Shown here: positions 1 through 64,000 of the stretch, piece after piece
How the letters are laid out: the number at the start of each line of letters is the position of its first letter
Numbering within the stretch: position 1 is the stretch's first letter
IMG/VR virus record: IMGVR_UViG_3300046513_000348
Span: 124,001 to 188,000 of that record
Length of the DNA stretch: 64,000 bases
Reading direction: 5' to 3' (one strand)
Translations under genes and position numbers: made by a program
Notes under the pieces: model-generated
What the model saw: the letters and a program-made list of their open reading frames with translations, nothing else
What the model was told of the DNA's origin: nothing
Database searches by the model: none

Positions 1-2074
1 TACGTGAAACGAAGACGTTTACGAAGCGATGAAGACCTTCCGCAATCGCCCCACTCGTCGGCGATAATGCAATGTGTGCCATCTTCGCCACTCGTTCGTT
101 CATGATTGCTTCGTCCAGCTGATACTGGATCTCGTCCACGATCTGCTGCTGGCTGGTCAGTTGCGCTAATGCATCTTCCTTCCGTGCCAGTTGAGTTTGA
201 AGGGAAAGGATCAGTTGCCACAAGGCCTCCTGGAAACGGCTATACACATAGCCCTTGATGTGATCTTGGTGAACGCCATGTGCACTGAGCATCTTTTCGT
301 GCAGTGCTGCAACACGATTGCTCTGTTGGATCAGGTTCTCGACGTCGGCCAGTTCTTCCGTCAGGCCTTTCAGCTTACGAGTCTGAACGCCCATCTTCTC
401 TTCGATACCAGACATTTCGGTTTCGATGGATTCGAGAGTATCAGCGTCGAGATTCTTTTTGAGCTCGATCTGTTCTTGCGCAGATTCCAAGATCTTCTTC
501 TGCTTGGCGATCTCGACTTGATGCTCGATGTCGCTTTGCATAGTGTAAAGCTCGGCTGCCACACTGCCCGGATATTGTATCAGGCGATTGTTCTGCGTGA
601 TCTCGTTAAAGTAAGCACGAAGGTTCGGAGCGGAACGCATCATGTTGATGACGTTGCGATAGGCGTCAGCATACTCGGTGTATTCCGCCATGTACTTCGA
701 CTCATCGCTGATCCGCTGGACCAGATTGTCCGAATCTTCCTTCAACTGAGCCAATACCGTTTCGGCTTTCTTGATATCGTCTTCCGACGCTTTCGTGGTC
801 CAGGAATGCGAGCATTGCGGGCAAGTGATCGAATCTTTCTGGACGTGATCGCGACGATGCTCGATATCGGCATTTAAACGCGATATGCGGGCCTGTAGGG
901 CCGTGTACTGGCCCGAATGCTGAGTGAGTCGAGCCTGAGCCATCTCGGCCTTCTCGCGCGTATAAACACCGTCGTTGGAAGGCAGGCTAGAAATCTTGTC
1001 GTAGAGCTCGTGATAGATTTCTTTCAGCGTAGCCGCCATCTGGACCGCGTCGAACTCGATCCGGACATTAGGAAGAGCAATGAAGGTCTCTTCATAAGCG
1101 ATGGTTTCCTTAGCCGTGGTTACCTTGGCTTGGAGTTCAGCCAGAGATTCTGTACCGGCCTTCACCAGCATGTCATACTTCTTCTTGACACGGGAGTGCT
1201 CGGTGTACAGGTGCTGCTGCATTTGTTGTGCAGCAGCGATCTCGATCTTGATCACATCACGGCAGTCGAGCAGATCCTGATGGTTATCATGACCCGACGA
1301 AGTAATCAGTTCGGTATTGAGCCGATCGATCTCGTTACCGTAACGATCCAGGTCATGCCAGTTCGATTCCAACACTTGCAATACTTCCGGACCTTTCTTG
1401 GCCTCAGCATTGCGCATGTCGTAGATCTCACCAATCAGGGCCTTGATATCGTAGACTTCGTTGTTCAGGGTCTTGATGACGTTTGCATCTGCCAGCTTGA
1501 TGCGTTCATCCACCAGACGCTTCTGCAAGCGCTTGATTGCGCCCTGTGCGTCACGGTGTGCTTCCTGGAGCTTCTTGTAGATACTCATGGCGTAGGTGAA
1601 GTCGGTATCGGCCAGTCGAACCAGCCAGTAACGACGACGACCAGGACTCATGGTGGTCAGGAGTTCTTTGCCCAATGCCAGAGCACGGATTTCATTGGTG
1701 ATGTGGAAATGCTCTTCGACCAGAGCACGGTACATCTCGATCTTACCGTCACCATTCATCTCCACGCCATCGCACATAAAGCTATGATGAGGCTTCGGCC
1801 CTTCAAATGACGACGACAGTTCGTAGAACTTGCCGTTGTATTGGATGTCGATTTCTTTGCGACCATTGATACCAAAGTCATCTTTATCGGCAGGCAGTGG
1901 CCACATCTCGTTCATGAGGGAGCTCTTACCGCTACCGTTCGTTCCCAGAACCATCTGGAGAATGTACAGCAAATCGGGCGTGTACAGGAAGCGTTTGATT
2001 CCTGCCAGGGACATACGGGTGTAGTTAACGAGCAGCAGTCTCGTGATAACCATCTTGCTTTCGGGATTACTCAT
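1..2074 (-). CDS. SbcC/Rad50-like (SMC-family) ATPase, 3'-truncated by window edge (phiKZ gp165-like)
   Basis: Translated by hand from ATG 2074: MSNPESKMVITRLLLVNYTRMS...VLGTNGSGKSSLMNE (Walker A), then long coiled coil. The frame is also open at the left edge (...ALSPTSGAIAEGLHRFVNVFVSR). Absent from the ORF track because it runs off the edge. Confidence 0.85.
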   Translation of the reverse strand, partial: MSNPESKMVITRLLLVNYTRMSLAGIKRFLYTPDLLYILQMVLGTNGSGKSSLMNEMWPLPADKDDFGINGRKEIDIQYNGKFYELSSSFEGPKPHHSFMCDGVEMNGDGKIEMYRALVEEHFHITNEIRALALGKELLTTMSPGRRRYWLVRLADTDFTYAMSIYKKLQEAHRDAQGAIKRLQKRLVDERIKLADANVIKTLNNEVYDIKALIGEIYDMRNAEAKKGPEVLQVLESNWHDLDRYGNEIDRLNTELITSSGHDNHQDLLDCRDVIKIEIAAAQQMQQHLYTEHSRVKKKYDMLVKAGTESLAELQAKVTTAKETIAYEETFIALPNVRIEFDAVQMAATLKEIYHELYDKISSLPSNDGVYTREKAEMAQARLTQHSGQYTALQARISRLNADIEHRRDHVQKDSITCPQCSHSWTTKASEDDIKKAETVLAQLKEDSDNLVQRISDESKYMAEYTEYADAYRNVINMMRSAPNLRAYFNEITQNNRLIQYPGSVAAELYTMQSDIEHQVEIAKQKKILESAQEQIELKKNLDADTLESIETEMSGIEEKMGVQTRKLKGLTEELADVENLIQQSNRVAALHEKMLSAHGVHQDHIKGYVYSRFQEALWQLILSLQTQLARKEDALAQLTSQQQIVDEIQYQLDEAIMNERVAKMAHIALSPTSGAIAEGLHRFVNVFVSR

Positions 2075-2142
2075 TGCGTCCTCATGGGTGACGTGCACTT
2101 TTACAAATAATACGACTTAGGGATAAAAAATTAGGAACCCAC

Positions 2143-3195
2143 ATGGAAGCCTCAAAGTTTCATTTCTACTCATTCGGCACAGTTGCGGCAAATAAACCGC
2201 GCCGTGGCCCGGATGGACACATCTGTGACCTCGTTGAAGTCTTCCCGAAAGAGAAGTTCACGATGTCGGCAGGCGAAATCACTGACAACGTTGACAAGAT
2301 CGAAGTAAAGGGCAAAGATGCTAGCGGTCAAGATCATCAGGGCGAAATCAAAACCAAGCCCTCTCTCACCTGCAAATGGATCCCCATTGGTGAGCCAAAC
2401 CGAATCACTCCTCCAGACGTCCGACGCGGAGAAGAAGTTATCATCTACCGGTACGCCGACACACAGTTCTACTTCTGGACAACTGCGTTCAACAACCTCC
2501 TCCGAAAGCTAGAGACGGTTGCATGGTGGATCTCTGGTACTGATGATGAAACCGAAAGCGAACGTGGTCCGGATAACGGCTACTTCATCGAACTCTCGTC
2601 GCATGAGAAGCATCTTATCTTCTCCACCAGTAAAAAGAATGGTGAGGTAGTTCGTTACTATCTGCAATTCAATATGGCAGACGGTAACTTCCTTCTCCAG
2701 GATGACCTCGGTCAAACCATTCTGATCGACTCCGTGGCAGGCATCATTGAAGTCACGTCCGAGAACGAGATCATTCACAACACGAAGAAGTACACGATCA
2801 ACACCGACGAGTACATCCTCAACTGCAAGACCTCTGTGGTCAATGCAAGCGAAAGCGCGACCACGAATACGAAAGCATTCACGGTCAATGCAGACGACAG
2901 TTCGACGACTACGACGAAGAACTTCGACGTCACGGCAAGTTCGGGCACCAGCTTCACTACTCCGGATGCGAAGTTCAGCGCCAAGGTCACTATTGCTGGC
3001 CTGCTGACTTGGAGCGGCGGCATGAGCGGTTCTGGCTCCTCTGGCGGCGGAGGCGCTTCGGCAACCATTGCTGGCAAGGTTGCCGTTACTGGCGGAGATG
3101 TTACCGTCAGCGGCGATGTCACGGCAGGCGGTATCAGCCTCAAGGGTCACGTTCACACGGATCCACAGGGCGGCAAGACTGGCGGACCAAGCTAA
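2143..3195 (+). CDS. Baseplate central spike (gpV/gp5-like; phiKZ gp164-like)
   Basis: OB-fold-like N-terminus (PDVRRGEEVIIYRY), beta-helix-like T/S/N repeats, and C-terminal GGISLKGHVHTD with the HxH metal-binding tip motif. Confidence 0.8.
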   Translation: MEASKFHFYSFGTVAANKPRRGPDGHICDLVEVFPKEKFTMSAGEITDNVDKIEVKGKDASGQDHQGEIKTKPSLTCKWIPIGEPNRITPPDVRRGEEVIIYRYADTQFYFWTTAFNNLLRKLETVAWWISGTDDETESERGPDNGYFIELSSHEKHLIFSTSKKNGEVVRYYLQFNMADGNFLLQDDLGQTILIDSVAGIIEVTSENEIIHNTKKYTINTDEYILNCKTSVVNASESATTNTKAFTVNADDSSTTTTKNFDVTASSGTSFTTPDAKFSAKVTIAGLLTWSGGMSGSGSSGGGGASATIAGKVAVTGGDVTVSGDVTAGGISLKGHVHTDPQGGKTGGPS

Positions 3196-3213
3196 ACAAA
3201 AACGAAAGGCATA

Positions 3214-3245
3214 CACATGGAGAGGGCTCGCGCCCTCTCCATGTG
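3214..3245. terminator. Bidirectional stem-loop between convergent genes
   Basis: CACATGGAGAGGGC-TCGC-GCCCTCTCCATGTG perfect 14-bp stem with an A-rich left flank. Confidence 0.8.
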
Positions 3246-3246
3246 C

Positions 3247-4518
3247 TTATGTCGTACGGATTTCGATTTGCTCGTCGATGAGCTTCAGGAAGTAACCACC
3301 ACCGTAGCGCCCAGCATCGCCCAGATACAGAGCGTTGTCCAGTGCCACGAGATCGGTAGTGCCAACCGTCTGGTACATGTAGTTGCGTTTGTAGGTATCA
3401 TGGCAGCGCATGACCCATGAGCCCGCTTCTTCCTGAGACCAGTACACCTCATGCTTTCCTTCACCCACTACGAGAGGCCACTTGGGTTCCACGTAATTCA
3501 TGAAGGTATGCGGTACGGTTTGTTCTTCCGGATAAGCCCGCTCGACGACCAGATGCTTGGTATCGACCAGAATCAGGAAGGACTGACTCATGGTGAAGTA
3601 CTGACGCAGGAACTCTTCGTTCTTGAAGGCGTCCACTCGGATCCAGTCTTCGTTGTCGGTCGTGTGACGCGGATCGAAGTCGCCGAAGTCCAAATGGTTC
3701 TTGGATTCGAAGTACCGCTCGAAGAACGGATATTTGCGAGTCTTGAACGTGAGGATCTCGGGACTGCGCAGGAGCAGGTTCTCCGAATCGATCATGACCA
3801 TGTAACCGCCCAGGATCAGAATCGGAGTCTTGCCACACATGTCGCAGTCTTCGAACTTCAGGTTGACCATGTCCACCTGCATCGTCGTTTCGTCTTTCTC
3901 GAACGTCAGATGGTCAGCGGTGATTTCCTGGATTTCCATTTCGCCGAAGGTAGCGAAGGAAAGCAGGCCGATGTAGTTCTGGTTGGACTTCAAACGCGTC
4001 TTGTTGCCGTTGACGATGTAGAAGCCCTTGCTGTCGGCGGCAGTGCGGTGGTAGAAACCATTCACATTGCCCAGTACTTTCTTACGGAACGACAGGTAAT
4101 CGAAACCATCCGGATCGTCTTCGCCAGTGACCACGAGGTGAGGCTTTTGCTCCTCTTCCAGCACGACGCCTTCGCCGACATTGTAGTCGATCGATTGTAC
4201 GTCGTAACCTGCACGGAATGCATCGCGGAAAACTGCGTTGTTGCGGAGAATAACGGGAGCACCATCGACGGTTGGGAGCGACTTGTTGCCGATAGCCGAC
4301 AGATAGTCTGAAATCGTACCACTACCCACCTGGATTTCTGCACCGATATCCCAGAGGTTCAGCGTCATTTCGTCGATCTTCGTCGCATGTTTCAGCACGA
4401 CGTAAATCTGACGGTATTTCGTTAGAAGAGTATTGATAGGATCCGTCGAAATGTCGACTTCTTGCCAGCGTTCGTTGGCACCGGGTTTAACGGCAATTGC
4501 TCGGAGAAAAGTATACAT
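3247..4518 (-). CDS. Putative virion structural protein (phiKZ gp162/163-like by position)
   Basis: 423-aa ORF with phage-typical codon usage next to the spike gene. The assignment is from synteny and recalled similarity. Confidence 0.55.
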   Translation of the reverse strand: MYTFLRAIAVKPGANERWQEVDISTDPINTLLTKYRQIYVVLKHATKIDEMTLNLWDIGAEIQVGSGTISDYLSAIGNKSLPTVDGAPVILRNNAVFRDAFRAGYDVQSIDYNVGEGVVLEEEQKPHLVVTGEDDPDGFDYLSFRKKVLGNVNGFYHRTAADSKGFYIVNGNKTRLKSNQNYIGLLSFATFGEMEIQEITADHLTFEKDETTMQVDMVNLKFEDCDMCGKTPILILGGYMVMIDSENLLLRSPEILTFKTRKYPFFERYFESKNHLDFGDFDPRHTTDNEDWIRVDAFKNEEFLRQYFTMSQSFLILVDTKHLVVERAYPEEQTVPHTFMNYVEPKWPLVVGEGKHEVYWSQEEAGSWVMRCHDTYKRNYMYQTVGTTDLVALDNALYLGDAGRYGGGYFLKLIDEQIEIRTT

Positions 4519-4528
4519 AAGACCTCGC

Positions 4529-4560
4529 TTCTTGACCCCCTGGGGTCAAGAATATTATGA
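4529..4560 (+). promoter_or_regulatory. Hairpin followed by TATTATG, candidate late promoter for tail-fibre operon
   Basis: TTCTTGACCCC/GGGGTCAAGAA inverted repeat, then TATG in the divergent intergenic gap. TATG is the published phiKZ late-promoter core. Confidence 0.35.
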
Positions 4561-4601
4561 CCTCAAAAATAAAGTTTTATCTTATTTAACGGAGAATATC
4601 C

Positions 4602-6488
4602 ATGGCTGATCCCGTTGTGAGTTACCCGTTTGACCCCACGGGTCAGGCGAGTACCAACAGAATCGTGGGAGAACCGATTAGCGTCCTGCCTCCCGGCGAT
4701 CGTCTTTTTCATTATGCGATGCCCAAGTTCGCGCCGTTCTTCGAAGAAGGACTGGTCGTCAAGCTTCGCGACCTGAGTAACAATGTCATAACATTGACGA
4801 AGGGTGTCGACTTCTACCTCAGTCACAAGTTCATGGATGCGTCTCTCGCTACCATGCACCCGATCTGGGGCTCGATCTCGTTCCTTCGTCGCGACATCGC
4901 TGGTACCCTCATCGTCGACTACAACACGCTCGGCGGTATCTGGACCATCGATTCGGCTACGATCACGGAAATCCTGGTCAACACCATTCGTAATCCGCGC
5001 ATCACGTCGTGGGAACAAGTGGTGGAGCGTCCAGTCGACTTCCCGGTCATCGATCACGTCTGGAATCTGGACGACATGGTCGGCCAGAAAGAGATCCTGG
5101 AAGTCCTGCAAAACTTCTACACCGCATATCTCGTCAGCCTCGATCCGGCATCGGAAGGCGGTGGTGGCGGTATCATCACGGATCACATCAACAACAAGAA
5201 CAATCCGCACCAAGTCACGGCAGCTCAAGTCGGCGCGTACTCCACCATCCAGATGGATACGAAGCTGGGCGAGTATTTGCCGAAGACCGGTACGGCAGTA
5301 GATTCCACCAAGTTCGACGGCATCACCATGGCACAGCTCATGGACAACGTTGCCAATACCAAAGTCCAGAATGCAGTTCATGCCGACAACGTCGATCATG
5401 CTTCTACTGCTGGTACTGCGGACAATGCAAGTAAGCTGGAAAGCAAGTCGCTGGCTGAAATCATGCAAGACGTGGCAACTGCAACGGTGGCTAACGCTAC
5501 CAAGTTCGCAGGCAAGACCTACGCTGAAGCAACTGTTGATATCCTGGCGGGTAAGTCGGCTGACTCGGCTAAACTGGAAGGCAAAACGCTGAACGAGATC
5601 ATCGCACAGCTCCAGCAATCTTCCGGTGACGCTTCTACGCTTTCGGGTAAGACCCTGACGGCGATCATGAATGACGTCAAGACCACCGAAGTCAACCTGG
5701 CACTGCGTTCTGAAAATGCCGACAATTCGAGCCTGCTGGGTGGCAAATCGCTGGGTCAAATCCTCGATGCCGTGGCTGGTACCATTCCTGATCTGGCTCA
5801 CAATTCCGAACGTGTGTATGGCTATACGTTCGACCAGCTGATCGAGAACTTCCTGCAAAACCCTGCCTACGTTGCCAATCTGGATTATCGTATCGATCTG
5901 GTCACGCTGGAAACGGCACCGGTCATCCATACCAACGATGGCGGCAGTCAAGATGCCAACTACCGTTACGTTCGCATCGGCAGCTTCCCGATCCCGACTA
6001 CCCTGGCACTGAATGGTACCGAGGTATTCGATCCGGCGGCGAAGCAACTGTCGGTTTCCATGTCGCTGATGTTCTACTTCGAAGACCATGTTCATACCCT
6101 GCGCGCTCACGCTTCGGTCGTGACGGGTACTCGTACGTTCAACGTGGAGTACTTCTCGGATACGAACCTGGGAACCGATCTGTATCTGGGTATCGATAAC
6201 TCGGATAGCACCATGAAGTCCGAGGACGGCACCAAGACGGCGAAGAATGCAATTCTCTACGCCAAGATCAAGTCCACGGTAATGCCGCGTGCCTACGGTG
6301 CGTTCCTTCCCCTGCAAAACTACTTCGCGTTGGAAGATCCGGATGTGCCTCTGGTCTACGACAGCACCTGCAAAGTCATTAACCCAGTTACCTGGAAAGA
6401 TCCGGCTGGCGCGGCCAGTGGCGATCAAGTGGAGTTCGATCAGGCAGCTGATTCCCTGAACGCTCTCCTGGTAACTCCAGCGGCGTAA
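4602..6488 (+). CDS. Tail-fibre-like virion protein
   Basis: N-terminal YPFDPTG...NRI module typical of jumbo-phage fibre proteins, HINNKNNPHQVTAAQVGAY collar motif and internal shaft repeats. Confidence 0.7.
   Translation: MADPVVSYPFDPTGQASTNRIVGEPISVLPPGDRLFHYAMPKFAPFFEEGLVVKLRDLSNNVITLTKGVDFYLSHKFMDASLATMHPIWGSISFLRRDIAGTLIVDYNTLGGIWTIDSATITEILVNTIRNPRITSWEQVVERPVDFPVIDHVWNLDDMVGQKEILEVLQNFYTAYLVSLDPASEGGGGGIITDHINNKNNPHQVTAAQVGAYSTIQMDTKLGEYLPKTGTAVDSTKFDGITMAQLMDNVANTKVQNAVHADNVDHASTAGTADNASKLESKSLAEIMQDVATATVANATKFAGKTYAEATVDILAGKSADSAKLEGKTLNEIIAQLQQSSGDASTLSGKTLTAIMNDVKTTEVNLALRSENADNSSLLGGKSLGQILDAVAGTIPDLAHNSERVYGYTFDQLIENFLQNPAYVANLDYRIDLVTLETAPVIHTNDGGSQDANYRYVRIGSFPIPTTLALNGTEVFDPAAKQLSVSMSLMFYFEDHVHTLRAHASVVTGTRTFNVEYFSDTNLGTDLYLGIDNSDSTMKSEDGTKTAKNAILYAKIKSTVMPRAYGAFLPLQNYFALEDPDVPLVYDSTCKVINPVTWKDPAGAASGDQVEFDQAADSLNALLVTPAA
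5290..5790 (+). repeat. Intragenic peptide repeats A-x-(D/N)-(S/A)-x-K-(L/F)-x-G-K-(S/T)-L-x-x-I (about 6 copies)
   Basis: AVDSTKFDG, ADNASKLESKSL, ANATKFAGKTY, ADSAKLEGKTL, GDASTLSGKTL and ADNSSLLGGKSL in the 628-aa protein. Confidence 0.7.
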
Positions 6489-6497
6489 AGAGAAATC

Positions 6498-7520
6498 ATG
6501 GCTGATACCAATATCCTCCCACCTTCCCATTCGTTCGATGAGACCGGCGTCTTGCCGGAGAACTACATCGAAAACGAAATGCGTTTCCTTGCGGATCGTA
6601 CTTATCGTGCAGTGGCTCCTCGTTTCGGCGCTTTCTTCATTGAAGGCTTCCGCATTCGCGATGGCAACGGCAACGACATCCCGAAAAGCAAGTACCAGTA
6701 CGCACTGTACAACAACACCTTGTCGGCCAAGTGCGGCAAGGACGTGATTGGCGCTATCGTCATCACTGACCCGACCGTGGTATCGCCCATCTACATGGAC
6801 TATCACTGCGTCGGCGGCCCGTGGGGTGCTTCCAACGAGCGCATCATCGAGATGTTCTACGAGCTGATGAAGGATCGTCCGGTTGCCTGGCCGAACATCC
6901 TCGGTAAGCCGGATGCCTACAAGCCCGCTCACCACTTCCAGGATATCGGCGACCTGTACGGTGCTGAATACTTCGTGGAAGCCCTCGAGCGTCTGACCGA
7001 TGCCATCCTGATGGGTGACTCGGCATCGCACGATGAGATCTGGCGTCGTATGGACGAAATGCGTACTGAGCTCAAAGGCAATATCGACGATCTCAGTAAG
7101 GCACTGAACAAACGTATCGACGACACCGATGCAGCCCTGCGCCAACTCGTTGCCGATACTAAGGCCGACCTGACCCAACAGATCGCCAACCTTCGCAGTG
7201 ACATGAACGCTGCGGACAATGCGATCAACCAGCGTATTACCAATGTGCAAAACACGTTGCAAGGTAACATCGATGCAGTGGCGCGTTCCCTGTCGTCGCA
7301 CGTCAACGATTGGGGCAATCCACACCACACCAGCTACGGTCAAGTGGGTACCTACTCCACGACCGACATCGATGCCAAAGACAAGGCAATCAAGGACTCC
7401 CTCACGAACTATGTGAAGAAGGACACCAACGAGAATCTGTCGCTCAGTATCGCAGGCGGACAGCTCTTTGGTTACGTCAATGGCGTATGGCAGATCATCT
7501 GGCCGGCTCAGTGGTCCTAA
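6498..7520 (+). CDS. Tail-fibre-associated virion protein with coiled coil
   Basis: GAFF...YHCVGG module, central heptad coiled coil, HVNDWGNPHHTSYGQVGTY collar motif and a short C-terminal YVNGVWQIIWPAQWS. Confidence 0.65.
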   Translation: MADTNILPPSHSFDETGVLPENYIENEMRFLADRTYRAVAPRFGAFFIEGFRIRDGNGNDIPKSKYQYALYNNTLSAKCGKDVIGAIVITDPTVVSPIYMDYHCVGGPWGASNERIIEMFYELMKDRPVAWPNILGKPDAYKPAHHFQDIGDLYGAEYFVEALERLTDAILMGDSASHDEIWRRMDEMRTELKGNIDDLSKALNKRIDDTDAALRQLVADTKADLTQQIANLRSDMNAADNAINQRITNVQNTLQGNIDAVARSLSSHVNDWGNPHHTSYGQVGTYSTTDIDAKDKAIKDSLTNYVKKDTNENLSLSIAGGQLFGYVNGVWQIIWPAQWS

Positions 7521-7575
7521 AATAAAAAGCAATACCTCGTGAAGATATGGTGTCCACCATTCTTAGGAGTCTAAC

Positions 7576-8106
7576 ATGAAATCTCAGCAGGCAATCAACG
7601 TACTCGCAGCCCTCAACTCGTTTACGCCAGTGCCAGCGGATTTGATGCTCCTCGAGGTATTGTCTTCGCCATACCCTTATCAACAGGGTATGGTTAAAGC
7701 GATTCTCGAGGGCGGTAAACAGATCACCCTCGAGAGCGCTGAAGAAATGTGGCCGTATGTTCGTAACGGCTGCCTCAAGATTGAGGGCATGGAAAAACTG
7801 AGCCAGAAGCTCTGGGATTTCTGTAACCTCGTCCGCACGGAGCGTGGCCGTTACAAGCCCGTCTCGTGCCACATCTTCAATGCGACTCAAGGTGCTCCCA
7901 GTTTTCCGGATCATACCGATCCGGAAGATGTATACCTCTATGTCGTCGGCGGCGAGAAAACTCTCATCGTCGAGGGTAAAGAGGTCGTACTCAAGGCTGG
8001 CGATTCGCTCTGCATTCCTGCGGGTACGACTCATCGTGCCGTGAATCACAAAGCTTCCTGCATGCTCAGCATCGGCTTTGACAAGTTTATTCTGGAGAAG
8101 CTCTGA
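7576..8106 (+). CDS. JmjC/cupin-type Fe(II)/2OG oxygenase (Cupin_4/ROX-like core)
   Basis: FPDHTDPEDV (HxD), GGEKTL (K) and LKAGDSLCIPAGTTHRA (distal His). SD AGGAG upstream. Confidence 0.75.
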   Translation: MKSQQAINVLAALNSFTPVPADLMLLEVLSSPYPYQQGMVKAILEGGKQITLESAEEMWPYVRNGCLKIEGMEKLSQKLWDFCNLVRTERGRYKPVSCHIFNATQGAPSFPDHTDPEDVYLYVVGGEKTLIVEGKEVVLKAGDSLCIPAGTTHRAVNHKASCMLSIGFDKFILEKL

Positions 8107-9173
8107 TGCACAGAACAGTTTATATCAAGACGACGGAAGCCTGCCAGCTGAATTGCAAGCATTGTTTCACTGGCGGCAATGGTCCTGCTCGTACTTTCCT
8201 CGACATGGACAAGACCGAGCAATGGATCCGTCGTTTCAATAATGCGATTACGCCCCGTGACGAAGTTCACTTCGAACTGCATGGCGGCGAACCTTTCCTG
8301 GCTCCCGTTGACATGCTGAAGCGCTTAACCCGCGCTATCCGTGTCTGGGGTCCTGCATTGCACACGGTCGGCGCCACGACTAACCTCGTGTACAAAATGT
8401 CCGACGAGTTGTTCTGGTTCATCAAGAACGATCTCGACAGCATCGCAACCAGCTGGGACAAGGGTATCCGTTTCGAGAATCCTAAGCAGGAAGATCTGTG
8501 GCGGACGAACTTGAAACGTCTGATTGACGCTGGCATCAAAGTCGTTCTGAACGTCAGCGTGTCTCGCGCGGTTGTCGAGATGGATCAGGAGGAGCTCGTT
8601 AAGTTCCTTCGTGATACCGGTTGCTACAAAGTGCAGTTCGACCGCATCACCCAAAACGGCAATGCCAACAATCACCTGGACCTCTTCCCCAGCAACGCAG
8701 AAATCAACCAGTGGTATCTGCGCATGCATGCAGCAACTGAAAAGCTGAATGCTCGGGAATGGTTCTACAACTCGGCACTGGAAGATGTGTATGCCAAGTT
8801 CGAGAAAGGTAACTCCTGCTCGGGTACTTTTTGCCGTGACTGCGAAGAGACGATTCTCACGCTGAACGCAGACGGTACGATCGGCGGTTGTCCTAACTCG
8901 GCACCAGAAGAATATTTCGGCAACATCGATATGTTGATGCACCAGCTCCATACTGCCCCGAAGCGTATCGACCTGATGACGAAGGAGAAGGTCCGCAACG
9001 ACCACTGCTTCACCTGCCCGGTATTCAGTTACTGCGGCAGCGATTGTCACCGACTTGAATGGGAAGGCGACGTGTGTGCTTCTCCACGTCAGCTAATGCT
9101 CAAGCTTGCCGGTTTGCCGTACGAAGAAGTCAAAATCCCCAGTAAAAAGTTCATTCCTATTAAGGCCGTCTAA
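8106..9173 (+). CDS. Radical SAM/SPASM-domain protein (rSAM-1)
   Basis: YIKTTEACQLNCKHC (CxxxCxxC), HGGEPFL and SPASM Cys set CSGTFCRDC...GGCPN...CFTCPVFSYCGSDC...C. TGATG overlap with the cupin gene. Confidence 0.92.
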   Translation: MHRTVYIKTTEACQLNCKHCFTGGNGPARTFLDMDKTEQWIRRFNNAITPRDEVHFELHGGEPFLAPVDMLKRLTRAIRVWGPALHTVGATTNLVYKMSDELFWFIKNDLDSIATSWDKGIRFENPKQEDLWRTNLKRLIDAGIKVVLNVSVSRAVVEMDQEELVKFLRDTGCYKVQFDRITQNGNANNHLDLFPSNAEINQWYLRMHAATEKLNAREWFYNSALEDVYAKFEKGNSCSGTFCRDCEETILTLNADGTIGGCPNSAPEEYFGNIDMLMHQLHTAPKRIDLMTKEKVRNDHCFTCPVFSYCGSDCHRLEWEGDVCASPRQLMLKLAGLPYEEVKIPSKKFIPIKAV

Positions 9174-9175
9174 TC

Positions 9176-9709
9176 ATGGTTGCAATTTACAAAACCGACA
9201 TGGACCCGTCCGCTCAGGCTTACCTGACGAACGGTGTCAACAACATGGGCGTGTACACGAGTGGCAACGCTCCTCCCAATACGAACACTGGCCGCTTGAC
9301 CAGCTACAACCGCAATCCGCCGGAAAGCTACCCGTCGCGATATCTGAGCGGCGCCGTCAAAGCGCCTCGGCTGAAAGAGCTGATGATCGCTCTGGCTTCG
9401 AACTACTATATGCTGGGTCGTGGCAATTACGGCCTGCGTAATACCGATTCGACCACGAATCGAGAATGGTACACCGGTACCGGTAGCGGTATCTTCGCTC
9501 TGTCCGGCGTGAACAACGGTATCGCCGGTGCTGCAGCCGGTGCTCCACTTCCGGCAGTTCCAAGTCCGATCACCCATGCCCGTGCATCGGACATCTACGG
9601 CTACGGCTGGGCGCAACTGCAAAGCTGTATCAGTACCGTGAGCGTTGACCTGACCGTCTGCCACAGTTCTTGCCACACCTCGTGCCACGGCTCCCGTGGT
9701 CGTCGTTAA
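9176..9709 (+). CDS. Candidate substrate/precursor protein with C-terminal (CHxS)3-RGRR motif
   Basis: 177 aa, N/G/S/T-rich body, ends VCHSSCHTSCHGSRGRR. Starts 2 nt after the rSAM-1 stop. Confidence 0.7.
   Translation: MVAIYKTDMDPSAQAYLTNGVNNMGVYTSGNAPPNTNTGRLTSYNRNPPESYPSRYLSGAVKAPRLKELMIALASNYYMLGRGNYGLRNTDSTTNREWYTGTGSGIFALSGVNNGIAGAAAGAPLPAVPSPITHARASDIYGYGWAQLQSCISTVSVDLTVCHSSCHTSCHGSRGRR
9659..9694 (+). repeat. Three tandem 12-nt units TGCCAC-N6 encoding CHxS
   Basis: TGCCACAGTTCT TGCCACACCTCG TGCCACGGCTCC. Confidence 0.9.
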
Positions 9710-9730
9710 TAAACACTGAAGGAAACCTCC

Positions 9731-11344
9731 ATGAGCGATAACGAAAACTTTGCATCCAGTACCGAACTGTCGAACATCAGCGAGAAGATCGATTCGATCG
9801 ATTCCGGCACGAATACCTTCGACAGCAATATGCGGCCGGTCGAGCTTCCTGGTTTCCAGGCAGCATTCAATGCAGCAGTCGAGGCGGGTTCTCCGCACAG
9901 CCTGTGCCCGGAAGTCTTGGAACCGATCCCGCACGTCGACATCGACATCGCCGCTACCTATCCGCAGCCCGAGCAGGCAATGATCGAGCGGATCCGCGAA
10001 CCGAATCCCGGCTATGTTCCTACCGGCGAATCGCTGGAAGGCAAGTCGGCTGAAGAAGTCGTCGCTTCCTGGACCGTTCAGTCAGAAACCGATGGTGCCA
10101 TGGAAGTCGGCGAAGGCGTGAAAGAAGTTGCCCAGCGCATCCTCGATGAAACCGGCCTGTCGCCGTCGGAACTGATCGCCAATTCGAGCGTCGCGGACAA
10201 CAATCCGCCGGAAGTTCTTCGTGACGAAGAAGGCAAACCCATCAAAGTCACCATCAGTGTGACGGATCTTTCCGAAGTGATCCACATGCCGGTCCCGGCA
10301 GAAGACACGTCGGACATCAGTGACTTCGAACTGAAGGAAGAAGAAGCGGCGGCAGCATTGGCCATTCGCCAGCAGTTCACCGACAACCTGAATATCGAGC
10401 GCGGTATCGATCTGACTGAACCGCACGTCCTCGACGACGCTTTCGATCCGGAAAATCCCGAGCACATGAAAATGCTCGAAGAAGGCTTGGCCAGCGGCGC
10501 CATTGCCGATGCGAACAAGATCATGGAAAAGCCGGAAATGATCAGCCTGGAAAACGTCCGCGAAACCGTGGTGCCGATTCCGACGGATCTGATCCGCGAG
10601 TTCTTCACGAACAAGGGCCTGTACTACCTGATCGACTATCGCGAGTCCAAGCTCAAGGGCGGTGCTTTCCTGACTTACTTGACCAACCTGAATGTTCCGG
10701 CCGATCTGCGCTTCAGCGCGGTTCTCGAGTACGAAGAGTACGCCGAGCTCATGAAGGCTTACATGGATCAGCGTTCGGTGATCAATTGCCCTCTGCTGCA
10801 CGTCATGGCCGCGGAACTGCTGCTGTTCGCAAAGGGCCTGCCGCACGAGCGTTCGCCGTATGTAACACCGGTGCCGAAAGCTTCGTTCCTCATCCGCTTC
10901 ATCGACGAGAACAAAGAACAGATCGGCAAGTGGCTGCACTTCATCGACTCGACCCAGGTTTTCGCCCTGTCGGCCATCAAAGTCCTGAACGGCTATTATA
11001 AACCGAAGGAGTTCTTCGAGAACATCGATGACAAGGAATACGTCGGCAGCAACATCGCCCAGCTGTATCGCATCCCGGAATTCATCGCGTACTACTTCGC
11101 CCTTGAAGGCGCCGAGTACAAGCTGTCGTACTTCACGCAGCAGTACGAAGAGTACATGTTCAAGAACGAACGCCTGGCCAAGTACTTCCGTTCGCCCCAC
11201 AACTTCTCGGCCCTGATGTTCGAGCACATCGCCCAAGGTACGATCAAAGCCAGTGACATCGGTTACGGCCTGTTCGCCATCGGCGTGTTCGCTCCGGAAG
11301 CAGGTATCGCCGAGTTCGACGCATCGGCCAAAGCGCCGGCATAA
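9731..11344 (+). CDS. Hypothetical protein: acidic disordered N-half plus globular C-terminal domain
   Basis: 537-aa ORF with SD (AAGGA) and phage-typical codon bias. E/D/P-rich for the first ~250 aa. Confidence 0.8.
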   Translation: MSDNENFASSTELSNISEKIDSIDSGTNTFDSNMRPVELPGFQAAFNAAVEAGSPHSLCPEVLEPIPHVDIDIAATYPQPEQAMIERIREPNPGYVPTGESLEGKSAEEVVASWTVQSETDGAMEVGEGVKEVAQRILDETGLSPSELIANSSVADNNPPEVLRDEEGKPIKVTISVTDLSEVIHMPVPAEDTSDISDFELKEEEAAAALAIRQQFTDNLNIERGIDLTEPHVLDDAFDPENPEHMKMLEEGLASGAIADANKIMEKPEMISLENVRETVVPIPTDLIREFFTNKGLYYLIDYRESKLKGGAFLTYLTNLNVPADLRFSAVLEYEEYAELMKAYMDQRSVINCPLLHVMAAELLLFAKGLPHERSPYVTPVPKASFLIRFIDENKEQIGKWLHFIDSTQVFALSAIKVLNGYYKPKEFFENIDDKEYVGSNIAQLYRIPEFIAYYFALEGAEYKLSYFTQQYEEYMFKNERLAKYFRSPHNFSALMFEHIAQGTIKASDIGYGLFAIGVFAPEAGIAEFDASAKAPA

Positions 11345-11353
11345 GGAAACGTC

Positions 11354-12418
11354 ATGCTCAATTTGTTCGATCGTGTCTATATGCGGCACGATAACGTCTT
11401 GATCCGTGGTCAAGGCCAGCGCAAGCTGATCATCACGCCCAAGACGAAAGAAACCGCTTACGTCGAAGGAAAGACCTCGCAGATCGAAATCGGTCTGATC
11501 GGTGTCTACGAGAACCTGGCTGAATGCGAAGCGTTCTACGGCGATCGCGATACCATGTGGGCTGTTCTTCGTCAAACCAAGTCGAAGGTCATCATTATCG
11601 CCGACAAGTGGACGTTTGCGGAACTGATCATTCAGTACTGGAAGTCCATCTTCAAGTCGCCGACGGTGGAAAGTCTCTTCGCGTTGTACGAAGTGATGAT
11701 CAACAACGAAAATCTGCACACCATTCGTCCGATGGAAAAGCGCGTCAATCAGTACTCGGCCGATTCTCCGGATGAAGCCATCGTCAAGCTGACGCCTGCC
11801 GCTTTCAAGGAAGTGTTCGACAAGGTGGAAGGGTCGCCTGTCCTGGAAACCCTGGAGCTGAAAGAACTCCCGTTCGAGTACGCTTTGATGGCCTATCTGG
11901 TTGACGAAACGAACCCGACTGCACGGAAGGTCCTCTTTCCGAAGGTCGACAAGATCGTCAAGGACAACATCGTGGCGCAGCTCATTGGCAGTCGTGACGA
12001 GATGCTCTACGAGTCCCACAACTACTACCTGATCGACGGTAAGGAAAACGAAGTCCCGATCACCGATCCGATCGCGTACATGAAGAACCATCCAGCCCTG
12101 TCGTGGGTCCTGGACGATGTCTTCCAGTACGGGCAGGAAGAAGAGATCCTTGCCAAGTACGGCCTGGAAAAGATCAAGCTGTTCATTCGTGTGGTGGGTC
12201 GTATTCTGTTCGAAAACGATCTGATGTTGGTCGCCATCGACTTCATCCGGAACAAGCAGTACGCTGAACTGATCGCGCACGACATCGGCGATCATCGCGG
12301 CAACTACTTCGGCACCCATGCTTATCAGCGCAAGATCAACAGCCTGTTCGTGTCCTACATGTACCAGCTCAAGCGGCTGAACCTGGTGGACCAACTGGCC
12401 CAGTACCAACTGCGTTAA
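11354..12418 (+). CDS. Hypothetical protein in rSAM cluster
   Basis: 354-aa ORF, SD AAGGA, 9 nt after the previous stop. Confidence 0.8.
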   Translation: MLNLFDRVYMRHDNVLIRGQGQRKLIITPKTKETAYVEGKTSQIEIGLIGVYENLAECEAFYGDRDTMWAVLRQTKSKVIIIADKWTFAELIIQYWKSIFKSPTVESLFALYEVMINNENLHTIRPMEKRVNQYSADSPDEAIVKLTPAAFKEVFDKVEGSPVLETLELKELPFEYALMAYLVDETNPTARKVLFPKVDKIVKDNIVAQLIGSRDEMLYESHNYYLIDGKENEVPITDPIAYMKNHPALSWVLDDVFQYGQEEEILAKYGLEKIKLFIRVVGRILFENDLMLVAIDFIRNKQYAELIAHDIGDHRGNYFGTHAYQRKINSLFVSYMYQLKRLNLVDQLAQYQLR

Positions 12419-12428
12419 AGGCGTAGTC

Positions 12429-12454
12429 CCCAGTCACCCTCACGGGTGACTGGG
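12429..12454 (+). terminator. Stem-loop dividing the rSAM locus
   Basis: CCCAGTCACCC-TCAC-GGGTGACTGGG followed by TCTTATGCTGTC. Confidence 0.7.
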
Positions 12455-12525
12455 TCTTATGCTGTCGATTTAAAATCTATTGCTCGCCTTACTTTTTTGA
12501 ACCGAATATCCCTTTAGGAAACTCT

Positions 12526-13620
12526 ATGAATCAGCCATTCAATTCTGACCTGTCTTCTGCTGCAACGATTGCAAATGCAACCGGCTACCATCTGAGCCTG
12601 AGTCTCGAATGGCTGTCGGGATGTCAGTTTAGCTGCAAGGGCTGCCATGTGAACAAGGAGAACGGGGTTCCTTATACTCCTACTCAAGTGAACCATCTGG
12701 CCCGTTGGCTGGAGGATATGAGGTTCAAGGGCGGTTATACGCCAACGATCGTGTTCTTAGCTCCGACAGATTTCCTGGTTGCTGACAACATCGTGAAAAT
12801 CTTAACGAACATTCACGCATATGGGATTCTGGCTCAGTTCAAGCGACTGTCGCTCCAGACGACGTTCCTCAACATGGATCAGGCCGAGACCATCGCCAAG
12901 ATTCTTAAGCTGCGTTATTCGCACATGGAGCTGGAACTGAACTTCATCATCGAGCCAGAGCAGGTGGAGAATGAGAAGTATCTGGACCGAATCAAGGAGA
13001 ACCGCGCCAAGATGCTGGAACTCCTGGACTGGAAGAAACACGTAGCGTCATTCGCAATCATGAACGTCTACGAGTACGACCGGGTTAAGAAGAACAACGT
13101 CAAAAAGATCCTGGCCGATTATCAGGCACTCCACCAGCGTATCAAAGAGAAGTTCGATTCCACAATCGACTTCAATTTCTCCATGACCCGTAACTCCTGG
13201 TGGTCGGGCGAAGACATCAAGGAAGCGGTCCAAAGTGTCAGCCGTATCTTCGATGCTGGCGTAAGCCACGAGATCAACCAGACCATTCGATTCTCCTTCG
13301 GCAAGCTGGAAGACTCGGCTATCGAAAAACACTACAACTGGCATCAGGGAAATCTTTACGTATCGCCCATGATCTATGAGCGGATTGCTTCCTTCGATGA
13401 CCGACTGAAGGTGCCTTACGGCGGTGTGAAAGCAACCGAGGACTTCGAGCTGAAGCTCATGATCGATCAGTATCATTGGTCCGAGAAAGACGTGCCGTGC
13501 AAGGGCTGTAACTATCAGGCTTCCTGCGTGGATCGAAACGTCCTGACCTTCATGAAAATGAACGACATCAAAGAGTGCATCATCGCAAAGAAAGCACTCG
13601 ACGCCATTAACGTAATCTAA
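12526..13620 (+). CDS. Degenerate radical SAM-like protein (rSAM-2)
   Basis: LSGCQFSCKGCH (CxxxCxxC), but APTDF occupies the expected GGE position. Short C-terminal CKGCNYQASC. Confidence 0.75.
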   Translation: MNQPFNSDLSSAATIANATGYHLSLSLEWLSGCQFSCKGCHVNKENGVPYTPTQVNHLARWLEDMRFKGGYTPTIVFLAPTDFLVADNIVKILTNIHAYGILAQFKRLSLQTTFLNMDQAETIAKILKLRYSHMELELNFIIEPEQVENEKYLDRIKENRAKMLELLDWKKHVASFAIMNVYEYDRVKKNNVKKILADYQALHQRIKEKFDSTIDFNFSMTRNSWWSGEDIKEAVQSVSRIFDAGVSHEINQTIRFSFGKLEDSAIEKHYNWHQGNLYVSPMIYERIASFDDRLKVPYGGVKATEDFELKLMIDQYHWSEKDVPCKGCNYQASCVDRNVLTFMKMNDIKECIIAKKALDAINVI

Positions 13621-13632
13621 ACCGAGAATATC

Positions 13633-14664
13633 ATGAACCAAGAAGGCTTCCTGCAAAACGTCCTGGCAAGCAAGCTGCCTGAATCCTCAGAGATCGAACA
13701 TCATCTGTTCGAGTTCTGCAACCTGAACTGCTCCTTCTGCGGTCAGGATCACAAATCCACCGTGGGCATGGATTCGATCATCGATAAGGCATATCAGACC
13801 GTCGACTTCATCATGCGTTCGCCGTTAAAAATGCACACCATCAACGTGATGGGCGGCGAGATCTTCAACGACGGCATTGGCGTCGATGTCTTCCTCCAGT
13901 ACTTCGAGTTCTACGAGATCATCCGTAAAGCTTGTGCGGACCTGAAGGTTGACTTCCAGATCAACTGGGTGACGAACCTGGTGTTCAAGGAGAACCGCGA
14001 GATGGTCGATCTCCTGATGGAGAAGACTTCGATGCATTCCCGCATCTCGACGTCTTACGACTTCGCTGGTCGTGGGTTGAACCTGAACAAGAAGATGTTG
14101 TTCGAGTACAACCTGCTGTATTACAAGAAGTACATCGGTGTGGTTGGTTTCGTTCTGACCGCTCCTGCCATCCGTAAGCTGATCGCTAACAAGGATCGCT
14201 TCTTCCGCGACATTCTCTACGGCAACTATCCGTTGTACTTCGACTGGTATGTGCCGGAGAAGACTGCTGAGAAGATGATGCCGTCTGAGCAGGAGACACT
14301 CGATGGACTCCTCTTCATCGCCGACAACTATCCGGAAGTCGAACCAGTCAAGAGCCTCTTGCAGAACAAAGAAAACAAGATGACTTGCTACTCGCTGAAC
14401 AAGACCACCATCTTGCCAGACGGGAAGGAAGTCAAGTGCCGTTACATGGAATACGACAAGTCGGATTTCCAGAACGACATCGACTACAGTTCGAACGCCA
14501 ACATCATCACGGCGCATATCGAACGTCACGACTGCATGTCCTGTGAATGGTACGAGAAGTGCCAGTTCCGCTGCTTCGTAAACGCAGACTGGGGCAAACT
14601 CGAACGCCTCCCGGAATGCCTGTTCAAAACCTTTTTCGAAAAGACGAAACATCTCCATGGATAA
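13633..14664 (+). CDS. Radical SAM protein with SPASM-like tail (rSAM-3)
   Basis: FEFCNLNCSFC, MGGEIF and C-terminal CMSCEWYEKCQFRC (CX2CX5CX3C). Confidence 0.88.
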   Translation: MNQEGFLQNVLASKLPESSEIEHHLFEFCNLNCSFCGQDHKSTVGMDSIIDKAYQTVDFIMRSPLKMHTINVMGGEIFNDGIGVDVFLQYFEFYEIIRKACADLKVDFQINWVTNLVFKENREMVDLLMEKTSMHSRISTSYDFAGRGLNLNKKMLFEYNLLYYKKYIGVVGFVLTAPAIRKLIANKDRFFRDILYGNYPLYFDWYVPEKTAEKMMPSEQETLDGLLFIADNYPEVEPVKSLLQNKENKMTCYSLNKTTILPDGKEVKCRYMEYDKSDFQNDIDYSSNANIITAHIERHDCMSCEWYEKCQFRCFVNADWGKLERLPECLFKTFFEKTKHLHG

Positions 14665-15022
14665 GAATCAAATGCTGTCTTTCCTGGCCTACCTGGTTTT
14701 GTATTTCCTTTACAAAGCCATCGTGGGCTTTATCAAAGGCATCTGGAAGTCGGCGAATTGGACGAGATATATTCCTCGGTCCGGCCGGAAGCTCTTCAGT
14801 CGAGCACTTCCGATCCTGCTGCTGTTCGTGGTGGTCAATGTGGTCTTTCATCTGGCCGCCAATCCGAAAGACATGTTCGCTTACTATTCGATGGTTTGCT
14901 TCATGCTCTCTTTCGCCTGGCTTTGGACGATCGATGAATACGATCTCTCGATCAAAGACATCTTCAGCATGGTGACCTTCGGCATCGGCTGCATTCTCCT
15001 CCATCTTCATCCTCTGTTCTAA
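14657..15022 (+). CDS. Small multi-pass membrane protein
   Basis: 121 aa with about four hydrophobic segments. Overlaps the rSAM-3 stop. Confidence 0.7.
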   Translation: MDKNQMLSFLAYLVLYFLYKAIVGFIKGIWKSANWTRYIPRSGRKLFSRALPILLLFVVVNVVFHLAANPKDMFAYYSMVCFMLSFAWLWTIDEYDLSIKDIFSMVTFGIGCILLHLHPLF

Positions 15023-15029
15023 ATACAAA

Positions 15030-15521
15030 ATGGTCAAGCTCACTATCATCGTCGCACGCGCCTTGAATGGCGTCATCGGTAACGGCAACAAACTCCCGTG
15101 GAACATCCCGGAAGACATGAAACACTTCAGGACCTACACCAAGGGCAAGCCGGTCATCATGGGCCGTCTGACTCACGAGTCGATCGGCATGGTCCTGCCT
15201 GGCCGCATGAACATCATCGTGTCGCGCAATCCCGACTATCGCGTCGAAGGCGCGGTCGTGGTCAATTCCCTGCCAGCTGCACTGGAACTCGTGCACGAAC
15301 TGCCGGAAGCCGTTCTGATCGGCGGCATGCAATTGTACGAATATGCGCTCAATGAAGATCTGGTCGACAAGTGCGTAGTCACCCAACTCGAAGATGCCTA
15401 CTCGGGCGATGCGTTCTTCCCGGCTCTCGACGAAACCAAGTGGGAGCCTGTCATGAGTCAGCAGAGCTTCCCGAGCTGCGGCTTCACCATCATCGATTAT
15501 CGGCGGCGTAAAGCGTCATGA
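15030..15521 (+). CDS. folA: Dihydrofolate reductase
   Basis: IIVARALNGVIGNGNKLPWNIPEDMKHFR...GKPVIMGRLT..SI..LPGRMNIIVSR...IGG..LY...GDAFFP. Confidence 0.97.
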   Translation: MVKLTIIVARALNGVIGNGNKLPWNIPEDMKHFRTYTKGKPVIMGRLTHESIGMVLPGRMNIIVSRNPDYRVEGAVVVNSLPAALELVHELPEAVLIGGMQLYEYALNEDLVDKCVVTQLEDAYSGDAFFPALDETKWEPVMSQQSFPSCGFTIIDYRRRKAS

Positions 15522-15658
15522 AAAATTGCGATCCGAACGTGTTGTTCGTTCTGGTGCCGTGGGCCTTCATCATTTTGGTCGTAGGCCTTTACGGTTGCTT
15601 CATTTTCCATGCAAGGAAAGAAAGAAAACGCTATGAGCGCTCCTGCTTTAATCATTAA
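15518..15658 (+). CDS. 46-aa single-TM peptide (not in ORF track)
   Basis: ATGA overlap with the DHFR stop. MKNCDPNVLFVLVPWAFIILVVGLYGCFIFHARKERKRYERSCFNH: a TM segment followed by a basic tail. Confidence 0.5.
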   Translation: MKNCDPNVLFVLVPWAFIILVVGLYGCFIFHARKERKRYERSCFNH

Positions 15659-16718
15659 GCCAACAGAAGCGTGTAACTTCAAGTGCACCTTCTGTTCGAG
15701 CACCGACATCCAGGGCGATTCCCCGAACCTGGATCTCGAGTACATCCGACAATACCTGCAGGCTTTCCCCAGCTGCCCGACGATCATCATTAATGGCGGC
15801 GATCCGCTCATGATGAAGCCGGAGTACTACTGGAAGATCATCCACATGCTGGACGAGATGGGTCTCGCAACCACCCTGTCGTTCACCACCAATCTCTGGG
15901 CTTTCTACAAGAAGCCGGAAATGTGGGAGAACCTGTTCCTGAGTCCGCGTGTAGGTGTCGCTACTTCGTTCCAGTACGGCAATGCTCGCCTCAAGGGCGA
16001 CCTGACCCCGTACACGGAAGAAGAGTTCTGGGCTGTTTCCGATCTGTTCTTGAAGCGCATCGGCTATCGTCCCGAGTTCATCGCCGTCATCACCAAGGAA
16101 AACGAAGACACGGTTATCAAGACCGTGGAACTGGCCAAGAAGATGGGCGTGGTCTGCAAAGTAAACTACGCCATGGCTTCTGGTCCAACGACAGAGTTCA
16201 AGGGCATCAAGATCGGTAATGCCGACAGCACCTACGTGTTGGCCGACATCTATCAGAAGTACATCGAGATCTACGAAGCGGGCCTGGCCGAGTGGGAACA
16301 CAACACCAAGGTCATGATGACGCGGCTGATCGGCGGCTTCTCGATCTGCCCGCAAGCACGTAACTGTGACCAGCATATCCGTGCCTTGCAACCCGGCGGC
16401 AAGTACTACAGCTGCGGTGCATTTGGTGACGACGGCCTGTATCCAATTGACTTCCAAACCGAAGTGATTAAGAACAAAGGGAAGTTCGTCGAGATGCCTC
16501 TCCAATGGCAACCGGAACTGCAAAGCCTGAAGACGGCCTGTTTCGAATGTCCGATGTTCGAAATCTGCAACGGCTGCCGTAAGACGACTCATGACCTGAA
16601 GCGTCTGGGCCTGGTGGAAACCCATTGCGCCAAGATGAAAACCCTGGCTCCAAAGATCATCGATATCAACGGCCTGACCGGTAAGGTCGAACCCACTCCG
16701 TATGTGAAGGAGAACTAA
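15633..16718 (+). CDS. Radical SAM/SPASM-domain protein (rSAM-4)
   Basis: IIKPTEACNFKCTFC, INGGDPL, ICPQARNC...YYSCG...CFECPMFEICNGC...HC. Start refined to MSAPAL. Confidence 0.92.
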   Translation: MSAPALIIKPTEACNFKCTFCSSTDIQGDSPNLDLEYIRQYLQAFPSCPTIIINGGDPLMMKPEYYWKIIHMLDEMGLATTLSFTTNLWAFYKKPEMWENLFLSPRVGVATSFQYGNARLKGDLTPYTEEEFWAVSDLFLKRIGYRPEFIAVITKENEDTVIKTVELAKKMGVVCKVNYAMASGPTTEFKGIKIGNADSTYVLADIYQKYIEIYEAGLAEWEHNTKVMMTRLIGGFSICPQARNCDQHIRALQPGGKYYSCGAFGDDGLYPIDFQTEVIKNKGKFVEMPLQWQPELQSLKTACFECPMFEICNGCRKTTHDLKRLGLVETHCAKMKTLAPKIIDINGLTGKVEPTPYVKEN

Positions 16719-17426
16719 ATGCATGATCCAGTCGTGCAGTTCTTCAAGGACAACATAGCGAGGCTTGATCCGCTGTGTTGTAACTTCTCTTTCGTCAACG
16801 GAAGGGCGGAAGAAATAATTTACAACATCGATGGCAAATATCCTGAGATTTATCGCGCCATGTTTGACGCGGTAATGGAGGACCATTTCCCGGATATCGA
16901 AAGGGAACGAATCGAAGCGGTTAGTTTCCAGCAAGCAGATGGCGGACTGTATCAGGAAGACAAGTTCCTGGTCTCTGTCGACAATGCCAAGATGGACTGC
17001 TTCCTCTATCCCGAACTGAACTGCTTTAATCCGTTCCTGTTTTACGGCATCAATTCGGGCGTCGATACGAAGAATCGCTCCTGTAAGTTTTATGACCTGG
17101 ATACTACGGCATACACTTGCATGGAATGGCCGTCGTTCATCCAGCTGTTCGACAAGTACGGTGCCGGTGTCGGCATTAAGCCCGATATCGTAGGGATCTA
17201 CTTCCTGTCTCACGAATACCAAAAGGTAATCGATTGGGTAGGACTGCCTGATCCGGTTCCTGCTGAACTCAAGGATGTGATCCTGCCCAAGGCTAGCATC
17301 CACAACTTCGGCCTGACGTTCAACATCAAGACGAAAGAAATGGTCAAGCTGAGTTACTTCTTCTACAACGACCAATATCGTGAAGACGTCATGCCGTATC
17401 TGAAGGAAAGAAATGAAACCGTTTAA
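16719..17426 (+). CDS. Hypothetical protein in rSAM cluster
   Basis: 235-aa ORF abutting the rSAM-4 stop (TAA-ATG). Confidence 0.75.
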   Translation: MHDPVVQFFKDNIARLDPLCCNFSFVNGRAEEIIYNIDGKYPEIYRAMFDAVMEDHFPDIERERIEAVSFQQADGGLYQEDKFLVSVDNAKMDCFLYPELNCFNPFLFYGINSGVDTKNRSCKFYDLDTTAYTCMEWPSFIQLFDKYGAGVGIKPDIVGIYFLSHEYQKVIDWVGLPDPVPAELKDVILPKASIHNFGLTFNIKTKEMVKLSYFFYNDQYREDVMPYLKERNETV

Positions 17427-18018
17427 TTCGGCCGAAATGATTGGTGACTATCTTGGCAAGGGTGGTTACCATTTCAATGCGGAAGCAGTACTGAAGGATT
17501 TCGATTACAAGTGCTTCCTTCCGCGCAACCGTGCTTACGGCGAGCATGAAACACTGAACTCGGCCATCAAGCTGAATTCGTACAGCCTGTACCAAATCAA
17601 CCAAATCCGCGATCTGACGCACCGCATCAGTACGGAGTACTTGTCGGACTTCCGCCACCACATCTTCTATCACGACTTCTACGATATCGTTTACCCGACG
17701 TCGAAGAACTGGCATTACGATATCGAAGACATCCTGGACTGGAAGGGCTACAACGCTGTCCTGAACTGCTACTTCGAAGACACGTCGCCTGAAAACGACG
17801 ACATCGCGGTAACGTTCACGCCGTATGACGATGCCATCGTCGACACGCAGAAGCAGCGGGATTCCGACCTGATCTACGTGAAGAAGAACGACATCGTCCT
17901 GATCAACCAGACCCGTCGTTTCCTGCATCGCGTGACCGATGATCACCAGCGCCGTCCTATCCTGATGTTCGCCATCTCGTTTATGGACTTCCCCGCCGAC
18001 CTACCGTTACCAGGCTAA
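17413..18018 (+). CDS. 2OG-Fe(II) oxygenase-like protein (paralog A)
   Basis: WHYD...NCYF...INQTRRFLHRV...RRP: HxD...H facial triad plus Arg. Confidence 0.7.
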   Translation: MKPFNSAEMIGDYLGKGGYHFNAEAVLKDFDYKCFLPRNRAYGEHETLNSAIKLNSYSLYQINQIRDLTHRISTEYLSDFRHHIFYHDFYDIVYPTSKNWHYDIEDILDWKGYNAVLNCYFEDTSPENDDIAVTFTPYDDAIVDTQKQRDSDLIYVKKNDIVLINQTRRFLHRVTDDHQRRPILMFAISFMDFPADLPLPG

Positions 18019-18022
18019 AATC

Positions 18023-18958
18023 ATGAAAGATAGCAAAGTCATCAACCTGTCGGTTAACCCGACTTACTTCTGTAATTTCCGTTGTGGCTTTTGCTATCTG
18101 ACGGAGGAACAACTTTCCGATCAGAAACGACTGGGCTTGGACGTCCTGAAACAACGCATCGAAGAAATCCGCGAGGCCGGTTACGAGATCGGCCATGTGG
18201 ACCTGTACGGCGGCGAGGTGCTCTTGCTGCCTTACGAATATCTGTTGGCTGCCAAGGTACTCATGCGAGTCGAAGGTGCGCAGGACATCGAGATCATCAC
18301 CAACCTGTCGACTTATCGTCAAGAGATCCTCGATGACCAACGCTTCGGTATCTCGGTAAGCTACGACTTCGAGCATCGACAGCAGGCCGATCATGTTTGG
18401 AAGAACATGATGAAGATGACCCGTCCCTTCACGGTTCTGACTCTGGGTATTCCGGAACTCCTGAAGAAGGATCCCATCGAATGCATCGAACAGCTGAACC
18501 TGCTGTCGAACTGCCATCACTGGGAGATCAAACCTTACAGCACGAATCAGGCGAACCAACTGCCTTTCAAGTATTCGGACTACGAAGCCTTCATCCAGAA
18601 GGTGATCGATTACCCGAATAAGAACTTCGAGTTCCTCAACGAGGTGGCTCTGAAGATGGCCCACTACGGTGACGCCAATCCTTATTCGGACGACCACGTC
18701 TACATTACGCCGAGTGGCAAATTCGGTGTTCTGGAATTCGACAAGAACGACAACGAGTATTTCCTGGAGCTCGACTCCTTCGGCAACTACCTGGACTGGA
18801 CCTTGCTTGAGAAATCGCGCGTTCTGTCCAATGCATTCTGCGGCTCCTGCAACTACAACGGTCGCTGTATCTCGGAGCACCTGCGTGAGGTCAAGTCCCT
18901 CGACGACAGCTGTAACGGGTTCCACAATCTGATACAGTGGTACGAGAAGAAACTATGA
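18023..18958 (+). CDS. Radical SAM protein with short Cys-rich tail (rSAM-5)
   Basis: SVNPTYFCNFRCGFCY, LYGGEV, ITPSG and CGSCNYNGRCISEH...SCNG. Confidence 0.9.
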   Translation: MKDSKVINLSVNPTYFCNFRCGFCYLTEEQLSDQKRLGLDVLKQRIEEIREAGYEIGHVDLYGGEVLLLPYEYLLAAKVLMRVEGAQDIEIITNLSTYRQEILDDQRFGISVSYDFEHRQQADHVWKNMMKMTRPFTVLTLGIPELLKKDPIECIEQLNLLSNCHHWEIKPYSTNQANQLPFKYSDYEAFIQKVIDYPNKNFEFLNEVALKMAHYGDANPYSDDHVYITPSGKFGVLEFDKNDNEYFLELDSFGNYLDWTLLEKSRVLSNAFCGSCNYNGRCISEHLREVKSLDDSCNGFHNLIQWYEKKL

Positions 18959-19521
18959 CTCAACTTTCTGTTGACGAACCCTGGCATACGCCAGTCGGTA
19001 AATGGAACTACGCCCAGCGAATCGGCCATCTTCAGCTGCTGGATGAGGTAATGCAGAATCCCGACATCATGAAGGATGTGAAGGTCGGGTCTCTGCGTAT
19101 CTCGGATCGCCGGGAACAGTTCCCCAACTTTTACAACTTCATCGATACCGAACTGACCGCAGCATTCAGGCAGTATCTGTTCGACTGTTACAAACACACT
19201 CCGACGGAAGTAACATGGTCAGCATGGGTTCATGTCTGCCTGCATGGCCAAGGTCTTGTGCCTCATTACCACATGGGCGATGAGCATCTGACCTCGATTG
19301 TCTATCTGACGGAGTCGAAAGCGAATTTGGTTCTTCGGGATCCTCGCGCCAACATGGTTCGCAATTGGCCCCAAGAAATCCTGAAGGATCATTACAAAGA
19401 TTACGAAATTCATCCAAGAGTCGGTGACTTCGTTATGTTCCCAACCTTTATCGACCATTACGTAATGGCGACTGAACCGGACTTCCGTGTATCGGTTGCC
19501 ATTGACTGGTGTTTTAAATGA
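18955..19521 (+). CDS. Putative 2OG-Fe(II) oxygenase (TIGR02466-like)
   Basis: PHYH...LTSIVYL...LVLRDPR...GDFVMFPTFIDHYV...RVSVA. ATGA overlap sets the start at MTQ. Confidence 0.8.
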   Translation: MTQLSVDEPWHTPVGKWNYAQRIGHLQLLDEVMQNPDIMKDVKVGSLRISDRREQFPNFYNFIDTELTAAFRQYLFDCYKHTPTEVTWSAWVHVCLHGQGLVPHYHMGDEHLTSIVYLTESKANLVLRDPRANMVRNWPQEILKDHYKDYEIHPRVGDFVMFPTFIDHYVMATEPDFRVSVAIDWCFK

Positions 19522-20117
19522 CAACTCTTAACTCAAGCGCATTCCTCGCTGACTTCCTTACCAAAGGTTTCCACTGCTTCAATGCGGCGGACTTTTTACA
19601 ACTGTGCCCGATCGAGAAGTTCCAGACCGTCACCGTCAAGCACGCCGACAACTGCTTTCATGCGGAAGGCCATGAATTTCATAACGAGATCATGACGTCG
19701 GCAATCAAGGGCCTGATGTCGATCCTGACTGGCAGTGTCTTGTACGAGTTCGATGCTTCGCTGGCATTCGACTTCTTCGCCGATAAGCCGAACGATCATG
19801 TCGTGAAGTTCCACAGCGATGCACAGTACGCGATGCCTGGACAGAATGCCACGATTAATTGCTTCTTCGACGACACTGATGAGACCACGGGCGGCCGTTT
19901 CGATATGTCGCCTTACCGTGAAGACATCTTCGGCAAGAGCGACGATGTTCCTGGAATGGCCTCGGTCTATCCGAAGATGTACGACATCATCATCTTCAAT
20001 CAGAATCGGAATTTCCTGCATAAGGTGACATCGGCAAATTCGCGGCGCCGGATGATCTCCTTCGCCTGCACTTTCCATGACATCAACCCACTTCATCCGA
20101 ACTGGGTGCCAGCATGA
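19518..20117 (+). CDS. 2OG-Fe(II) oxygenase-like protein (paralog B)
   Basis: FHSD...INCFF...GG...FNQNRNFLHKV...RRRMISF. ATGA overlap. Confidence 0.75.
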   Translation: MTTLNSSAFLADFLTKGFHCFNAADFLQLCPIEKFQTVTVKHADNCFHAEGHEFHNEIMTSAIKGLMSILTGSVLYEFDASLAFDFFADKPNDHVVKFHSDAQYAMPGQNATINCFFDDTDETTGGRFDMSPYREDIFGKSDDVPGMASVYPKMYDIIIFNQNRNFLHKVTSANSRRRMISFACTFHDINPLHPNWVPA

Positions 20118-20689
20118 TCGACGTCGGCGAGTTTATTACTGAATATCTGACCAAAGGCTTCTTCCGCTTCAATGCGCACGAGGTCCTTAGCAGCTTCGAT
20201 TTGCGGGCTTTTGGGAAGATCAAGAAAACGGACACAACTTTCTACACGAAGCACCCGAAAGAGCGTTACAAGGGCTATACGGACCTGCAAGAGGCACTCC
20301 TGAAGCAACTTTCGCGCGACCTGTCGGAAATGTACTTCCACGAACTCAACCATGAGCTTCGTTTCAATGACATGTGGTCGTCGGCCAATCCGAATACCTA
20401 CGAATGGCACAACGATACCCTCCGCTGCTGGCCTGGTTTCAACAGTAGCGTGAACTGCTACTTCGACAGCACGGATCTCGAGACCGGCGGTTCGCTGCAA
20501 TTGCATCCGAACATCTATGCTGAGATCGAGGACGACTCGCGGGACATCAGCGAGGTCTATCCGCAGCAGTTCGATGTGATCGTGATTAACCAGAACTCCA
20601 ACTGGATGCATCGCGTTCTTCACACCGAACGTCCTCGTCGCATGGTGGCATTCGCAGGAGCATTCTTCGATTTCAATCCGGTGATCTAA
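20114..20689 (+). CDS. 2OG-Fe(II) oxygenase-like protein (paralog C)
   Basis: WHND...VNCYF...GG...INQNSNWMHRV...RRMVAF. ATGA overlap. Confidence 0.75.
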   Translation: MIDVGEFITEYLTKGFFRFNAHEVLSSFDLRAFGKIKKTDTTFYTKHPKERYKGYTDLQEALLKQLSRDLSEMYFHELNHELRFNDMWSSANPNTYEWHNDTLRCWPGFNSSVNCYFDSTDLETGGSLQLHPNIYAEIEDDSRDISEVYPQQFDVIVINQNSNWMHRVLHTERPRRMVAFAGAFFDFNPVI

Positions 20690-21148
20690 ATGAAACAGCC
20701 TGAACAAAAAGAATGGAAGATGTGGCAGCAGGTTTACAATAGCCTGGTAACTGACCACAGCGACGATCGCAAATACCATAAGCTCGAGTATTCATCCGAG
20801 AAAGTGGAGAATGCGTTCTTCTACCTGAACGAGAAAGCAGACTACGGCATTTACCCTGCCAAGAGCCGCATCATCGCAATCATCTACGCCACCATGCTGG
20901 AAAAGGTGTATGGCGAGGACTTCTACGAGGTTCTCAATGATCCCGACCTGCTGTACGGCCAGGATGATTTCTTCGTGCCATATCTGGAAGACATGGACAC
21001 GTACGATGCGATCATCGAACGCCTCAAGACTATGCCGGATTGGTTGGAGATGGGCTGGGCACCCAAGACTGTCGAGTACTTCTATTTGGAGTGCACGCAG
21101 AAGGGCGTCGAGTCGATTAACGGCAACAACATGACGGACGTCAAATAA
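20690..21148 (+). CDS. Hypothetical protein, last gene of rSAM cluster
   Basis: 152-aa ORF abutting the previous stop and followed by a hairpin. Confidence 0.75.
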   Translation: MKQPEQKEWKMWQQVYNSLVTDHSDDRKYHKLEYSSEKVENAFFYLNEKADYGIYPAKSRIIAIIYATMLEKVYGEDFYEVLNDPDLLYGQDDFFVPYLEDMDTYDAIIERLKTMPDWLEMGWAPKTVEYFYLECTQKGVESINGNNMTDVK

Positions 21149-21158
21149 CGAAAGTATA

Positions 21159-21190
21159 CATACATGGATGGCGCAAGCCATCCATGTATG
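21159..21190 (+). terminator. Stem-loop ending the rSAM operon
   Basis: CATACATGGATGGC-GCAA-GCCATCCATGTATG 14-bp stem with a GNRA loop. Confidence 0.8.
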
Positions 21191-21230
21191 GTGTATGTCT
21201 GCAAAGATCATGTGTTACGGAGGACTAAAA

Positions 21231-22214
21231 ATGCACGAACCTTTTTTCATTGGAAGACGAAAGAAAATGAGTATCGATTTATTCGGTACTCTTCCCGTTC
21301 CCCTTTCGATCTTCGCTTCTTCGATTGGCGATGGCTTTCTGCACATTTACGGCGGTCAAAAAGGTAACAATACCTACAATGCTTCTTATTTTTATCAAAA
21401 CCTACTGACCAAGCAATGGGGCACAGGTGCTACAACGTCACCTGCCAACTATTTTGCCAGCGGCTTTTATATCAATCGCCCAACGGAGGGGAAGCGCTTT
21501 TATACGGAAGGCGGCTGGAATATTGGCTCTGGCGTAAATGGGGCTAGTTGGTGGTTCGGTGCGACCGGGGCCACCAGTGGCGGTTCTGGCAATGCTTATA
21601 CGACTGGTGATACTCCTTACCGTACGGAAAAGAAGATGCTCTGTCCGGATAACGAAAATGTGTACATGGTCGCCGGTTATGACGGCACGAATACGATATC
21701 GAAGTTTTCGAAGTTTCAGTTCTCAACTGGTCTTCATACGGTTCTGGCACCAGTTCCTAAAGCAGTGAACGGTCACACTGTCGGCTGGTATAACGGAAAG
21801 CTTTACTGTGCGGCGGGTTACAGTAGCCAAGCTCCTGCAGGCGACACCACGGCAGTTTATCAATACGATCCTGGCGCCAATACCTGGAAGAAGATCACAG
21901 ATGCTCCAGCTGCTACTTCATGGACAGGCGGGTGTATCTACAAGAACCTTCTTGTTCTTCCGATGACGACTAATGTTTCAAACGGAAGCTTCTTCAACAT
22001 CGCAATCTATAATCTTGACACTGGAGTCTGGCGTGTCAAGAGCTCGGGATTAGTTGCGCACGTCGGAGCAGAATACGTCCCTGATCCACTCATAAACAAA
22101 GGCGTTTTCATTCTGGGAGGTATCCAAGGCAACTACGTCGGCGGTACTAACTGGGAAGCTAATGCTCGCTTCAACACGCAATATCTCATCAACGAAGATT
22201 GGCTGTATTACTAA
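21231..22214 (+). CDS. Kelch-repeat beta-propeller protein
   Basis: Kelch motifs LHIYGG, VYMVAGYDG, HTVGWYNGKLYCAAGY..VYQYDPGANTWKKI and VFILGG. SD GGAGG supports ATG 21231. Confidence 0.85.
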   Translation: MHEPFFIGRRKKMSIDLFGTLPVPLSIFASSIGDGFLHIYGGQKGNNTYNASYFYQNLLTKQWGTGATTSPANYFASGFYINRPTEGKRFYTEGGWNIGSGVNGASWWFGATGATSGGSGNAYTTGDTPYRTEKKMLCPDNENVYMVAGYDGTNTISKFSKFQFSTGLHTVLAPVPKAVNGHTVGWYNGKLYCAAGYSSQAPAGDTTAVYQYDPGANTWKKITDAPAATSWTGGCIYKNLLVLPMTTNVSNGSFFNIAIYNLDTGVWRVKSSGLVAHVGAEYVPDPLINKGVFILGGIQGNYVGGTNWEANARFNTQYLINEDWLYY

Positions 22215-22225
22215 GGAGTTTCACC

Positions 22226-23023
22226 ATGAGTTTCGATCCCATCTATACCTCTGGTATTCAGAAGGCCATTAATGAGAAGGCCAAACAGCGGCTGACCTGC
22301 GATGGTGCATTCGGTGCCAAATCGGTTGCCGCCCTCAAGGTCTTCCAGGGACAGTGCAGTCTGCCGCAAACCGGCATCTACGATACTGCCACCCAAGCGC
22401 AACTGGATCCGTTCATCAAGCAGAAGTTCCTGACCTTCGATTCGATCAAGAAGGCGGCTGCCGAACTGAGCCTGACGCCTGCTCACATCCGTACCGTGTG
22501 CGATGTCGAATCCAACGGTGCTGGTTTCCTGCCAGATGGTCGCGTCAAGATCTTGTTCGAACGTCACCATTTCCTGGCTTCTCTGAAGAAGCGCCTGCCT
22601 GCTGCGAAAGTAGCACAGCTGCAAAAGGACAACCCGGATATCATCAGCGAAACTCCGGGCGGTTACGTCGGTAACGAAGGCGAATACCCACGCTTCCTGC
22701 GCGCTTGCGCCATCGATCTGTACTCGGCTTACTATGCTACGTCGTTCGGTCTTTTCCAGATCATGGGCTTTAACTACGAGTTCGCCGGTTACAACGACAT
22801 CAACGTCTTCGTGACCGACATGAAGCTCTCGGAAACTTATCAGCTGATGGCGTTCGTGAACTTCAACAAGACCTACCGTAAGGGCATTCTCTGGACTGCT
22901 CTGAAAGCACAGGCGTGGGATGACTACGCTCTGGCTTACAACGGTTCGAACTACAAGAAGAATTTGTACGACACGAAGCTGGGTAACAGTTTCACGAAGT
23001 TCAGTAAAAACATCTTCGCCTAA
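22226..23023 (+). CDS. Modular endolysin: peptidoglycan-binding domain + N-acetylmuramidase (DUF3380-like)
   Basis: DGAFGAKSVAALKVFQ...TGIYD (PG-binding), then VESNGAGF...KILFERHHF...TSFGLFQIMGFNY...W..YA..YNG..Y..N.YD.KL. SD AAGGAG. Confidence 0.92.
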   Translation: MSFDPIYTSGIQKAINEKAKQRLTCDGAFGAKSVAALKVFQGQCSLPQTGIYDTATQAQLDPFIKQKFLTFDSIKKAAAELSLTPAHIRTVCDVESNGAGFLPDGRVKILFERHHFLASLKKRLPAAKVAQLQKDNPDIISETPGGYVGNEGEYPRFLRACAIDLYSAYYATSFGLFQIMGFNYEFAGYNDINVFVTDMKLSETYQLMAFVNFNKTYRKGILWTALKAQAWDDYALAYNGSNYKKNLYDTKLGNSFTKFSKNIFA

Positions 23024-23033
23024 TAGGCAGACA

Positions 23034-23071
23034 TACACATACTCCTAGCCTCACGGCTAGGAGTATGTGTA
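23034..23071. terminator. Bidirectional stem-loop
   Basis: TACACATACTCCTAGCC-TCAC-GGCTAGGAGTATGTGTA 17-bp stem between convergent genes. Confidence 0.85.
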
Positions 23072-23078
23072 CTTATGC

Positions 23079-23366
23079 TTACGCTGGGTAACTCGCCGAT
23101 ACTCGGATCTTCACGTTCGAGTGTTCGTCGAAGACGTGAAAACCTTTGCGCAACTTGCCAGCATTGGCCCAGCAGTGCTCAATGATCGTTCCATCCGGCA
23201 ACAGTACATCGTAATGCGTCTTGATGTAGTTGTTGCCATTCCAGATGCGCCATTCATCATAGCTGTAGCCATGCTTGAAACGACCAGATGCTTCGAAGTC
23301 TTCTACCTTCTTGGCATCCAACTCCCGTTTGAGAGTTAAGTTTTCACTGAGGGCCGATGAGGACAT
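23079..23366 (-). CDS. Hypothetical protein
   Basis: 95 aa with a TAATG overlap with the upstream ORF. Confidence 0.65.
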   Translation of the reverse strand: MSSSALSENLTLKRELDAKKVEDFEASGRFKHGYSYDEWRIWNGNNYIKTHYDVLLPDGTIIEHCWANAGKLRKGFHVFDEHSNVKIRVSASYPA

Positions 23367-23758
23367 TATTCACCCATGAAGATTGCTTTGGTCATGACCT
23401 TAGCTTTCGATGGATCGATGGCTTCGGCCAGACGGGCGGTTTCTTGCTGCTGGATGAACTGATGTGCCATGTACAGATCGAAACGCTTGATCTGCTCCTT
23501 AGCTTGCGCTCGAGTCATCCCCTTTTGCGCCATCAGCTGTCTGATCATCGTCTCCTTCGGTGGACGACCCGGCTGCGCCTTTACCACTTCCAGCGCCATC
23601 CGCAGCTTTTCCTTCATTTCCGGCGTCGTCTTTTCCGCCGCCGGCGCCGCTGCCGTCGCTTCCGCCAGCTGCTGGATCATCGCTGCCCGTTGCGCCGTCA
23701 TCTGGTTTTCCACCGCCTTGTCCATCTGCGCCTGCAGCGGGGTCTTGTTGTTGTTCAT
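23366..23758 (-). CDS. Hypothetical helical protein, overlapping the CYTH-like gene in another frame
   Basis: AGGAG SD about 9 nt before ATG (MNNNKTPLQAQ...), G-ending codons, and TAATG coupling to the next gene. Confidence 0.6.
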   Translation of the reverse strand: MNNNKTPLQAQMDKAVENQMTAQRAAMIQQLAEATAAAPAAEKTTPEMKEKLRMALEVVKAQPGRPPKETMIRQLMAQKGMTRAQAKEQIKRFDLYMAHQFIQQQETARLAEAIDPSKAKVMTKAIFMGE

Positions 23759-24506
23759 CGTCGTTTGCTCCTGGGCCATTGCCCTTGTTAAGTTCGGCGT
23801 CAGCTGCAACGCCGGGTTGACCGGAACCAGGTTCTTCGTAGGAAGACAGCGGTTCCTTAGTGTTTGGAAGAAGGAAGACATCCTCGTACAGACGGCTGAT
23901 CTTGGCCTTCGTTTCCTCGTTTTGTTGTCCTTCACTACCGTCGATCATTTCCGCAACGGCGAATGGCAGGGAAGGGAGTTCTTTGTCGCTCGGCCACTTC
24001 TCGAGGTCGATCTTGACCCATTCGAAATAGAGTTCGCCCGGCTTCGGGAAGCAGTCCACTTCCCAGTTCAGATCGCTGCCTTCGATCGGGAAGACATAAC
24101 GGTCCTTCAGCATGCCTTTGTTGGCGAAGTACTTGAAGACGTTGAACTGGTCGACGCTCGACTGTTCCGACGTTTCAGCCGAATGGCCTTTACCGCCCAC
24201 GTCCAACTTGGAGGTGAGGATGTACTGGATCGCAGCGCCAGGTTCACGCAGGTTGGTCACCTTGCGAACACGGATGGAGCCGGAACCAGCGTTTTCGTCG
24301 GTCTTCGGGATCTTGACGGACCATTGCTCTTGACGCTCGGCGCCGCTTGCACGTTCCAGGAACTTGAAGTCCGAAACACGAGCGTAGATGACGCGTTCGA
24401 TTTCAGCCGAAGTACGGCCACTGGTGTCTTCTGCTTCGTTCGAGATGAGACCACGCATTTCGCGTTGTTGCATCAGACCAGCGATGAGGGTATTGCCACC
24501 AAACAT
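23499..24506 (-). CDS. CYTH-like (triphosphate tunnel) protein with acidic Gly-rich tail
   Basis: SAEIERVIY (ExE), IRVRK, KDRYVFP and WEVDCF are CYTH-type motifs. SD AGGAG. Confidence 0.65.
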   Translation of the reverse strand: MFGGNTLIAGLMQQREMRGLISNEAEDTSGRTSAEIERVIYARVSDFKFLERASGAERQEQWSVKIPKTDENAGSGSIRVRKVTNLREPGAAIQYILTSKLDVGGKGHSAETSEQSSVDQFNVFKYFANKGMLKDRYVFPIEGSDLNWEVDCFPKPGELYFEWVKIDLEKWPSDKELPSLPFAVAEMIDGSEGQQNEETKAKISRLYEDVFLLPNTKEPLSSYEEPGSGQPGVAADAELNKGNGPGANDDEQQQDPAAGADGQGGGKPDDGATGSDDPAAGGSDGSGAGGGKDDAGNEGKAADGAGSGKGAAGSSTEGDDDQTADGAKGDDSSAS

Positions 24507-24519
24507 AATGCTCTCCTGT

Positions 24520-24813
24520 TTACGCGGGCACCAGGATCTTCAGGATCTCGACGATAGTCGACATGAAGACCTTCAGCACCTCTGATTCCGGGAGCGGAAT
24601 CTTCAGAATGAAAGAAAGGAAATAAGTGCCGAAGAGAAGGAACATCAGGACGATCATGGAGATGAACGACCAGCGTACAAACGGGCTCTGGAGACGGCCC
24701 ATTACCTTCTTATCAGCTTCGTCGGGATCGAGTGCATGGTCAACTTTATCCAGGATGTTGTCCATTGCATTCGGTGACGCCTGTTCTACAGGTGTCTCTT
24801 GGTTTGGATTCAT
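24520..24813 (-). CDS. Membrane protein, holin/antiholin candidate
   Basis: 97 aa with one clear TM segment plus an amphipathic helix, directly downstream of the spanin pair (ATGA overlap). Confidence 0.45.
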   Translation of the reverse strand: MNPNQETPVEQASPNAMDNILDKVDHALDPDEADKKVMGRLQSPFVRWSFISMIVLMFLLFGTYFLSFILKIPLPESEVLKVFMSTIVEILKILVPA

Positions 24814-25145
24814 TTCGTGTTCCCTGCCTTCTTGTTCAGATCGTCGATCTTTTCCTGGAGGTCGACTTTCGATTTACGAAGACCTGCTTTGTCTGCCATG
24901 TGTTTACCGATCACCTTGAGCAAGTCATTGGTGTAATCGACCCACATGGTTTCCTTAGCATCCCAGGGCATCGACGAGTAAGCCTGGGCAGTAACGGGAG
25001 GAGCGCCAACGTCGTAGTCCTGCAACTGTGCGTCGCTAGGAGTGAACGCCGTATAGCGATCCCGGTATTGTGGTTGCTGGGTTCCGCAGCCTGCCATGAG
25101 GGTGACGAGAACGGCAGCTACCAGTGGTTTAAGGCCGTGTTTCAT
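24810..25145 (-). CDS. o-spanin (Rz1-like lipoprotein)
   Basis: Signal peptide with lipobox MKHGLKPLVAAVLVTLMAG-C. Overlaps the i-spanin end by 17 nt. Confidence 0.8.
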   Translation of the reverse strand: MKHGLKPLVAAVLVTLMAGCGTQQPQYRDRYTAFTPSDAQLQDYDVGAPPVTAQAYSSMPWDAKETMWVDYTNDLLKVIGKHMADKAGLRKSKVDLQEKIDDLNKKAGNTK

Positions 25146-25593
25146 TTGTCGCCTGCGATTTGCAAATGGCGTTATTCGGCTGGATAAAGCAATAGTTATC
25201 CCAGACACTCGTCATGCGTGCCTCAGACTTCATGCGCGCTTTCTCTTCAGGAGTCGCTTCCGACTTATCGATAGCAATCTCCTTCTGCTTCAGAGCATTT
25301 CGCGTGTCCCTTACTTTTTTATCCAGAGCTTCCTTTTGCTGGTCGGACATGGCCTGTCCCAGGAGCATTGACGCTTGTCCCACTTTAACCAACTCAAGGT
25401 CGTGTTGTAGCGAAGTGTTTGCCTCTTTCAGAGTGGCATTAGCCGACGTGGTTTCCTTCACTTCCGTAAAGAGATACCAGGTCGACCCTGCCAAGCCGAG
25501 GAAGACAACTGCAAGGACCGTGAGAGCCACGATCTTCACAATCGCCAACGGTTTAGCGGCAACGGCTTCGACTACGTCAGTTGTCATAGTCAT
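25129..25593 (-). CDS. i-spanin (Rz-like)
   Basis: N-terminal TM (IVALTVLAVVFLGLAG) followed by a coiled coil and C-terminal Cys pair, upstream of the lipoprotein. Confidence 0.75.
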   Translation of the reverse strand: MTMTTDVVEAVAAKPLAIVKIVALTVLAVVFLGLAGSTWYLFTEVKETTSANATLKEANTSLQHDLELVKVGQASMLLGQAMSDQQKEALDKKVRDTRNALKQKEIAIDKSEATPEEKARMKSEARMTSVWDNYCFIQPNNAICKSQATNETRP

Positions 25594-26164
25594 GATGAAG
25601 CTCTCGCTTGAGTGAGCAGTAACCGACCGCAATCGAGTCAACTGCATTGTTGTCCATGGTGTCGATATTTCCTATCAGAACATCCATGATCTCGGGTATA
25701 TTTTTAATGGCTTCAGTCATGGCATGCTTATCGCCAGACGTACCTTTGACACCCACTGCCTTCTTGATGCTAGAAGGATCAATTTTTTCAAGAGCAAGAT
25801 ACGGATCGTAGTCGTGCACTTCCTGCTCGATCATGAACAGGCATTCGGCCAGAGGAATCACTGCGCCTGGCCGAGCGATATTGATGAATGGGTGTTCTGA
25901 TGCAATCTTGAGTGGTCGCTCTGTCCGGAGCATGTCCTTGAGGAACTGCCGGAAGGCGAACAGTTTGAGGTATCGTTGGTTCTGGTATTCCGAATGGTTC
26001 GAACGACGGCTCAAGCGTTCGAGGTTCAAACACTGGGCCGATACACGCGCGATCTTTTTATTCGGAACGTCATAACTAATGACTGAGACACCGGGGAACG
26101 AAGTCCCCGGGTCTATGCCAATGAATTTGACTATACCTTTCCCATCGCTGGGAATGCGCAGCAT
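25577..26164 (-). CDS. ruvC: RuvC-like Holliday junction resolvase
   Basis: FIGIDPGT (D), IASEHPF (E), PSSIKKAVG and NAVDSIAVG (D). Confidence 0.88.
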   Translation of the reverse strand: MLRIPSDGKGIVKFIGIDPGTSFPGVSVISYDVPNKKIARVSAQCLNLERLSRRSNHSEYQNQRYLKLFAFRQFLKDMLRTERPLKIASEHPFINIARPGAVIPLAECLFMIEQEVHDYDPYLALEKIDPSSIKKAVGVKGTSGDKHAMTEAIKNIPEIMDVLIGNIDTMDNNAVDSIAVGYCSLKRELHHDYDN

Positions 26165-26167
26165 GGC

Positions 26168-27022
26168 TTAGGTATTGACGCCTTCGAGCTTGAACAGCGG
26201 CTCGGAGATACCCAGTTCCAGCTGGTCCGACAGATCCTGGTTGATGTAGTCCAGGGCGTACAGTGCCTGGATGAACGAAGCGATCTGAACGCCGATGGCT
26301 TCCCAGAACGCGAAGGTGCCGTTCTGACCAGGAGCGTTGATCTGTTTCATTGCGCCGGTGCACAGCGCGACTTCGGTCACGATGGCTTTGCCGGTGGCGC
26401 CCTTGATGATCTCGGATGCCTTGCGGATCTCGGCGATGTCGAAGTCGTCCAGCGGCAGCGTGATGATGGTCGAAGCGATGACCGACATGCCAGCCAGCAG
26501 GTTGGTGCCCGAGTCGGACAGGTCGACCGGTTGCGGGTTCAGGTTCGATTCATCCGGAGTGAACTCTTCGACCGTGGACGAACCGTCCGGCAGCGTACGC
26601 TTCAGGAACAGGTCGGTGTCCGAAGTCGAGAAGTCGACACGCTTCAGGTAGTAAGCCCAGTAAGTCACGCCGTTGTACTGCTTCTGCACGCGCATGGCGT
26701 AGCGAGTACGGCGTTCCGGCGGCAGGTCGTTGTCCAGAGGACGCAGCGAGAACGGCATGTGATCGAACAGAGCCGCATCGGTGGTCTTGTGCTGATGGAT
26801 TGCCACTTCGGCCGAACCGTCGGCGCCCAGCTGCATGCCCATGCCACCGCGGCCGATAGCCAGGTAGGACAGGGTCGGGTAAACGCCAGCTGCCGGGTAT
26901 TCACGCGACAGGACGTTGAACTTTTCGTTCAGGGTGGTGTATGGCAGGAATTTGTGTTGGCCACCTCGCACCATTGCCGATTGCAATTTCGAGAAGTAGG
27001 CACTGCGGACTACGTGTTCCAT
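26168..27022 (-). CDS. Virion structural protein (jumbo-phage baseplate-region type)
   Basis: YLAIGRGG...H...DAALF..MPF.LR..DNDL...R..YA.R...YWAYYLKR motif. Sits between the RuvC and portal block as in phiKZ-like phages. Confidence 0.65.
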   Translation of the reverse strand: MEHVVRSAYFSKLQSAMVRGGQHKFLPYTTLNEKFNVLSREYPAAGVYPTLSYLAIGRGGMGMQLGADGSAEVAIHQHKTTDAALFDHMPFSLRPLDNDLPPERRTRYAMRVQKQYNGVTYWAYYLKRVDFSTSDTDLFLKRTLPDGSSTVEEFTPDESNLNPQPVDLSDSGTNLLAGMSVIASTIITLPLDDFDIAEIRKASEIIKGATGKAIVTEVALCTGAMKQINAPGQNGTFAFWEAIGVQIASFIQALYALDYINQDLSDQLELGISEPLFKLEGVNT

Positions 27023-27054
27023 GAGTTTAACCTGTTATGTTAATTAGGAGGGAT

Positions 27055-29235
27055 TTATTCAAACAATGATGCTTTTTGTTGTGCCGTCATGGCCATGAAG
27101 AAGTTCATGCCCAGGATGGGTTTGAGTCCAGTACCCGAGACGTCTGGCTTATTGACCAAACGTACTTCGATACGACTCATCGGGAAACGATGTTTAAAGA
27201 AGTGTCCACGAGACGGAGTATTCGGCCCGATGCTCAGGTCCATGTAGTGACGAGTCACAGCACGGGACTTGCGGTCAAGAACATCCGAGAAGATGTTGAT
27301 TGGAAGATTCTCGAGGTTGCGAGCCGACACATACTGGTTGAATGCGCGATGGTCGCCGACACGCATGTACTTGTGGCCCACGGCCGATACCTTCTGATCA
27401 CCCACACGAACACTTGGCATGTCCGTCATGATGGTTTCTTCGTCCGCCATCTTGGTGACCACCTGGATCGTGTAACTGGACAGATCCTTCAGTGCACTGG
27501 CCATTGCCTTCTGGATGTTGCGCAGACTCGGCGCAGTCGTCAGCGTCTTACCGATAGCAGCATTCACAATGGTTGCGTAGAGCGTTTCGAACTCACCGCG
27601 ATCCAGATCCTCGAAGTTCAGGTTACGGCTAAAGAGCCATTCCTTGAACGTCATGTCCGCTGGTTCCAGTCGGATGTATTCGTCCGCCCAGTAACGCTCG
27701 ATCAGCTTGAACACTTCGCCGCGTTCATGCATGCCTTCTTGGTAAGCCACCAAGTTGCGTTGCAGGTTCGCCGACTTCTGGATCTGAATCGTCTTCTGGT
27801 AGAAGGCGTCGATCGAGATCATGTCCTCGACTTCACGAACGTAAGTCTTAGCCGTGTTCCAGCTGAAGTCACTCACGTAATTCATGTCCGCCACGGAACG
27901 AATGTCGTCGTCACTCGGAAGAGGATAACGCTGCACTCGTTGGGCACCCATGAGGGGAATGTACCACGGATCAATGTCGTTTGATTTGAACAGGCAGTAC
28001 ACAGCCAGTACGTAGGCGTCCCTGACCGTCAGAATGATACGTTCTGCTGTCTTCGGGTTAGGAACGTTCAGGATCGCCGTGTAGCGGCCTTTAGCTGCGT
28101 AGTAGAGCCAGTGTGCCACCTGGATGTCTTCGAGCTTGTACGACTGGGCTGCCGAGTAGTCAATCATGGACGATTCGAGCAGTTTAGTTTGCACCACGTT
28201 GGACGGACTGTCACGAAGGAACTGTTCGATCTCTCCAGCCGCATAGGCGATCTCGTCGGAGTTGTCCGGAGCTTCCGGAACTTGCTTGGCCAGGAAGTTC
28301 ACCATGTTCACGTATTCAGGTGCACCAGCACTCGGAACAGGCGTCATGTTGGACCGCTTGAAAGTCACGGCCGGGTAAATGTTTTCAGTCTGATCCAGCG
28401 TGTCGTGGCGCATGGTGTACGAAGCGATCGGCAAGGAGCGCTTGGTCATCAGGGCATCGACCAGTTTATCGAGCGTATCGTTCTGGCCGGGATTGCGTTG
28501 GTAATACCGGATGTTCCGGTAGAAGTGCATCGCTTGATCCAGGTTCATGAACTTGTGGTACTTGCCCAAGTTACTGTGCGAGCTCAGATACTCGCGGACG
28601 TAGAAGCTGTGTGCTTCAATCGTCTTATGTTTCTTGAGGCGACTCAGCAGAATCGCCGGCACCAGGTTCATGTAGTACATCGACAGGACTACGTTGTAGT
28701 ACAAAGAGTCCGAGATTGTATACTGCCAGTTGTAGTAACGGCTGAAATAAATATCGGTCCACTTCTGGAGCTCTTCCACCAAGGTGTACTCGTTGCTCTC
28801 AACCAAGTTTTCCGGATACCCTAGTATTTTATGGTCAGGGGCGGCTATAGCAGTCGCCTTATCAACCGGATACAGTATCCCGAGAATCACGTCTTCTTGA
28901 CCAGGGTACTTTGCGAGCAGCTCGTCGTACTGACGGGTGCCGAACTGGTAGTCTCGCGCTGTGTTTCTGTGTCGGAGGAGATTGGTTTTGTTGAACTCAA
29001 TCTCTTCGAGGTTATCTGATGAGGTAACCATCATGACGGTATCGGTCGGGTGATACTCTCCGGCCAAGTTCATGTAGTATTTCCACGTCTCCGGTTTTTC
29101 GAGATCGGTTTCGTATTCAAGGAATTGGAACAGTCGATCATTCGTGCGTTGTGCCACGTACTCGGACTTAACCACAAGGGTCTGAGCCAGTGTCATGACG
29201 CTATTCAGATAGACTTTAAATGAATTATCGCTCAC
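27055..29235 (-). CDS. Virion structural protein (phiKZ gp128-like by position)
   Basis: 726 aa, TWKYYMNLAGEYH motif, head-to-head with the portal gene. The start may be GTG 29235 or ATG 29196. Confidence 0.7.
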   Translation of the reverse strand: MSDNSFKVYLNSVMTLAQTLVVKSEYVAQRTNDRLFQFLEYETDLEKPETWKYYMNLAGEYHPTDTVMMVTSSDNLEEIEFNKTNLLRHRNTARDYQFGTRQYDELLAKYPGQEDVILGILYPVDKATAIAAPDHKILGYPENLVESNEYTLVEELQKWTDIYFSRYYNWQYTISDSLYYNVVLSMYYMNLVPAILLSRLKKHKTIEAHSFYVREYLSSHSNLGKYHKFMNLDQAMHFYRNIRYYQRNPGQNDTLDKLVDALMTKRSLPIASYTMRHDTLDQTENIYPAVTFKRSNMTPVPSAGAPEYVNMVNFLAKQVPEAPDNSDEIAYAAGEIEQFLRDSPSNVVQTKLLESSMIDYSAAQSYKLEDIQVAHWLYYAAKGRYTAILNVPNPKTAERIILTVRDAYVLAVYCLFKSNDIDPWYIPLMGAQRVQRYPLPSDDDIRSVADMNYVSDFSWNTAKTYVREVEDMISIDAFYQKTIQIQKSANLQRNLVAYQEGMHERGEVFKLIERYWADEYIRLEPADMTFKEWLFSRNLNFEDLDRGEFETLYATIVNAAIGKTLTTAPSLRNIQKAMASALKDLSSYTIQVVTKMADEETIMTDMPSVRVGDQKVSAVGHKYMRVGDHRAFNQYVSARNLENLPINIFSDVLDRKSRAVTRHYMDLSIGPNTPSRGHFFKHRFPMSRIEVRLVNKPDVSGTGLKPILGMNFFMAMTAQQKASLFE

Positions 29236-29246
29236 GGTAGGTGTCC

Positions 29247-32240
29247 ATGTCCAGCGTTAAAATTGTTGAAAACATTAATCAGGTCACAAATGGCCGAAGG
29301 GTGCCAGTCCTGGAGTTCGTTCGCCAGTACAAACCCCTCGCCGCTGCGGTCAGCAAGGCTACGCCTGGCACGGACCGTGTGACCCGTGATGCCGCAGGGA
29401 ATCGCAAGATCAGCTCGCCTGATGCTGCGTCCATGATCAGCATCCATCGAAATATCAGCCGTCGAAATAAAGACGCAAAGATGACCTTCCAGATGTTGCC
29501 AGACTTGAAGCTGGCGATGGAAATGGTCGTTTCGCTCATCATGTCCCCGAAGGACATGTTCAGTGACGAAGTTATTATTCTGTCGGACGCAATGGATCTG
29601 CTGCCTGCCTCGATGATGCAGTCGATGCTCCAAGTCACGACCGATTACTATCGCAAGAATTACGACCTGTCGGAATTCCTCCAACACATGCTCACTGAAA
29701 CGCTCGGCTACCAAGGCGCTTTGCCGGTAGTGATCATTCCAGAGAACGCACTGGACGACGTAATCAATAACTACAACGCCAATCTGTCGCTCGAATCCTT
29801 CCGGAGTGAATTCGACGTAGAGCGTAATATCCCCCACCCCATCGAGCTTCTGGGCGTACCAGACTATCTGTCCGGGCAAACTAATAAAAACACAGCAGGC
29901 GGAAGCCGCATCAAGTTCGGTTCCCGTGTCAGTTTCGACCTGCAGTCGTTCGAGCAAGTTCGTGGCGGTAGCCGGACCAAACCTTCGACGCAGACGGCAC
30001 ACATCGGCCTGTCCAAGCTCCTCGTCTCGAACGAAAGCGAAGCGGCCAAGGGCGAATGGAAATTCAAAGGCATTACGGCTGCTACCGAAGCACCCGAACT
30101 CAATGCCGATGAAATGATTTACGTCACCGACAACATCGCAGCTCTGAAGCTTCCGACCCTGCGTACTGCCTCGCTGGAATCTCGCGTCGGTCATGTTCTG
30201 AACAAGAAGGGCTACAACAAACTGCAAGCATCGCTGGAATCGATGCAAGAATCGTTCAAGAAGAAGATGGCCGACAAACAGAAAGCCGAAGGTCGTACGC
30301 CGACTGACGCTGAAGTCGAATCCCTCATCTTCAAGAATCGTCGTTTCGCACATACGCCGGTTGCATCGCTGCGCAACAACGCACAGCTGAAGCGTAACTC
30401 GATCGGCGAAGCCATGATCAAGATCCTCGATACGGCCTGCTTCATTCCCGTGTCCGTGGAAGGCGATCCGACCCGTAAGCTGGGCGGCTTCATCATGCTG
30501 GACGAGGACGGTAATCCGCTCTCGACCTACAACGCTGATCCGGATGAGATCGTTGACCTGTCGACCTATGCGCAAGGTGGCGGTAACTTCATCAGCAGCA
30601 TGAACGATCGCTCCGATTCGATCATGAACGGCAAGAAGGCCAATGAAGTCCCGAACTACATGGTCAAGAAGTTCTTCACTCGTGCATTCGCCGAGATGGT
30701 CGAGAAGGATCTGATCGACCGCGTGAAGAACGGCCAGTACGACAACGGCGTACAGCTCGGTAGCAACGAAGACTTCTACTGGCTGATGCTCACTCGCTGC
30801 ATGAAGGGTCAACGTACCCAGCTGCTGTGGGTTCCGGAAGAGTTCCTGGTGTATTTCGCCATGGACTACGACGAACTGGGCTTCGGTAAGTCGCTACTCG
30901 ACGACATCCGCAACATCACCAGCATGCGTATCATGCTGATGGTCGCAGGTATCCAAGCGTCGCTTCGTAACTCGATCGGCCGTACCAAGGTCACGATTAA
31001 GCTGGACGAAGAAGACCAGGATGCAGGTAAGACCATCGAAGACATCCAGGACGAAATCCTGAAGTCCCGAATGAATCCGATCCCGTTCGGCATCAACAAC
31101 GTGGCGGATATCTCGAAGTACATGCAGCGTTCGTGCTACGAGTTCGAGATCTCGGGCAGTTCGGCTTTGCCGGACATGCAGGTGTCCTTCGACCAATACA
31201 ACACGCAGTATCCGAAACCGGATGAAGATCTGCAGAATCAGCTGAAGGATCTGTCGATCCAGCACTTCGGCCTGACTCGCGACATGATCGATGCTGCCGA
31301 AGGCGTGGAATTCGCTATCCAGGCTGCAACCAATAACCTGATGACCATGAAGCGCGTCATGCGCTGGCAACGCAAGGTCGTCCCTCAGGCTTCGGAATTC
31401 ATCCGCAAGATCTCCCTGAACAGTGAATCGCAGCTGAACAATCTGCGCGACATCATTCAGAACAACTTCAAGAACTTGCAAGTTGAAAAGGTCAAGCGTT
31501 ACTTCGGTATCGAAGACGAAGCCCTGATGCAAGATGAAGACTTCAAACGCCTCGTGACCGAGCAGTGCCTGAACGCTTTCATCAACAACCTCTACATCGA
31601 GCTCCCATCGCCTGCGGCAAGCACGCTGGAAGCACAGAAGCAGATGTTCGAAGATGCGGCCGAGTTCTACAAGTCGGCACTCGAGTACATCGTCAACGAA
31701 TCGTTCTTCGATACGTCGATCCAAGGCGAAGGCCTGTCGGACCACGTCGACATGATCAAGAACATCCTGCTGTCGCACTACATGCGCGACTACATGGCCA
31801 AGAACGGTATCCTGCCAGAACTGGCAGAGCTCACCACGATCGGCGAAGACGGCAAGACCGGTATGAATGTCATGGACTCCTTGGAGAAACACATCAAGGC
31901 TCTGGGCATGAGTACCGAGAACTTCTTTGCCCGCTTCAAAGATTTCGCCATTAAGCAGACTGCTCTCATGCAGGCTGTTCCAGACGGTAGCACCAGTGGT
32001 GAAACCGAAACCGGTGGTGGTGGCGGTGGTTCGGATGGCGGCTCCGGCGGAGGCGATGACTTCGGCGGTGGTGGCGATGACGATCTGTTCGGTGGTGGCG
32101 GCGGCCTCGACGATGATCCATTGGCTGGTGGCGATGGTGCTGAAGGCGGTTCGGGTGATGATCTGGATGCTGAACCTAACGGCGCCGCTGGTCCCGACGC
32201 TCCATCGGGCGGTTCCAAGTCGGACGACGCACCTGAGTAA
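29247..32240 (+). CDS. Portal protein (phiKZ gp129-like)
   Basis: About 997 aa with FQMLPDL.LA..MVVS.IMSPKD, G.G.SLLDD.. and an acidic Gly/Asp tail, in the conserved context. Confidence 0.8.
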   Translation: MSSVKIVENINQVTNGRRVPVLEFVRQYKPLAAAVSKATPGTDRVTRDAAGNRKISSPDAASMISIHRNISRRNKDAKMTFQMLPDLKLAMEMVVSLIMSPKDMFSDEVIILSDAMDLLPASMMQSMLQVTTDYYRKNYDLSEFLQHMLTETLGYQGALPVVIIPENALDDVINNYNANLSLESFRSEFDVERNIPHPIELLGVPDYLSGQTNKNTAGGSRIKFGSRVSFDLQSFEQVRGGSRTKPSTQTAHIGLSKLLVSNESEAAKGEWKFKGITAATEAPELNADEMIYVTDNIAALKLPTLRTASLESRVGHVLNKKGYNKLQASLESMQESFKKKMADKQKAEGRTPTDAEVESLIFKNRRFAHTPVASLRNNAQLKRNSIGEAMIKILDTACFIPVSVEGDPTRKLGGFIMLDEDGNPLSTYNADPDEIVDLSTYAQGGGNFISSMNDRSDSIMNGKKANEVPNYMVKKFFTRAFAEMVEKDLIDRVKNGQYDNGVQLGSNEDFYWLMLTRCMKGQRTQLLWVPEEFLVYFAMDYDELGFGKSLLDDIRNITSMRIMLMVAGIQASLRNSIGRTKVTIKLDEEDQDAGKTIEDIQDEILKSRMNPIPFGINNVADISKYMQRSCYEFEISGSSALPDMQVSFDQYNTQYPKPDEDLQNQLKDLSIQHFGLTRDMIDAAEGVEFAIQAATNNLMTMKRVMRWQRKVVPQASEFIRKISLNSESQLNNLRDIIQNNFKNLQVEKVKRYFGIEDEALMQDEDFKRLVTEQCLNAFINNLYIELPSPAASTLEAQKQMFEDAAEFYKSALEYIVNESFFDTSIQGEGLSDHVDMIKNILLSHYMRDYMAKNGILPELAELTTIGEDGKTGMNVMDSLEKHIKALGMSTENFFARFKDFAIKQTALMQAVPDGSTSGETETGGGGGGSDGGSGGGDDFGGGGDDDLFGGGGGLDDDPLAGGDGAEGGSGDDLDAEPNGAAGPDAPSGGSKSDDAPE

Positions 32241-32260
32241 ATAAAAAACGAAAGCATACT

Positions 32261-32288
32261 CCTACTCCTGCCTTTCGGCAGGAGTAGG
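32261..32288. terminator. Bidirectional stem-loop
   Basis: CCTACTCCTGCC-TTTC-GGCAGGAGTAGG, flanked by GCATA and TTTTATGC. Confidence 0.8.
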
Positions 32289-32302
32289 TTTTATGCCGTC
32301 TA

Positions 32303-33121
32303 TTAGCCAGGGAATGCGGAAGTGGGTGGAGCAAAGTTACCACGAGCTCGTGCTACACCTTTCGTATATCGAACTTCATCGAAGTACAAATCTTTCGATT
32401 GAAGTGTCAAGGTGTAATTGTTACCGAGGTCCAGCTGACTGCTATATTGCGCACCGGTCCAATTAGGATTCGGAATCGAGAACTGACGAACGCCATTGAG
32501 GTAGCCTTCGAAGTTCTTTTTTCGCATCTGGAACAGCAGATGGACCATTCGCGTAGTCGATAGCTGATCCCAGTAATTAACGCCTGTAGTTAAGTACGTA
32601 TTCCACCATGCGGTCGGAGAGACGCCAGACAGACCTTGCATGGTGTAACATAGTGTCTTGTTCGGATCGATGTAGAAGTAAAACGACATCGGACGACCAC
32701 TCGTAAAACCAGATGGCGGATAACCAGCCGTCGGGAAGGACGTAGTGAGGTCAGCAGAATAACGATCCGTTGCAAGTGGATTGAGTGCCGTCATTGCGGC
32801 ATTCTTTTTAGCGACATAGAACTCGAGAGTAAAGTCGTCATTATGGTTATTGATGTTGGGTTTCGTCGGATTACAGAAGGCGACAGCGGTCGCAGCTGCT
32901 GAAACATCGACGGCCGTGGAGCCATAGGCGACGACGGCATTAACGAATTTTGCCGAAGAATAAATTCCAGCCGAAGCCGAGTTGCCGGTAACTTCAGCGA
33001 CACCGATCGAGGCCGTGCCAGCACCCGCCTGTTGGCCAGGTGTGCCGTCCCAATGGAGAAGAAGCGAAGCTGGCGAAGAATTGTTGTAATTCTTCTGCGT
33101 TATTAGTGCTGTTTCAAGCAT
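32303..33121 (-). CDS. ConA-like lectin/LamG-domain protein
   Basis: LLLHWDG...DDFTLEFYV...FEGYLNG...YFDEVRYTKGVARARGNFAPPTSAF, the pattern of phage LamG/ConA tail modules. Confidence 0.75.
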   Translation of the reverse strand: MLETALITQKNYNNSSPASLLLHWDGTPGQQAGAGTASIGVAEVTGNSASAGIYSSAKFVNAVVAYGSTAVDVSAAATAVAFCNPTKPNINNHNDDFTLEFYVAKKNAAMTALNPLATDRYSADLTTSFPTAGYPPSGFTSGRPMSFYFYIDPNKTLCYTMQGLSGVSPTAWWNTYLTTGVNYWDQLSTTRMVHLLFQMRKKNFEGYLNGVRQFSIPNPNWTGAQYSSQLDLGNNYTLTLQSKDLYFDEVRYTKGVARARGNFAPPTSAFPG

Positions 33122-33190
33122 ATGTGCCCCGTTAGTATTTTTGAACCACAGTATCTGCCCTCATCAGCAAAGCAAAAAAAAATAAGACAT

Positions 33191-33216
33191 ACTGGATGGG
33201 CTCGCGCCCATCCAGT
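33191..33216 (-). terminator. Stem-loop downstream of ligase
   Basis: ACTGGATGGGC-TCGC-GCCCATCCAGT, followed on the minus strand by ATGTCTTATTTTTTTTT. Confidence 0.8.
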
Positions 33217-33224
33217 GTCATGTG

Positions 33225-35288
<2,064 letters not shown>

Positions 35289-35307
35289 TTAGGGGTGAGT
35301 CACATGA

Positions 35308-35317
35308 ATGATATATT
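35308..35317 (-). promoter_or_regulatory. AATATATCAT motif, candidate phage promoter upstream of ligA
   Basis: The identical 10-mer occurs in three intergenic gaps (35308, 41870, 53834), each upstream of a minus-strand gene. Confidence 0.5.
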
Positions 35318-35387
35318 CGTGAAAAAATTATGCGGCATAAAGGAATACCACGACTACGCCTTCTGGCGTAGTCGTAGATCCGGCGTA

Positions 35388-35903
35388 TTACACCGTCGGC
35401 GTTTCAGCCTTCGGCAGGGCGCTGTAGCCCATTTGCAGGACGCGGTGGAAGCGTTCCAGGTCGCGGAAGCCGGCGACCAGCAGTGCTTCTTCGTTCGTCG
35501 TTTCATGGACTTGCTTGTCGCGATTGGCGACGATCACTTCCATGACTTCGTCCAGCTTTTCGATCATGCTCGGGAACTTGTTCAGGAATTCCGGCTCGGT
35601 CTCGTAGTCGATGACAGTGCGGGAAGCGATGATCAGGTCGGTCAGACGATTGATCGAGCGGTCCAGGAACTGCAGGCGCATCTGGATTTCGGCGCCGGCT
35701 GGCGGCTGGCCCGGCAGCGGGGCGATCTTCGATTGCAAGGCCTTGGCCATTTCTTGCATTTGCACGAAGCGCAGGTCGACGGCTTCTTCCAGGGTCTGGA
35801 TATAGACCGGCAGGACTGCTTTCACGTCGGCGACGGTGGTCTTCTTTTTGATGATCGGCTGCGGCTTAGCGGCGGACAGATCGATGAGGCTGCTTTGAGT
35901 CAT
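35388..35903 (-). CDS. Hypothetical protein
   Basis: SD CAGGAG before MTQSSLIDL, phage codon bias. Confidence 0.7.
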   Translation of the reverse strand: MTQSSLIDLSAAKPQPIIKKKTTVADVKAVLPVYIQTLEEAVDLRFVQMQEMAKALQSKIAPLPGQPPAGAEIQMRLQFLDRSINRLTDLIIASRTVIDYETEPEFLNKFPSMIEKLDEVMEVIVANRDKQVHETTNEEALLVAGFRDLERFHRVLQMGYSALPKAETPTV

Positions 35904-36168
35904 TCTGAGGCTCCTGTTGCTTTTGAAAGTGTCGCATTCTCTTGATGAGTTTGCGGTTGAAACGTCCGAGTACGGCTGCCCAGTGTTCATTGGGAACCAT
36001 CTCGAACATTAAACGTGTCGCTTGAGCATGCTGATGCAATGCCGCTGCGACGGTGGGTGCTTCGTGAAATGGAAAGCGTCGGAGGATCGTGTGTTCCTGA
36101 TCCGAATTGTGAATCTGCTTGAGAGTCACATCCAGATCAGGAATGCCTCCAATAAGGCCGCGCTTCAT
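35866..36168 (-). CDS. Hypothetical protein
   Basis: 100 aa, starts 3 nt after the upstream stop and fills the gap. Confidence 0.5.
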   Translation of the reverse strand: MKRGLIGGIPDLDVTLKQIHNSDQEHTILRRFPFHEAPTVAAALHQHAQATRLMFEMVPNEHWAAVLGRFNRKLIKRMRHFQKQQEPQNDSKQPHRSVRR

Positions 36169-36171
36169 GGC

Positions 36172-36909
36172 TTAGTGGAACACCGGCTTGTCGTCGGCTT
36201 CAGCCGGCTTGACTTCGTCGGCGATCAGCTTGGTGCCTTCTTCCAGACGCTTGTTGTGGAACGGGATGTCGACCAGCAGGAACTCGATGATCGAGTCGCG
36301 AATGCGGTTGACGATGAAGGTCTTCATGTAGCCTGTGCGCCTCGATACGGCGCCCCATTCTTGTGCCAAGCTCTGGAGATGCTCGGTCAGTTCGAACGAA
36401 CTGCGCGGCGGCAGCTTTTTATTCGGAATGACGACGTTGATGTCTTCGTAGATCGTGTCGACGTAACGATGGCGGTACGATTCCAGATTGAATTGAATCA
36501 TATCGATGTTCCAGCGCTCGACTTCTTCCGGCATCATCGACTCGAAGTAGTACATGAAGTTCGACACCGACAGAACGACCACCTGACGGATACGACGCAG
36601 CTCGGCGTTGATCATCTTGTCCGTGGGGTACTTCGGATCAGTGGTCTCGCCTTCGGCCGTCAGGTAGGCCTGACTCAGGAAACCCTTGAACTGCATTTCG
36701 GCCATTTTAGCCATGCGCTGAGCGCTCTTCGGACCTTGGGCCAGCAGGGTAGCGTTGTAGCGGCTACCGCCTTCCTTGTTCTGATCGTAGATGCGTTTCT
36801 GCCAGTAGAAGTTCTGGCGGATTTGCTCGAGGCCGAACAAAGCCTTTTCTTCGAGCGTACCGTTGGCTGGGTACGGATCGTGGTTGTCGAGATCGGGAGG
36901 ACCAAACAT
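36172..36909 (-). CDS. Hypothetical protein
   Basis: 245 aa with SD AAGGA and strong codon bias. Confidence 0.75.
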   Translation of the reverse strand: MFGPPDLDNHDPYPANGTLEEKALFGLEQIRQNFYWQKRIYDQNKEGGSRYNATLLAQGPKSAQRMAKMAEMQFKGFLSQAYLTAEGETTDPKYPTDKMINAELRRIRQVVVLSVSNFMYYFESMMPEEVERWNIDMIQFNLESYRHRYVDTIYEDINVVIPNKKLPPRSSFELTEHLQSLAQEWGAVSRRTGYMKTFIVNRIRDSIIEFLLVDIPFHNKRLEEGTKLIADEVKPAEADDKPVFH

Positions 36910-36918
36910 GTTCGTTCC

Positions 36919-37269
36919 TTAAAAATAGTTTTCAAAAGGGAATTCGTGCATCGGATGGGATTCAACCTGGACGGCCTTTTCCTTGATGAATGCAACTTGA
37001 CCATCCGGCAGAACAATGTGTTCATTCGAATCGTAGACGGCGATGTGGAAGCCGTACTCACGCAGAAGAACAAAGCTCTGAATCGCACCCATCAGAAGTT
37101 CAGGCGATTCGAAAGCGTAATGGTGCGGTGCGCCGCAGCGGAGCCCTTCGCACATGTCTTGCGGCTCCTTCAGGTAGACCATTGCATCAGATGCGAAACG
37201 GCCTGGCCCTGCATTGTGGGTGAAGGGACCCTGACCCGAGACCGGATGTTCAATCCGGAAGACCTTCAT
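36919..37269 (-). CDS. Hypothetical protein (MKVFRIEH..GQGPF type small phage protein)
   Basis: An ATGA overlap with the upstream stop at 37266 favours ATG 37269 over the 37407 start in the ORF track. Confidence 0.65.
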   Translation of the reverse strand: MKVFRIEHPVSGQGPFTHNAGPGRFASDAMVYLKEPQDMCEGLRCGAPHHYAFESPELLMGAIQSFVLLREYGFHIAVYDSNEHIVLPDGQVAFIKEKAVQVESHPMHEFPFENYF

Positions 37270-37802
37270 GAGTTCAAAGCTCGTTTCGATCTTCTTGGGT
37301 TTTGTTGCACCTGCATTGTGTTGCTGGGATCTTGCAGCTGCCTGGCGGCGGAGACGACCTCGGAGTCCACGCATAGCTGCTCGGCGTTCAGCACGATTTC
37401 CTTCCATGTTTTCAAATCCTCACTTAAGATGAAGCAAAGCGGAAGTTGCGCAAGGCGCATCTTGGCGTCGTGTAACGGAACATAAATGTCCGAGTACACA
37501 AACTGCACGTTCTTCCCATTCACTTCGAGCACAGACGACAACAGGTGATAGACCTGGATCTTTTCCTGCGGTTTGCCGTGCATGTTCGCCAGGGCGTAAC
37601 GGTTCTGAGAAATCAACTGATGGCGGGCCAACAGTGCGTTCATCATGATGACGCGGTTATCATCGTCGCCGTGTCGCCGGGCTACTTCGTTGTATAAATC
37701 CTGCAAGAGCTGGTGGCCCCAGTCATAAATGCCAAATGGCAAGCAGGCGATGCTTTGTTGAAATGGACTGATGTCCAGTAGTTGAACTGTTTTGTTTGTC
37801 AT
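37266..37802 (-). CDS. Hypothetical protein
   Basis: 178 aa with SD GGAG upstream. Confidence 0.65.
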   Translation of the reverse strand: MTNKTVQLLDISPFQQSIACLPFGIYDWGHQLLQDLYNEVARRHGDDDNRVIMMNALLARHQLISQNRYALANMHGKPQEKIQVYHLLSSVLEVNGKNVQFVYSDIYVPLHDAKMRLAQLPLCFILSEDLKTWKEIVLNAEQLCVDSEVVSAARQLQDPSNTMQVQQNPRRSKRALNS

Positions 37803-37857
37803 GTCAGTCCGCTCCGAAATGAGGAGACACAGGCCTCCTCATTATTCCTTTCAGTTG

Positions 37858-39096
37858 TTAATTTTTATCGTTTTTCTCCCCGTCGAGGCGAACTTGGGTA
37901 ACGTTCAGTTCCGCTTGGGGAACGATCACGTTATTGTAGTGTTCGAGTTGCATCTCTTCGTTCTGTTTGAAACGGAACTCTTCACGCATGCGAATGTTCC
38001 CGCCGGTTTGCAGGAGATGTTCCACGACCAGATACTCGTAGTAGCCGAGATGATGCCAGATCGCAACAGCGTCCCATGCAGCGTTATGCTGTTTGGCATC
38101 TTTGAGTCGGGTCGGATAGCCGTCGACGTAATCGATGTGGAATTGGAACTTCTTCATGCAACCGATACGGACACCCATGCCCAAGTGCAGCAGAGGGGCG
38201 ATGTAGCCGACATCGGTGGGGAAATCGACGTGGACAACAACATCGTCGCAGCCCTTCGTGCATTCGTGACCGATGACGAATTGCAGGAAGTTCTGGAAAG
38301 TATCGTTCTTGGCAGCCAGATCCCAGACAGTGGTACCCGGAGGAACGTCGAGCAGAACGCTGTTGACGTTTTGCTGGATCCATTCGTTCTTGGTTTTCTC
38401 TGCTTCGCGCGAATCGAATGCATAGTAAACCTTGCCTTCCTTGGACACAATGCCCAAGGAGATGAGTGAACGCGTTTCGTCGTCGAACTCGCAGTCAGCG
38501 AACAGATGGACCGTCGTGATTGCCGTCTTTGGACGAATGACTTCACCATCGACACCGAGATACGCCCAGCCCACGATCTTTCTCACTTCGTGAGGCATGA
38601 AGTAGCGCTCGCGCTCGATGTCGTCCCGACCGAATTTGACGCGACCTTTAGCCGTCAGATCGCCCAGGAGATGAGCACCGCGCAACAGTTCCAGGAAAAC
38701 AATCTCGGTTCTCGTACCACCGCCTTCGAAAGACATTTCGTGTTTGACGAACATCCCTTCAGCTGGAGTAGGACGACCTTCGAAACAGACGACGATCGGA
38801 GTGTCGGTCGGCGGCCAGTAATCGAGGATGACTTCTTTCGGGTTCGCATTGGAACGAATGACCGCCCAGTCCTTCTGCATTTCTTCATGCTGCATGACGT
38901 TCATCGGCGTCTTGCCCATGAGATACAAACCGTATGTCACGCCGTGGAATTCTTCGGGCGGAAACACGACCGGATGTTTCTGTTCCAATGTGAAGACGGG
39001 CTTCCGGTCACGTTGTGGATCAGAGATCTTCAGCACGAAGTCGGGATGCGGTACTCCCGACATTTGTTTGAATGCCTGTAATGCATTTTTCAACAT
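37858..39096 (-). CDS. Protein with C-terminal DEDDh 3'-5' exonuclease domain (Rv2179c/RNase AS-like)
   Basis: HLFADCEF (DxE), LISLGIV, DFPTD and HNAAWDA (H..D), plus an extra N-terminal domain of about 180 aa. Confidence 0.75.
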   Translation of the reverse strand: MLKNALQAFKQMSGVPHPDFVLKISDPQRDRKPVFTLEQKHPVVFPPEEFHGVTYGLYLMGKTPMNVMQHEEMQKDWAVIRSNANPKEVILDYWPPTDTPIVVCFEGRPTPAEGMFVKHEMSFEGGGTRTEIVFLELLRGAHLLGDLTAKGRVKFGRDDIERERYFMPHEVRKIVGWAYLGVDGEVIRPKTAITTVHLFADCEFDDETRSLISLGIVSKEGKVYYAFDSREAEKTKNEWIQQNVNSVLLDVPPGTTVWDLAAKNDTFQNFLQFVIGHECTKGCDDVVVHVDFPTDVGYIAPLLHLGMGVRIGCMKKFQFHIDYVDGYPTRLKDAKQHNAAWDAVAIWHHLGYYEYLVVEHLLQTGGNIRMREEFRFKQNEEMQLEHYNNVIVPQAELNVTQVRLDGEKNDKN

Positions 39097-39127
39097 TGTA
39101 AAAAATCCCCAAGTAATAAAAATAAAA

Positions 39128-39153
39128 GCAGAGGTGGGTTTCCCCACCCCTGC
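39128..39153 (-). terminator. Stem-loop
   Basis: GCAGAGGTGGG-TTTC-CCCACCCCTGC (one mismatch) with TTTTATTTTT downstream on the minus strand. Confidence 0.7.
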
Positions 39154-39160
39154 CGCCTTC

Positions 39161-40618
39161 TTACTGCTGTTCTGCTGCTTCCTGCAGGCTGTCGAGAATC
39201 TCAGCGACGTCTTCTTCGGTGAGATAACCGTAGTCGTGCAGGTTCTGTACCAGGTCGCCCCAGTAAACAGTCGGCTCGTATTCGGCCTTTCCCGAGATCT
39301 GCACGTTGGGCATACCGAACTGGCGATAATCGATCAGGTAATCGATTTCGGTGTCGTTGAAGTTACCCTGCTTTTCCTTGTCGACCAGATCGACGTCTTC
39401 ATCACGGATGACACCGTCGGCCCACATTGCACGACAGGTGCCTTCCGGATTGCAGCCAGCGCCGTTCAGGAAGTCGAGCATTTCCTGACGCTCCTGGCCT
39501 TCGCGGAAGGTCAGCAGGAAGATGCGGTGGCCGTTCTTCTGGAGTGCCTTCAGCACGCCGATGGCATACGGCGATTCAGGTCCGATGTTCGGACGCTGGT
39601 TCTCGACGATAGTGCCGTCGAACGACACGAGGAAAACAGCCGGCTCGTTATCGTCGGCAGCCAGGTCGGCTTCTTCAGCGCCTTCCAGACCGCTCAGTTC
39701 CTGGATTGCAGCAGCACGGCCGAGGTTTTCGAATTCCTCGCCGAAGTGCAGCTTGACCCAGTCGAACAGGTGCATGTCCGTCTTGCCTTCCTTGACCGCG
39801 GCCGAGTGGTATGCCTGGGCTTCGGCCTTCTTGAAGGTGACCATGGCTTCGACATATTCGTCGTCCGGCAGGGCGTCGATGCCTTCCAGATCATGCAGTG
39901 CCTTCATGTGCACGCCCTGGACTTCGGTCATCCACTGGTCGAACGAAGCGGTGTCGACATGTTCCCACTTCTTGTACAGTTCTTCCAGTTTGTCGCGGTT
40001 CTCCTCGATGGTGTTGCGAACCAGCTGGCGACCTGCACGAGTGGTCAGTGGGATGTCTTTCAGCTGCACGCGCGGCTTCTCGACTTCCGGCTCGATAGGA
40101 TCGACGTTGTCGGTCCAGTTGACCATGTCGTAGTCCCACTTCTTCAGGACATTCGTTTCGGCAAATTCCTGATTGGTCACGATGGTCAGGCGCCCGGCCA
40201 GTGTGTTATGGGCGAACAGGTCCGGATTCGACAGCAAGGTCATGCGGAGCACCGGCAGATCCGGGTTTTCCTTGAACTGGTCGTCGATGAATGCCTGCAG
40301 GTCGCCGAAGATCACTTCGAGGACTTGCTGATTCAAGGCGATCATGACGCCGAAGCGTTCGGTTGCGGTATCGTGACCACCTTTCATGCCGACGTAGGTG
40401 ATGGCGTTGTTCTCGACCAGGTAGAACTCTCTCGGCTGGTTTTCACCGAACAGGCGCTTCAGGTCGGACTGGCGGAATGCCGCCAGAATGTGGCGCTGGC
40501 TGTATTCGGGTTCCTGGATCAGCAGGGAGATGTGTTGCTGGATCTTGATGTGTTGATCCAGTGCTGCGGCCGGGCACATGACCTTGGCGCGGGCGAGGAC
40601 GACGGGTTGGTTGTTCAT
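39161..40618 (-). CDS. Multidomain protein with C-terminal HAD-like (BT0820-type) domain lacking catalytic Asp
   Basis: VSFDGTIVE..PNIG...AIGVLKALQKNGHRIFLLTFREG...DYLIDYR. The canonical motifs would be DFDGT and DD. Confidence 0.7.
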   Translation of the reverse strand: MNNQPVVLARAKVMCPAAALDQHIKIQQHISLLIQEPEYSQRHILAAFRQSDLKRLFGENQPREFYLVENNAITYVGMKGGHDTATERFGVMIALNQQVLEVIFGDLQAFIDDQFKENPDLPVLRMTLLSNPDLFAHNTLAGRLTIVTNQEFAETNVLKKWDYDMVNWTDNVDPIEPEVEKPRVQLKDIPLTTRAGRQLVRNTIEENRDKLEELYKKWEHVDTASFDQWMTEVQGVHMKALHDLEGIDALPDDEYVEAMVTFKKAEAQAYHSAAVKEGKTDMHLFDWVKLHFGEEFENLGRAAAIQELSGLEGAEEADLAADDNEPAVFLVSFDGTIVENQRPNIGPESPYAIGVLKALQKNGHRIFLLTFREGQERQEMLDFLNGAGCNPEGTCRAMWADGVIRDEDVDLVDKEKQGNFNDTEIDYLIDYRQFGMPNVQISGKAEYEPTVYWGDLVQNLHDYGYLTEEDVAEILDSLQEAAEQQ

Positions 40619-40621
40619 GCT

Positions 40622-41368
40622 TTATACCTCTTCGTTATATTTGGCAAAGTTGACTTGCAACGGGGGATAGTGATTTTGGGAATGGTAGAACATTGTGACC
40701 GCATTCCAAGCGGGACGGAAACGCGCGATTGCTTTCGGATCGAATCGCTGGAACTGCACTTGGTAGTGCAGCGTAGTCGTCTCGTCTTCGAGACCAATGC
40801 TGCGCCGCTTGATGTCGACTTCATCGGTTACCGTGACGAGGATCATGCCCATCACGTTACCGTAAGCGACCATCCAGGCCGCCTGGTCTTCGTTCAGATG
40901 CTGCAATGGTTGCTGCATGTGCATCTTGACGACTTCTGCCATGTCGGCGAAGCATGGGTAGAAGTGTTGCGGATACTGCTCCTGTTCTTCAGGCGTCAGC
41001 GATTGACGGCCGGTACCAGGATCTGCGCCGATGTAACGGAAGAAGAAGTCCGGGTCATCCATCGCCATCATGCTGATGGTTTGGAATTCAACGAACTGGT
41101 CTTCCGGATGAAGCCACTTCAGATCGGTACCGAAGTCCGGTCCCAGTACCGATTCAGGCTCAGGGAGCCCAACCGCAAACGGTACTTTCTTCTGAAGTTC
41201 TTCGACAACCTTCGGATTACTCAGGTCGAGTTCGGTAACAATTGCCGGATCGACAGGTCCGGTCTTTCCATGGACGTTTCCGTTGCGATGAACGTGACGT
41301 TCGAAATCGTTTTGCTTTCCCCACAAGCGTTGGAAAAGTTTGCTCAGTAATGCGGTGAGCTTTTTCAT
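40622..41368 (-). CDS. Hypothetical protein
   Basis: 248 aa with an ATGA overlap with the upstream gene. Confidence 0.7.
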   Translation of the reverse strand: MKKLTALLSKLFQRLWGKQNDFERHVHRNGNVHGKTGPVDPAIVTELDLSNPKVVEELQKKVPFAVGLPEPESVLGPDFGTDLKWLHPEDQFVEFQTISMMAMDDPDFFFRYIGADPGTGRQSLTPEEQEQYPQHFYPCFADMAEVVKMHMQQPLQHLNEDQAAWMVAYGNVMGMILVTVTDEVDIKRRSIGLEDETTTLHYQVQFQRFDPKAIARFRPAWNAVTMFYHSQNHYPPLQVNFAKYNEEV

Positions 41369-41775
41369 GCAGTATTCCTTTTCAGATACTTTTTGATGTT
41401 GTCCGGCAGATCGTAAATGAATTGACCATTCTTGATCCCGGTGATGTGGATATTGCTGTCATGACACAGCGCGAACAAATCCCAATAATTGTTCGCCCAA
41501 TTGTAGAAGACTGTCTCCAGAGCTTTCTGCGCTTCAATGAGCGCTTCTCGTCCTTCCGACGGCGGACGAAGCTCTGCCAGTTTTTCAGTCAGAAGCTTCT
41601 CGAGCTCGGTAGCCGATTCACGACGTTTCGCATTGTCGCGATCGATCCGAGATTGAACCTGCTTTCTTTTTTCCCTGTCGCTTTTAGATCCTCGGATAGA
41701 ACGAACTATCAGCCAGATCGACCCTACCCCTACGGTCGCAAAGCAAAAACTAACTGCATAATGCAGGTTGGACAT
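41365..41775 (-). CDS. Membrane-anchored hypothetical protein
   Basis: N-terminal hydrophobic segment and coiled coil. SD GAGGA. Confidence 0.7.
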   Translation of the reverse strand: MSNLHYAVSFCFATVGVGSIWLIVRSIRGSKSDREKRKQVQSRIDRDNAKRRESATELEKLLTEKLAELRPPSEGREALIEAQKALETVFYNWANNYWDLFALCHDSNIHITGIKNGQFIYDLPDNIKKYLKRNTA

Positions 41776-41869
41776 CTCTTCCTCTTATTTAGTCTCGTAT
41801 TGTAAAAATGGCTACCATTGGGCATGGAAAAACCTTGATGACCTAACATTGGGACTGAAGGTCATAAAG

Positions 41870-41879
41870 ATGATATATT
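41870..41879 (-). promoter_or_regulatory. AATATATCAT motif, candidate phage promoter
   Basis: Second copy of the intergenic 10-mer. Confidence 0.5.
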
Positions 41880-41913
41880 GATGTAAATTTATACGTGACG
41901 AGAGCCTGATCGT

Positions 41914-43026
41914 ATGTCATGTAACAATAAACTGGACCTTACGGCTATGAAACTCACCAAACTTTCAGCAGCACTCAACAACCTGGTAGGCTGGGCCCGC
42001 GCTGGCTTCAATGCCCACAATACTCGCATTGTTGCGATGGAACAAAATAAACCGAACATCATCTTCGGTAACTTTGCGGCCGATACGACGGAACAAAACA
42101 GCCTGATGAATTCGGCGCCGACGCAACAGGACATTTTCAACACCTGGTACCGCTTCAGCCATTCTTCCGGTATGCTCTTCCCTGCCGACGTGAATGAGGT
42201 CAATTCGTGGGCCTATGATTCGGGCACCAACTCAATTACCAATACTACCAATAGCGGAAGTTTCATCGGTGTGGTGTCGAAAGAAGTCTACGACAGTTAT
42301 AACCTTACGATGAAATTGTCTTCTGTCGATGTGGACGACGATGTTATCGGTGTTCTGTTGGCCTGGTACAAGGATCCTTCGACAGGGCGAGAATACACAA
42401 TCACGGCATTGCGCTCGCCTGGTGGTTTCCAGCCGCTTTACGCCGTGGTCTACAACTACAATCAGGGAGCCCCGGGCGGTCAGAAAACTCTGTTCGATGG
42501 CAACTCCAAAGTCACTTGGGGTAACGGTGCTTCTGGTGCTTTGGATATCACTGCGGCAGGTTACCAAGGCAATACACCAGGCTGGGGCGGACTTGCAGCC
42601 CAGTACGGCACGGACGGCAGTGTTCGAATCCGTGTCGAACGTACCGGTGACATCATCAAAGTCAAGACCTCACAGTTCGCAACGCCCGGTGTGTTGGATG
42701 AGAATACCCTGGCCACGATCGACCTTTCGAAAGACCCTGATCTGGAAAAGTTCCGTGGACCTTCTTCCTACGGAATGGTTGCGATCTCGCAGATGAATAG
42801 CAAGTGGTCCGTGGTCGACTTCTCGAACGCAAAAGACGGTATTTACAACCTGACAACTGGCGAGGTTTGGACGAATGTTAATGGCAGCTGGTCCGTCAGC
42901 AGCGATTACAGCCTCGCCAAGCTCGGCAACAATGTCATCATGATCAACCCGACTACCGGGAAGTTGTTCATGATGTACACGCCAAGCAAGATCGTGCAGT
43001 ACAATGGTACCCTTCTTCCCAAGTAA
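41914..43026 (+). CDS. Tail-fibre/lectin-like virion protein
   Basis: S/T/N/G-rich, with FNTWYRFSH...W.YD...N...FIG..S...YD.Y...DDD.IG motif recalled from jumbo-phage fibre domains. Inverted relative to its neighbours. Confidence 0.5.
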   Translation: MSCNNKLDLTAMKLTKLSAALNNLVGWARAGFNAHNTRIVAMEQNKPNIIFGNFAADTTEQNSLMNSAPTQQDIFNTWYRFSHSSGMLFPADVNEVNSWAYDSGTNSITNTTNSGSFIGVVSKEVYDSYNLTMKLSSVDVDDDVIGVLLAWYKDPSTGREYTITALRSPGGFQPLYAVVYNYNQGAPGGQKTLFDGNSKVTWGNGASGALDITAAGYQGNTPGWGGLAAQYGTDGSVRIRVERTGDIIKVKTSQFATPGVLDENTLATIDLSKDPDLEKFRGPSSYGMVAISQMNSKWSVVDFSNAKDGIYNLTTGEVWTNVNGSWSVSSDYSLAKLGNNVIMINPTTGKLFMMYTPSKIVQYNGTLLPK

Positions 43027-43037
43027 ATAGCATAAAG

Positions 43038-43073
43038 CATATACCACCTGGCCGTGAGGCCAGGTGGTATATG
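43038..43073. terminator. Bidirectional stem-loop
   Basis: CATATACCACCTGGCC-GTGA-GGCCAGGTGGTATATG 16-bp stem between convergent genes. Confidence 0.85.
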
Positions 43074-43086
43074 TCGGTATCGATTA

Positions 43087-44226
43087 TTAGTCGAGGGTCA
43101 GGTCCCACTTGCGGCCTTTGTCGTCACGTTGGACGGCATTGACCATGTACGAAGTACCAGGAGCTTCTTGCGGCGATGCTTGGGTCGAACCCAAGTTCAC
43201 GCGCTTGTTCATGTACGACAGCGGGTTTTCGTAAATGAGTGGGAAACTCACGTCGGTTTCCACGCCTAGGAAAGAAGCGATGTCCGTACCACCGAAGTAC
43301 GCGAAGTTCTTCAGTGCTTGCGGTGGAGCACCAGGCAGCTCGAAACCATCGGTGAACGAAACGTTGACCCAGTGTTCTTCCGAATACATGGTGTCGTTGA
43401 TCAACTGCACGATGACGTGACGGTTGTTCTTGAACGCTTCGCGGCCACGATCGGTCGCCAGCAGGTCACGGATGACATACTTGCCGTACGGTACGTGGAT
43501 CTCGATTTCGTCCTGTGCGATACGCTGGACGGCATCGCCGATCGGTTGGAAGATGTTCAGGTTGCAGATCGCGAAGGTCGTTGCGAACGACGGCATGAAC
43601 TGGCCGCGCTCCATGCACAGCAGTGCGATGAAGTACAGGAACATGTGATCGAAGATGTCGTAGCGTTCCTTGTCGGTCAGCGGGTAGATATCCGGACGAG
43701 CCTGGTACAGAGCCCAGCGGTGTGCGCTGATGAAAGCCTGCTCGAAGACCTTGCCGACAATGCTGATGCGATCGATCGAGTTCATGTCGGCTTTGAACTC
43801 TTCCAGTGCCGACATCGGATCGTCGAACGACTGGCGAACGATTTCCGAATAGGTCAGGGCGTGGATCGACTCATTGTCCGAAATGCGCTGGTAGCCCGTG
43901 AAGATTTCACTGGACGACACGATGCACGACGTGATGCCGGCGATGGTGGATGCGGCAGTGCTGTCGGTTTGCCACTGATAGGCCAGGGCCTGACGCATGC
44001 TTACCGCATAAGGACGCAGCTCGGGATCGGCAAATTCGACCTTGCACTGTTCAAATACGAATTCGAATTCCGTCCAATCCTGTCCGCGCAGCTTGCGGTA
44101 CAGGCCGGTTTGGTCTGGGTATTGCTGAGTAATGGAATCGACCAGACCACGAGCCTGGCCAAGAATGATCGGAGTTTTTTCATAGTCCGTCTTACCGGAG
44201 TTGAAGATTACGGGATTGATGGTCAT
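43087..44226 (-). CDS. nrdB: Class Ia ribonucleotide reductase beta subunit
   Basis: W..D...ESIHALTY (Fe ligands plus radical Tyr), MERGQFMPSF and QDEIEIH. Confidence 0.93.
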   Translation of the reverse strand: MTINPVIFNSGKTDYEKTPIILGQARGLVDSITQQYPDQTGLYRKLRGQDWTEFEFVFEQCKVEFADPELRPYAVSMRQALAYQWQTDSTAASTIAGITSCIVSSSEIFTGYQRISDNESIHALTYSEIVRQSFDDPMSALEEFKADMNSIDRISIVGKVFEQAFISAHRWALYQARPDIYPLTDKERYDIFDHMFLYFIALLCMERGQFMPSFATTFAICNLNIFQPIGDAVQRIAQDEIEIHVPYGKYVIRDLLATDRGREAFKNNRHVIVQLINDTMYSEEHWVNVSFTDGFELPGAPPQALKNFAYFGGTDIASFLGVETDVSFPLIYENPLSYMNKRVNLGSTQASPQEAPGTSYMVNAVQRDDKGRKWDLTLD

Positions 44227-44288
44227 TTCATTTCAATCGAGAAGGGGTTAAACGGGAGACTACAGAATAGTCCCCCGCCCATTTCTTT

Positions 44289-47200
44289 TTACGACGAGCA
44301 GCCTTCGCAGACTTCGCGTTCGTTTTCGTCTTCGAAGACGATGCCCAGGGCAGCCATTTCGTCAACGAGTTCAGCCTGACCATCGTGAACGACATTGGCT
44401 TCCGAAGGCACGAGGTCTTCCGGAGAAGGCAGAACGCTCAGGACCATGCCAGCTTCATCAGCCAGTGCAGCCCAGTCATGACCAGAGGCCACGATCTGTT
44501 CTTGCAGACCGGCGATGCCTTCGGCGAAGTCCACGATGGAACCTGCGAAGAATTCCTTGGCCAGCGCATCTTCATACGCTTTCCGGAACGCATCGCTGAA
44601 CACCTGCCAGGCGTAGTCGTGTGCCGATTTCGAGATCTTCATCGCATCGTCCGTTTCCGGCATCAGGATGTTGACGTAGTAGCGGGTTTTGACGCCTTTC
44701 TTCACACGGTCGATCTCGGCGTCCAGCAGATCCGACGAACGAATCACCACGCGATTGGTGAAGTCCATGTACCAGTCGGCCGAAACCGTCTGATCGCAGA
44801 ACTTCTGAGCCAGCGCGTACACACTGTTCTGATCCAGCAGGCTGAGCTGCCACATCGACTGATACTCGTAGGCCGGATCGTCACCATACGGAGCTGCCCA
44901 ACGCAGAACGTTGTTGGCATCCGTCTTGATCATGATCGGCTTGCGGATGCCGTAGATGCTGTTCGTTGCACCCAGAGCCTTCGAAGACGATTCGCCCGGC
45001 ATGAAGTTGATCAGGCAGCTGTGTGCGAGACCGCCATTGGCGATGATGCGCTGACGCTGTTCTTCATGGTCGTACTGGTAGACGAAGTCCGCCAGCTTGT
45101 CGACTTCCTTGCGGTAGGTCTGGAGTGGAGTCCAGCCTTCAGGCCACTTGGTACGGTTGATCCACGGCGCCAGGCCGCGTTCCTTCGAGATCTCGAGAGA
45201 AGCCTCGATCGCGTAGTACAGGTGGCGCTCGAACACACGGTGCAGTTCTTCCAGGCCGGCTTTCTCGTTGAACTTCAGACGCTTACGCGCCATGTGGGTT
45301 GCCAGACCCATCATGCCAACGCCGGCGTTCATGCGAGCCTTGGCGGTTACACCCATGTGAGCCAGGATGTAATCGTTTTCCATGATGCAGTAGTCGATCA
45401 TCTTGTACGCGTAGTACATGACGTCGCGATACTCGTCTTCGCTGATTTCGTCGGTGACGTTGATCGAGGCGAGCGAGCACAGCGCAACTTCCGGTTCCTT
45501 CTTGACGCTGATGACGTTCGACACCGTGAGGGTACCATCGGTCTCGGTCCAGAACTTGTTGCCGACCTTGACGGTTTGAGCAACCCATTTCTGACCAGCG
45601 ATCGGCTTGAGGACATCGGATGCCTTGAGGCCGAAACGGATCACCTTACCGTTCGTATCGGTTGCTTCGAAGATGGCGTGGCCAACTTCTTCGCTCGACT
45701 GCAGATCTTTCATTGCGTCGCGGCCTTCGTACGGCATGGTCGGTTCCGACACTTCCAGGCACTGGCCGGTAACGATGCCGTTGAACATCGCTTTGTGACG
45801 TTTCGGTTCGTTGAAGCAGTAGGTCGAGTTCTCGACGCCCAGGTCTTCGATGTCCAGGATACGAGCATTGATCGGCGTGGTCGGATCATTGATCTCGAAG
45901 AAGTCGGCGAGGAACATGCCTTTCTTCAGTTCGTGGGTACGAACTTCCTTCTCGATACCACCTGGGCCGATGATGTACCACTTGTGGTACAACGTGCAGT
46001 CCAGATAACCCTTGCCGTGGTTGACGTAGACGCGAACCAGCTTCTCGCAGTCCGAGGTCTTACGCACGGTAACGCCCGACCATTCGAAACCGTTCCAGAT
46101 TTCGACGTAGCGGTCTTGATAGACCGAGATAGCTTCGGCACCTTTACGGGTGTGGATAAGCGTTCCTGGAGCCACACACAGGTTCGAGCTGTGGATCGCA
46201 TCGATGAACGGCGTATTGCGGTTCATCTCGTCGATCGAGGCGGCATAGATCGTGCCGGTCGACAGACCTTGGGTCAGTGCGAACAGCAGCAGTTCGCGAG
46301 CATCGAAGTAGACCTTCTCGAAGTTCTCGTCTGCTTCCAGGCGGGTGTAGATTTCGGCGAACTTGTGGATGTCACCGCTATAGAACGCTTCGTGCAGTTC
46401 AGGAGCAGTGTAGCAGTTCCATGCGAACACCATCTCTTCGTTCGCTGCTTTCATGGTCAGGAAACGATTCGACATGAATGCATAGTGCGCATCACGGTTG
46501 CGTTTGGTCTCGACGGCGCGGGTATCGCGCAGGCCGAAAATCATGCGTGCTTCCGGATCGTACAGGTTGGCGTAGAAGGTACCGGCGCCACCACGACCAC
46601 CTTGCAGGTTGGCACGGATGTTCTTGCCGAACACGTCGATGTATGGTTTCTTGCCGCGGTGCAGGAAGCGGCCCTTCTGGACGGCGTCACCGATCGAACG
46701 GCACATGATGTTCAGACCGATACCAGCGGACTGGGTAGTCATCATGTACGTGATGTGGTCAGCAGCTGCCAGCGAGAAGCGATCATCGCCGGCGGCGATC
46801 AGGCAGCACGATGCAAAGCCGCGGTGATAGGTACCCAGGTTGTTGTAGTTCGGAGTCGGCGCCGACAGACGCTTCTTCGCGAAGTGGTTGTACATGCGAG
46901 CAACGTGCTCGAGACGGCTGCGCTTGCCCGGTTCGCTTTCCCAGGTCGGAGTCTGCGGGGATTCCGGGTGCGTTTCGAAGATGGTCATCGCCATGCGCAT
47001 GTAGACGAACTGCATCGTTTCGAATTCGAGCTTTTCGGCGAAGTCCTGGAGCGAGTACTTCAGGCGAACCTGCTCGAGTGCGAAGTGCGGAACGACCAGA
47101 TCCTGGTCATGATCGATGATGTCTTCGAGTGCAGCCCACTCGTATTCGCTGTAGTTCAGCGGACGCATCAGTTTCTTTTCGGCCAGACGACGCTGTACTT

Positions 47201-47495
47201 CACGGATCGTCGGGATCTGCTTGCTGCCGAAGATTTCGATGCGGATGAGGACTGCCATCAGCTTACCGGCCAGCAGATAGTGAGTCCAGGTCTCGCGCTT
47301 CAGGAACTTGTCGATGAGGCTCGACATGAGTTCTTGAACAGTGCATTCGGATGGCAGCTCAGCGATGGTCTCCTGAGCGATTTCGGACCAGTCCTTGATC
47401 TTGATCTTGCCCACGGTGTCCTGCACCCAATGGTTCAGTTTCTTGGCGTCGAATGGTTCGCGCTCGCCATTAAGTTGAATAACGGTTTCGATCAT
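44289..47495 (-). CDS. nrdA: Class Ia ribonucleotide reductase alpha subunit, intein-containing
   Basis: ATP-cone N-terminus, PTPN, ASCCL, SNL|C-LE, ALCSLA, MPGESSS, TRYY and C-terminal CEGC. Confidence 0.96.
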   Translation of the reverse strand: MIETVIQLNGEREPFDAKKLNHWVQDTVGKIKIKDWSEIAQETIAELPSECTVQELMSSLIDKFLKRETWTHYLLAGKLMAVLIRIEIFGSKQIPTIREVQRRLAEKKLMRPLNYSEYEWAALEDIIDHDQDLVVPHFALEQVRLKYSLQDFAEKLEFETMQFVYMRMAMTIFETHPESPQTPTWESEPGKRSRLEHVARMYNHFAKKRLSAPTPNYNNLGTYHRGFASCCLIAAGDDRFSLAAADHITYMMTTQSAGIGLNIMCRSIGDAVQKGRFLHRGKKPYIDVFGKNIRANLQGGRGGAGTFYANLYDPEARMIFGLRDTRAVETKRNRDAHYAFMSNRFLTMKAANEEMVFAWNCYTAPELHEAFYSGDIHKFAEIYTRLEADENFEKVYFDARELLLFALTQGLSTGTIYAASIDEMNRNTPFIDAIHSSNLCVAPGTLIHTRKGAEAISVYQDRYVEIWNGFEWSGVTVRKTSDCEKLVRVYVNHGKGYLDCTLYHKWYIIGPGGIEKEVRTHELKKGMFLADFFEINDPTTPINARILDIEDLGVENSTYCFNEPKRHKAMFNGIVTGQCLEVSEPTMPYEGRDAMKDLQSSEEVGHAIFEATDTNGKVIRFGLKASDVLKPIAGQKWVAQTVKVGNKFWTETDGTLTVSNVISVKKEPEVALCSLASINVTDEISEDEYRDVMYYAYKMIDYCIMENDYILAHMGVTAKARMNAGVGMMGLATHMARKRLKFNEKAGLEELHRVFERHLYYAIEASLEISKERGLAPWINRTKWPEGWTPLQTYRKEVDKLADFVYQYDHEEQRQRIIANGGLAHSCLINFMPGESSSKALGATNSIYGIRKPIMIKTDANNVLRWAAPYGDDPAYEYQSMWQLSLLDQNSVYALAQKFCDQTVSADWYMDFTNRVVIRSSDLLDAEIDRVKKGVKTRYYVNILMPETDDAMKISKSAHDYAWQVFSDAFRKAYEDALAKEFFAGSIVDFAEGIAGLQEQIVASGHDWAALADEAGMVLSVLPSPEDLVPSEANVVHDGQAELVDEMAALGIVFEDENEREVCEGCSS
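45762..46178 (-). mobile_element. 139-aa mini-intein in NrdA (C1...GQ|C)
   Basis: CVAPGTLIHT (block A), LDCTLYHKW (block B TxxH), YCFNEPKRHKAMFNGIVTGQ (blocks F/G), +1 Cys. No endonuclease domain. Confidence 0.93.
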
Positions 47496-47512
47496 TTTAA
47501 AGTTTCCGGTGG

Positions 47513-47761
47513 TTAAGCAGGTACGGCGACACGGGCCTGCAGGATCTTGTTGAAGTTGGTGGGCGTGAAACCCATCATCCAGTTTCCGTTGTCGTTAATC
47601 ACGGGGAGTTGGCGCATCCCTTGTGCATGGATGTCGGCCACGGCTTCCGGCGTTTCGTGGAGATTGATCTCCTTGAATTCAACACCTTTGATCTTCAGCG
47701 CGCGCTTCAGATTGACGCAGTTTGGGCAGGTGTTGTTGCTATAAACGACGAGGGCTTCCAT
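47513..47761 (-). CDS. nrdH: Glutaredoxin-like NrdH redoxin
   Basis: VVYSNNTCPNC...LKIKGVEFKEINL...QLPVI...GF, upstream of nrdA. Confidence 0.88.
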   Translation of the reverse strand: MEALVVYSNNTCPNCVNLKRALKIKGVEFKEINLHETPEAVADIHAQGMRQLPVINDNGNWMMGFTPTNFNKILQARVAVPA

Positions 47762-47849
47762 TTTTGAGTACTCCGTGATTAAACGCCAGTTGATCAGGCA
47801 AATTGGTAAAATTTAACAGATTCGAAATTCGGGAACATAAGGTGCAGCT

Positions 47850-47877
47850 CTCCAGACGACTCGAAGTTCGTCTGGAG
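47850..47877 (-). terminator. Stem-loop upstream of nrdH operon
   Basis: CTCCAGACGA-N8-TCGTCTGGAG followed on the minus strand by CTTATG. Confidence 0.5.
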
Positions 47878-48014
47878 TACGCATTTTAGAAATGGGTTTT
47901 CTCTCTCTGTCCAGAGTATAGATGAGCCGACAAAAATAAATAGTCAGAGTGGCTTTCGCCACTCTGATACTATTGTTTTTGCTCTCTGGAAATGTTTTCC
48001 CCCTAAGGGATTTT

Positions 48015-48647
48015 TCAGCAATACCGCTTGTAGTAGTAACCTGGCTTGGTGTACGGAGTCAAAATCGACATCTCGATCACCAATTCGGTTCCTTCTTTAT
48101 CTTCAGGATCATCCAGCCTCAGGTCACGGAGGGACTCCATGATGCCCTGCACGGTGCGGCCCACGAAATAAAGCGGCAAACAACCACTCTTCTTAGTCTG
48201 TACGCCGATCTGGAAGAAGTTGCGAGGACATTTCGGATCGCTCGAATCGAAGTGGGTACCATGCATCTTGTAAAACAGCTGTTTCAGGATGTCGATTGCC
48301 TTGTACAGATTCGGATCTGCAATGTGCACAGGAAGATGCACCGTCTTGCAGTAGAGAATCGCTCCGTGTTCCAGAGCATGACTGCGAATCTTGGGGCCAG
48401 CGACATCGATATCTTCGACGAGTTCCGACATGACCGCGAAGGCAATCTTCACAGCGTCGAGGTCTTCCTTACGGAAACTCTTGCCCCAGTGATCGAACTG
48501 GTACTTCAGGATTGCTTTGGTGAAATAGCTTTGGAACATTCGGGCGAGGAAGGACCGATAGAAGCTCTTGAAACATCCCCAGATTGCCCAGAGAAGGAAA
48601 CACAGCAGGGTGACTTCGATCATGTCATGTACTTTAGCGGCAAACAT
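48015..48647 (-). CDS. Hypothetical protein with N-terminal hydrophobic segment
   Basis: 210-aa ORF filling the gap on the coding strand. Confidence 0.6.
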   Translation of the reverse strand: MFAAKVHDMIEVTLLCFLLWAIWGCFKSFYRSFLARMFQSYFTKAILKYQFDHWGKSFRKEDLDAVKIAFAVMSELVEDIDVAGPKIRSHALEHGAILYCKTVHLPVHIADPNLYKAIDILKQLFYKMHGTHFDSSDPKCPRNFFQIGVQTKKSGCLPLYFVGRTVQGIMESLRDLRLDDPEDKEGTELVIEMSILTPYTKPGYYYKRYC

Positions 48648-48687
48648 TGCAATCTTTCTTATCGTTAAGCAAAAAAAATAAAGAGAC

Positions 48688-48715
48688 AGAGATGATGGGT
48701 TTCCCCATCATCTCT
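48688..48715 (-). terminator. Stem-loop
   Basis: AGAGATGATGGG-TTTC-CCCATCATCTCT with a T-tract on the minus strand. Confidence 0.8.
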
Positions 48716-48731
48716 ACTCACGTAACGGTCG

Positions 48732-50879
48732 TTACTTGATCACACGCAGCAGCACGGCCTTCTCGTTCAGGAAGGAACGCGATGCTTCGATCACGCGCAG
48801 GTCCGAGGTCTGGATGAAGAAGCGGCCGTAGTCATCGGCGCCTTTCGTCAGCAGTTCTTGGGCCAGGTCGTGGAAGAACGGATTGGCTTCCGGCAGGATC
48901 TGCGATGCAACGTCCGGGACCATGTCGATGTCGAGATTGAACCCGACTTCGTTGATGTACATGATCTTGGTCGGCATTGCCACCACGAACGGCTTGATGC
49001 CAGTCGGGCTTTCCGGCAGCTGGGTCATCACGTAGATCTCGGCTTCCGTATCGGTGTTCATCAGGTTGCGGAGTTCGCGTTCCTGATGGGTGCTGATCGC
49101 ATCGCGATAAGCTTCACCGTACTGCGAAGTGATCAGGGCGAAGAGTTCCAGCCAGTCTTCGGTGAACGAACCGACGCGCAGTGCCGGGATCGACAGGTTC
49201 TGACGCAGCATGCGGTTGACCGAAGTCGTCAGGTAACGATCCAGTTGCAGGAAGAGTTCCTTGCGGATCTTCTTCGAGTACAGACGCAGCTTCTCAGCCA
49301 TCTTGGTGAAGGTCGAGATGCTACGCAGCTCTTCCAGCAGGCCGGCTTCTTCGTCCGTCGTGATGAACGGTTCGATGATGCTCGACTTGCCGACTGCGAT
49401 TTCAACGGGATGGTACTTTTCGCCGTTGGGTTGCTGGCGCTCGATGCCGAAGCGACGGATATTCATGCGGAGCATGACTTCCTTCAAGCCGTATGCCAGG
49501 TACTGGTGTTCGCTGAAGTCCACACGGTTGTGGTAAGTCACCGACTGATCCGAACCTTCGACATTGAAGTCTTCGGACGGATTGATCAGTGCCGTGTGCA
49601 GGTCGTTCAGGCGCTTGCCGACACCGCCGTCTTCGAAACGGCTGAAGTCACGCGGCGAGTTGCCGAACGCCATCGATGCGTGGTCGTAGTAGTTCACGAT
49701 ACTGCCCTTGTTGACAACACGCGGGACGACGGTACCGGCGGTCAGGTCCATCTCGTAGAACAGATCCTGCGTGTGGTTGAAGACGAACGGATGCGGGTGT
49801 TTGGCGCTCGGGACCCATGCATCCAGATTTTCGAACGCTTGCAGCGTCGGGTTGTTGGTGTCCGCCAACTGGCTGCGAACATCGATATCGTTGTTTTCCA
49901 TGCGATTTCCTTGGTTGGAACCTGCTGCATTTTCACGCTCGAGAGCGTCGGTGATGTCGGAGTCACGGCTCGAACCCGGCAGACGCTGGATACGAGCGGG
50001 ACGTGCTGGAGCTTCTTCGTCACGACGACGAGTCTGGGTGCTCGGCAGCGAATCGGCGTAGCGGTCGTTCATGCGGCTGCCACGATCGCTGGCACCGTCA
50101 CGACGATCTTCGTCACGGTCTTCACGTTCATTGCGGTTGCTGCTGCCAGAATGATCTTCGAAGCGGTCGGACTGGTCCGTATTACCGAAACGATTCTCAC
50201 GGGTTTGCACGGAACGCTGAGGCGAACCATGAACACCGCCACGCACTGCACCGCGCTCCCAGCGATCACGACGGCTGTTGCCGCCACGACCACCACGATC
50301 GCCGCGATCGCTGCCGACATTGGCGCGGCCACCGCGATCACGATCGTCGTAACGTTCATCACGGTCGCGGTCACGACCACCACGGCCACCGGAAGGCAGG
50401 CGATTGCCATTGCGACGATATGCATCCACCGCTGCACGATACTTCTCGAACAGACGCACTGCACGCTCGATGTCGCGGTCTTGGCTACGGCCGACGAAAT
50501 CCATCAGATCCGGATAATCTTCGGTCATGTAAGCGATGTGCAGTGTGATGACGTCTTCGACGACAGGGATGACTGCGTCACGAACGTCGCGGAACTTGCC
50601 TTCGGTCACGCCGATGTCCACGATGTCAGCGATCATGCCGATCAGGTCTTCGAAGTCGCGATTCTTGTAGTCGCGATCCGACATCAGGTTGTAGTAGAAA
50701 GTACGCAGCTCGTTGTCACGAGCGCGCTCCTGGATGGTATCGATTGCGTTGTAAACGATATCGTCCATGCGATCGTCAATCTCACGGATCGCGTGACTGA
50801 AGCTCACGGGCAGTCGATCGTTACGGAGATTGACGTCATGACCTTCGAGCCGGTCTGCGCTAAAGGGGAGTCGTGCCAT
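48732..50879 (-). CDS. Conserved jumbo-phage protein with RGG/RD-rich disordered region
   Basis: 715 aa directly behind the RNAP subunit gene. Central GGRGGRDRDRDERYDDRDRGGR segment. Confidence 0.8.
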   Translation of the reverse strand: MARLPFSADRLEGHDVNLRNDRLPVSFSHAIREIDDRMDDIVYNAIDTIQERARDNELRTFYYNLMSDRDYKNRDFEDLIGMIADIVDIGVTEGKFRDVRDAVIPVVEDVITLHIAYMTEDYPDLMDFVGRSQDRDIERAVRLFEKYRAAVDAYRRNGNRLPSGGRGGRDRDRDERYDDRDRGGRANVGSDRGDRGGRGGNSRRDRWERGAVRGGVHGSPQRSVQTRENRFGNTDQSDRFEDHSGSSNRNEREDRDEDRRDGASDRGSRMNDRYADSLPSTQTRRRDEEAPARPARIQRLPGSSRDSDITDALERENAAGSNQGNRMENNDIDVRSQLADTNNPTLQAFENLDAWVPSAKHPHPFVFNHTQDLFYEMDLTAGTVVPRVVNKGSIVNYYDHASMAFGNSPRDFSRFEDGGVGKRLNDLHTALINPSEDFNVEGSDQSVTYHNRVDFSEHQYLAYGLKEVMLRMNIRRFGIERQQPNGEKYHPVEIAVGKSSIIEPFITTDEEAGLLEELRSISTFTKMAEKLRLYSKKIRKELFLQLDRYLTTSVNRMLRQNLSIPALRVGSFTEDWLELFALITSQYGEAYRDAISTHQERELRNLMNTDTEAEIYVMTQLPESPTGIKPFVVAMPTKIMYINEVGFNLDIDMVPDVASQILPEANPFFHDLAQELLTKGADDYGRFFIQTSDLRVIEASRSFLNEKAVLLRVIK

Positions 50880-50885
50880 TTTGTA

Positions 50886-52574
50886 TTACCGCCTTTTGAA
50901 TTTTTCGTTGGTATGTTGGAGAAGCGGAGCGAATTCCGGCGGTTCCATCGTAATGAAGTCCGGCGTGATCGTTCCATAGACGTTTAGTCGCGTCCTGCCT
51001 GTCGGGGTTTTCTTCTGGATGTTCAGATAACCACCGATCGGTGCGATAGATGCATCCAGGACTTTGGACGAACCCTGAGAATTGCTATCGCGCCTTGCCC
51101 CTTTACTGCTGCTGCTGGTTTGTGGAACCAAGAGCGTGGTCAACTTGAATGCCATGTTATCGCCAGGGATGGCGATGGACGAGACACCAGGACGACCATT
51201 AGTGATCTTGAAGATCGGGCCAGGTTTGAGTTTCTTTTTGAAGATCTCCTCGATCGTCTTCCGCGTCAGTGGCCGTTTCGGGTCCGTCAGCGAACGACGA
51301 TATGCCGTATGGATGGCAAAGTTTGTCTCTACGATTGCATGGGTGATGTCGTAAAGGACGTAGTTCAGGACACTCAGTTCCTTGCCATACATACTGCTGA
51401 TCCGGTCAGAGTCCTGCAGGATCCAGGAGTTGCAATACTTCATCACATGCACGAAGAAATCGTACGTGCTCGTGACGTCAATGCCAATGGACTTCAGCTT
51501 TTGCTGCGTAATCAGGTCCATGTACTGGTCGATTGACTTGAAGTGGTCACGCACTTTATCGTGCAGAAGCCCTTCATTCATATCACCCGTCCAGAGAATG
51601 TGGCCCATCAAGACTTTCCACAACCAGAGATTGTCGATGTCTCGCAGGATCATCCGCTTAGGGAAGTGATCGACCAGATAGAAGAATGCCCCAACGAGGC
51701 TTTCCACTTGCTGGGTAAACTGATTACGAGGGATGGCCACTTTGATGCGGCTACGTACCCAGTCCATGCGCGGGTTACTGCTGGGTTGTACCCCACGCGA
51801 TTCGCAAATCACCCAGTCTTCAGTAGGATACAGATCCATTTCCATGGAGTCGTCCCCAAAGTGAGGAGTGACGCCATAGTACCGCTTGAATGTTTCCGTG
51901 ACACCATACTTGCAGAACAGGTAGTGCGCCAGCGACGTTTCCATCTTAATTGTCGGCTGGAGCGCCTTCATGTCTGCCGTCTTGTTGTAGATATTCGACC
52001 AGACCACTTGGGTCGAACGGTTACGACCATCGACCTGGAAGACGTAGTCCAGGCGACGGAAGATCAACTTGATGCACAGCAATTGTGCAAAGACATTGTC
52101 GTCATCGGGGGAGATAACGATGTCCTGCAGAATCGGACTGATCGCAAAACGCGAACCTGCGATCGTGATCAAGCCGCCCTTCGTGACGAAAGGCAGATAG
52201 ATGAACCGGGAAGGCAAGTCCTCGAACTTGTTGCTGCCCGGCTCTTTGAAACGGAAGAAAAACTTCACCAGGAACACATCCGAGCGGGCTACGTCGAATG
52301 CGGTCTTGGGAGCTTTCTTGAGTTTGGTCTCGACCCGTTTCGTGGTCTTCGTGGGAGAACGCTTGCGCGCACCCTCACGATATTCTTCAGGCGGAGTACA
52401 TCGTTCATACCCAGCATACACCAGGCAATCTGGAAACTCTCGCGAGATGCTCTTCCAGACCTGATCGATGAACTTGAGCGCCGAAGGGATATGCTTGGTT
52501 GCGATACCACTCGCAATCGCATCGTTGAACTTGCCAACGAGGCGACTCCGGAGCTCAGCGAAAGTTGGATCCAT
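50886..52574 (-). CDS. Non-virion RNA polymerase beta-subunit fragment (phiKZ gp123-like)
   Basis: YAGYERCTPPEEY, IYLPF...ITIAGSRFAISPIL.D.VIS, HYLFCKYG and RTRLNVY. Located two genes after the capsid gene as in phiKZ-like phages. Confidence 0.8.
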   Translation of the reverse strand: MDPTFAELRSRLVGKFNDAIASGIATKHIPSALKFIDQVWKSISREFPDCLVYAGYERCTPPEEYREGARKRSPTKTTKRVETKLKKAPKTAFDVARSDVFLVKFFFRFKEPGSNKFEDLPSRFIYLPFVTKGGLITIAGSRFAISPILQDIVISPDDDNVFAQLLCIKLIFRRLDYVFQVDGRNRSTQVVWSNIYNKTADMKALQPTIKMETSLAHYLFCKYGVTETFKRYYGVTPHFGDDSMEMDLYPTEDWVICESRGVQPSSNPRMDWVRSRIKVAIPRNQFTQQVESLVGAFFYLVDHFPKRMILRDIDNLWLWKVLMGHILWTGDMNEGLLHDKVRDHFKSIDQYMDLITQQKLKSIGIDVTSTYDFFVHVMKYCNSWILQDSDRISSMYGKELSVLNYVLYDITHAIVETNFAIHTAYRRSLTDPKRPLTRKTIEEIFKKKLKPGPIFKITNGRPGVSSIAIPGDNMAFKLTTLLVPQTSSSSKGARRDSNSQGSSKVLDASIAPIGGYLNIQKKTPTGRTRLNVYGTITPDFITMEPPEFAPLLQHTNEKFKRR

Positions 52575-52592
52575 TAACTTCTCCGCTAAGTG

Positions 52593-53741
52593 TTATTTTG
52601 AAAAGAGGCCTTTAAGTGCTACGAATGCTGCTCCTGCACCAATGATCAGGCCTGGAATGAACTTCACGAACTCTGACGTATCTTTCCGCACAGTCGAACG
52701 ACCTTCGTAGAAATCTCTAATCCTCATTTGCTCGAGTTTGGCCTCGTGTTCTTCACGAGCGAAGCGTTGTTGTTGCTCGACCTCATACAGCCGATGCTTA
52801 CGCTCTTTTTCCTCAAGCTCCCTTTGCAGCGCACCATTCTGTCGTTCAAGCTCAAGCTTTTCCAAATCCTGGCTCGACTTCGTCAATGTTGTCTCTGCGG
52901 AAATTTTTCTTGTTTCTAGATCAAGTTCCTTTAATTCTAGACTCGCTTCTATCTCTCTTTCAGGAGAATTACGCGCTTCTGCAAACGTTGTAAAAAGCCA
53001 ACCAAGCTTGTCAATTTCCTCTGCTGGCGTAAAGTCGATGAAGTCCCTGAGGTCTGCTCGGGGATTATCCATCAGGCCGCGATATGCGGTATAAACGCCA
53101 TCTGGTTTTAGACCATTCTTGATTGGATCGATTCTTACTACTTTTCCCATCATTCGAATGTAGCGTGCACCGATCGTTTCTTTGTTGTCAACAATGAATA
53201 CGCCTAGACCGCCCTCAGTTACAGTTCGGACACTCTTCGGAGTATGGCTCATCGCTTCTAACGAAAACGGATGAAGTGGTATATTATCCTGTTTTGTCGA
53301 TAAGATAATATCTAGTTCAGTTAGATAGATCGTTCCGCCTTGGTGATTTATATCGCCTGCTGAAATACGATAATCGAACTTTAGCGTTACTCCATGCGCT
53401 TGATCTCGATAAGTCTCTAAGAACAGCTTCTTGAACGCCCTCAAGTCGCTACTCTCAATTCCTTCATGACTTAACAAGCGATCTCTAACGGATGCCTTGA
53501 GATTATCGGTCAGGTTGAGTTCTTGCCTGATGATAAAGTCTTGACGATGTCGATCGGACCTTGGCTGTAGGTCATAGATGACTCCGTTACGCGTCCCCAT
53601 CCTTATTGTTCTGCCTGAATAATTCAGGAACTTCGTGTGGATGGATAGATCGCAATGCTCGTGCACCGAATACTGGTGAGCTGGTGATTCAATTAGCGGT
53701 ACCGAAATAACGGCCGCTAGTTTCCCCCTTTCAGCTTCCAT
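52593..53741 (-). CDS. Conserved hypothetical protein (phiKZ gp122-like position), coiled coil + C-terminal hydrophobic tail
   Basis: 382 aa between the capsid and RNAP genes, more AT-rich. Confidence 0.7.
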   Translation of the reverse strand: MEAERGKLAAVISVPLIESPAHQYSVHEHCDLSIHTKFLNYSGRTIRMGTRNGVIYDLQPRSDRHRQDFIIRQELNLTDNLKASVRDRLLSHEGIESSDLRAFKKLFLETYRDQAHGVTLKFDYRISAGDINHQGGTIYLTELDIILSTKQDNIPLHPFSLEAMSHTPKSVRTVTEGGLGVFIVDNKETIGARYIRMMGKVVRIDPIKNGLKPDGVYTAYRGLMDNPRADLRDFIDFTPAEEIDKLGWLFTTFAEARNSPEREIEASLELKELDLETRKISAETTLTKSSQDLEKLELERQNGALQRELEEKERKHRLYEVEQQQRFAREEHEAKLEQMRIRDFYEGRSTVRKDTSEFVKFIPGLIIGAGAAFVALKGLFSK

Positions 53742-53833
53742 GTGCAGTTCGTCCTACGTTATTGATTCTTAACATCTTATTCGACCCTACCTTTTTACAG
53801 CTGAGTCTCCTTAGCCCTGGGAACTTCAAGCTA

Positions 53834-53843
53834 ATGATATATT
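53834..53843 (-). promoter_or_regulatory. AATATATCAT motif, candidate phage promoter
   Basis: Third copy of the intergenic 10-mer, just after the capsid terminator. Confidence 0.5.
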
Positions 53844-53869
53844 CTTAAAAATAAATAGACAGCATAAAC

Positions 53870-53901
53870 CCTCTCTCCTACCCTTGCGGGTAGGAGAGAG
53901 G
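53870..53901 (-). terminator. Stem-loop downstream of major capsid gene
   Basis: CCTCTCTCCTACCC-TTGC-GGGTAGGAGAGAGG (GCAA loop on the minus strand). Confidence 0.85.
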
Positions 53902-53947
53902 AGTCTGCCTTTAGTTAGGCTTAGCTAGGTCACGAAGACGAAGCTAA

Positions 53948-56209
53948 TTACGGCGCCGGCGCCGGCTCGGTCGTGTTCTCGATCGAGAGCACGGCCTTCT
54001 GGGTCAGGGCCTGCTGCAGGTTCTTCACGGTCACCACGCCCAGGATCGGGGTCAGCGGGATGTGACGGAACGACGGGTGAACGATCAGTTCACGCGAGTG
54101 GCTGCCACGGCTCAGGTTCAGAGCGGCGACGACTTCCGGCTTGTTGATCATCATGCCGTGATCCAGAGGGTGCGGAACACCCGGGTTGGCCGACGGGTAG
54201 CCCAGGGCGATGAAGATCTTGTCGTAGACGCGGCGGTCCGGGGTCGAAGCTTTCTCGTAGGAGAAGTCCGGGCCCATGGTGCGGGTGTCGCCGTTGATCT
54301 TCAGGTACTGGGTCAGCACCATGTCGGTACCGAGCTTGACGACCGGCAGGGCGGCTTCCGTGCCTTCCAGCAGGTTCGCCGCAGCTTGCCAGTTCGACTT
54401 CTGCCACAGCTTGTAGGCCACGATGGTGCAGGTGTCGGTCAGGATCGAGGTGATGTCGTCGTAGCGCTGATGCTGCGCGGTCGTGGTAACTTCCGCGGCC
54501 AGGTCCAGTTCGACTTCTTCCAGGACCGGCTCGACCAGGTAGGACGAGATGCCCATGATTTCCGGCTGACGGCCGACGATGTCCGAACGCTTGCTGTACT
54601 GGCGCAGGCTTTCGACTTCGCTCAGCAGCTGGGTCACGGCCAGGTTCGACTGGCGAACCTTGCACAGGTACGACAGCGCAGCAGCGTGCAGCGCGTCTTG
54701 TGCATCGCCGTTGGTGATCGGACGCTGCACGGACAGCGGCGAACCCAGCGACACGCCGTACACCTGGCGGTAGGTGTTGAAGTCAGCCAGCTGGCCCAGT
54801 TCACGCAGCGAGCTGTTGACCTTACGTGCGTCGATGTCGACGCCGATGATCTTGGCAGTTGCGAACAGCTCGACCATCGCGGCATTGCCGGCGGCCGACA
54901 GGTCGACCGGCTGGCCCAGGGCGTTCTTCACGGTGTTGGCGAAGACGGAACCGGTGATGATCTCGTAGGACGAATCCTGCAGGTTGATGTCGCCGTTGAT
55001 CTTGAAGGTCAGCCATGCGGTCGAAGCGTTGTCGCCCTGGAAGGCGGTCAGCAGTTCGGACACGCCGCCGTTGAACAGCGAGGTGTTCTTGCCGATGGTT
55101 GCAGCGTCGGTATTGAACGCCAGGTCCATACGACGGGTCAGACCCTGCTGGCCTTCGACGAACTGGTTCATCGGGCTGTTGCGGGTGTCGATACGGACGA
55201 CTTCCTTCTTCGTACCGTCGGCGTTCTGGAACTGGATGTACACGCCGGTCAGGACAGCACCCGGGTCCAGTGCGTCGGTCTGGTCCAGCACGCCCTTGGC
55301 CAGCTGCGCGTCGGTTTGTGCCAGGCGGAACAGCGAAGCGCGGTAGTTCACCTTCAGCGGTGCGGTCTGCACGCCGGTGCCGTCTTCGAGGGTCACGGCG
55401 TACGGCGCCACCAGGGCCGGGTCGACGAACGCATCCTTGGTCTGCTCGCGGACGATCGGGACGATCTTCAGCGTGTCGTTCTTCAGGATGGTGTGGTCGA
55501 TTTCAGCGTTGACGATGTTGCGACGGTTGAAGTCGGTCAGGCGCTTTTCCAGCTCGTGACGGACCTGGTCGTGCACGGAAATCAGCGGGATTTCCATTTC
55601 GATCGCGTACTGGTCCGGCGACAGGTTGACGGTCTTGTAGAACATCTCGCCGAACTTGTTCTGGGTGGCGGTAGCCAGCGCGAACGCAGCGGTGAAGTTC
55701 AGGGTTTCGTCGTTCGGCTTGGTGTCGTACGCTTCCAGCGACTTCTGGCCCAGCTTGGTCGGATCGACGCCGCTGTGGTCCGGAATGAACACGTCGAACG
55801 GGCCGCTCGACTTGTGCTGGTTCTTGTTGCCCTGGCGCAGGATGTGCGCTTTCGGGTTCATTGCCGAAGCCAGCGCGAAGCGGACGGCTTCCTGCTGCTG
55901 CGGGGTGATGTCGCTGGTGCCGGCTTTCGGGTGGATGCGGGTGAACGACTCGATCGACACTTGCAGGGTGTCCAGCATGCCGGCGGCGTCGTCTTCCTGG
56001 CCTTGGGTGAACGACTCGTTCGAGATCAGGACCATGCCCAGATCCGAGTTCGGCGTCAGGCTGCCTTCGGTGCGCAGCTGTGCGACCAGGTTGAATGCCG
56101 CATTGGCGACGTTTTGTGCTTCGACGTCAGCGCGCTTGGTGTACTTCGATTTGGAAACAAAAGCCATGGTTATTACCTCTTTATTCCTAGGAAAAAGGTG
56201 ATGGGACAA
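53948..56209 (-). CDS. Major capsid protein (phiKZ gp120-like)
   Basis: About 740 aa with extreme codon bias (highly expressed), SLEAYD maturation-like site, QDxFxExFYxT-like FGEMFYKT motif and PSFRHIP..PI near the C-terminus. Likely start MAFVSK at 56167. Confidence 0.85.
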   Translation of the reverse strand: MSHHLFPRNKEVITMAFVSKSKYTKRADVEAQNVANAAFNLVAQLRTEGSLTPNSDLGMVLISNESFTQGQEDDAAGMLDTLQVSIESFTRIHPKAGTSDITPQQQEAVRFALASAMNPKAHILRQGNKNQHKSSGPFDVFIPDHSGVDPTKLGQKSLEAYDTKPNDETLNFTAAFALATATQNKFGEMFYKTVNLSPDQYAIEMEIPLISVHDQVRHELEKRLTDFNRRNIVNAEIDHTILKNDTLKIVPIVREQTKDAFVDPALVAPYAVTLEDGTGVQTAPLKVNYRASLFRLAQTDAQLAKGVLDQTDALDPGAVLTGVYIQFQNADGTKKEVVRIDTRNSPMNQFVEGQQGLTRRMDLAFNTDAATIGKNTSLFNGGVSELLTAFQGDNASTAWLTFKINGDINLQDSSYEIITGSVFANTVKNALGQPVDLSAAGNAAMVELFATAKIIGVDIDARKVNSSLRELGQLADFNTYRQVYGVSLGSPLSVQRPITNGDAQDALHAAALSYLCKVRQSNLAVTQLLSEVESLRQYSKRSDIVGRQPEIMGISSYLVEPVLEEVELDLAAEVTTTAQHQRYDDITSILTDTCTIVAYKLWQKSNWQAAANLLEGTEAALPVVKLGTDMVLTQYLKINGDTRTMGPDFSYEKASTPDRRVYDKIFIALGYPSANPGVPHPLDHGMMINKPEVVAALNLSRGSHSRELIVHPSFRHIPLTPILGVVTVKNLQQALTQKAVLSIENTTEPAPAP

Positions 56210-56271
56210 AATCTAACTCAAAACCGGTTTTGATGGCAAATACCACCAAAGTATAGATTCAAGTTCGAAAC

Positions 56272-56907
56272 TTATTTCAGGCGCGACAATTCGATCAGAT
56301 ACCAATCGAACCAGCAGGTCTGATGCACGACGTTGAGGTCGTAATACGATTGCAGCTTCTCTACGATGCTTCGCAGAATCGAAAGACGCAGTTCAGGATG
56401 GCGGTTGAGAATCACCGGCGAAAGGATTCCTTGGTTGAGGGCCACTACAACCAATTTGTCCGATGCCGAATAAACGCTATAAGATTGATGAAGATCGATC
56501 TTGTTTGCGGGTGCTTCCTTGAATGGGTCCAGGATGTACTGGTTCACCATCTTGGCTGCGTATTCTTTGTTGTCGCCCAGTTTGCTGATCTGGTTCCTGA
56601 CATATACATCAGTATCGGACTTGATCTCCGACTGTCCAGCGCCTTCTGGGAAGTACCAGCTGTAACCGATCGAGCGCGTGCTGCGCTCATTGAAGTCGCC
56701 AGGCTTTGGCATGTTGCCGCCATTCCAGAGAATGGACAAACCGTTGTGCGAGAACTTGTCGATAGCCACCAGTTGTTCCTGAGTGAACCATTGACGCATC
56801 TTCGAGAAGTTGACGAGATCTTCGATTTGGCCCTTACGAGCCAGCGTACGATAGACCCAGTCGGGGATCACATGGACTTGATCCCCCGGCATACTCTTTA
56901 AGAACAT
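56272..56907 (-). CDS. Conserved virion-associated hypothetical protein (phiKZ gp119-like position)
   Basis: 211 aa between the helicase and capsid genes. Confidence 0.65.
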   Translation of the reverse strand: MFLKSMPGDQVHVIPDWVYRTLARKGQIEDLVNFSKMRQWFTQEQLVAIDKFSHNGLSILWNGGNMPKPGDFNERSTRSIGYSWYFPEGAGQSEIKSDTDVYVRNQISKLGDNKEYAAKMVNQYILDPFKEAPANKIDLHQSYSVYSASDKLVVVALNQGILSPVILNRHPELRLSILRSIVEKLQSYYDLNVVHQTCWFDWYLIELSRLK

Positions 56908-57003
56908 AACCGTGTCCTATCTGGGTTGAAAATAAAATATAAAACTTAGCGGCTCTTATTTGAACAATTCACCGAACCCGACCAACAACAAGTAGGTCTC
57001 AAA

Positions 57004-58527
57004 ATGACCCCAAGACTTCTTCTTCTTAAGATCATCACTCTCTTGCATCTCGAATCGCAAATTGCGGGCGAAAATGCAAAGTCAGTCGATTTGGCAACGG
57101 AACTTCTCGCGACCGTCAAAATCCCTGAGGCCGACGTAGGTCTCATAGATAGTGAGCGCGAGATTATTGGAGCGCTCTACAACATATGTCGCAAACTGGC
57201 AAACGCCCCTGCTGGCGATGAGCCTGATAAATCGGACCTGCTTCAAGAGGTTCGTCTGCACTGCTCGACCGAGATCGACCTGTTCGAATCATTCAAGGAA
57301 GGTGTCATCCTCGAGTTGTCGCAAGAAGGTCTGAAAAAGCGCGTTGGCGTGATTCGAAAGGACCTGAAAGAATACCTGAACTTCGAAGCAACGAAGAAGC
57401 GTCTGTTCGATGCAGCACATACCCTTCGTTTCAAGAGCAACACGATCGAAGACATCTCGACTTATATCCGCGAGTTGTCGACTGATCTGGAGTCGTCTGT
57501 TACCAAGTCGTCCAAGAAGGACTCGGCCATTCTCGGCGAGATCAACATGGACGATAAGGAATCTGTCGTCAAGGCAGCTACTGCTGTTTCCAATGAGCAA
57601 TCCGGTGTTGGCAAACTGAAGTATCACCTTCAGGATCTGAACGACATGTTGAACGGAGGTCAGCGCCGTGGTGAATTCGTCTTGGCGTCGGCTCTGCCGC
57701 ACAACAACAAGTCGGGTTTCTCCCTGGACATCTTTGCTGGCATTGCCGTATATAACGAGCCGTATCTGTTCGATGTGACCAAGAAGCCCATGCTGCTTCG
57801 TATCTCGTTCGAAGATGACGTCGAGATGAACTTCAACCACCTCTACAAGCACTTCTGGGAACAGGAGCATGGCGAGGTGGCAATCATGACTGGCAAGTCG
57901 ACCGACGAGATTGCTCAGTACGTCATGGACAAGATGACGGTCAACGGTTGGCACGTCAGGATGATCAAGGTCGATCCATCGCTCTGGACTATCTTCGATC
58001 TGTTTGCTTATGTTCGTGATCTGGAAGCTGAAGGTTACGAGATCGCAATGTGCATGCTGGACTACATGCGTAAGATGCCTACTACGGGTTGCGTACAGGG
58101 CGTTGCAGGCGCTGACATCCGTGACATGGCCCGTCGTTGCCGTAACTTCTTCAACGCTCGTAAAACGGCTTTCTACACCCCGCACCAGATCTCGACTCAG
58201 GCAAAGGAAATCCAACGTTCTGTCCCGAAAGACTTCGTCAAGATGCTTCCGGGTGGTGGTTACTACGACGGCTGTAAGTCCCTGGATGCCGAAGCAGACA
58301 TCGAGATCTTCCAGCACATCGAGAAACAGAACGGGTTCAGTTATCTGACCCTGCACCGTGGCAAACACCGCGGTGCTCCTGTTCTGTCTGAAGACCAGAA
58401 GTACCTCGTCTACCAATTCCACGACATCGGTGGTATCCCTCCGGACATCGGTAAGGATCGCACTGGTCTTCGTAAGGTAGGCGGTAAGCCTGCTGGTCAA
58501 GCGGACGCTGACTTCGACTGGATGTAA
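57004..58527 (+). CDS. dnaB: DnaB-like replicative helicase (phiKZ gp118-like)
   Basis: LNGGQRRGEFVLASALPHNNKSGF (degenerate Walker A), MLDYM (Walker B), TPHQIS and RGKHRG. Confidence 0.85.
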   Translation: MTPRLLLLKIITLLHLESQIAGENAKSVDLATELLATVKIPEADVGLIDSEREIIGALYNICRKLANAPAGDEPDKSDLLQEVRLHCSTEIDLFESFKEGVILELSQEGLKKRVGVIRKDLKEYLNFEATKKRLFDAAHTLRFKSNTIEDISTYIRELSTDLESSVTKSSKKDSAILGEINMDDKESVVKAATAVSNEQSGVGKLKYHLQDLNDMLNGGQRRGEFVLASALPHNNKSGFSLDIFAGIAVYNEPYLFDVTKKPMLLRISFEDDVEMNFNHLYKHFWEQEHGEVAIMTGKSTDEIAQYVMDKMTVNGWHVRMIKVDPSLWTIFDLFAYVRDLEAEGYEIAMCMLDYMRKMPTTGCVQGVAGADIRDMARRCRNFFNARKTAFYTPHQISTQAKEIQRSVPKDFVKMLPGGGYYDGCKSLDAEADIEIFQHIEKQNGFSYLTLHRGKHRGAPVLSEDQKYLVYQFHDIGGIPPDIGKDRTGLRKVGGKPAGQADADFDWM

Positions 58528-58550
58528 ACAAGCAAAAAAAAAATAAGAGT

Positions 58551-58574
58551 CTCCTACCCCGCAAGGGGTAGGAG
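58551..58574. terminator. Bidirectional stem-loop
   Basis: CTCCTACCCC-GCAA-GGGGTAGGAG with an A-tract to the left. Confidence 0.85.
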
Positions 58575-58583
58575 TTCTCTGCC

Positions 58584-58937
58584 CTATGCTGTCTTCTTAG
58601 GACGATTCAACCAATGCTTCTTGCAGTACTTTCCTTGTTCTCGAGCAACAAGATCGCAGAAAGACCTGGTGAGGCGATACCCCTCTTTATCATCCAGCCA
58701 CTTGGTCTCGATGACGCCCTCACCGATGAACTTGTGCAGGATAGGCGGGAACATACACAGATTGTTTCCACTTACCCCGAAATGCCCTGCGATTTCGAGC
58801 ATGGTCTGCCATACTTCGCGATTGTTGTTCAGGAAACGAAGCAACTTAATCTCGTCATAGGAAGTTTGGTCTTGGAAGACCATTGGGGTGAAGATGGCTG
58901 TTGCCAACTCCACCCGCTGGCTCATAGCCGCAGCCAT
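58584..58937 (-). CDS. Winged-helix-like hypothetical protein
   Basis: LLRFL...TMLEIAGHFG...ILHKFIGEGVIETK...GYRLT pattern. Confidence 0.6.
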   Translation of the reverse strand: MAAAMSQRVELATAIFTPMVFQDQTSYDEIKLLRFLNNNREVWQTMLEIAGHFGVSGNNLCMFPPILHKFIGEGVIETKWLDDKEGYRLTRSFCDLVAREQGKYCKKHWLNRPKKTA

Positions 58938-60296
58938 TTACACATCCAGGCCGTAGAACTTGGCGTTCCGCAGGAACTGCTGGGCACGCTCAGTGCCGAA
59001 GACGATGCCGTGAGATTCGAAGGTCGGCTTGACGCCAGGATTGCGCTCAGCGTAGGCCAGGAAGTCGTTCGCTGCTTGAGCGATGGTTCGGACATCGTCA
59101 ACATTCAGCGACTGTCCGAACACAGCGATACTCACGCTCAAGACGGCAGGATCCGGCTGGAAGTCATCGCCCAGATCCGTACTTTCCATGAGTTTTCCGC
59201 GCGCCGTATCTTCCCCGGAGGAACCGGTTTGTCCTTGGGAAATTTTCCCATCGTTTCCCGAACGCTGATTGTCACGCAACGACATCGGAGTATCGACAGT
59301 GCTGCGGCCTTGGCTGTCCGACTGGCCCGGCGTATTACTGCGACCGGTCGTATCGCCTTGCATCATTGCCGAAGCAGTGCCGCGGGAATCAACCATGTCC
59401 TTGTTCAGTTCACGACCGGTTTCCTGACGATACTGATCGGCTGCCTGTCCAGTACGGCGTTCATTCGTCCCGCCTTCGTCACGACGGTCCTGCTGGCCAC
59501 GCGGTTGCTGTTCGGAAGAGCCTTGTTTGTCACCCTGCTTGACATTTTCCATCAGCTGACGGAACGGCATGGTCACGACGTACAGGTCACCATTCGATGC
59601 CGGGATCTTGTCGATGACGCCGCGTTGTTGCAGGTCCTTGGACAATGCCATGAACAGGGAAGCCCGATCGCCGCGAACATCGAACTTGTTCGAGATGGTA
59701 TCGAAGTTGACGCCCTGAGCGTTCTGATCGTAGATAGCACGCACGAGATTGACTTCTTCGTCCATGGAGCTGACTTCGCCGCCGACCACGTTCTTGGCCA
59801 GTTCCATGTTTTCCTTCGTGCTGATCTTCTCTACATGCTCTTCGAACTTACTGCGGGTCGTTTTGTTCTGGTCCTTGTTACCAGTCTGGTCCGATGCTTT
59901 TTGGATCGAGCCCTGGTTGGTTGCGTCTTGACGATTACCTTTGTCCATGTCGTTCTCCTTCGTTTCGTTGTTGGCTGCCTTGAGGTCCGGATTGTATTCA
60001 CGCATCAATTCGATCATGTCCGGCGTGAAGCGGATGCGATCGATCGAACCGAACTCGTACTTGTCGATGATGCCGTTCGTCTGCAGCATGTCGATGCCCG
60101 ACGAGATCATCTCAGTGTCGAAGCCTTGATTCTGGAAGTGTTGAGAAAGCTCCTTGTAACTGACGCTACCGCACTCCAGGATTTCCTTGCCGTATTTCAC
60201 GACAGTGGCCGGTAGTAAGTGAGTGTCTTCGGTTGCGAGAGCGCTGGCAAGAGCACAGATCTGAGGGTCTTGTTTATTGAGTGAGTTTTTATTCAT
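58938..60296 (-). CDS. Protein with two winged-helix-like domains and low-complexity linkers
   Basis: SYKELSQHF...IDMLQTNGIIDK...IRFT and NFDTISNKF...KDLQQRGVIDK...YVVT. Confidence 0.65.
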   Translation of the reverse strand: MNKNSLNKQDPQICALASALATEDTHLLPATVVKYGKEILECGSVSYKELSQHFQNQGFDTEMISSGIDMLQTNGIIDKYEFGSIDRIRFTPDMIELMREYNPDLKAANNETKENDMDKGNRQDATNQGSIQKASDQTGNKDQNKTTRSKFEEHVEKISTKENMELAKNVVGGEVSSMDEEVNLVRAIYDQNAQGVNFDTISNKFDVRGDRASLFMALSKDLQQRGVIDKIPASNGDLYVVTMPFRQLMENVKQGDKQGSSEQQPRGQQDRRDEGGTNERRTGQAADQYRQETGRELNKDMVDSRGTASAMMQGDTTGRSNTPGQSDSQGRSTVDTPMSLRDNQRSGNDGKISQGQTGSSGEDTARGKLMESTDLGDDFQPDPAVLSVSIAVFGQSLNVDDVRTIAQAANDFLAYAERNPGVKPTFESHGIVFGTERAQQFLRNAKFYGLDV

Positions 60297-60343
60297 CGTC
60301 TTCCTTTATTAAAAAGTGGTTTTGTACTCTCTCAGGACTTCTT

Positions 60344-60865
60344 TTAAAACAACCGCAGTTCGCGGAGTTTCTTGAGAAGCTCTTCGGCCTCTTCTTTTTC
60401 CAAAGGAACCGGCCCAACTTTGAAGTTCGTTATATCGGGCAGGTTTCGTACGACAGTTGAAGTCGTCTTATAAAAATCGATCAGCTTCTCAATTGGGACT
60501 TCATAGCCCTTTATCTTTACCGTTATTTCCAGAAGAGACTCTAACGATTCGAAAGGGACACTGAAGTACTCGTAGAAGGGCGTCGTGATGCGATAAGTCG
60601 CCGGTCTGATACTGGCCTCAGCGGCCTGCTCGACTATACCTTGCATAATGAGACTTTCGACTGCCCTCTGGATCTTCTCGGCTTCGCTGCGACTGGGACC
60701 AAAAATTCTATCGGTCAGATCGCGAACCGATTGAGGTTCGTTTGCTTCCCGATAGAGAATCTGAACCACGATCATTTCAGCATTCCATTTCATGCCGAAA
60801 GTACCGTGGCGGGCCGCTCGCTTAAAACCAGTGGACTGTTGGGAACCTGGTTCGATCGCGTTCAT
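60344..60865 (-). CDS. Winged-helix-like hypothetical protein
   Basis: ILYR...SVRDLTDRI...AVESLIMQGIVEQ...YRIT. Confidence 0.65.
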   Translation of the reverse strand: MNAIEPGSQQSTGFKRAARHGTFGMKWNAEMIVVQILYREANEPQSVRDLTDRIFGPSRSEAEKIQRAVESLIMQGIVEQAAEASIRPATYRITTPFYEYFSVPFESLESLLEITVKIKGYEVPIEKLIDFYKTTSTVVRNLPDITNFKVGPVPLEKEEAEELLKKLRELRLF

Positions 60866-61254
60866 GGCATCTCAACGAACGGCGTTTCCTTCACTTCTTC
60901 CACCAGCGCCCTCATGTCTTCCGTCAGTTGATAGCCCTTGCCCTTGACGCTCGAGATCACGCCTTCGCCGACCAATTCGAGCATCAGGCGGGTGATGAGT
61001 TCGTACGGCGTGAAGACCTTGTTCTCGCGCATGCGCTTGAGAATCAGGTTTTCGGAAACCGGTTTCTGCGATTTGTGAATCAGATTCACGACGAACTGCG
61101 AAGCCGTGAAGTCGGACCATTTGACTTCTGCGGTTTCGTTCAGGAGAACCTTCTTCGGGTTCTCATGGGCGTATTCCATTTTGAGCCACGCGCGTTCAGC
61201 GATACGCTTGATACGGTTGAAGGAACGTGCTTCGCGATCAATTTTGCCCCACAT
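60862..61254 (-). CDS. Winged-helix-like hypothetical protein
   Basis: SD AAGGAG before MWGK. VSENLILKRM...LMLELVGEGVISS...GYQLT. Confidence 0.65.
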   Translation of the reverse strand: MWGKIDREARSFNRIKRIAERAWLKMEYAHENPKKVLLNETAEVKWSDFTASQFVVNLIHKSQKPVSENLILKRMRENKVFTPYELITRLMLELVGEGVISSVKGKGYQLTEDMRALVEEVKETPFVEMP

Positions 61255-61325
61255 TTTGAAACTCCTTATGACATTGTAAAAGTACTTCACTGCGGTAATA
61301 TGTGTCTGAAAATAAACAGCATAAG

Positions 61326-61356
61326 ACCAGACCTGGGCTTATCGCCCAGGTCTGGT
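61326..61356 (-). terminator. Stem-loop
   Basis: ACCAGACCTGGGC-TTATC-GCCCAGGTCTGGT, then TTATGCTGTTTATTTT on the minus strand. Confidence 0.75.
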
Positions 61357-61364
61357 TTCTGACG

Positions 61365-61688
61365 TCAATAGACGGGTACTTTGTTCCGCACCATCATGTC
61401 GATGATGACTCGAGTGTGGTAGCGGGACGATGCTTCGTTGTAGAGACGCTTGTGGTTAATGGCATAAACACGGCGCTTTACCAAATAGTCAGGGAGTGTT
61501 ACGTCCCGTACTTTCAGGTAACCTTTCCGAACGAGACCGTCCAGAATACTGACGACCTCACTCGAATTGATTTTTGTTTTGGACTTGAGAAGGACGTCAG
61601 ACGAAGTCATTTCGACCCCGTACGGCAGCAGAACAATTTCCACTACCAGCTGTTCCAATTCCGATAGTTGGTTTTTATCCGGTAACAT
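61365..61688 (-). CDS. Winged-helix-like hypothetical protein
   Basis: MTSSDVLLK...EVVSILDGLVRKGYLKVR...YAIN. Confidence 0.65.
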   Translation of the reverse strand: MLPDKNQLSELEQLVVEIVLLPYGVEMTSSDVLLKSKTKINSSEVVSILDGLVRKGYLKVRDVTLPDYLVKRRVYAINHKRLYNEASSRYHTRVIIDMMVRNKVPVY

Positions 61689-61799
61689 TTTTGTTTAACG
61701 ATTGGAAGGTTTTTTAAAATGCATGGTTAATGCATGACTTGGCTTTTCTCTCTCAGAGCTACCACCATAAAATTTCTCTGCGGCAACTAAAAAAAAAAT

Positions 61800-61822
61800 C
61801 CTACTCCGAGTTATGGAGTAGG
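61800..61822 (-). terminator. Stem-loop with U-tract
   Basis: CCTACTCC-N7-GGAGTAGG adjacent to an A9 tract. Confidence 0.65.
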
Positions 61823-61831
61823 GCTGTAGGC

Positions 61832-62002
61832 CTATGCCTTTTTCTTTCGGTCAGATTTCACGGGAGGTTTGGTTTCATACTTCTCCGCGTCTTCCATGAG
61901 TTTCCGAGCTTCACCTGTGGTCATGTTATTCTTCCGAGCAATCTCTTCGCTGTGAGCGGCTGCTCTGAAAAGGCGTTTCTGTTTCTCAGTGTATGGGGGC
62001 AT
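61832..62002 (-). CDS. Small basic phage protein (MPPYTEKQKRLFRAAAH...)
   Basis: SD AAGGAGG upstream. The motif P.xEKQxRxxxAAAH is recalled from small jumbo-phage proteins. Confidence 0.65.
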   Translation of the reverse strand: MPPYTEKQKRLFRAAAHSEEIARKNNMTTGEARKLMEDAEKYETKPPVKSDRKKKA

Positions 62003-62780
62003 TTCGAACCTCCTTATCACGGTCAATAATACCTAACGCTATTGCGTCAAGAATACCTAGTCCTCTTTCGATCCGTAGATGAAGAGTCCTTCGTTTGATA
62101 TTGAACTTTCGAGCACATTGAGGAACGCTAAGAAGCTCACCTGCCACGTCGTATAACCTTATCGCCGGTTTCGTCAAAGCTCTCTCGATACTCCATCCCT
62201 TATTTACGCGTTCGAGAACCAGCTGCGGATTCTGATTGTATTTTCTTGCCAACTGAGAAACCGTTAGACTTTCGCCTTTGTACTCGATCACGCGATTATT
62301 TCTACGGTTGTTCTGCTGCTCTTCTTCAGTCGCCCAACGGCAATTATTCGGTTCGTAATTTCCGTCTGGATTCTTCCGGTCCAGTGTATGGCGTGGAGTG
62401 GGCTTTGACCCCATGTCTTTGAAGAACTCTTCAAACGAATTTCGCCACCTCTTACAGACCTTAATACCCCGCCCACCGTAAGCACTATAGCCAATGGTCT
62501 TAGGATTCAAGCAACGGTTCTTCATATTGACCCAGGACGAATATTCCGAGCTTTTTATCTGTCCGTGGATGAACTTGGCATCGCTCGTTCTTTCTTTCTG
62601 GAGACAGCCGCAGCTTTGAGTTATGCCGCCTTTGAGACGATACGTTGGTACGAAAACGGGATTACCGCATTCGCATTTGCATAGCCAGTATGCCTTTTCG
62701 TTTTTAATTTCCTTGAACTCAATGACGGTCAGGCGGCCAAACTTTTCACCTACCAACTCCGCCCGTTTGTTAAACGTCAT
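61986..62780 (-). mobile_element. Free-standing HNH-type homing endonuclease gene
   Basis: GEKFGRLTVI...WLCKCECG...SCGC, YGGRGIKVCKRW...TLDRKNPDGNYEPNNCRWAT..EQ.NN, C-terminal HTH-like repeats. AT-rich relative to flanks. Confidence 0.88.
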
Positions 62781-62830
62781 TTTACTTTCCCTTCCAATAA
62801 GGCATGATACCCTCCGACCAAAAAGAAAAA

Positions 62831-62854
62831 CCCCAGTCTCCGAAGAGACCGGGG
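62831..62854 (-). terminator. Stem-loop with U-tract
   Basis: CCCCAGTCTC-CGAA-GAGACCGGGG (UUCG loop on the minus strand) followed by TTTTTCTTTT. Confidence 0.85.
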
Positions 62855-62864
62855 AGCTTAGGAC

Positions 62865-63209
62865 TTAGCGATTCCCGCCGCGTCCACCGCTATTACCACC
62901 ACCACGATTACCGCCTCCGCGGTTACCGCCATCGTTACCGCCGCGATTACCTCCACGGCGAGTTTCTTCGTTACGGTTACCGGACTGACGGCTGTCTCGA
63001 CCCCTCACGGAATCTTCCATGTTTTTACCGCGGTTGTGCACCGTGTCTTCCACATCTTCACCGCGAGTGTGGATAAAGTCGGCGACACCGTCGCGCACCC
63101 TGCCCACTGCTCTCCCGATGCCGCCGAAGATACCGCCATTGTCACCACCGTTGTCACCATTGTCACGGCGACCATCATCACGATTGTCGTTGTTGGTATT
63201 ACGAGCCAT
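62865..63209 (-). CDS. R/G/N/D-rich low-complexity protein with RGGN repeats
   Basis: SD GGAGG. C-terminus RRGGNRGGNDGGNRGGGNRGGGNSGGRGGNR. Confidence 0.75.
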   Translation of the reverse strand: MARNTNNDNRDDGRRDNGDNGGDNGGIFGGIGRAVGRVRDGVADFIHTRGEDVEDTVHNRGKNMEDSVRGRDSRQSGNRNEETRRGGNRGGNDGGNRGGGNRGGGNSGGRGGNR

Positions 63210-63292
63210 TTTAAACCTCCGTAGGTAGTTTGTGAAAATCTCCCCAGGACTCCCTTGTAATGGCTAAACTAAAACGACATAAAGGCCGAGAC

Positions 63293-63318
63293 TACCTAGT
63301 GGCGCGAGCCACTAGGTA
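63293..63318 (-). terminator. Stem-loop
   Basis: TACCTAGTGGC-GCGA-GCCACTAGGTA. Confidence 0.75.
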
Positions 63319-63328
63319 TCGTCACGTT

Positions 63329-63628
63329 TTATTGGGTACTGAGTGCCTGAATGCCAAATCGAGCCGACTGCCATGGATACGGCTCGAGGTTCACCTTATG
63401 CTCGATGCACAGGGTGTTCGCGAGTTCAGTGGCGTCGCGTTCGAAGTCCCTGTCGTCGACATGCTTCACATCGCCGTTCTGGAAGCGGAGGAACACCGAA
63501 TAGAACTCGGTATCTTTATCTGCACCCATCACCTGCGTTTCCACAGTACGCTTCTTCCCTGCTTCTTCGGGTTCGACCCATTTGGCAGGGAGGACTTGAA
63601 TCGAAACTACTGTACCTTTGTTGCTCAT
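63329..63628 (-). CDS. Hypothetical protein
   Basis: 99-aa ORF on the coding strand, followed by a hairpin. Confidence 0.65.
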   Translation of the reverse strand: MSNKGTVVSIQVLPAKWVEPEEAGKKRTVETQVMGADKDTEFYSVFLRFQNGDVKHVDDRDFERDATELANTLCIEHKVNLEPYPWQSARFGIQALSTQ

Positions 63629-63682
63629 ATTGTTACCTTGTAAAAGCGGCCAGATCCGAAGACCCGGCCTTATGGTTGCTGA

Positions 63683-64000
63683 TTATTTCTTGCTTGCTGC
63701 TTTGCTGGTCGAACGCTTTGCCGGTGCTTTGACGGTCGTAACTTCAGCCTTCTTCGCCGCCGGTTTTTTGGCCGCCGTGGTTTTCACAGCAGCCGCTGCA
63801 CGCGGTTTGCGGGCAGGCGCTTTCGGCTGGCTGGTCTTTGCACGATGTGCATCGAGGCCTGCTTGCATGTGCTTCGTGGTGGCCGGAACGGCGACTTCGT
63901 CCGGTTCGAACTTCACGTACTGGCCGATCAGGCGTTCCAGGAAGTCGTCGGAAAGACCCAGGGCTTGTGCCGTGTAGTAGGTCTTGCTGAAGCGGTGATC
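63683..64000 (-). CDS. 5'-truncated protein with Lys/Ala-rich histone-H1-like tail
   Basis: The frame is open from the window end (DHRFSKTYYTAQALGLSDDFLERLIGQYVKFEP...). Ends KPAAKKAEVTTVKAPAKRSTSKAASKK. Confidence 0.7.
   Translation of the reverse strand, partial: DHRFSKTYYTAQALGLSDDFLERLIGQYVKFEPDEVAVPATTKHMQAGLDAHRAKTSQPKAPARKPRAAAAVKTTAAKKPAAKKAEVTTVKAPAKRSTSKAASKK

Follow-up and report, generated by a model that had tools for sequence, protein, structure and literature searches.

A conserved phage gene module of radical SAM enzymes and iron oxygenases linked to a protein with an invariant Cys-His tail

Several radical SAM systems that mature peptides or proteins have been described, and the HXS antiphage system (HxsA-D; Li et al., Nat Commun 2026, PMC13128918) is the closest characterised analogue of the locus reported here. 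It uses a protein effector with His-Xaa-Ser repeats and many basic residues, which is matured by two radical SAM enzymes together with HxsD, binds DNA and stops DNA entry. The effector is a peptidoglycan-binding periplasmic protein of Pseudomonadota with five internal period-3 repeats, every one of which is essential. Cofactor-type RiPP pathways (PQQ, PqqA/PqqE; mycofactocin, MftA/MftC) use one SPASM radical SAM enzyme with a PqqD-like RRE, acting on the invariant C-terminal core of a precursor of 20-30 aa, followed by oxidative tailoring; a peptidase is included. The core is far more conserved than the rest of the precursor. In the QhpC/QhpD system (quinohemoprotein amine dehydrogenase gamma subunit), a single SPASM radical SAM enzyme installs several Cys-Asp/Glu thioether cross-links in a small protein which stays part of a larger assembly. 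The SCIFF/ranthipeptide, triceptide, darobactin/dynobactin and anaerobic sulfatase maturases belong to the SPASM/twitch superfamily and pair with a Cys- or aromatic-rich motif.

The locus analysed here is found in a jumbo phage, on a 218,660-bp IMG/VR contig (IMGVR_UViG_3300046513_000348, of which positions 124001-188000, 64,000 nt, form the window). Like HXS, it combines a protein, not a short peptide, carrying H-x-S repeats and basic residues with dedicated radical SAM enzymes and small accessory proteins. It differs in having 4-7 radical SAM enzymes (five in the window), oxygenases, one core domain modelled with no known fold plus two further core proteins lacking any family or sequence match, and three period-4 CHxS repeats at the extreme C-terminus which end in RGRR. 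It occurs in phages and Bdellovibrionota. The set has not been studied before.

Gene content of the locus

The original prediction, that 7576-21148 is a compact cluster of 17 co-oriented genes with five radical SAM proteins, five Fe/2OG-type oxygenases and a Cys/His-repeat protein, was confirmed. The gaps between the 17 plus-strand ORFs are, in order, -1, 2, 21, 9, 107, 12, -8, 7, 87, 0, -14, 4, -22 (or an ATGA overlap if the gene at 18937 starts at the ATG at 18955), -4, -4 and 0 nt. The GC content of the cluster (0.50-0.55) matches the rest of the window. Two corrections are required: one of the 17 genes codes for a dihydrofolate reductase and one for a small membrane protein, and both are lineage-specific rather than part of the conserved module. 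The functional unit also probably extends upstream to two fibre-like genes. The features are as follows (genes are named below by their start position).

4602-6488 (+): fibre-like virion protein, 628 aa, a paralogue of the next gene, with the 'NPH..T..QVG' fibre motif and about 60-aa repeats; homologues (family U3) lie upstream of the module in loci L074, L076, L059/60 and L069 of our collection.
6498-7520 (+): fibre-like virion structural protein, 340 aa, coiled coil, ending 55 nt before the module; the orthologues in RSF1 and SURPRISE13 are annotated as virion structural protein.
7576-8106 (+): JmjC-type cupin, probably an Fe/2OG protein hydroxylase (core family).
8106-9173 (+): radical SAM/SPASM enzyme 1 (core); C13/C17/C20 plus 8 conserved C-terminal Cys.
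9176-9709 (+): tail protein, 177 aa, a folded, fast-evolving N-domain plus the invariant C-terminal (CHxS)3RGRR (codons 9659-9706), followed by a double stop TAATAA.
9731-11344 (+): 537-aa protein with a lineage-specific acidic N-terminal extension and a conserved C-terminal domain of about 245 aa (10535-11341; core, phrog_20767).
11354-12418 (+): 354-aa protein (core, phrog_36207), which diverges as fast as the N-domain of the tail protein.
12526-13620 (+): radical SAM enzyme 2, with one auxiliary cluster (four conserved C-terminal Cys); the copy number varies from 0 to 5.
13633-14664 (+): radical SAM/SPASM enzyme 3 (core); C29/C33/C36 plus 7 conserved C-terminal Cys; in 77 of 80 loci.
14657-15022 (+): membrane protein, 121 aa, specific to this phage (one locus only).
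15030-15521 (+): dihydrofolate reductase (PF00186, E 7e-47), a lineage-specific insert with two copies in Chiangmaivirus.
15609-16718 (+): radical SAM/SPASM enzyme 4, the most conserved member (core); median identity 61%, 84 invariant alignment columns.
16719-17426 (+): 235-aa accessory protein, sporadically present.
17413-18018 (+): Fe/2OG-type oxygenase paralogue, an extra copy specific to this phage.
18023-18958 (+): radical SAM enzyme 5, with one auxiliary cluster (core); C17/C21/C24 plus C273/C276/C282/C297; in 79 of 80 loci.
18937-19521 (+): 2OG-FeII_Oxy_5 oxygenase (frequent member, 72 of 80 loci); the likely start is the ATG at 18955.
19518-20689 (+): two paralogous Fe/2OG-type oxygenases (19518-20117 and 20114-20689), variable members.
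20690-21148 (+): 152-aa well-conserved protein (core, phrog_20737) with 12 invariant residues, in 70 of 80 loci.
21159-21190: perfect 14-bp-stem hairpin directly after the last gene, possibly marking the end of the operon.

The radical SAM proteins (8106, 12526, 13633, 15609 and 18023) all carry CxxxCxxC and match PF04055. The triad and the C-terminal auxiliary-cluster cysteines are conserved in 40-50 orthologues of each, with 7-8 extra conserved Cys in 8106, 13633 and 15609, which have full SPASM cysteine sets, and 4 in 12526 and 18023, which have a single auxiliary cluster. The SPASM model TIGR04085 scores 29.8 bits for 8106 (cut-off 27). This SPASM/twitch class mostly acts on peptides and proteins. 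The cupin scores 51 bits for Cupin_2 and 35.8 bits for JmjC_2 (PF08007, cut-off 22). Its HxD...H...K signature of protein hydroxylases (H113, D115, H153 and the 2OG-binding K128) is invariant in 35 sequences, and the family profile matches the histidyl hydroxylase MINA53 (E 6e-5); protein hydroxylation is inferred from this. Among the other oxygenases (PF13759/PF13640), 18937 scores 38.9 bits against a threshold of 27, while 20114 (23.7) and 19518 (18.4) match 2OG-FeII_Oxy_3 only weakly, below 27, but keep HxD...H...R. Gene 17413 is assigned solely as their paralogue.

The original prediction placed the locus close to named RiPP classes. Membership in these is not supported, as all hits to HxsB/HxsC, PapB/SCIFF, triceptide and sulfatase-maturase models are about 10- to 20-fold below their cut-offs. 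The best scores are 21.5 bits against 370 for HxsB (TIGR03978) and 31.9 against 267.9 for HxsC (TIGR03977). Neither an HxsD partner nor a peptidoglycan-binding domain in the effector was found: the tail protein, 9731 and 11354 have no Pfam or NCBIfam hit, with 16719 and 20690 scanned against Pfam only. PapB scores 40.7 against 340, and the tail protein matches no SCIFF precursor model (such precursors have about 45 aa). The triceptide maturases YhhB, GrrM/OscB and AmcB score 30.3 against 445, 25.2 against 310 and 28.2 against 425 bits; the H-x-S motif fits the three-residue cyclophane pattern and is compatible with this chemistry, which is not a test of it. The sulfatase maturase model TIGR03942 scores 45.9 against 349. 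Although C-H-G-S-R resembles the sulfatase C-x-(P/A)-x-R motif, the last repeat reads C-H-[G/S/N/T/C]-[S/A]-R, and the P/A position is thus not kept. For the SCIFF, triceptide, darobactin/dynobactin and sulfatase group the best scores are 40-47 bits against cut-offs of 340-450, the precursor is unrelated, and none of these systems combines five radical SAM enzymes with JmjC and 2OG oxygenases. QhpD is related at the superfamily level only (TIGR03906, 18 bits against 453). No member of the module reaches any curated family cut-off that would predict the chemistry.

Conservation of the module and of the tail

About ten of these gene families occur in the same order in Chiangmaivirus phages, three other jumbo phages, hundreds of IMG/VR contigs and ten Bdellovibrionota MAGs. 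Tail-seeded scans found the module in 65 IMG/VR loci and 10 genome loci. A lack of co-occurrence between the tail protein and the radical SAM genes had been named beforehand as a refuting outcome, the only one accessible in silico, and the opposite was observed. Every one of 87 tail-seeded loci carries radical SAM genes of these families. In the reverse direction, a scan seeded on radical SAM 15609 (365 stretches, of which the best 80 were kept) revealed a tail ORF upstream on the same strand in 68 loci and variant tails in 4 more, and six of the remaining loci are cut by contig ends. The order is cupin, radical SAM, tail protein, C-terminal domain of 9731, 11354, radical SAM, radical SAM, radical SAM, 20690, 2OG. 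Not all 17 genes belong to this unit, since the dihydrofolate reductase, the membrane protein and 17413 are lineage-specific.

The tail protein ends CHSSCHTSCHGSRGRR, the only such motif in all six frames of the window. In 73 distinct proteins the Cys, His and terminal Arg positions are invariant (73/73), while the N-domains are only about 25% identical. The three repeats read H-S-S, H-T-S and H-G-S in the window, and the Ser position is kept in 70/73, 68/73 and 69/73 proteins. The tail protein thus has tandem His-Xaa-Ser repeats as in HXS, although these are of period 4, separated by Cys, and three rather than five in number. The N-domain is confidently folded in an AF2 model (pLDDT 89.8, with a flexible tail), has no PDB fold match, and consists of 47% Thr/Ala/Asn/Gly/Ser and 1.9% Lys. 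The conserved domain of 9731 is present in 72 of 77 and 74 of 80 loci, and its family has 666 clusters at 50% identity in public data; the AF2 model has pLDDT 89.9 with no PDB match. Protein 11354 has no Pfam or PDB match and a median pairwise identity of 23%.

An invariant core on a variable carrier is also the pattern of cofactor-type RiPPs. The 16-residue core could be modified, cut off and released as a fixed small product such as a redox cofactor, metal chelator or inhibitor, as happens with PQQ or mycofactocin. The C-terminal position of the core and the several oxidative tailoring enzymes beside the SPASM enzymes would fit, and the three accessory core proteins could include a peptidase. 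However, the carrier is a confidently folded domain of 110-300 aa rather than a short leader, no protease, transporter or RRE/PqqD domain was recognisable in the profile searches, the residues before the core show no cleavage motif, and the linkage to fibre genes (see below) is unexplained. We consider this alternative unlikely.

Even less likely, in our view, is that the tail protein is not a substrate but a metal- or Fe-S-binding helper (scaffold, electron donor or sulfur donor) for radical SAM enzymes acting on the neighbouring fibre protein, a nucleotide or DNA. The three Cys-His pairs are plausible metal ligands, a dihydrofolate reductase lies within the cluster in this lineage, and the adjacent giant fibre genes could be the real targets. 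On the other hand, the reductase is absent from all loci outside the Chiangmaivirus-like group, Ser, Gly and RGRR are conserved about as strictly as Cys and His, which metal binding alone does not require, and the fibre families differ between lineages while the enzymes stay the same. Also, SPASM/twitch enzymes usually act on a neighbouring peptide.

A fibre gene (IMC-domain family or the NPH-motif family of the window) lies directly upstream of the module in 48 of 59 testable loci, with a median gap of 31 nt. This lends support to the earlier guess that the target is a virion protein, but adjacency could simply reflect placement in a late operon. The records of RSF1, FLC6 and SURPRISE13 do not label the tail-protein orthologue as a virion protein, and the monomer model is globular, not fibre-like. 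Most Bdellovibrionota loci have no fibre gene beside the module; only two of them (L078 and L084) have a pilin-like protein with a Peptidase_S74 domain. The tree of 15609 separates a Bdellovibrionota clade from all viral rows and groups the window with its jumbo relatives, which points to old, vertical inheritance.

The resemblance to HXS raises the possibility of a barrier function, in which the matured basic protein binds incoming DNA or blocks entry channels, resulting in superinfection exclusion in phages and antiphage defence in Bdellovibrionota. The H-x-S repeats followed by RGRR and the sharing of the system between bacterial chromosomes and phages are consistent with this. Exclusion genes lie beside receptor-binding genes in T5 (llp) and T1-like (cor) phages. 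Yet the tail protein has no signal peptide or peptidoglycan-binding domain, PADLOC returned only weak generic viperin hits, and the HxsB/HxsC scores are far below cut-off. Vertical inheritance, the fixed position behind fibre genes and the cost of about 10 kb are unlike sporadic defence cargo, and among cellular genomes the module is confined to one phylum as one clade. We regard this reading, too, as unlikely.

A putative maturation system for a protein tail

The interpretation that the enzymes and the CHxS-tailed protein form one post-translational modification pathway is partly supported. The statement that no pathway of this kind is characterised now needs to be qualified, given that HXS is a radical-SAM-matured HxS-repeat protein effector.

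Our preferred but tentative explanation is a conserved protein-maturation module with the flexible C-terminal tail [VIL]-CHxS-CHx(S/N)-CH(G)(S/A)-RGRR as substrate, borne by a small protein with a fast-evolving N-domain rich in Thr, Asn, Gly and Ser. In this view, four to seven SPASM/twitch radical SAM enzymes would modify Cys, His or Ser of the tail by radical chemistry, possibly as cross-links or an HXS-like carbon insertion, while the JmjC-type cupin and the Fe/2OG oxygenases would hydroxylate His or Arg. The domain at 10535-11341, 11354-12418 and 20690-21148 would also be needed, and the protein at 11354 may hold the variable N-domain. The genes would be made together with the preceding fibre genes, and the matured product would most likely remain a protein and work with the adsorption or tail apparatus, for example as a rigid, cationic, polyanion- or metal-binding tip. 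Our analysis shows the gene content, the motif invariance, the two-way co-occurrence, the conserved order, the linkage to fibre genes and, from the tree, the vertical inheritance. That the tail is the substrate is an inference which we consider likely; the chemistry and function are likewise inferred, as no modification has been observed, and the link to the virion or fibre is more doubtful.

A more far-reaching possibility, which we consider speculative and rather unlikely, is that tailed phages of several deep lineages (phiKZ-related jumbo phages, 470-490-kb phages, many uncultured aquatic myoviruses) and predatory Bdellovibrionota share an ancient enzymatic factory. This factory would build a radical-SAM-crosslinked, hydroxylated Cys/His/Arg 'warhead' on the end of a fast-evolving surface protein of the prey-recognition apparatus, which would be the first RiPP-like, enzyme-matured component of a virion, made by new chemistry on CHxS repeats.

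Gene content of the cluster and the phage carrying it

Between positions 7576 and 21148, the window carries 17 co-oriented ORFs on the + strand. Most are separated by overlaps or by gaps of a few nucleotides, and only two gaps are larger (107 and 87 nt). The genes, designated here by their start coordinates, were assigned by scans against Pfam, NCBIfam, and PHROG as follows:

7576 (+), cupin/JmjC_2 protein
8106, 12526, 13633, 15609, and 18023 (+), radical SAM proteins
18937 (+), 2OG-FeII_Oxy_5 oxygenase
17413, 19518, and 20114 (+), three mutually paralogous Fe/2OG-type proteins
15030-15521 (+), dihydrofolate reductase (DHFR; E 7e-47)
14657 (+), small membrane protein
9731, 11354, 16719, and 20690 (+), proteins with no family
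9176 (+), 177-aa protein which ends CHSSCHTSCHGSRGRR and is followed by two stop codons (the "tail protein")

The original prediction, which described a tightly packed cluster of radical SAM proteins and oxygenases with a Cys/His-repeat protein, is thus correct as an observation, although the DHFR was not recognised.

Very long antisense ORFs of 989, 775, and 575 aa are found at 4563-7532 (-), 10082-12409 (-), and 15648-17375 (-). None of these starts with ATG, and the + strand ORFs which they overlap have database homologues or family matches. We take them to be stop-free antisense frames rather than genes. A perfect hairpin with a 14-bp stem (21159-21190) lies 11 nt after the last cluster gene and overlaps the predicted start of the next gene (21164/21168). 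It may be an operon-end or RNA-stability element, but promoter and terminator scans were otherwise not above chance. The next gene (21168-22214) codes for a Kelch-repeat protein (348 aa) that is not found next to the module in other loci.

The window belongs to a 218,660-bp IMG/VR contig. A GC-rich stretch (0.625 compared to about 0.52 elsewhere) corresponds to the gene for the phiKZ-type major head protein (53948-56209, minus strand), which is 75% identical at the protein level to that of Ralstonia phage RSF1. The phage is therefore a new relative of Chiangmaivirus. DNA similarity to the Chiangmaivirus phages (RSL2, RSF1, FLC6/8, FLC4-x, SURPRISE13, RsoM3USA) is patchy, at about 75%. These phages are described as phiKZ-related jumbo phages (PMC5468394), and the cluster is syntenic in all of them. 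Their published annotations list the cupin, radical SAM, and 2OG genes as accessory genes without interpretation.

The tail protein and the conserved gene set

Chiangmaivirus orthologues of the tail protein are only 32-37% identical to that of the window, yet they end in an identical 19-residue stretch apart from one T/S change. A word-seeded protein search retrieved further proteins whose only evident similarity is this tail. Across 73 distinct proteins, the three Cys, the three His, and the Arg at positions -3, -1, and 0 are invariant, Gly at -2 is found in 72 of 73, and the Ser after each His-x in 70, 68, and 69 of 73. The general form is [VIL]-CHxS-CHx(S/N)-CH(G)(S/A)-RGRR at the very C-terminus. 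Rare variants have two or four repeats, an extra residue, or lack RGRR. Examples from individual loci of the scans are four CHxS repeats (L083, 156-761), two repeats (L108, about 7146), CNCN replacing the last CH unit (L134, about 7076), four repeats without RGRR (L156, about 8109), and an inserted residue before RGRR (L092, about 8885); these would be useful for structure-activity work.

The N-terminal parts of these proteins are 110-300 aa long and have a median pairwise identity of 25%. Thr, Ala, Asn, Gly, and Ser make up 47% of their residues, Lys is 1.9%, and almost none contain Cys. No extra domains were found in the longest tail proteins. An AlphaFold2 model of the window's protein is confident (pLDDT 89.8, pTM 0.82) and predicts a compact alpha/beta domain with a low-confidence, exposed tail. 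Foldseek searches with this model returned no PDB match and, in BFVD, only uncharacterised members of the same family.

An IMG/VR scan seeded on the tail yielded 65 viral loci. Iterated family profiles showed which families accompany the tail in a set of 77 loci, many of which are cut by contig ends.

Table. Families accompanying the tail (number of loci of 77)
Cupin 7576: 59
Radical SAM 8106: 65
C-terminal domain of 9731 (9731C): 72
11354: 56
Radical SAM 13633: 66
Radical SAM 15609: 57
Radical SAM 18023: 49
20690: 43

To avoid ascertainment bias, the reverse test was run with a scan seeded on radical SAM 15609, which gave 365 stretches of which the best 80 were kept. Of these 80, 68 have a canonical tail ORF 2.8-8.4 kb upstream on the same strand, four more have variant tails, and six of the remaining eight are truncated by contig ends. 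In this set the gene order is nearly fixed: cupin, radical SAM 8106, tail protein, 9731C, 11354, radical SAM 13633, radical SAM 15609, radical SAM 18023, optional copies of 12526, then 20690 and the 2OG oxygenase. The module is also carried by cultured phages outside Chiangmaivirus, namely Pseudomonas phage pPa_SNUABM_DT01, Agrobacterium phage Atu_ph07, and Sinorhizobium phage Phosso. The 9731C family alone has 666 clusters at 50% identity in public proteins, 503 of them at E up to 1e-10.

DHFR, the membrane protein, and 17413 occur only in the window's lineage or in the window alone, so they are inserts. The DHFR had suggested DNA or nucleotide modification. This reading was rejected because DHFR occurs only in the Chiangmaivirus-like group (7 of 77 and 3 of 80 loci); the Chiangmaivirus phages have two DHFR genes at the same place while all other carriers of the module have none.

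All five radical SAM proteins keep the CxxxCxxC triad across 40-50 orthologues. Proteins 8106, 13633, and 15609 also keep seven or eight C-terminal cysteines, including CxxCx5Cx2-3C, which is a full SPASM domain with two auxiliary clusters, while 12526 and 18023 keep four, which means one auxiliary cluster. None starts with an RRE-like domain, because the triad lies within the first 40 residues. Membership in the Hxs, SCIFF/ranthipeptide, triceptide, darobactin/dynobactin, Cys-every-fifth, and sulfatase-maturase families was rejected, as all scores are far below the cut-offs. The best curated-family scores are 40-47 bits against cut-offs of 340-450 (DynA, sulfatase maturase, TIGR04083, and PapB), and HxsB and HxsC are weaker still. 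The proteins therefore belong to the superfamily but to no described family. Single-sequence searches of PDB with 8106 and 15609 gave no hit at E 1e-3. The cupin keeps H113, D115, K128, and H153, exceeds the JmjC_2 threshold, and, as a profile, matches the MINA53 histidyl hydroxylase. The 2OG paralogues keep HxD...H...R.

For the proteins with no family, Pfam returned no hits even when every family member was scanned, and profile searches against PDB sequences found nothing real, the PPR hits being repeat artefacts. 11354 and 20690 have no Pfam or PDB sequence relatives. The conserved domain of 9731 gives a confident model (pLDDT 89.9, pTM 0.87) for which Foldseek found no PDB match. The 537-aa protein 9731 additionally has an acidic, low-complexity N-terminal extension of about 265 aa (9731-10534), which is lacking in most orthologues (about 240 aa long), although some database relatives (391-604 aa) also have N-terminal extensions. 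11354 diverges as fast as the N-domain of the tail protein (23% compared to 25% median identity), whereas 15609 stays at 61%. On divergence alone, 11354 could be a partner of the variable domain.

Linkage to fibre genes and occurrence in Bdellovibrionota

In nearly every viral locus with enough upstream DNA, the module follows large virion genes on the same strand. One family, seen in 41 loci, shares a C-terminal domain of about 130 aa of the autoproteolytic intramolecular-chaperone type (weak Peptidase_G2 hit), and its members include DUF5907 fibre repeats. A second family consists of giant DUF4815 proteins of 1,500 to more than 3,200 aa; DUF4815 corresponds to a PHROG of virion, baseplate, and tail proteins. 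In the jumbo group, the upstream genes are those at 4602-6488 and 6498-7520 in the window, which are paralogues with an "NPH..T..QVG" motif and about 60-aa repeats, and whose orthologues in RSF1 and SURPRISE13 are annotated as virion structural proteins. In RSF1 (locus L003), a GIY-YIG homing-endonuclease gene (11427-12344) is inserted between the fibre-like gene and the cupin, breaking the otherwise tight junction.

In the unbiased set seeded on the radical SAM enzyme, 48 of 59 testable loci have such a gene directly upstream, with a median gap of 31 nt and 43 gaps of at most 100 nt. A subgroup of viral loci (L014, L015, L020, L021, L025, L027, L030, L035, L052, L053) lacks the cupin and radical SAM 8106 but has two tandem tail proteins of about 125 aa and five tandem copies of the 12526-type radical SAM gene, directly after a fibre gene of more than 3,100 aa. 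In one subgroup, a fibre ORF of this size ends 6 nt before the first of two tail-protein genes. The fact that three unrelated fibre families occupy the same position argues for a functional link, or at least for co-transcription with late genes.

The related Ralstonia jumbo phages phiRP12 and phiRP31 (PMC5468394, supplementary ORF tables) have two YomR-like fibre genes followed by small unannotated ORFs and a different-looking set of radical SAM, "arylsulfatase regulator", and MoaA-like genes, which may be a diverged version of the module. For phiRP31, those ORF labels did not turn up in the supplementary files other than the ORF tables, a result which does not extend to a virion-protein table.

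A scan of 185,579 species genomes with exact tail patterns, by which cellular variants of the tail would have been missed, found ten loci. All are in Bdellovibrionota MAGs and carry the full module, often with seven radical SAM genes. We considered whether these might be mis-binned phage contigs. However, the flanks encode ordinary bacterial functions (E1 dehydrogenase, ABC transporters, DctP, a Suv3-like helicase, and YceI). In a tree of 15609, the seven Bdellovibrionota rows form one clade (support 100/99), set apart from every viral row, while the window groups with Chiangmaivirus, the locus L074, and pPa_SNUABM_DT01. Both results argue against mis-binned phage DNA and for long vertical inheritance on each side. 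Two of the Bdellovibrionota loci have an extra B12-binding radical SAM gene (L081, 17799-19754; L084, 7210-8937), and two have a pilin-like protein (N-terminal methylation motif) with a Peptidase_S74 chaperone domain beside the module (L078, 5479-6603 (-); L084, 17654-18700).

Comparison with characterised systems and interpretation

The nearest characterised system is HXS (PMC13128918). Its effector HxsA carries five His-Xaa-Ser repeats rich in basic residues and needs the radical SAM enzymes HxsB and HxsC plus HxsD for N-terminal processing and for a +8 Da change on an SHRSS motif. It then sits in the periplasm, binds DNA, and blocks phage DNA entry. The present tail is formally three H-x-S units followed by RGRR and may thus work like HXS. 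An HXS-like DNA-entry barrier used for exclusion or defence is one rival reading. The module is not a member of that system, however: the enzyme scores fail the family cut-offs, there is no HxsD and no peptidoglycan-binding domain, the repeats have period 4 with Cys between them, the enzyme set is much larger, and the hosts differ. A known defence system was also rejected, as PADLOC gave only weak generic viperin hits.

The pattern of an invariant core on a variable carrier recalls PQQ and mycofactocin, and a released cofactor or RiPP is a second rival reading. Cross-linking of a small protein that stays in a complex recalls QhpC/QhpD. A third rival is that the tail protein is a metal-binding helper for enzymes with another target. 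No paper was found that mentions the tail motif, although the short search strings mostly matched German words, or that treats these genes as a unit; genome papers only list the genes.

The gene content, the invariance of the tail, its co-occurrence with the enzymes, the gene order, and the position behind fibre genes are direct results of the sequence analysis, while the modification itself, its chemistry, and any role in the virion are inferred. We consider it well supported that the tail is the substrate of the radical SAM and oxygenase set. Candidates for the chemistry include thioether or carbon-carbon cross-links at Cys, His, or Ser, an HXS-like carbon insertion, and His or Arg hydroxylation. 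It is less certain, and remains a tentative reading, that the product stays a protein associated with the fibre or adsorption apparatus. This is supported by the fibre linkage, the composition and rapid divergence of the N-domain, duplicated tail genes in some phages, and the restriction to entities that attack Gram-negative cells. Against it stand the absence of a virion label in published annotations, the globular model, and the lack of fibre genes in most Bdellovibrionota loci. The interpretation in the original prediction, a phage-encoded modification pathway acting on a virion protein or a peptide effector, is partly supported, and the feature proved to be real and far more general than could be seen from the single sequence.

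The module is best filed under radical-SAM-dependent protein or peptide maturation. Such maturation of peptides is known from bacterial natural products and, since 2026, from one antiphage effector, but it has not been described as a conserved, vertically inherited part of phage genomes. The module takes about 10 kb in each genome, its 9731C family alone has at least 500 diverged clusters in public data, and it contains at least one domain whose predicted structure matches no known fold (the predicted fold of the tail protein's N-domain is also unmatched) together with two further proteins without assignment. Its putative substrate tail is more conserved than any of its enzymes. The module also explains a block of "accessory" genes which papers on biocontrol phages of Ralstonia, Burkholderia, and Agrobacterium list without comment. 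It is of high interest for enzymology, as its chemistry would probably reveal new radical SAM reactions on Cys-His-Ser motifs, and for phage and predator biology, as its function would show either how phages and bacterial predators equip their adsorption machinery, or a new kind of exclusion system or cofactor.

What the first reader, a model, noticed from the sequence alone, without database searches (positions are those of the whole stretch)
9176..9709. Candidate substrate with C-terminal CHSS-CHTS-CHGS-RGRR core
Seen: three exact-period 12-nt repeats (TGCCAC-N6) encode CHxS x3, then a basic RGRR end. The preceding ~160 aa are N/G/S/T/Y-rich like a virion fibre or decoration protein, not a short leader peptide. 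Known: HxS triads are the repeat unit of HxsA precursors, aromatic-X-X motifs (including His) are crosslinked into cyclophanes by SPASM enzymes, and spaced Cys residues are thioether donors in ranthipeptides. Inference: this may be a protein-sized 'precursor' whose tail receives His-Ser cyclophane and/or Cys thioether crosslinks, or forms a metal-binding knot on the virion.
Basis: partly seen in the sequence, partly recalled or inferred. Interest (0 to 1): 0.85.

Follow-up and report, generated by a model that had tools for sequence, protein, structure and literature searches.

The report
Phage virion protein with rSAM-linked CHxS tail
A 177-residue jumbo-phage protein ends in an almost invariant 16-residue Cys-His-x-Ser x3 + RGRR tail that is shared by hundreds of otherwise dissimilar phage (and Bdellovibrio-like) proteins, always sits beside a battery of radical-SAM and oxygenase genes, and in one relative is a virion component, so it is very probably an undescribed enzyme-modified tail on a phage particle protein.

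Summary
ORF 9176-9709 (+) encodes 177 aa ending ...DLTV-CHSS-CHTS-CHGS-RGRR*, in three exact 12-nt periods (0 chance matches in 100 shuffles). The window is a jumbo phage related to Ralstonia phages RSL2/RSF1.

The tail is not a local oddity. A profile search found 410 protein clusters. Their bodies diverge below 25% identity, yet the tail stays hCHxSCHxSCHxSRGRR-COOH, and synonymous codons vary freely.

In 80 loci picked only by homology to the downstream gene, 79/79 upstream genes end in this tail, and 72/75 have a radical-SAM gene immediately upstream.

The conserved cassette is cupin, rSAM/SPASM, TAIL, two unknown proteins, 3-4 more rSAMs and 2OG oxygenases. It lies next to fibre/baseplate genes and also occurs in Bdellovibrionota MAG contigs.

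AlphaFold gives a compact alpha/beta body (pLDDT 89.5), not a fibre, with a low-confidence C-terminal tail.

Published proteomics of Agrobacterium phage Atu_ph07 found the homologue gp170 (31.9 kDa) in virions, most abundant in gel fragment 1. The neighbouring enzymes were not listed.

Best reading (0.6): a virion protein whose C-terminal tail is modified or crosslinked by the co-encoded rSAM/SPASM enzymes. The chemistry is untested. No Pfam or NCBIfam family matched and no paper quoting the motif was found.

The parts
9176..9709 (+). TAIL protein: 177 aa, phrog_35144. It has a compact alpha/beta body (residues 1-~161) plus a C-terminal tail.
   Evidence: ORF. phrog_35144 E 2.4e-24. No Pfam, NCBIfam or PADLOC hit. 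AF2 pLDDT 89.5, pTM 0.82. 410 related clusters.
9659..9706 (+). Tail motif C162-R177: CHSS-CHTS-CHGS-RGRR, the last 16 residues. Stop codons TAA TAA follow at 9707-9712.
   Evidence: Invariant in all homologues aligned. Present in 79/79 loci chosen without reference to the motif. Low model confidence: mean pLDDT 65 for residues 161-170 and 50 for 171-177.
8106..9173 (+). Radical-SAM/SPASM enzyme R1 (355 aa). Its stop lies 2 nt before the TAIL start codon. Proposed primary maturase.
   Evidence: CX3CX2C at residue 13 and CX2CX5CX3C at residue 301. SPASM domain TIGR04085 scores 29.8 against a cut-off of 27. Weak hits to DynA, anSME and PapB. phrog_1802.
7576..8106 (+). Cupin / JmjC-like protein (176 aa), the first gene of the conserved cupin-rSAM-TAIL triplet.
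   Evidence: PF07883 E 9.4e-14 and PF08007 JmjC_2 E 6.6e-9. Conserved position in most loci.
9731..11344 (+). 537-aa protein. Its C-terminal 268 aa form the phrog_20767 domain ('P20767'), the conserved gene directly after TAIL. Function unknown.
   Evidence: phrog_20767 E 1.3e-97. AF2 pLDDT 89, pTM 0.86. No PDB fold or sequence match. Directly downstream of TAIL in 79/79 loci.
11354..12418 (+). 354-aa protein, phrog_36207 ('P36207'). Conserved cassette member of unknown function.
   Evidence: phrog_36207 E 4.4e-137. No Pfam or PDB match. Synteny.
12526..13620 (+). rSAM-like protein (364 aa, phrog_31457) with CX3CX2C and a reduced C-terminal Cys set.
13633..14664 (+). rSAM/SPASM enzyme R3 (343 aa).
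   Evidence: phrog_1802. CX3CX2C plus CX2CX5CX3C.
15609..16718 (+). rSAM/SPASM enzyme R4 (369 aa).
   Evidence: PF04055 E 4.5e-13. CX3CX2C plus CX2CX5CX2C.
18023..18958 (+). Fifth rSAM enzyme (311 aa).
   Evidence: PF04055 E 6.6e-11. CX3CX2C at residue 17.
18937..20689 (+). Three consecutive 2OG-Fe(II) oxygenase-like genes: 18937-19521, 19518-20117 and 20114-20689.
   Evidence: PF13759 and PF13640 hits. The equivalent genes are annotated as 2OG-Fe(II) oxygenases in RSF1 and SURPRISE13.
4602..7520 (+). Two fibre-like virion structural genes (628 aa and 340 aa) directly upstream of the cassette. These are context, not part of the cassette.
   Evidence: phrog_2163 'virion structural protein', phrog_13857 and tail-fibre phrogs. 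The RSL2 and SURPRISE13 orthologues are annotated as virion structural protein.

Best explanation
The ORF encodes a structural, virion-associated protein. A compact alpha/beta body carries a flexible C-terminal tail, CHxS-CHxS-CHxS-RGRR. That tail is the substrate ('core') of the co-encoded radical-SAM/SPASM enzymes. The first to act is probably R1, the gene that ends 2 nt before the TAIL start codon. The further conserved rSAM paralogues, the cupin and the 2OG oxygenases probably add more steps. The body stays attached, so this is RiPP-type maturation applied to a whole protein.

The most likely product is a set of radical-installed crosslinks. One option is Cys(i)-to-residue(i+3) thioether rings. 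Another is a His-x-Ser modification of the kind recently mapped in HxsA. Either would turn the tail into a rigid, oxidation- and protease-resistant knot. That knot would then link the protein covalently into a high-mass virion assembly or present a metal- or polyanion-binding tip.

Shown: the gene, the motif, its amino-acid-level conservation, the synteny, SPASM signatures in the enzymes, the fold prediction, and the presence of a homologue in virions.

Inferred: that the tail is modified at all, which enzyme acts on it, the chemistry, and the role of the product.
For: (1) Tail conservation against a diverging body.
- All 9 homologues from the word-index search carry the tail, and so do the phage relatives checked: RSL2, RSF1, SURPRISE13, Atu_ph07, Phosso and DT01. 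tblastn found full-length matches in 11 phage records.
- A profile search of 1.84 billion representatives gave 410 clusters at E<=1e-3.
- 98 of the 157 proteins then held end in CHxSCHxSCHxxRxRR. Nearly all the rest are close variants.

(2) Unbiased test. Loci were chosen only by homology to the downstream gene P20767. In 79/79 the upstream gene ends in CHxxCHxxCHxxRxRR. In 72/75 an rSAM gene is immediately upstream.

(3) Selection acts on the amino acids. Among 140 distinct tail DNA sequences, the Cys and His positions use both their codons. The Ser and Arg positions use both of their codon families, TCN/AGY and CGN/AGR.

(4) Conserved cassette. The order cupin, rSAM, TAIL, P20767, P36207, rSAM, oxygenases, rSAM, oxygenases, rSAM holds across about 100 IMG/VR loci and 27 GTDB contigs.

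(5) Enzyme type. R1 has CX3CX2C and the SPASM motif, and it passes the TIGR04085 cut-off. Its nearest named relatives are all peptide or protein maturases: DynA, anSME, PapB and DarE.

(6) Structure. AF2 gives a confident body. The first Cys-His closes the last beta-strand, and the rest of the tail has pLDDT 65 falling to 50. This is read as an exposed, accessible tail.

(7) Virion evidence from Atu_ph07 (PMC6102473, Table S5).
- gp170 (31.89 kDa; the mass was recomputed and matches) was found with 8 unique peptides and 35% coverage.
- It appeared in gel fragments 1-9 and was most abundant in fragment 1.
- Other ~30-kDa proteins peak in fragment 8, and 118-137-kDa proteins peak in fragment 2.
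- The adjacent rSAMs, the cupin and P20767 are absent from the list.

(8) Precedent. rSAM enzymes HxsB/HxsC mature the folded protein HxsA, placing a +8 Da change on an S-H-R-S-S motif (PMC13128918).
Against: - No mass-spectrometric or biochemical evidence of any modification exists for any family member.
- Gene adjacency does not prove an enzyme-substrate relation. The five rSAMs could act on other virion proteins, on nucleotides or on a small molecule.
- The high gel position of gp170 comes from a PEG-purified preparation. The loading buffer as described has no reductant, so disulfide bonding or aggregation could explain it. Many proteins smeared over many fragments in that study.
- An invariant tail on a variable body is also the pattern expected of a docking tag.
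- Relatives with a single Cys (CHxS-YVAPP-HSSRGRR) show that three Cys rings are not obligatory.
- The two most conserved partners, P20767 and P36207, have no recognisable fold or family, so half of the core cassette is mechanistically blank.
Confidence: 0.6

Rival explanations
1. The tail is an unmodified metal-binding or disulfide-forming motif on a virion protein. Three Cys and three His at i, i+4 spacing could coordinate Zn, Fe or Cu, possibly across subunits of an oligomer. The neighbouring rSAM and oxygenase genes would then act on something else, such as other structural proteins, nucleotides or a cofactor.
For: - Cys/His periodicity of 4 would put like residues on one face of a helix (sequence).
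- Phage fibres commonly carry axial metal sites (general knowledge).
- gp170 is in virions, and its high gel position was seen in a buffer with no reductant listed, which fits intermolecular disulfides.
- The cassette lies next to large structural genes that could be the real substrates.
Against: - Ser (or Asn, Asp, Ala) at the fourth position and the terminal RGRR are as conserved as Cys and His, which metal binding does not explain.
- Close relatives retain only one Cys yet keep CHxS...HSSRGRR and the cupin-rSAM-TAIL gene order.
- TAIL is tightly linked to the cupin-rSAM pair and to P20767 (79/79 and 72/75). That is hard to explain if they are functionally unrelated.
Confidence: 0.2
2. The invariant tail is a docking tag (a 'follower' peptide) that recruits the rSAM enzymes or P20767/P36207. 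The chemistry would then happen on the variable body or on a partner protein rather than in the tail itself.
For: - In many RiPP families the recognition sequence is the conserved part and the modified core varies (general knowledge).
- Here the tail is invariant and the body diverges.
- The helix-strand element just before the tail is also recognisably conserved.
Against: - The conserved positions are exactly the chemically reactive ones (Cys, His, Ser/Asn), in a strict period. The 'x' positions vary freely.
- The bodies share no other conserved reactive residues. The only invariant columns outside the tail are M1, P33, G86, L159 and V161.
- Invariant cores are also known, for example the mycofactocin and PQQ precursors and SCIFF (general knowledge).
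Confidence: 0.08
3. TAIL is a sacrificial scaffold. The tail is processed by the cassette and then cleaved off as a small peptide-derived cofactor, metallophore or toxin, as with the PQQ or mycofactocin precursors. P20767 or P36207 would serve as the unrecognised peptidase.
For: - The cassette is a multi-enzyme set (5 rSAMs, oxygenases, and in Bdellovibrionota also B12-rSAMs) of a size typical of cofactor or natural-product pathways.
- The cassette also occurs on Bdellovibrionota MAG contigs as long as 1.29 Mb with no phage gene recognised in the 8-kb stretches read.
Against: - No protease, transporter or immunity gene is recognisable in the phage cassettes.
- The body is a conserved folded domain of 110-310 aa, and the homologue is a virion protein with 35% peptide coverage.
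- The cassette is embedded in structural gene clusters.
Confidence: 0.07

Closest known systems
HXS anti-phage system (HxsA effector matured by rSAM enzymes HxsB/HxsC with HxsD; Nat Commun 2026, PMC13128918)
   Same: A folded protein, not a short peptide, carries His-x-Ser repeats rich in basic residues. Co-encoded radical-SAM enzymes mature it. The only mapped change (+8 Da) sits on an S-H-R-S-S motif in which His and Ser are essential. The TAIL end (C/P)-H-x-S-R-G-R-R has the same H-x-S-plus-Arg character.
   Different: - HxsA repeats have period 3, contain no Cys and are not C-terminal.
- HxsA has a peptidoglycan-binding domain, is N-terminally processed and is exported to the periplasm as a bacterial defence effector.
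- The window's rSAMs score 21.5 and 16.9 bits for HxsB (cut-off 370) and 31.9 and 14.0 bits for HxsC (cut-off 267.9). No HxsD equivalent was identified.
- TAIL is phage-encoded and its homologue is virion-associated.
Ranthipeptides / SCIFF and sactipeptides (PapB, CteB and related rSAM/SPASM thioether synthases)
   Same: C-terminal Cys-rich cores with regularly spaced Cys. SPASM-domain rSAM maturases are encoded next to the substrate. R1's weak best hits include PapB (E 1.7e-10) and other Cys-peptide maturases such as CefB and CcpM.
   Different: - Those precursors are about 40-60 aa with an N-terminal leader that is usually removed.
- There is one maturase per cluster.
- R1's PapB score is 40.7 bits against a cut-off of 340.
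- Here the 'leader' is a 110-310-aa folded domain, there are about five rSAM paralogues plus oxygenases, and the product apparently stays in a virus particle.
QhpC/QhpD (gamma subunit of quinohemoprotein amine dehydrogenase crosslinked by an rSAM/SPASM enzyme)
   Same: It is a precedent for an rSAM/SPASM enzyme installing several intra-chain Cys thioether crosslinks in a protein that remains a structural subunit of a larger assembly (recalled knowledge, not tested here).
   Different: It is a bacterial periplasmic enzyme subunit with Cys-to-Asp/Glu links and a quinone cofactor. There is no sequence or gene-context relation to the phage cassette.
Triceptides / three-residue cyclophane-forming rSAM enzymes (YhhB, AmcB and related)
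   Same: These rSAM/SPASM enzymes act on repeated aromatic-x-x motifs. H-x-S fits the aromatic-x-x format formally. R1 has weak hits to YhhB (E 1.9e-7) and AmcB (E 8.8e-7).
   Different: The scores are 30.3 against a cut-off of 445 and 28.2 against 425. The precursors are short peptides. The invariant Cys before each His has no counterpart.

Membership tests
phrog_35144 (phage protein family of unknown function) | Full-length match to the PHROG profile | tested here: met
   E 2.4e-24, residues 3-177 against profile positions 2-186 of 186. The distant relative in L004 matches only through its C-terminal 46 residues.
Radical-SAM/SPASM maturases (for the adjacent enzyme R1) | CX3CX2C cluster motif plus a C-terminal SPASM domain with CX2CX5CX3C | tested here: met
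   CQLNCKHC at residue 13 and CFTCPVFSYCGSDC at residue 301. TIGR04085 SPASM domain scores 29.8 bits against a cut-off of 27. PF04055 scores 28.2, just under the 29.5 cut-off.
HXS system (HxsA/HxsB/HxsC/HxsD) | rSAM enzymes reaching the HxsB (TIGR03978) and HxsC (TIGR03977) equivalog cut-offs | tested here: not met
   HxsB: 21.5 and 16.9 bits against 370. HxsC: 31.9 and 14.0 bits against 267.9.
HXS system (HxsA/HxsB/HxsC/HxsD) | Substrate with contiguous period-3 His-Xaa-Ser repeats and a peptidoglycan-binding domain | tested here: not met
   TAIL has period-4 C-H-x-S repeats at the extreme C-terminus. It has no Pfam or NCBIfam domain. The AF2 body has no PDB match.
Ranthipeptide / SCIFF | PapB/CteB-type maturase above the family cut-off, plus a short (~45 aa) precursor with a Cys-rich C-terminus | tested here: not met
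   PapB NF047865 scores 40.7 bits against 340. The substrate is 177 aa with a folded body. Only the Cys-rich C-terminus resembles the family.
Triceptide (3-residue cyclophane) systems | YhhB/AmcB-type maturase above cut-off, plus aromatic-x-x repeats in a short precursor | tested here: not met
   YhhB scores 30.3 against 445 and AmcB 28.2 against 425.
RiPP-like post-translational maturation (general class) | Ribosomal substrate encoded beside its modifying enzymes, with a conserved core | tested here: met
   The R1 stop lies 2 nt before the TAIL ATG. An rSAM is immediately upstream in 72/75 unbiased loci. The tail is invariant.
RiPP-like post-translational maturation (general class) | A demonstrated covalent modification of the core | not testable with these tools
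   This needs mass spectrometry of the C-terminal peptide. No published data were found.
Virion structural protein | Detected in purified particles | tested here: inconclusive
   The homologue Atu_ph07 gp170 was detected with 8 peptides and 35% coverage (PMC6102473 Table S5). No proteomic data for the window's phage or its closest isolates (RSL2, RSF1 and related) could be read; the RSL2/RSF1 paper is not held.

The most novel reading that the evidence does not exclude
A multi-enzyme radical-SAM/oxygenase pathway exists whose dedicated substrate is a virus-particle protein. The CHxS x3-RGRR tail would be converted into a covalently crosslinked knot (thioether and/or His-Ser links). That knot would tether the protein irreversibly into the tail, fibre or baseplate apparatus, or form its metal- or polyanion-binding tip. 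The same device would be used by predatory Bdellovibrionota. It would then be a shared, chemically hardened tool for attacking Gram-negative envelopes, and possibly the phage-side counterpart of the HxS-repeat chemistry that bacteria use in the HXS defence.
Probability: 0.3. Interest if true: 0.9.

Novelty: new variant of a known kind. Interest (0 to 1): 0.8.

Why it matters
Radical-SAM peptide chemistry is known almost entirely from small secreted natural products and a few cofactors and enzymes. Here a 10-13-gene cassette with about five rSAM enzymes is conserved around one virion protein. It occurs in soil jumbo phages, abundant marine and freshwater myovirus-like contigs and Bdellovibrionota MAG contigs.

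If the tail is modified, three things would follow:
- It would be the first enzyme-crosslinked structural protein of a phage particle made by rSAM chemistry.
- It would give a function to the unexplained 'radical SAM / 2OG oxygenase / cupin' genes annotated in many jumbo-phage genomes.
- It would offer a compact 16-residue tag with its enzymes for protein engineering.

The family is directly testable, because cultured phages that carry it already exist: RSL2, RSF1, FLC6/8, SURPRISE13, Atu_ph07, Phosso and pPa_SNUABM_DT01.

Tried and rejected
- Pfam, NCBIfam and PADLOC on TAIL gave no hit.
- Pfam on 32 members each of P20767 and P36207 gave nothing meaningful.
- Profile searches of the PDB with P20767 and P36207, and single-sequence searches with R1, gave nothing useful. 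The cupin hits only generic cupins.
- Foldseek of the two high-confidence models against the PDB gave no match with E<=0.001. BFVD returned only uncharacterised proteins, the best being family members.
- tblastn of the 257-aa and 127-aa marine TAIL classes against isolated phages found no match.
- jackhmmer and hhalign of tail-trimmed bodies gave mixed results. The window subgroup was not linked to the main cluster in the small local set (hhalign E 0.03). Homology of the bodies was later supported by full-length profile matches and by a TM-score of 0.75 to a member with 20% identity.
- Literature searches for the motif string and for phage + SPASM + virion terms found nothing relevant.
It was redone with a closer subset.
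- I tried to recover full cassettes of the single-Cys variants, to ask whether they have fewer rSAMs. The contigs were too short, and pattern scans of IMG/VR and JGI metagenomes found none.
- About ten of the first pattern hits, including the two giant-virus MAGs, are chance CHGC/CHGR low-complexity repeats and were discarded.
- The DHFR gene inside the cassette was rejected as a cassette member. It is present only in the RSL2-like group: 4 of 102 tail loci in the first phmmer pass, and in the window and the RSL2, RSF1 and SURPRISE13 loci in the gene maps.
- The RSL2/RSF1 virion proteomics paper is not in the library.
Full report
**1. The observation**

ORF 9176..9709 on the + strand encodes 177 residues ending ...SVDLTV-CHSS-CHTS-CHGS-RGRR. 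Two stop codons follow.

The tail lies at 9659-9706 as three 12-nt units, each beginning TGCCAC. TRF reports period 12. A degenerate pattern for CHxSCHxSCHxS matches once in the window, against zero matches in 100 dinucleotide-preserving shuffles. No other reading frame carries such a motif.

The gene upstream (8106..9173) ends 2 nt before the ATG. It is a radical-SAM enzyme with CX3CX2C and a full SPASM CX2CX5CX3C motif. It passes the TIGR04085 SPASM cut-off, 29.8 against 27.

**2. What the window is**

The region is related to Ralstonia phages RSL2 and RSF1 (genus Chiangmaivirus) and to the related Burkholderia phages FLC6, FLC8 and SURPRISE13. These are phiKZ-related jumbo phages of about 225 kb. 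DNA identity is 75-80% in patches.

The TAIL protein matches phrog_35144. It has full-length tblastn matches of 32-37% identity in 11 phage records.

In the RSL2, SURPRISE13 and RSF1 orthologues aligned, the last 19 residues are identical apart from one Thr/Ser exchange.

**3. The family is large and the tail is its constant**

- The word-index protein search found nine relatives. All end in CHSSCH[TSI]SCHGSRGRR, including two (P0008, P0009) with about 27% overall identity.
- A DNA pattern scan of IMG/VR for CHxSCHxSCHGS returned 111 stretches. About 100 are ORFs of 125-326 aa that terminate in [VILY]CHxSCHxSCHGSR[GSA]RR*. The rest are chance CHGC or CHGR low-complexity repeats.
- HMMER against 1.84 billion cluster representatives gave 410 clusters at E<=1e-3, many matching over the whole profile.
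- The variants are informative.
  - The fourth residue of a repeat is Ser but can be Asn, Asp or Ala.
  - Several close relatives of the window protein keep only the first CHxS and the last HSSRGRR. Examples are LTVCHNS-YVAPP-HSSRGRR, CHNSASSGGGHSSRGRR and CHSSKPPCHSSRGRR.
  - The constant elements are therefore hydrophobic-C-H-x-S ... H-x-S-R-G-R-R-COOH.
- Because pattern searches impose the motif, I made an unbiased set of 80 loci chosen only by homology to the downstream gene P20767. In 79 of the 79 with upstream sequence, the preceding gene ends in CHxxCHxxCHxxRxRR.
- Across 140 distinct tail DNA sequences, every conserved residue uses its synonymous codons freely. Ser uses both TCN and AGY, and Arg uses both CGN and AGR. 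Selection therefore acts on the peptide, not on a DNA repeat.

**4. Gene neighbourhood**

Gene maps of about 100 viral loci show one arrangement with minor permutations:

- large structural genes (1,000-3,700 aa in marine contigs; fibre-like 628- and 340-aa genes in the window)
- cupin
- rSAM/SPASM (R1)
- TAIL, sometimes as a tandem pair
- P20767
- P36207
- rSAM
- ~200-aa oxygenases
- rSAM
- oxygenases
- rSAM

In the unbiased set an rSAM is immediately upstream of TAIL in 72 of 75 loci. In the other three, one 308-aa gene is intercalated.

In the window the cassette runs from 7576 to about 20689. It holds five rSAM genes, three of them with SPASM motifs, plus a cupin with a JmjC-like segment and three 2OG-Fe(II) oxygenase-like genes.

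Other cultured phages carry the same cassette:
- Agrobacterium phage Atu_ph07: gp170, ending ...FCHSSCHASCHNSRSRR
- Sinorhizobium phage Phosso: ending ...YCHTSCHASCHSSRSRR
- Pseudomonas phage pPa_SNUABM_DT01: ending ...ICHTSCHTSCHSARGRR

A scan of one genome per GTDB species found 27 contigs, 26 of which have a TAIL ORF. About sixteen are assigned to Bdellovibrionota MAGs. They include contigs of 1.29 Mb, 382 kb and 299 kb, with the same partners and sometimes extra B12-binding rSAMs. Some other hits look like phage contigs binned into MAGs.

**5. Structure**

- AlphaFold2 with a 42-sequence alignment gives pLDDT 89.5 and pTM 0.82 for TAIL.
- The secondary structure is helices 6-22 and 63-75, a long beta-hairpin 80-109, helix 134-152 and strands 156-164.
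- The first Cys-His closes the last strand. The remaining tail is low-confidence, with mean pLDDT 65 for residues 161-170 and 50 for 171-177.
- The body is a compact domain, not a fibre, and the low confidence of the tail suggests it is exposed.
- Foldseek finds no PDB analogue. Among predicted viral structures the strongest matches are uncharacterised family members. One has TM 0.75 at 20% identity, and Atu_ph07 gp170 is among the weaker hits. This supports a common fold for the divergent bodies.
- P20767 also folds confidently (pLDDT 89, pTM 0.86) with no PDB match.
- P20767 and P36207 have no Pfam family and no sequence relative in the PDB.

**6. Experimental evidence from the literature**

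The Atu_ph07 paper (PMC6102473) analysed PEG-purified virions by SDS-PAGE and ESI-MS/MS.

- Table S5 lists gp170 at 31.89 kDa, with 8 unique peptides and 35.16% coverage. It was found in gel fragments 1-9 and was most abundant in fragment 1.
- I recomputed the masses of gp170, gp176 and gp177 from the RefSeq record. They match the table exactly, so the gene numbering is the same.
- In that table the 118-137-kDa proteins peak in fragment 2, the ~30-kDa proteins peak in fragment 8, and the 9-15-kDa proteins peak in fragment 13. I take fragment 1 to be the top of the lane. gp170 then runs far above its monomer size.
- The loading buffer as described contains no reductant. Disulfide-linked or otherwise covalent high-mass species are therefore both possible.
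- The cupin (gp172), the rSAMs (gp171, gp168, gp165) and P20767 (gp169) are not in the virion list.
- No paper held in the library quotes the motif or discusses this cassette beyond listing 'radical SAM' annotations.

**7. Mechanism**

The simplest account of all this is that TAIL is a particle protein whose C-terminal tail is the dedicated substrate of the cassette.

The arguments are:
- the strict, amino-acid-level conservation of chemically reactive residues in a fixed period
- the tail's low-confidence, probably exposed, position on a folded carrier
- the tight pairing of R1 and TAIL, whose stop and start codons lie 2 nt apart
- the SPASM type of the enzymes
- the persistence of about five distinct rSAM orthologue groups across very distant phages

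What chemistry occurs is inference.

- Cys(i) to residue(i+3) thioether rings would explain why position 4 tolerates Ser, Asn, Asp or Ala, since it would be an H-atom donor position.
- The invariant H-x-S-R end recalls the S-H-R-S-S site of HxsA. There, rSAM-dependent maturation adds +8 Da, and both His and Ser are essential (PMC13128918).
- The JmjC-like cupin and the 2OG oxygenases could hydroxylate His, Arg, Asn or Ser.
- The product may crosslink TAIL into a larger virion assembly, which would fit the gel behaviour. It may instead form a metal- or polyanion-binding tip.

**8. Rivals**

- An unmodified metal or disulfide motif, with the enzymes acting elsewhere (0.2). This is weakened by the single-Cys variants and by the conservation of Ser and RGRR.
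- The tail as a docking tag for enzymes that modify something else (0.08).
- A sacrificial scaffold for a cleaved cofactor or peptide (0.07). This is weakened by the homologue's presence in virions and by the lack of any recognisable protease or transporter.
- Chance is excluded.

**9. Relation to known systems**

- The system works like RiPP or protein maturation by rSAM/SPASM enzymes. The nearest characterised analogue is the HXS defence system.
- Membership in HXS, ranthipeptide/SCIFF or triceptide families fails on the defining HMM cut-offs and on substrate architecture.
- I classify it as a new variant of a known kind. It is a large, unnamed family. The substrate is a phage particle protein, and the enzyme set is unusually large.

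**10. Limits**

- No direct evidence of modification exists for any family member.
- Virion evidence comes from one distant homologue in a PEG preparation.
- The Bdellovibrionota loci are only 8 kb long and come from MAGs, so whether they are prophage or chromosomal is open.
- The question of whether the number of rSAM genes tracks the number of CHxS units could not be answered. The contigs were too short and two pattern scans found nothing.

Noticed in passing
window 15030-15521: A dihydrofolate reductase gene sits inside the rSAM cassette. Homologues appear only in the RSL2-like loci (4 of 102 tail loci in the first phmmer pass), which have one or two copies. It is probably an unrelated insertion.
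   Followed up: partly
window 14657-15022: A 121-aa strongly hydrophobic ORF (predicted membrane protein) lies between rSAM R3 and DHFR, overlapping the end of R3. It was not examined.
   Followed up: no
window 9731-10537: The gene after TAIL has an acidic N-terminal extension of about 270 aa in front of the conserved phrog_20767 domain. Most relatives (about 220-300 aa) lack it.
   Followed up: no
window 21168-22214: A Kelch-repeat (beta-propeller) protein is encoded just downstream of the oxygenase genes.
   Followed up: no
L033, L034, L042, L050, L078, L079, L085, L086, L110, L112, L120, L138, L149: In one group of contigs from the IMG/VR and GTDB scans, two small TAIL paralogues (about 124-145 aa; one is cut at a contig end in L078) sit in tandem directly after a giant 1,000-3,700-aa gene. 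In the longer loci they are followed by up to five tandem copies of the phrog_31457-type rSAM.
   Followed up: partly
L125:4286-6124 and L143:2152-3876: Bdellovibrionota versions of the cassette contain additional B12-binding-domain radical-SAM enzymes of 575-613 aa, which the phage cassettes lack.
   Followed up: partly
L139:3907-4266 (Dysosmobacter segnis BX15, 4.3-kb contig): A cultured gut Firmicute assembly carries the cassette with an expanded tail, CHSSCHSNVV-CHTSCHDSCHSNVV-CHASCHDSCHSARGRR. That is eight CH units in three blocks.
   Followed up: no
P0135 (232 aa): A variant whose CHSNCHSN units are separated from a final CHSSGRSRR by a poly-proline linker of about 35 residues.
   Followed up: no
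L135 (contig CAVRCF010000001.1, 1.29 Mb, Halobacteriovoraceae MAG): The cassette lies on a megabase-sized MAG contig assigned to Halobacteriovoraceae, so it is not confined to virus genomes. Whether it sits in a prophage could not be checked, because only 8 kb is held.
   Followed up: partly
Atu_ph07 locus L122:2974-5446 (gp177, gp176): The two genes a few positions upstream of the cupin (gp176, 66 kDa, and gp177, 21.7 kDa) are also virion proteins in the published proteome. gp177 was found in fragments 1-11 despite its small size.
   Followed up: no
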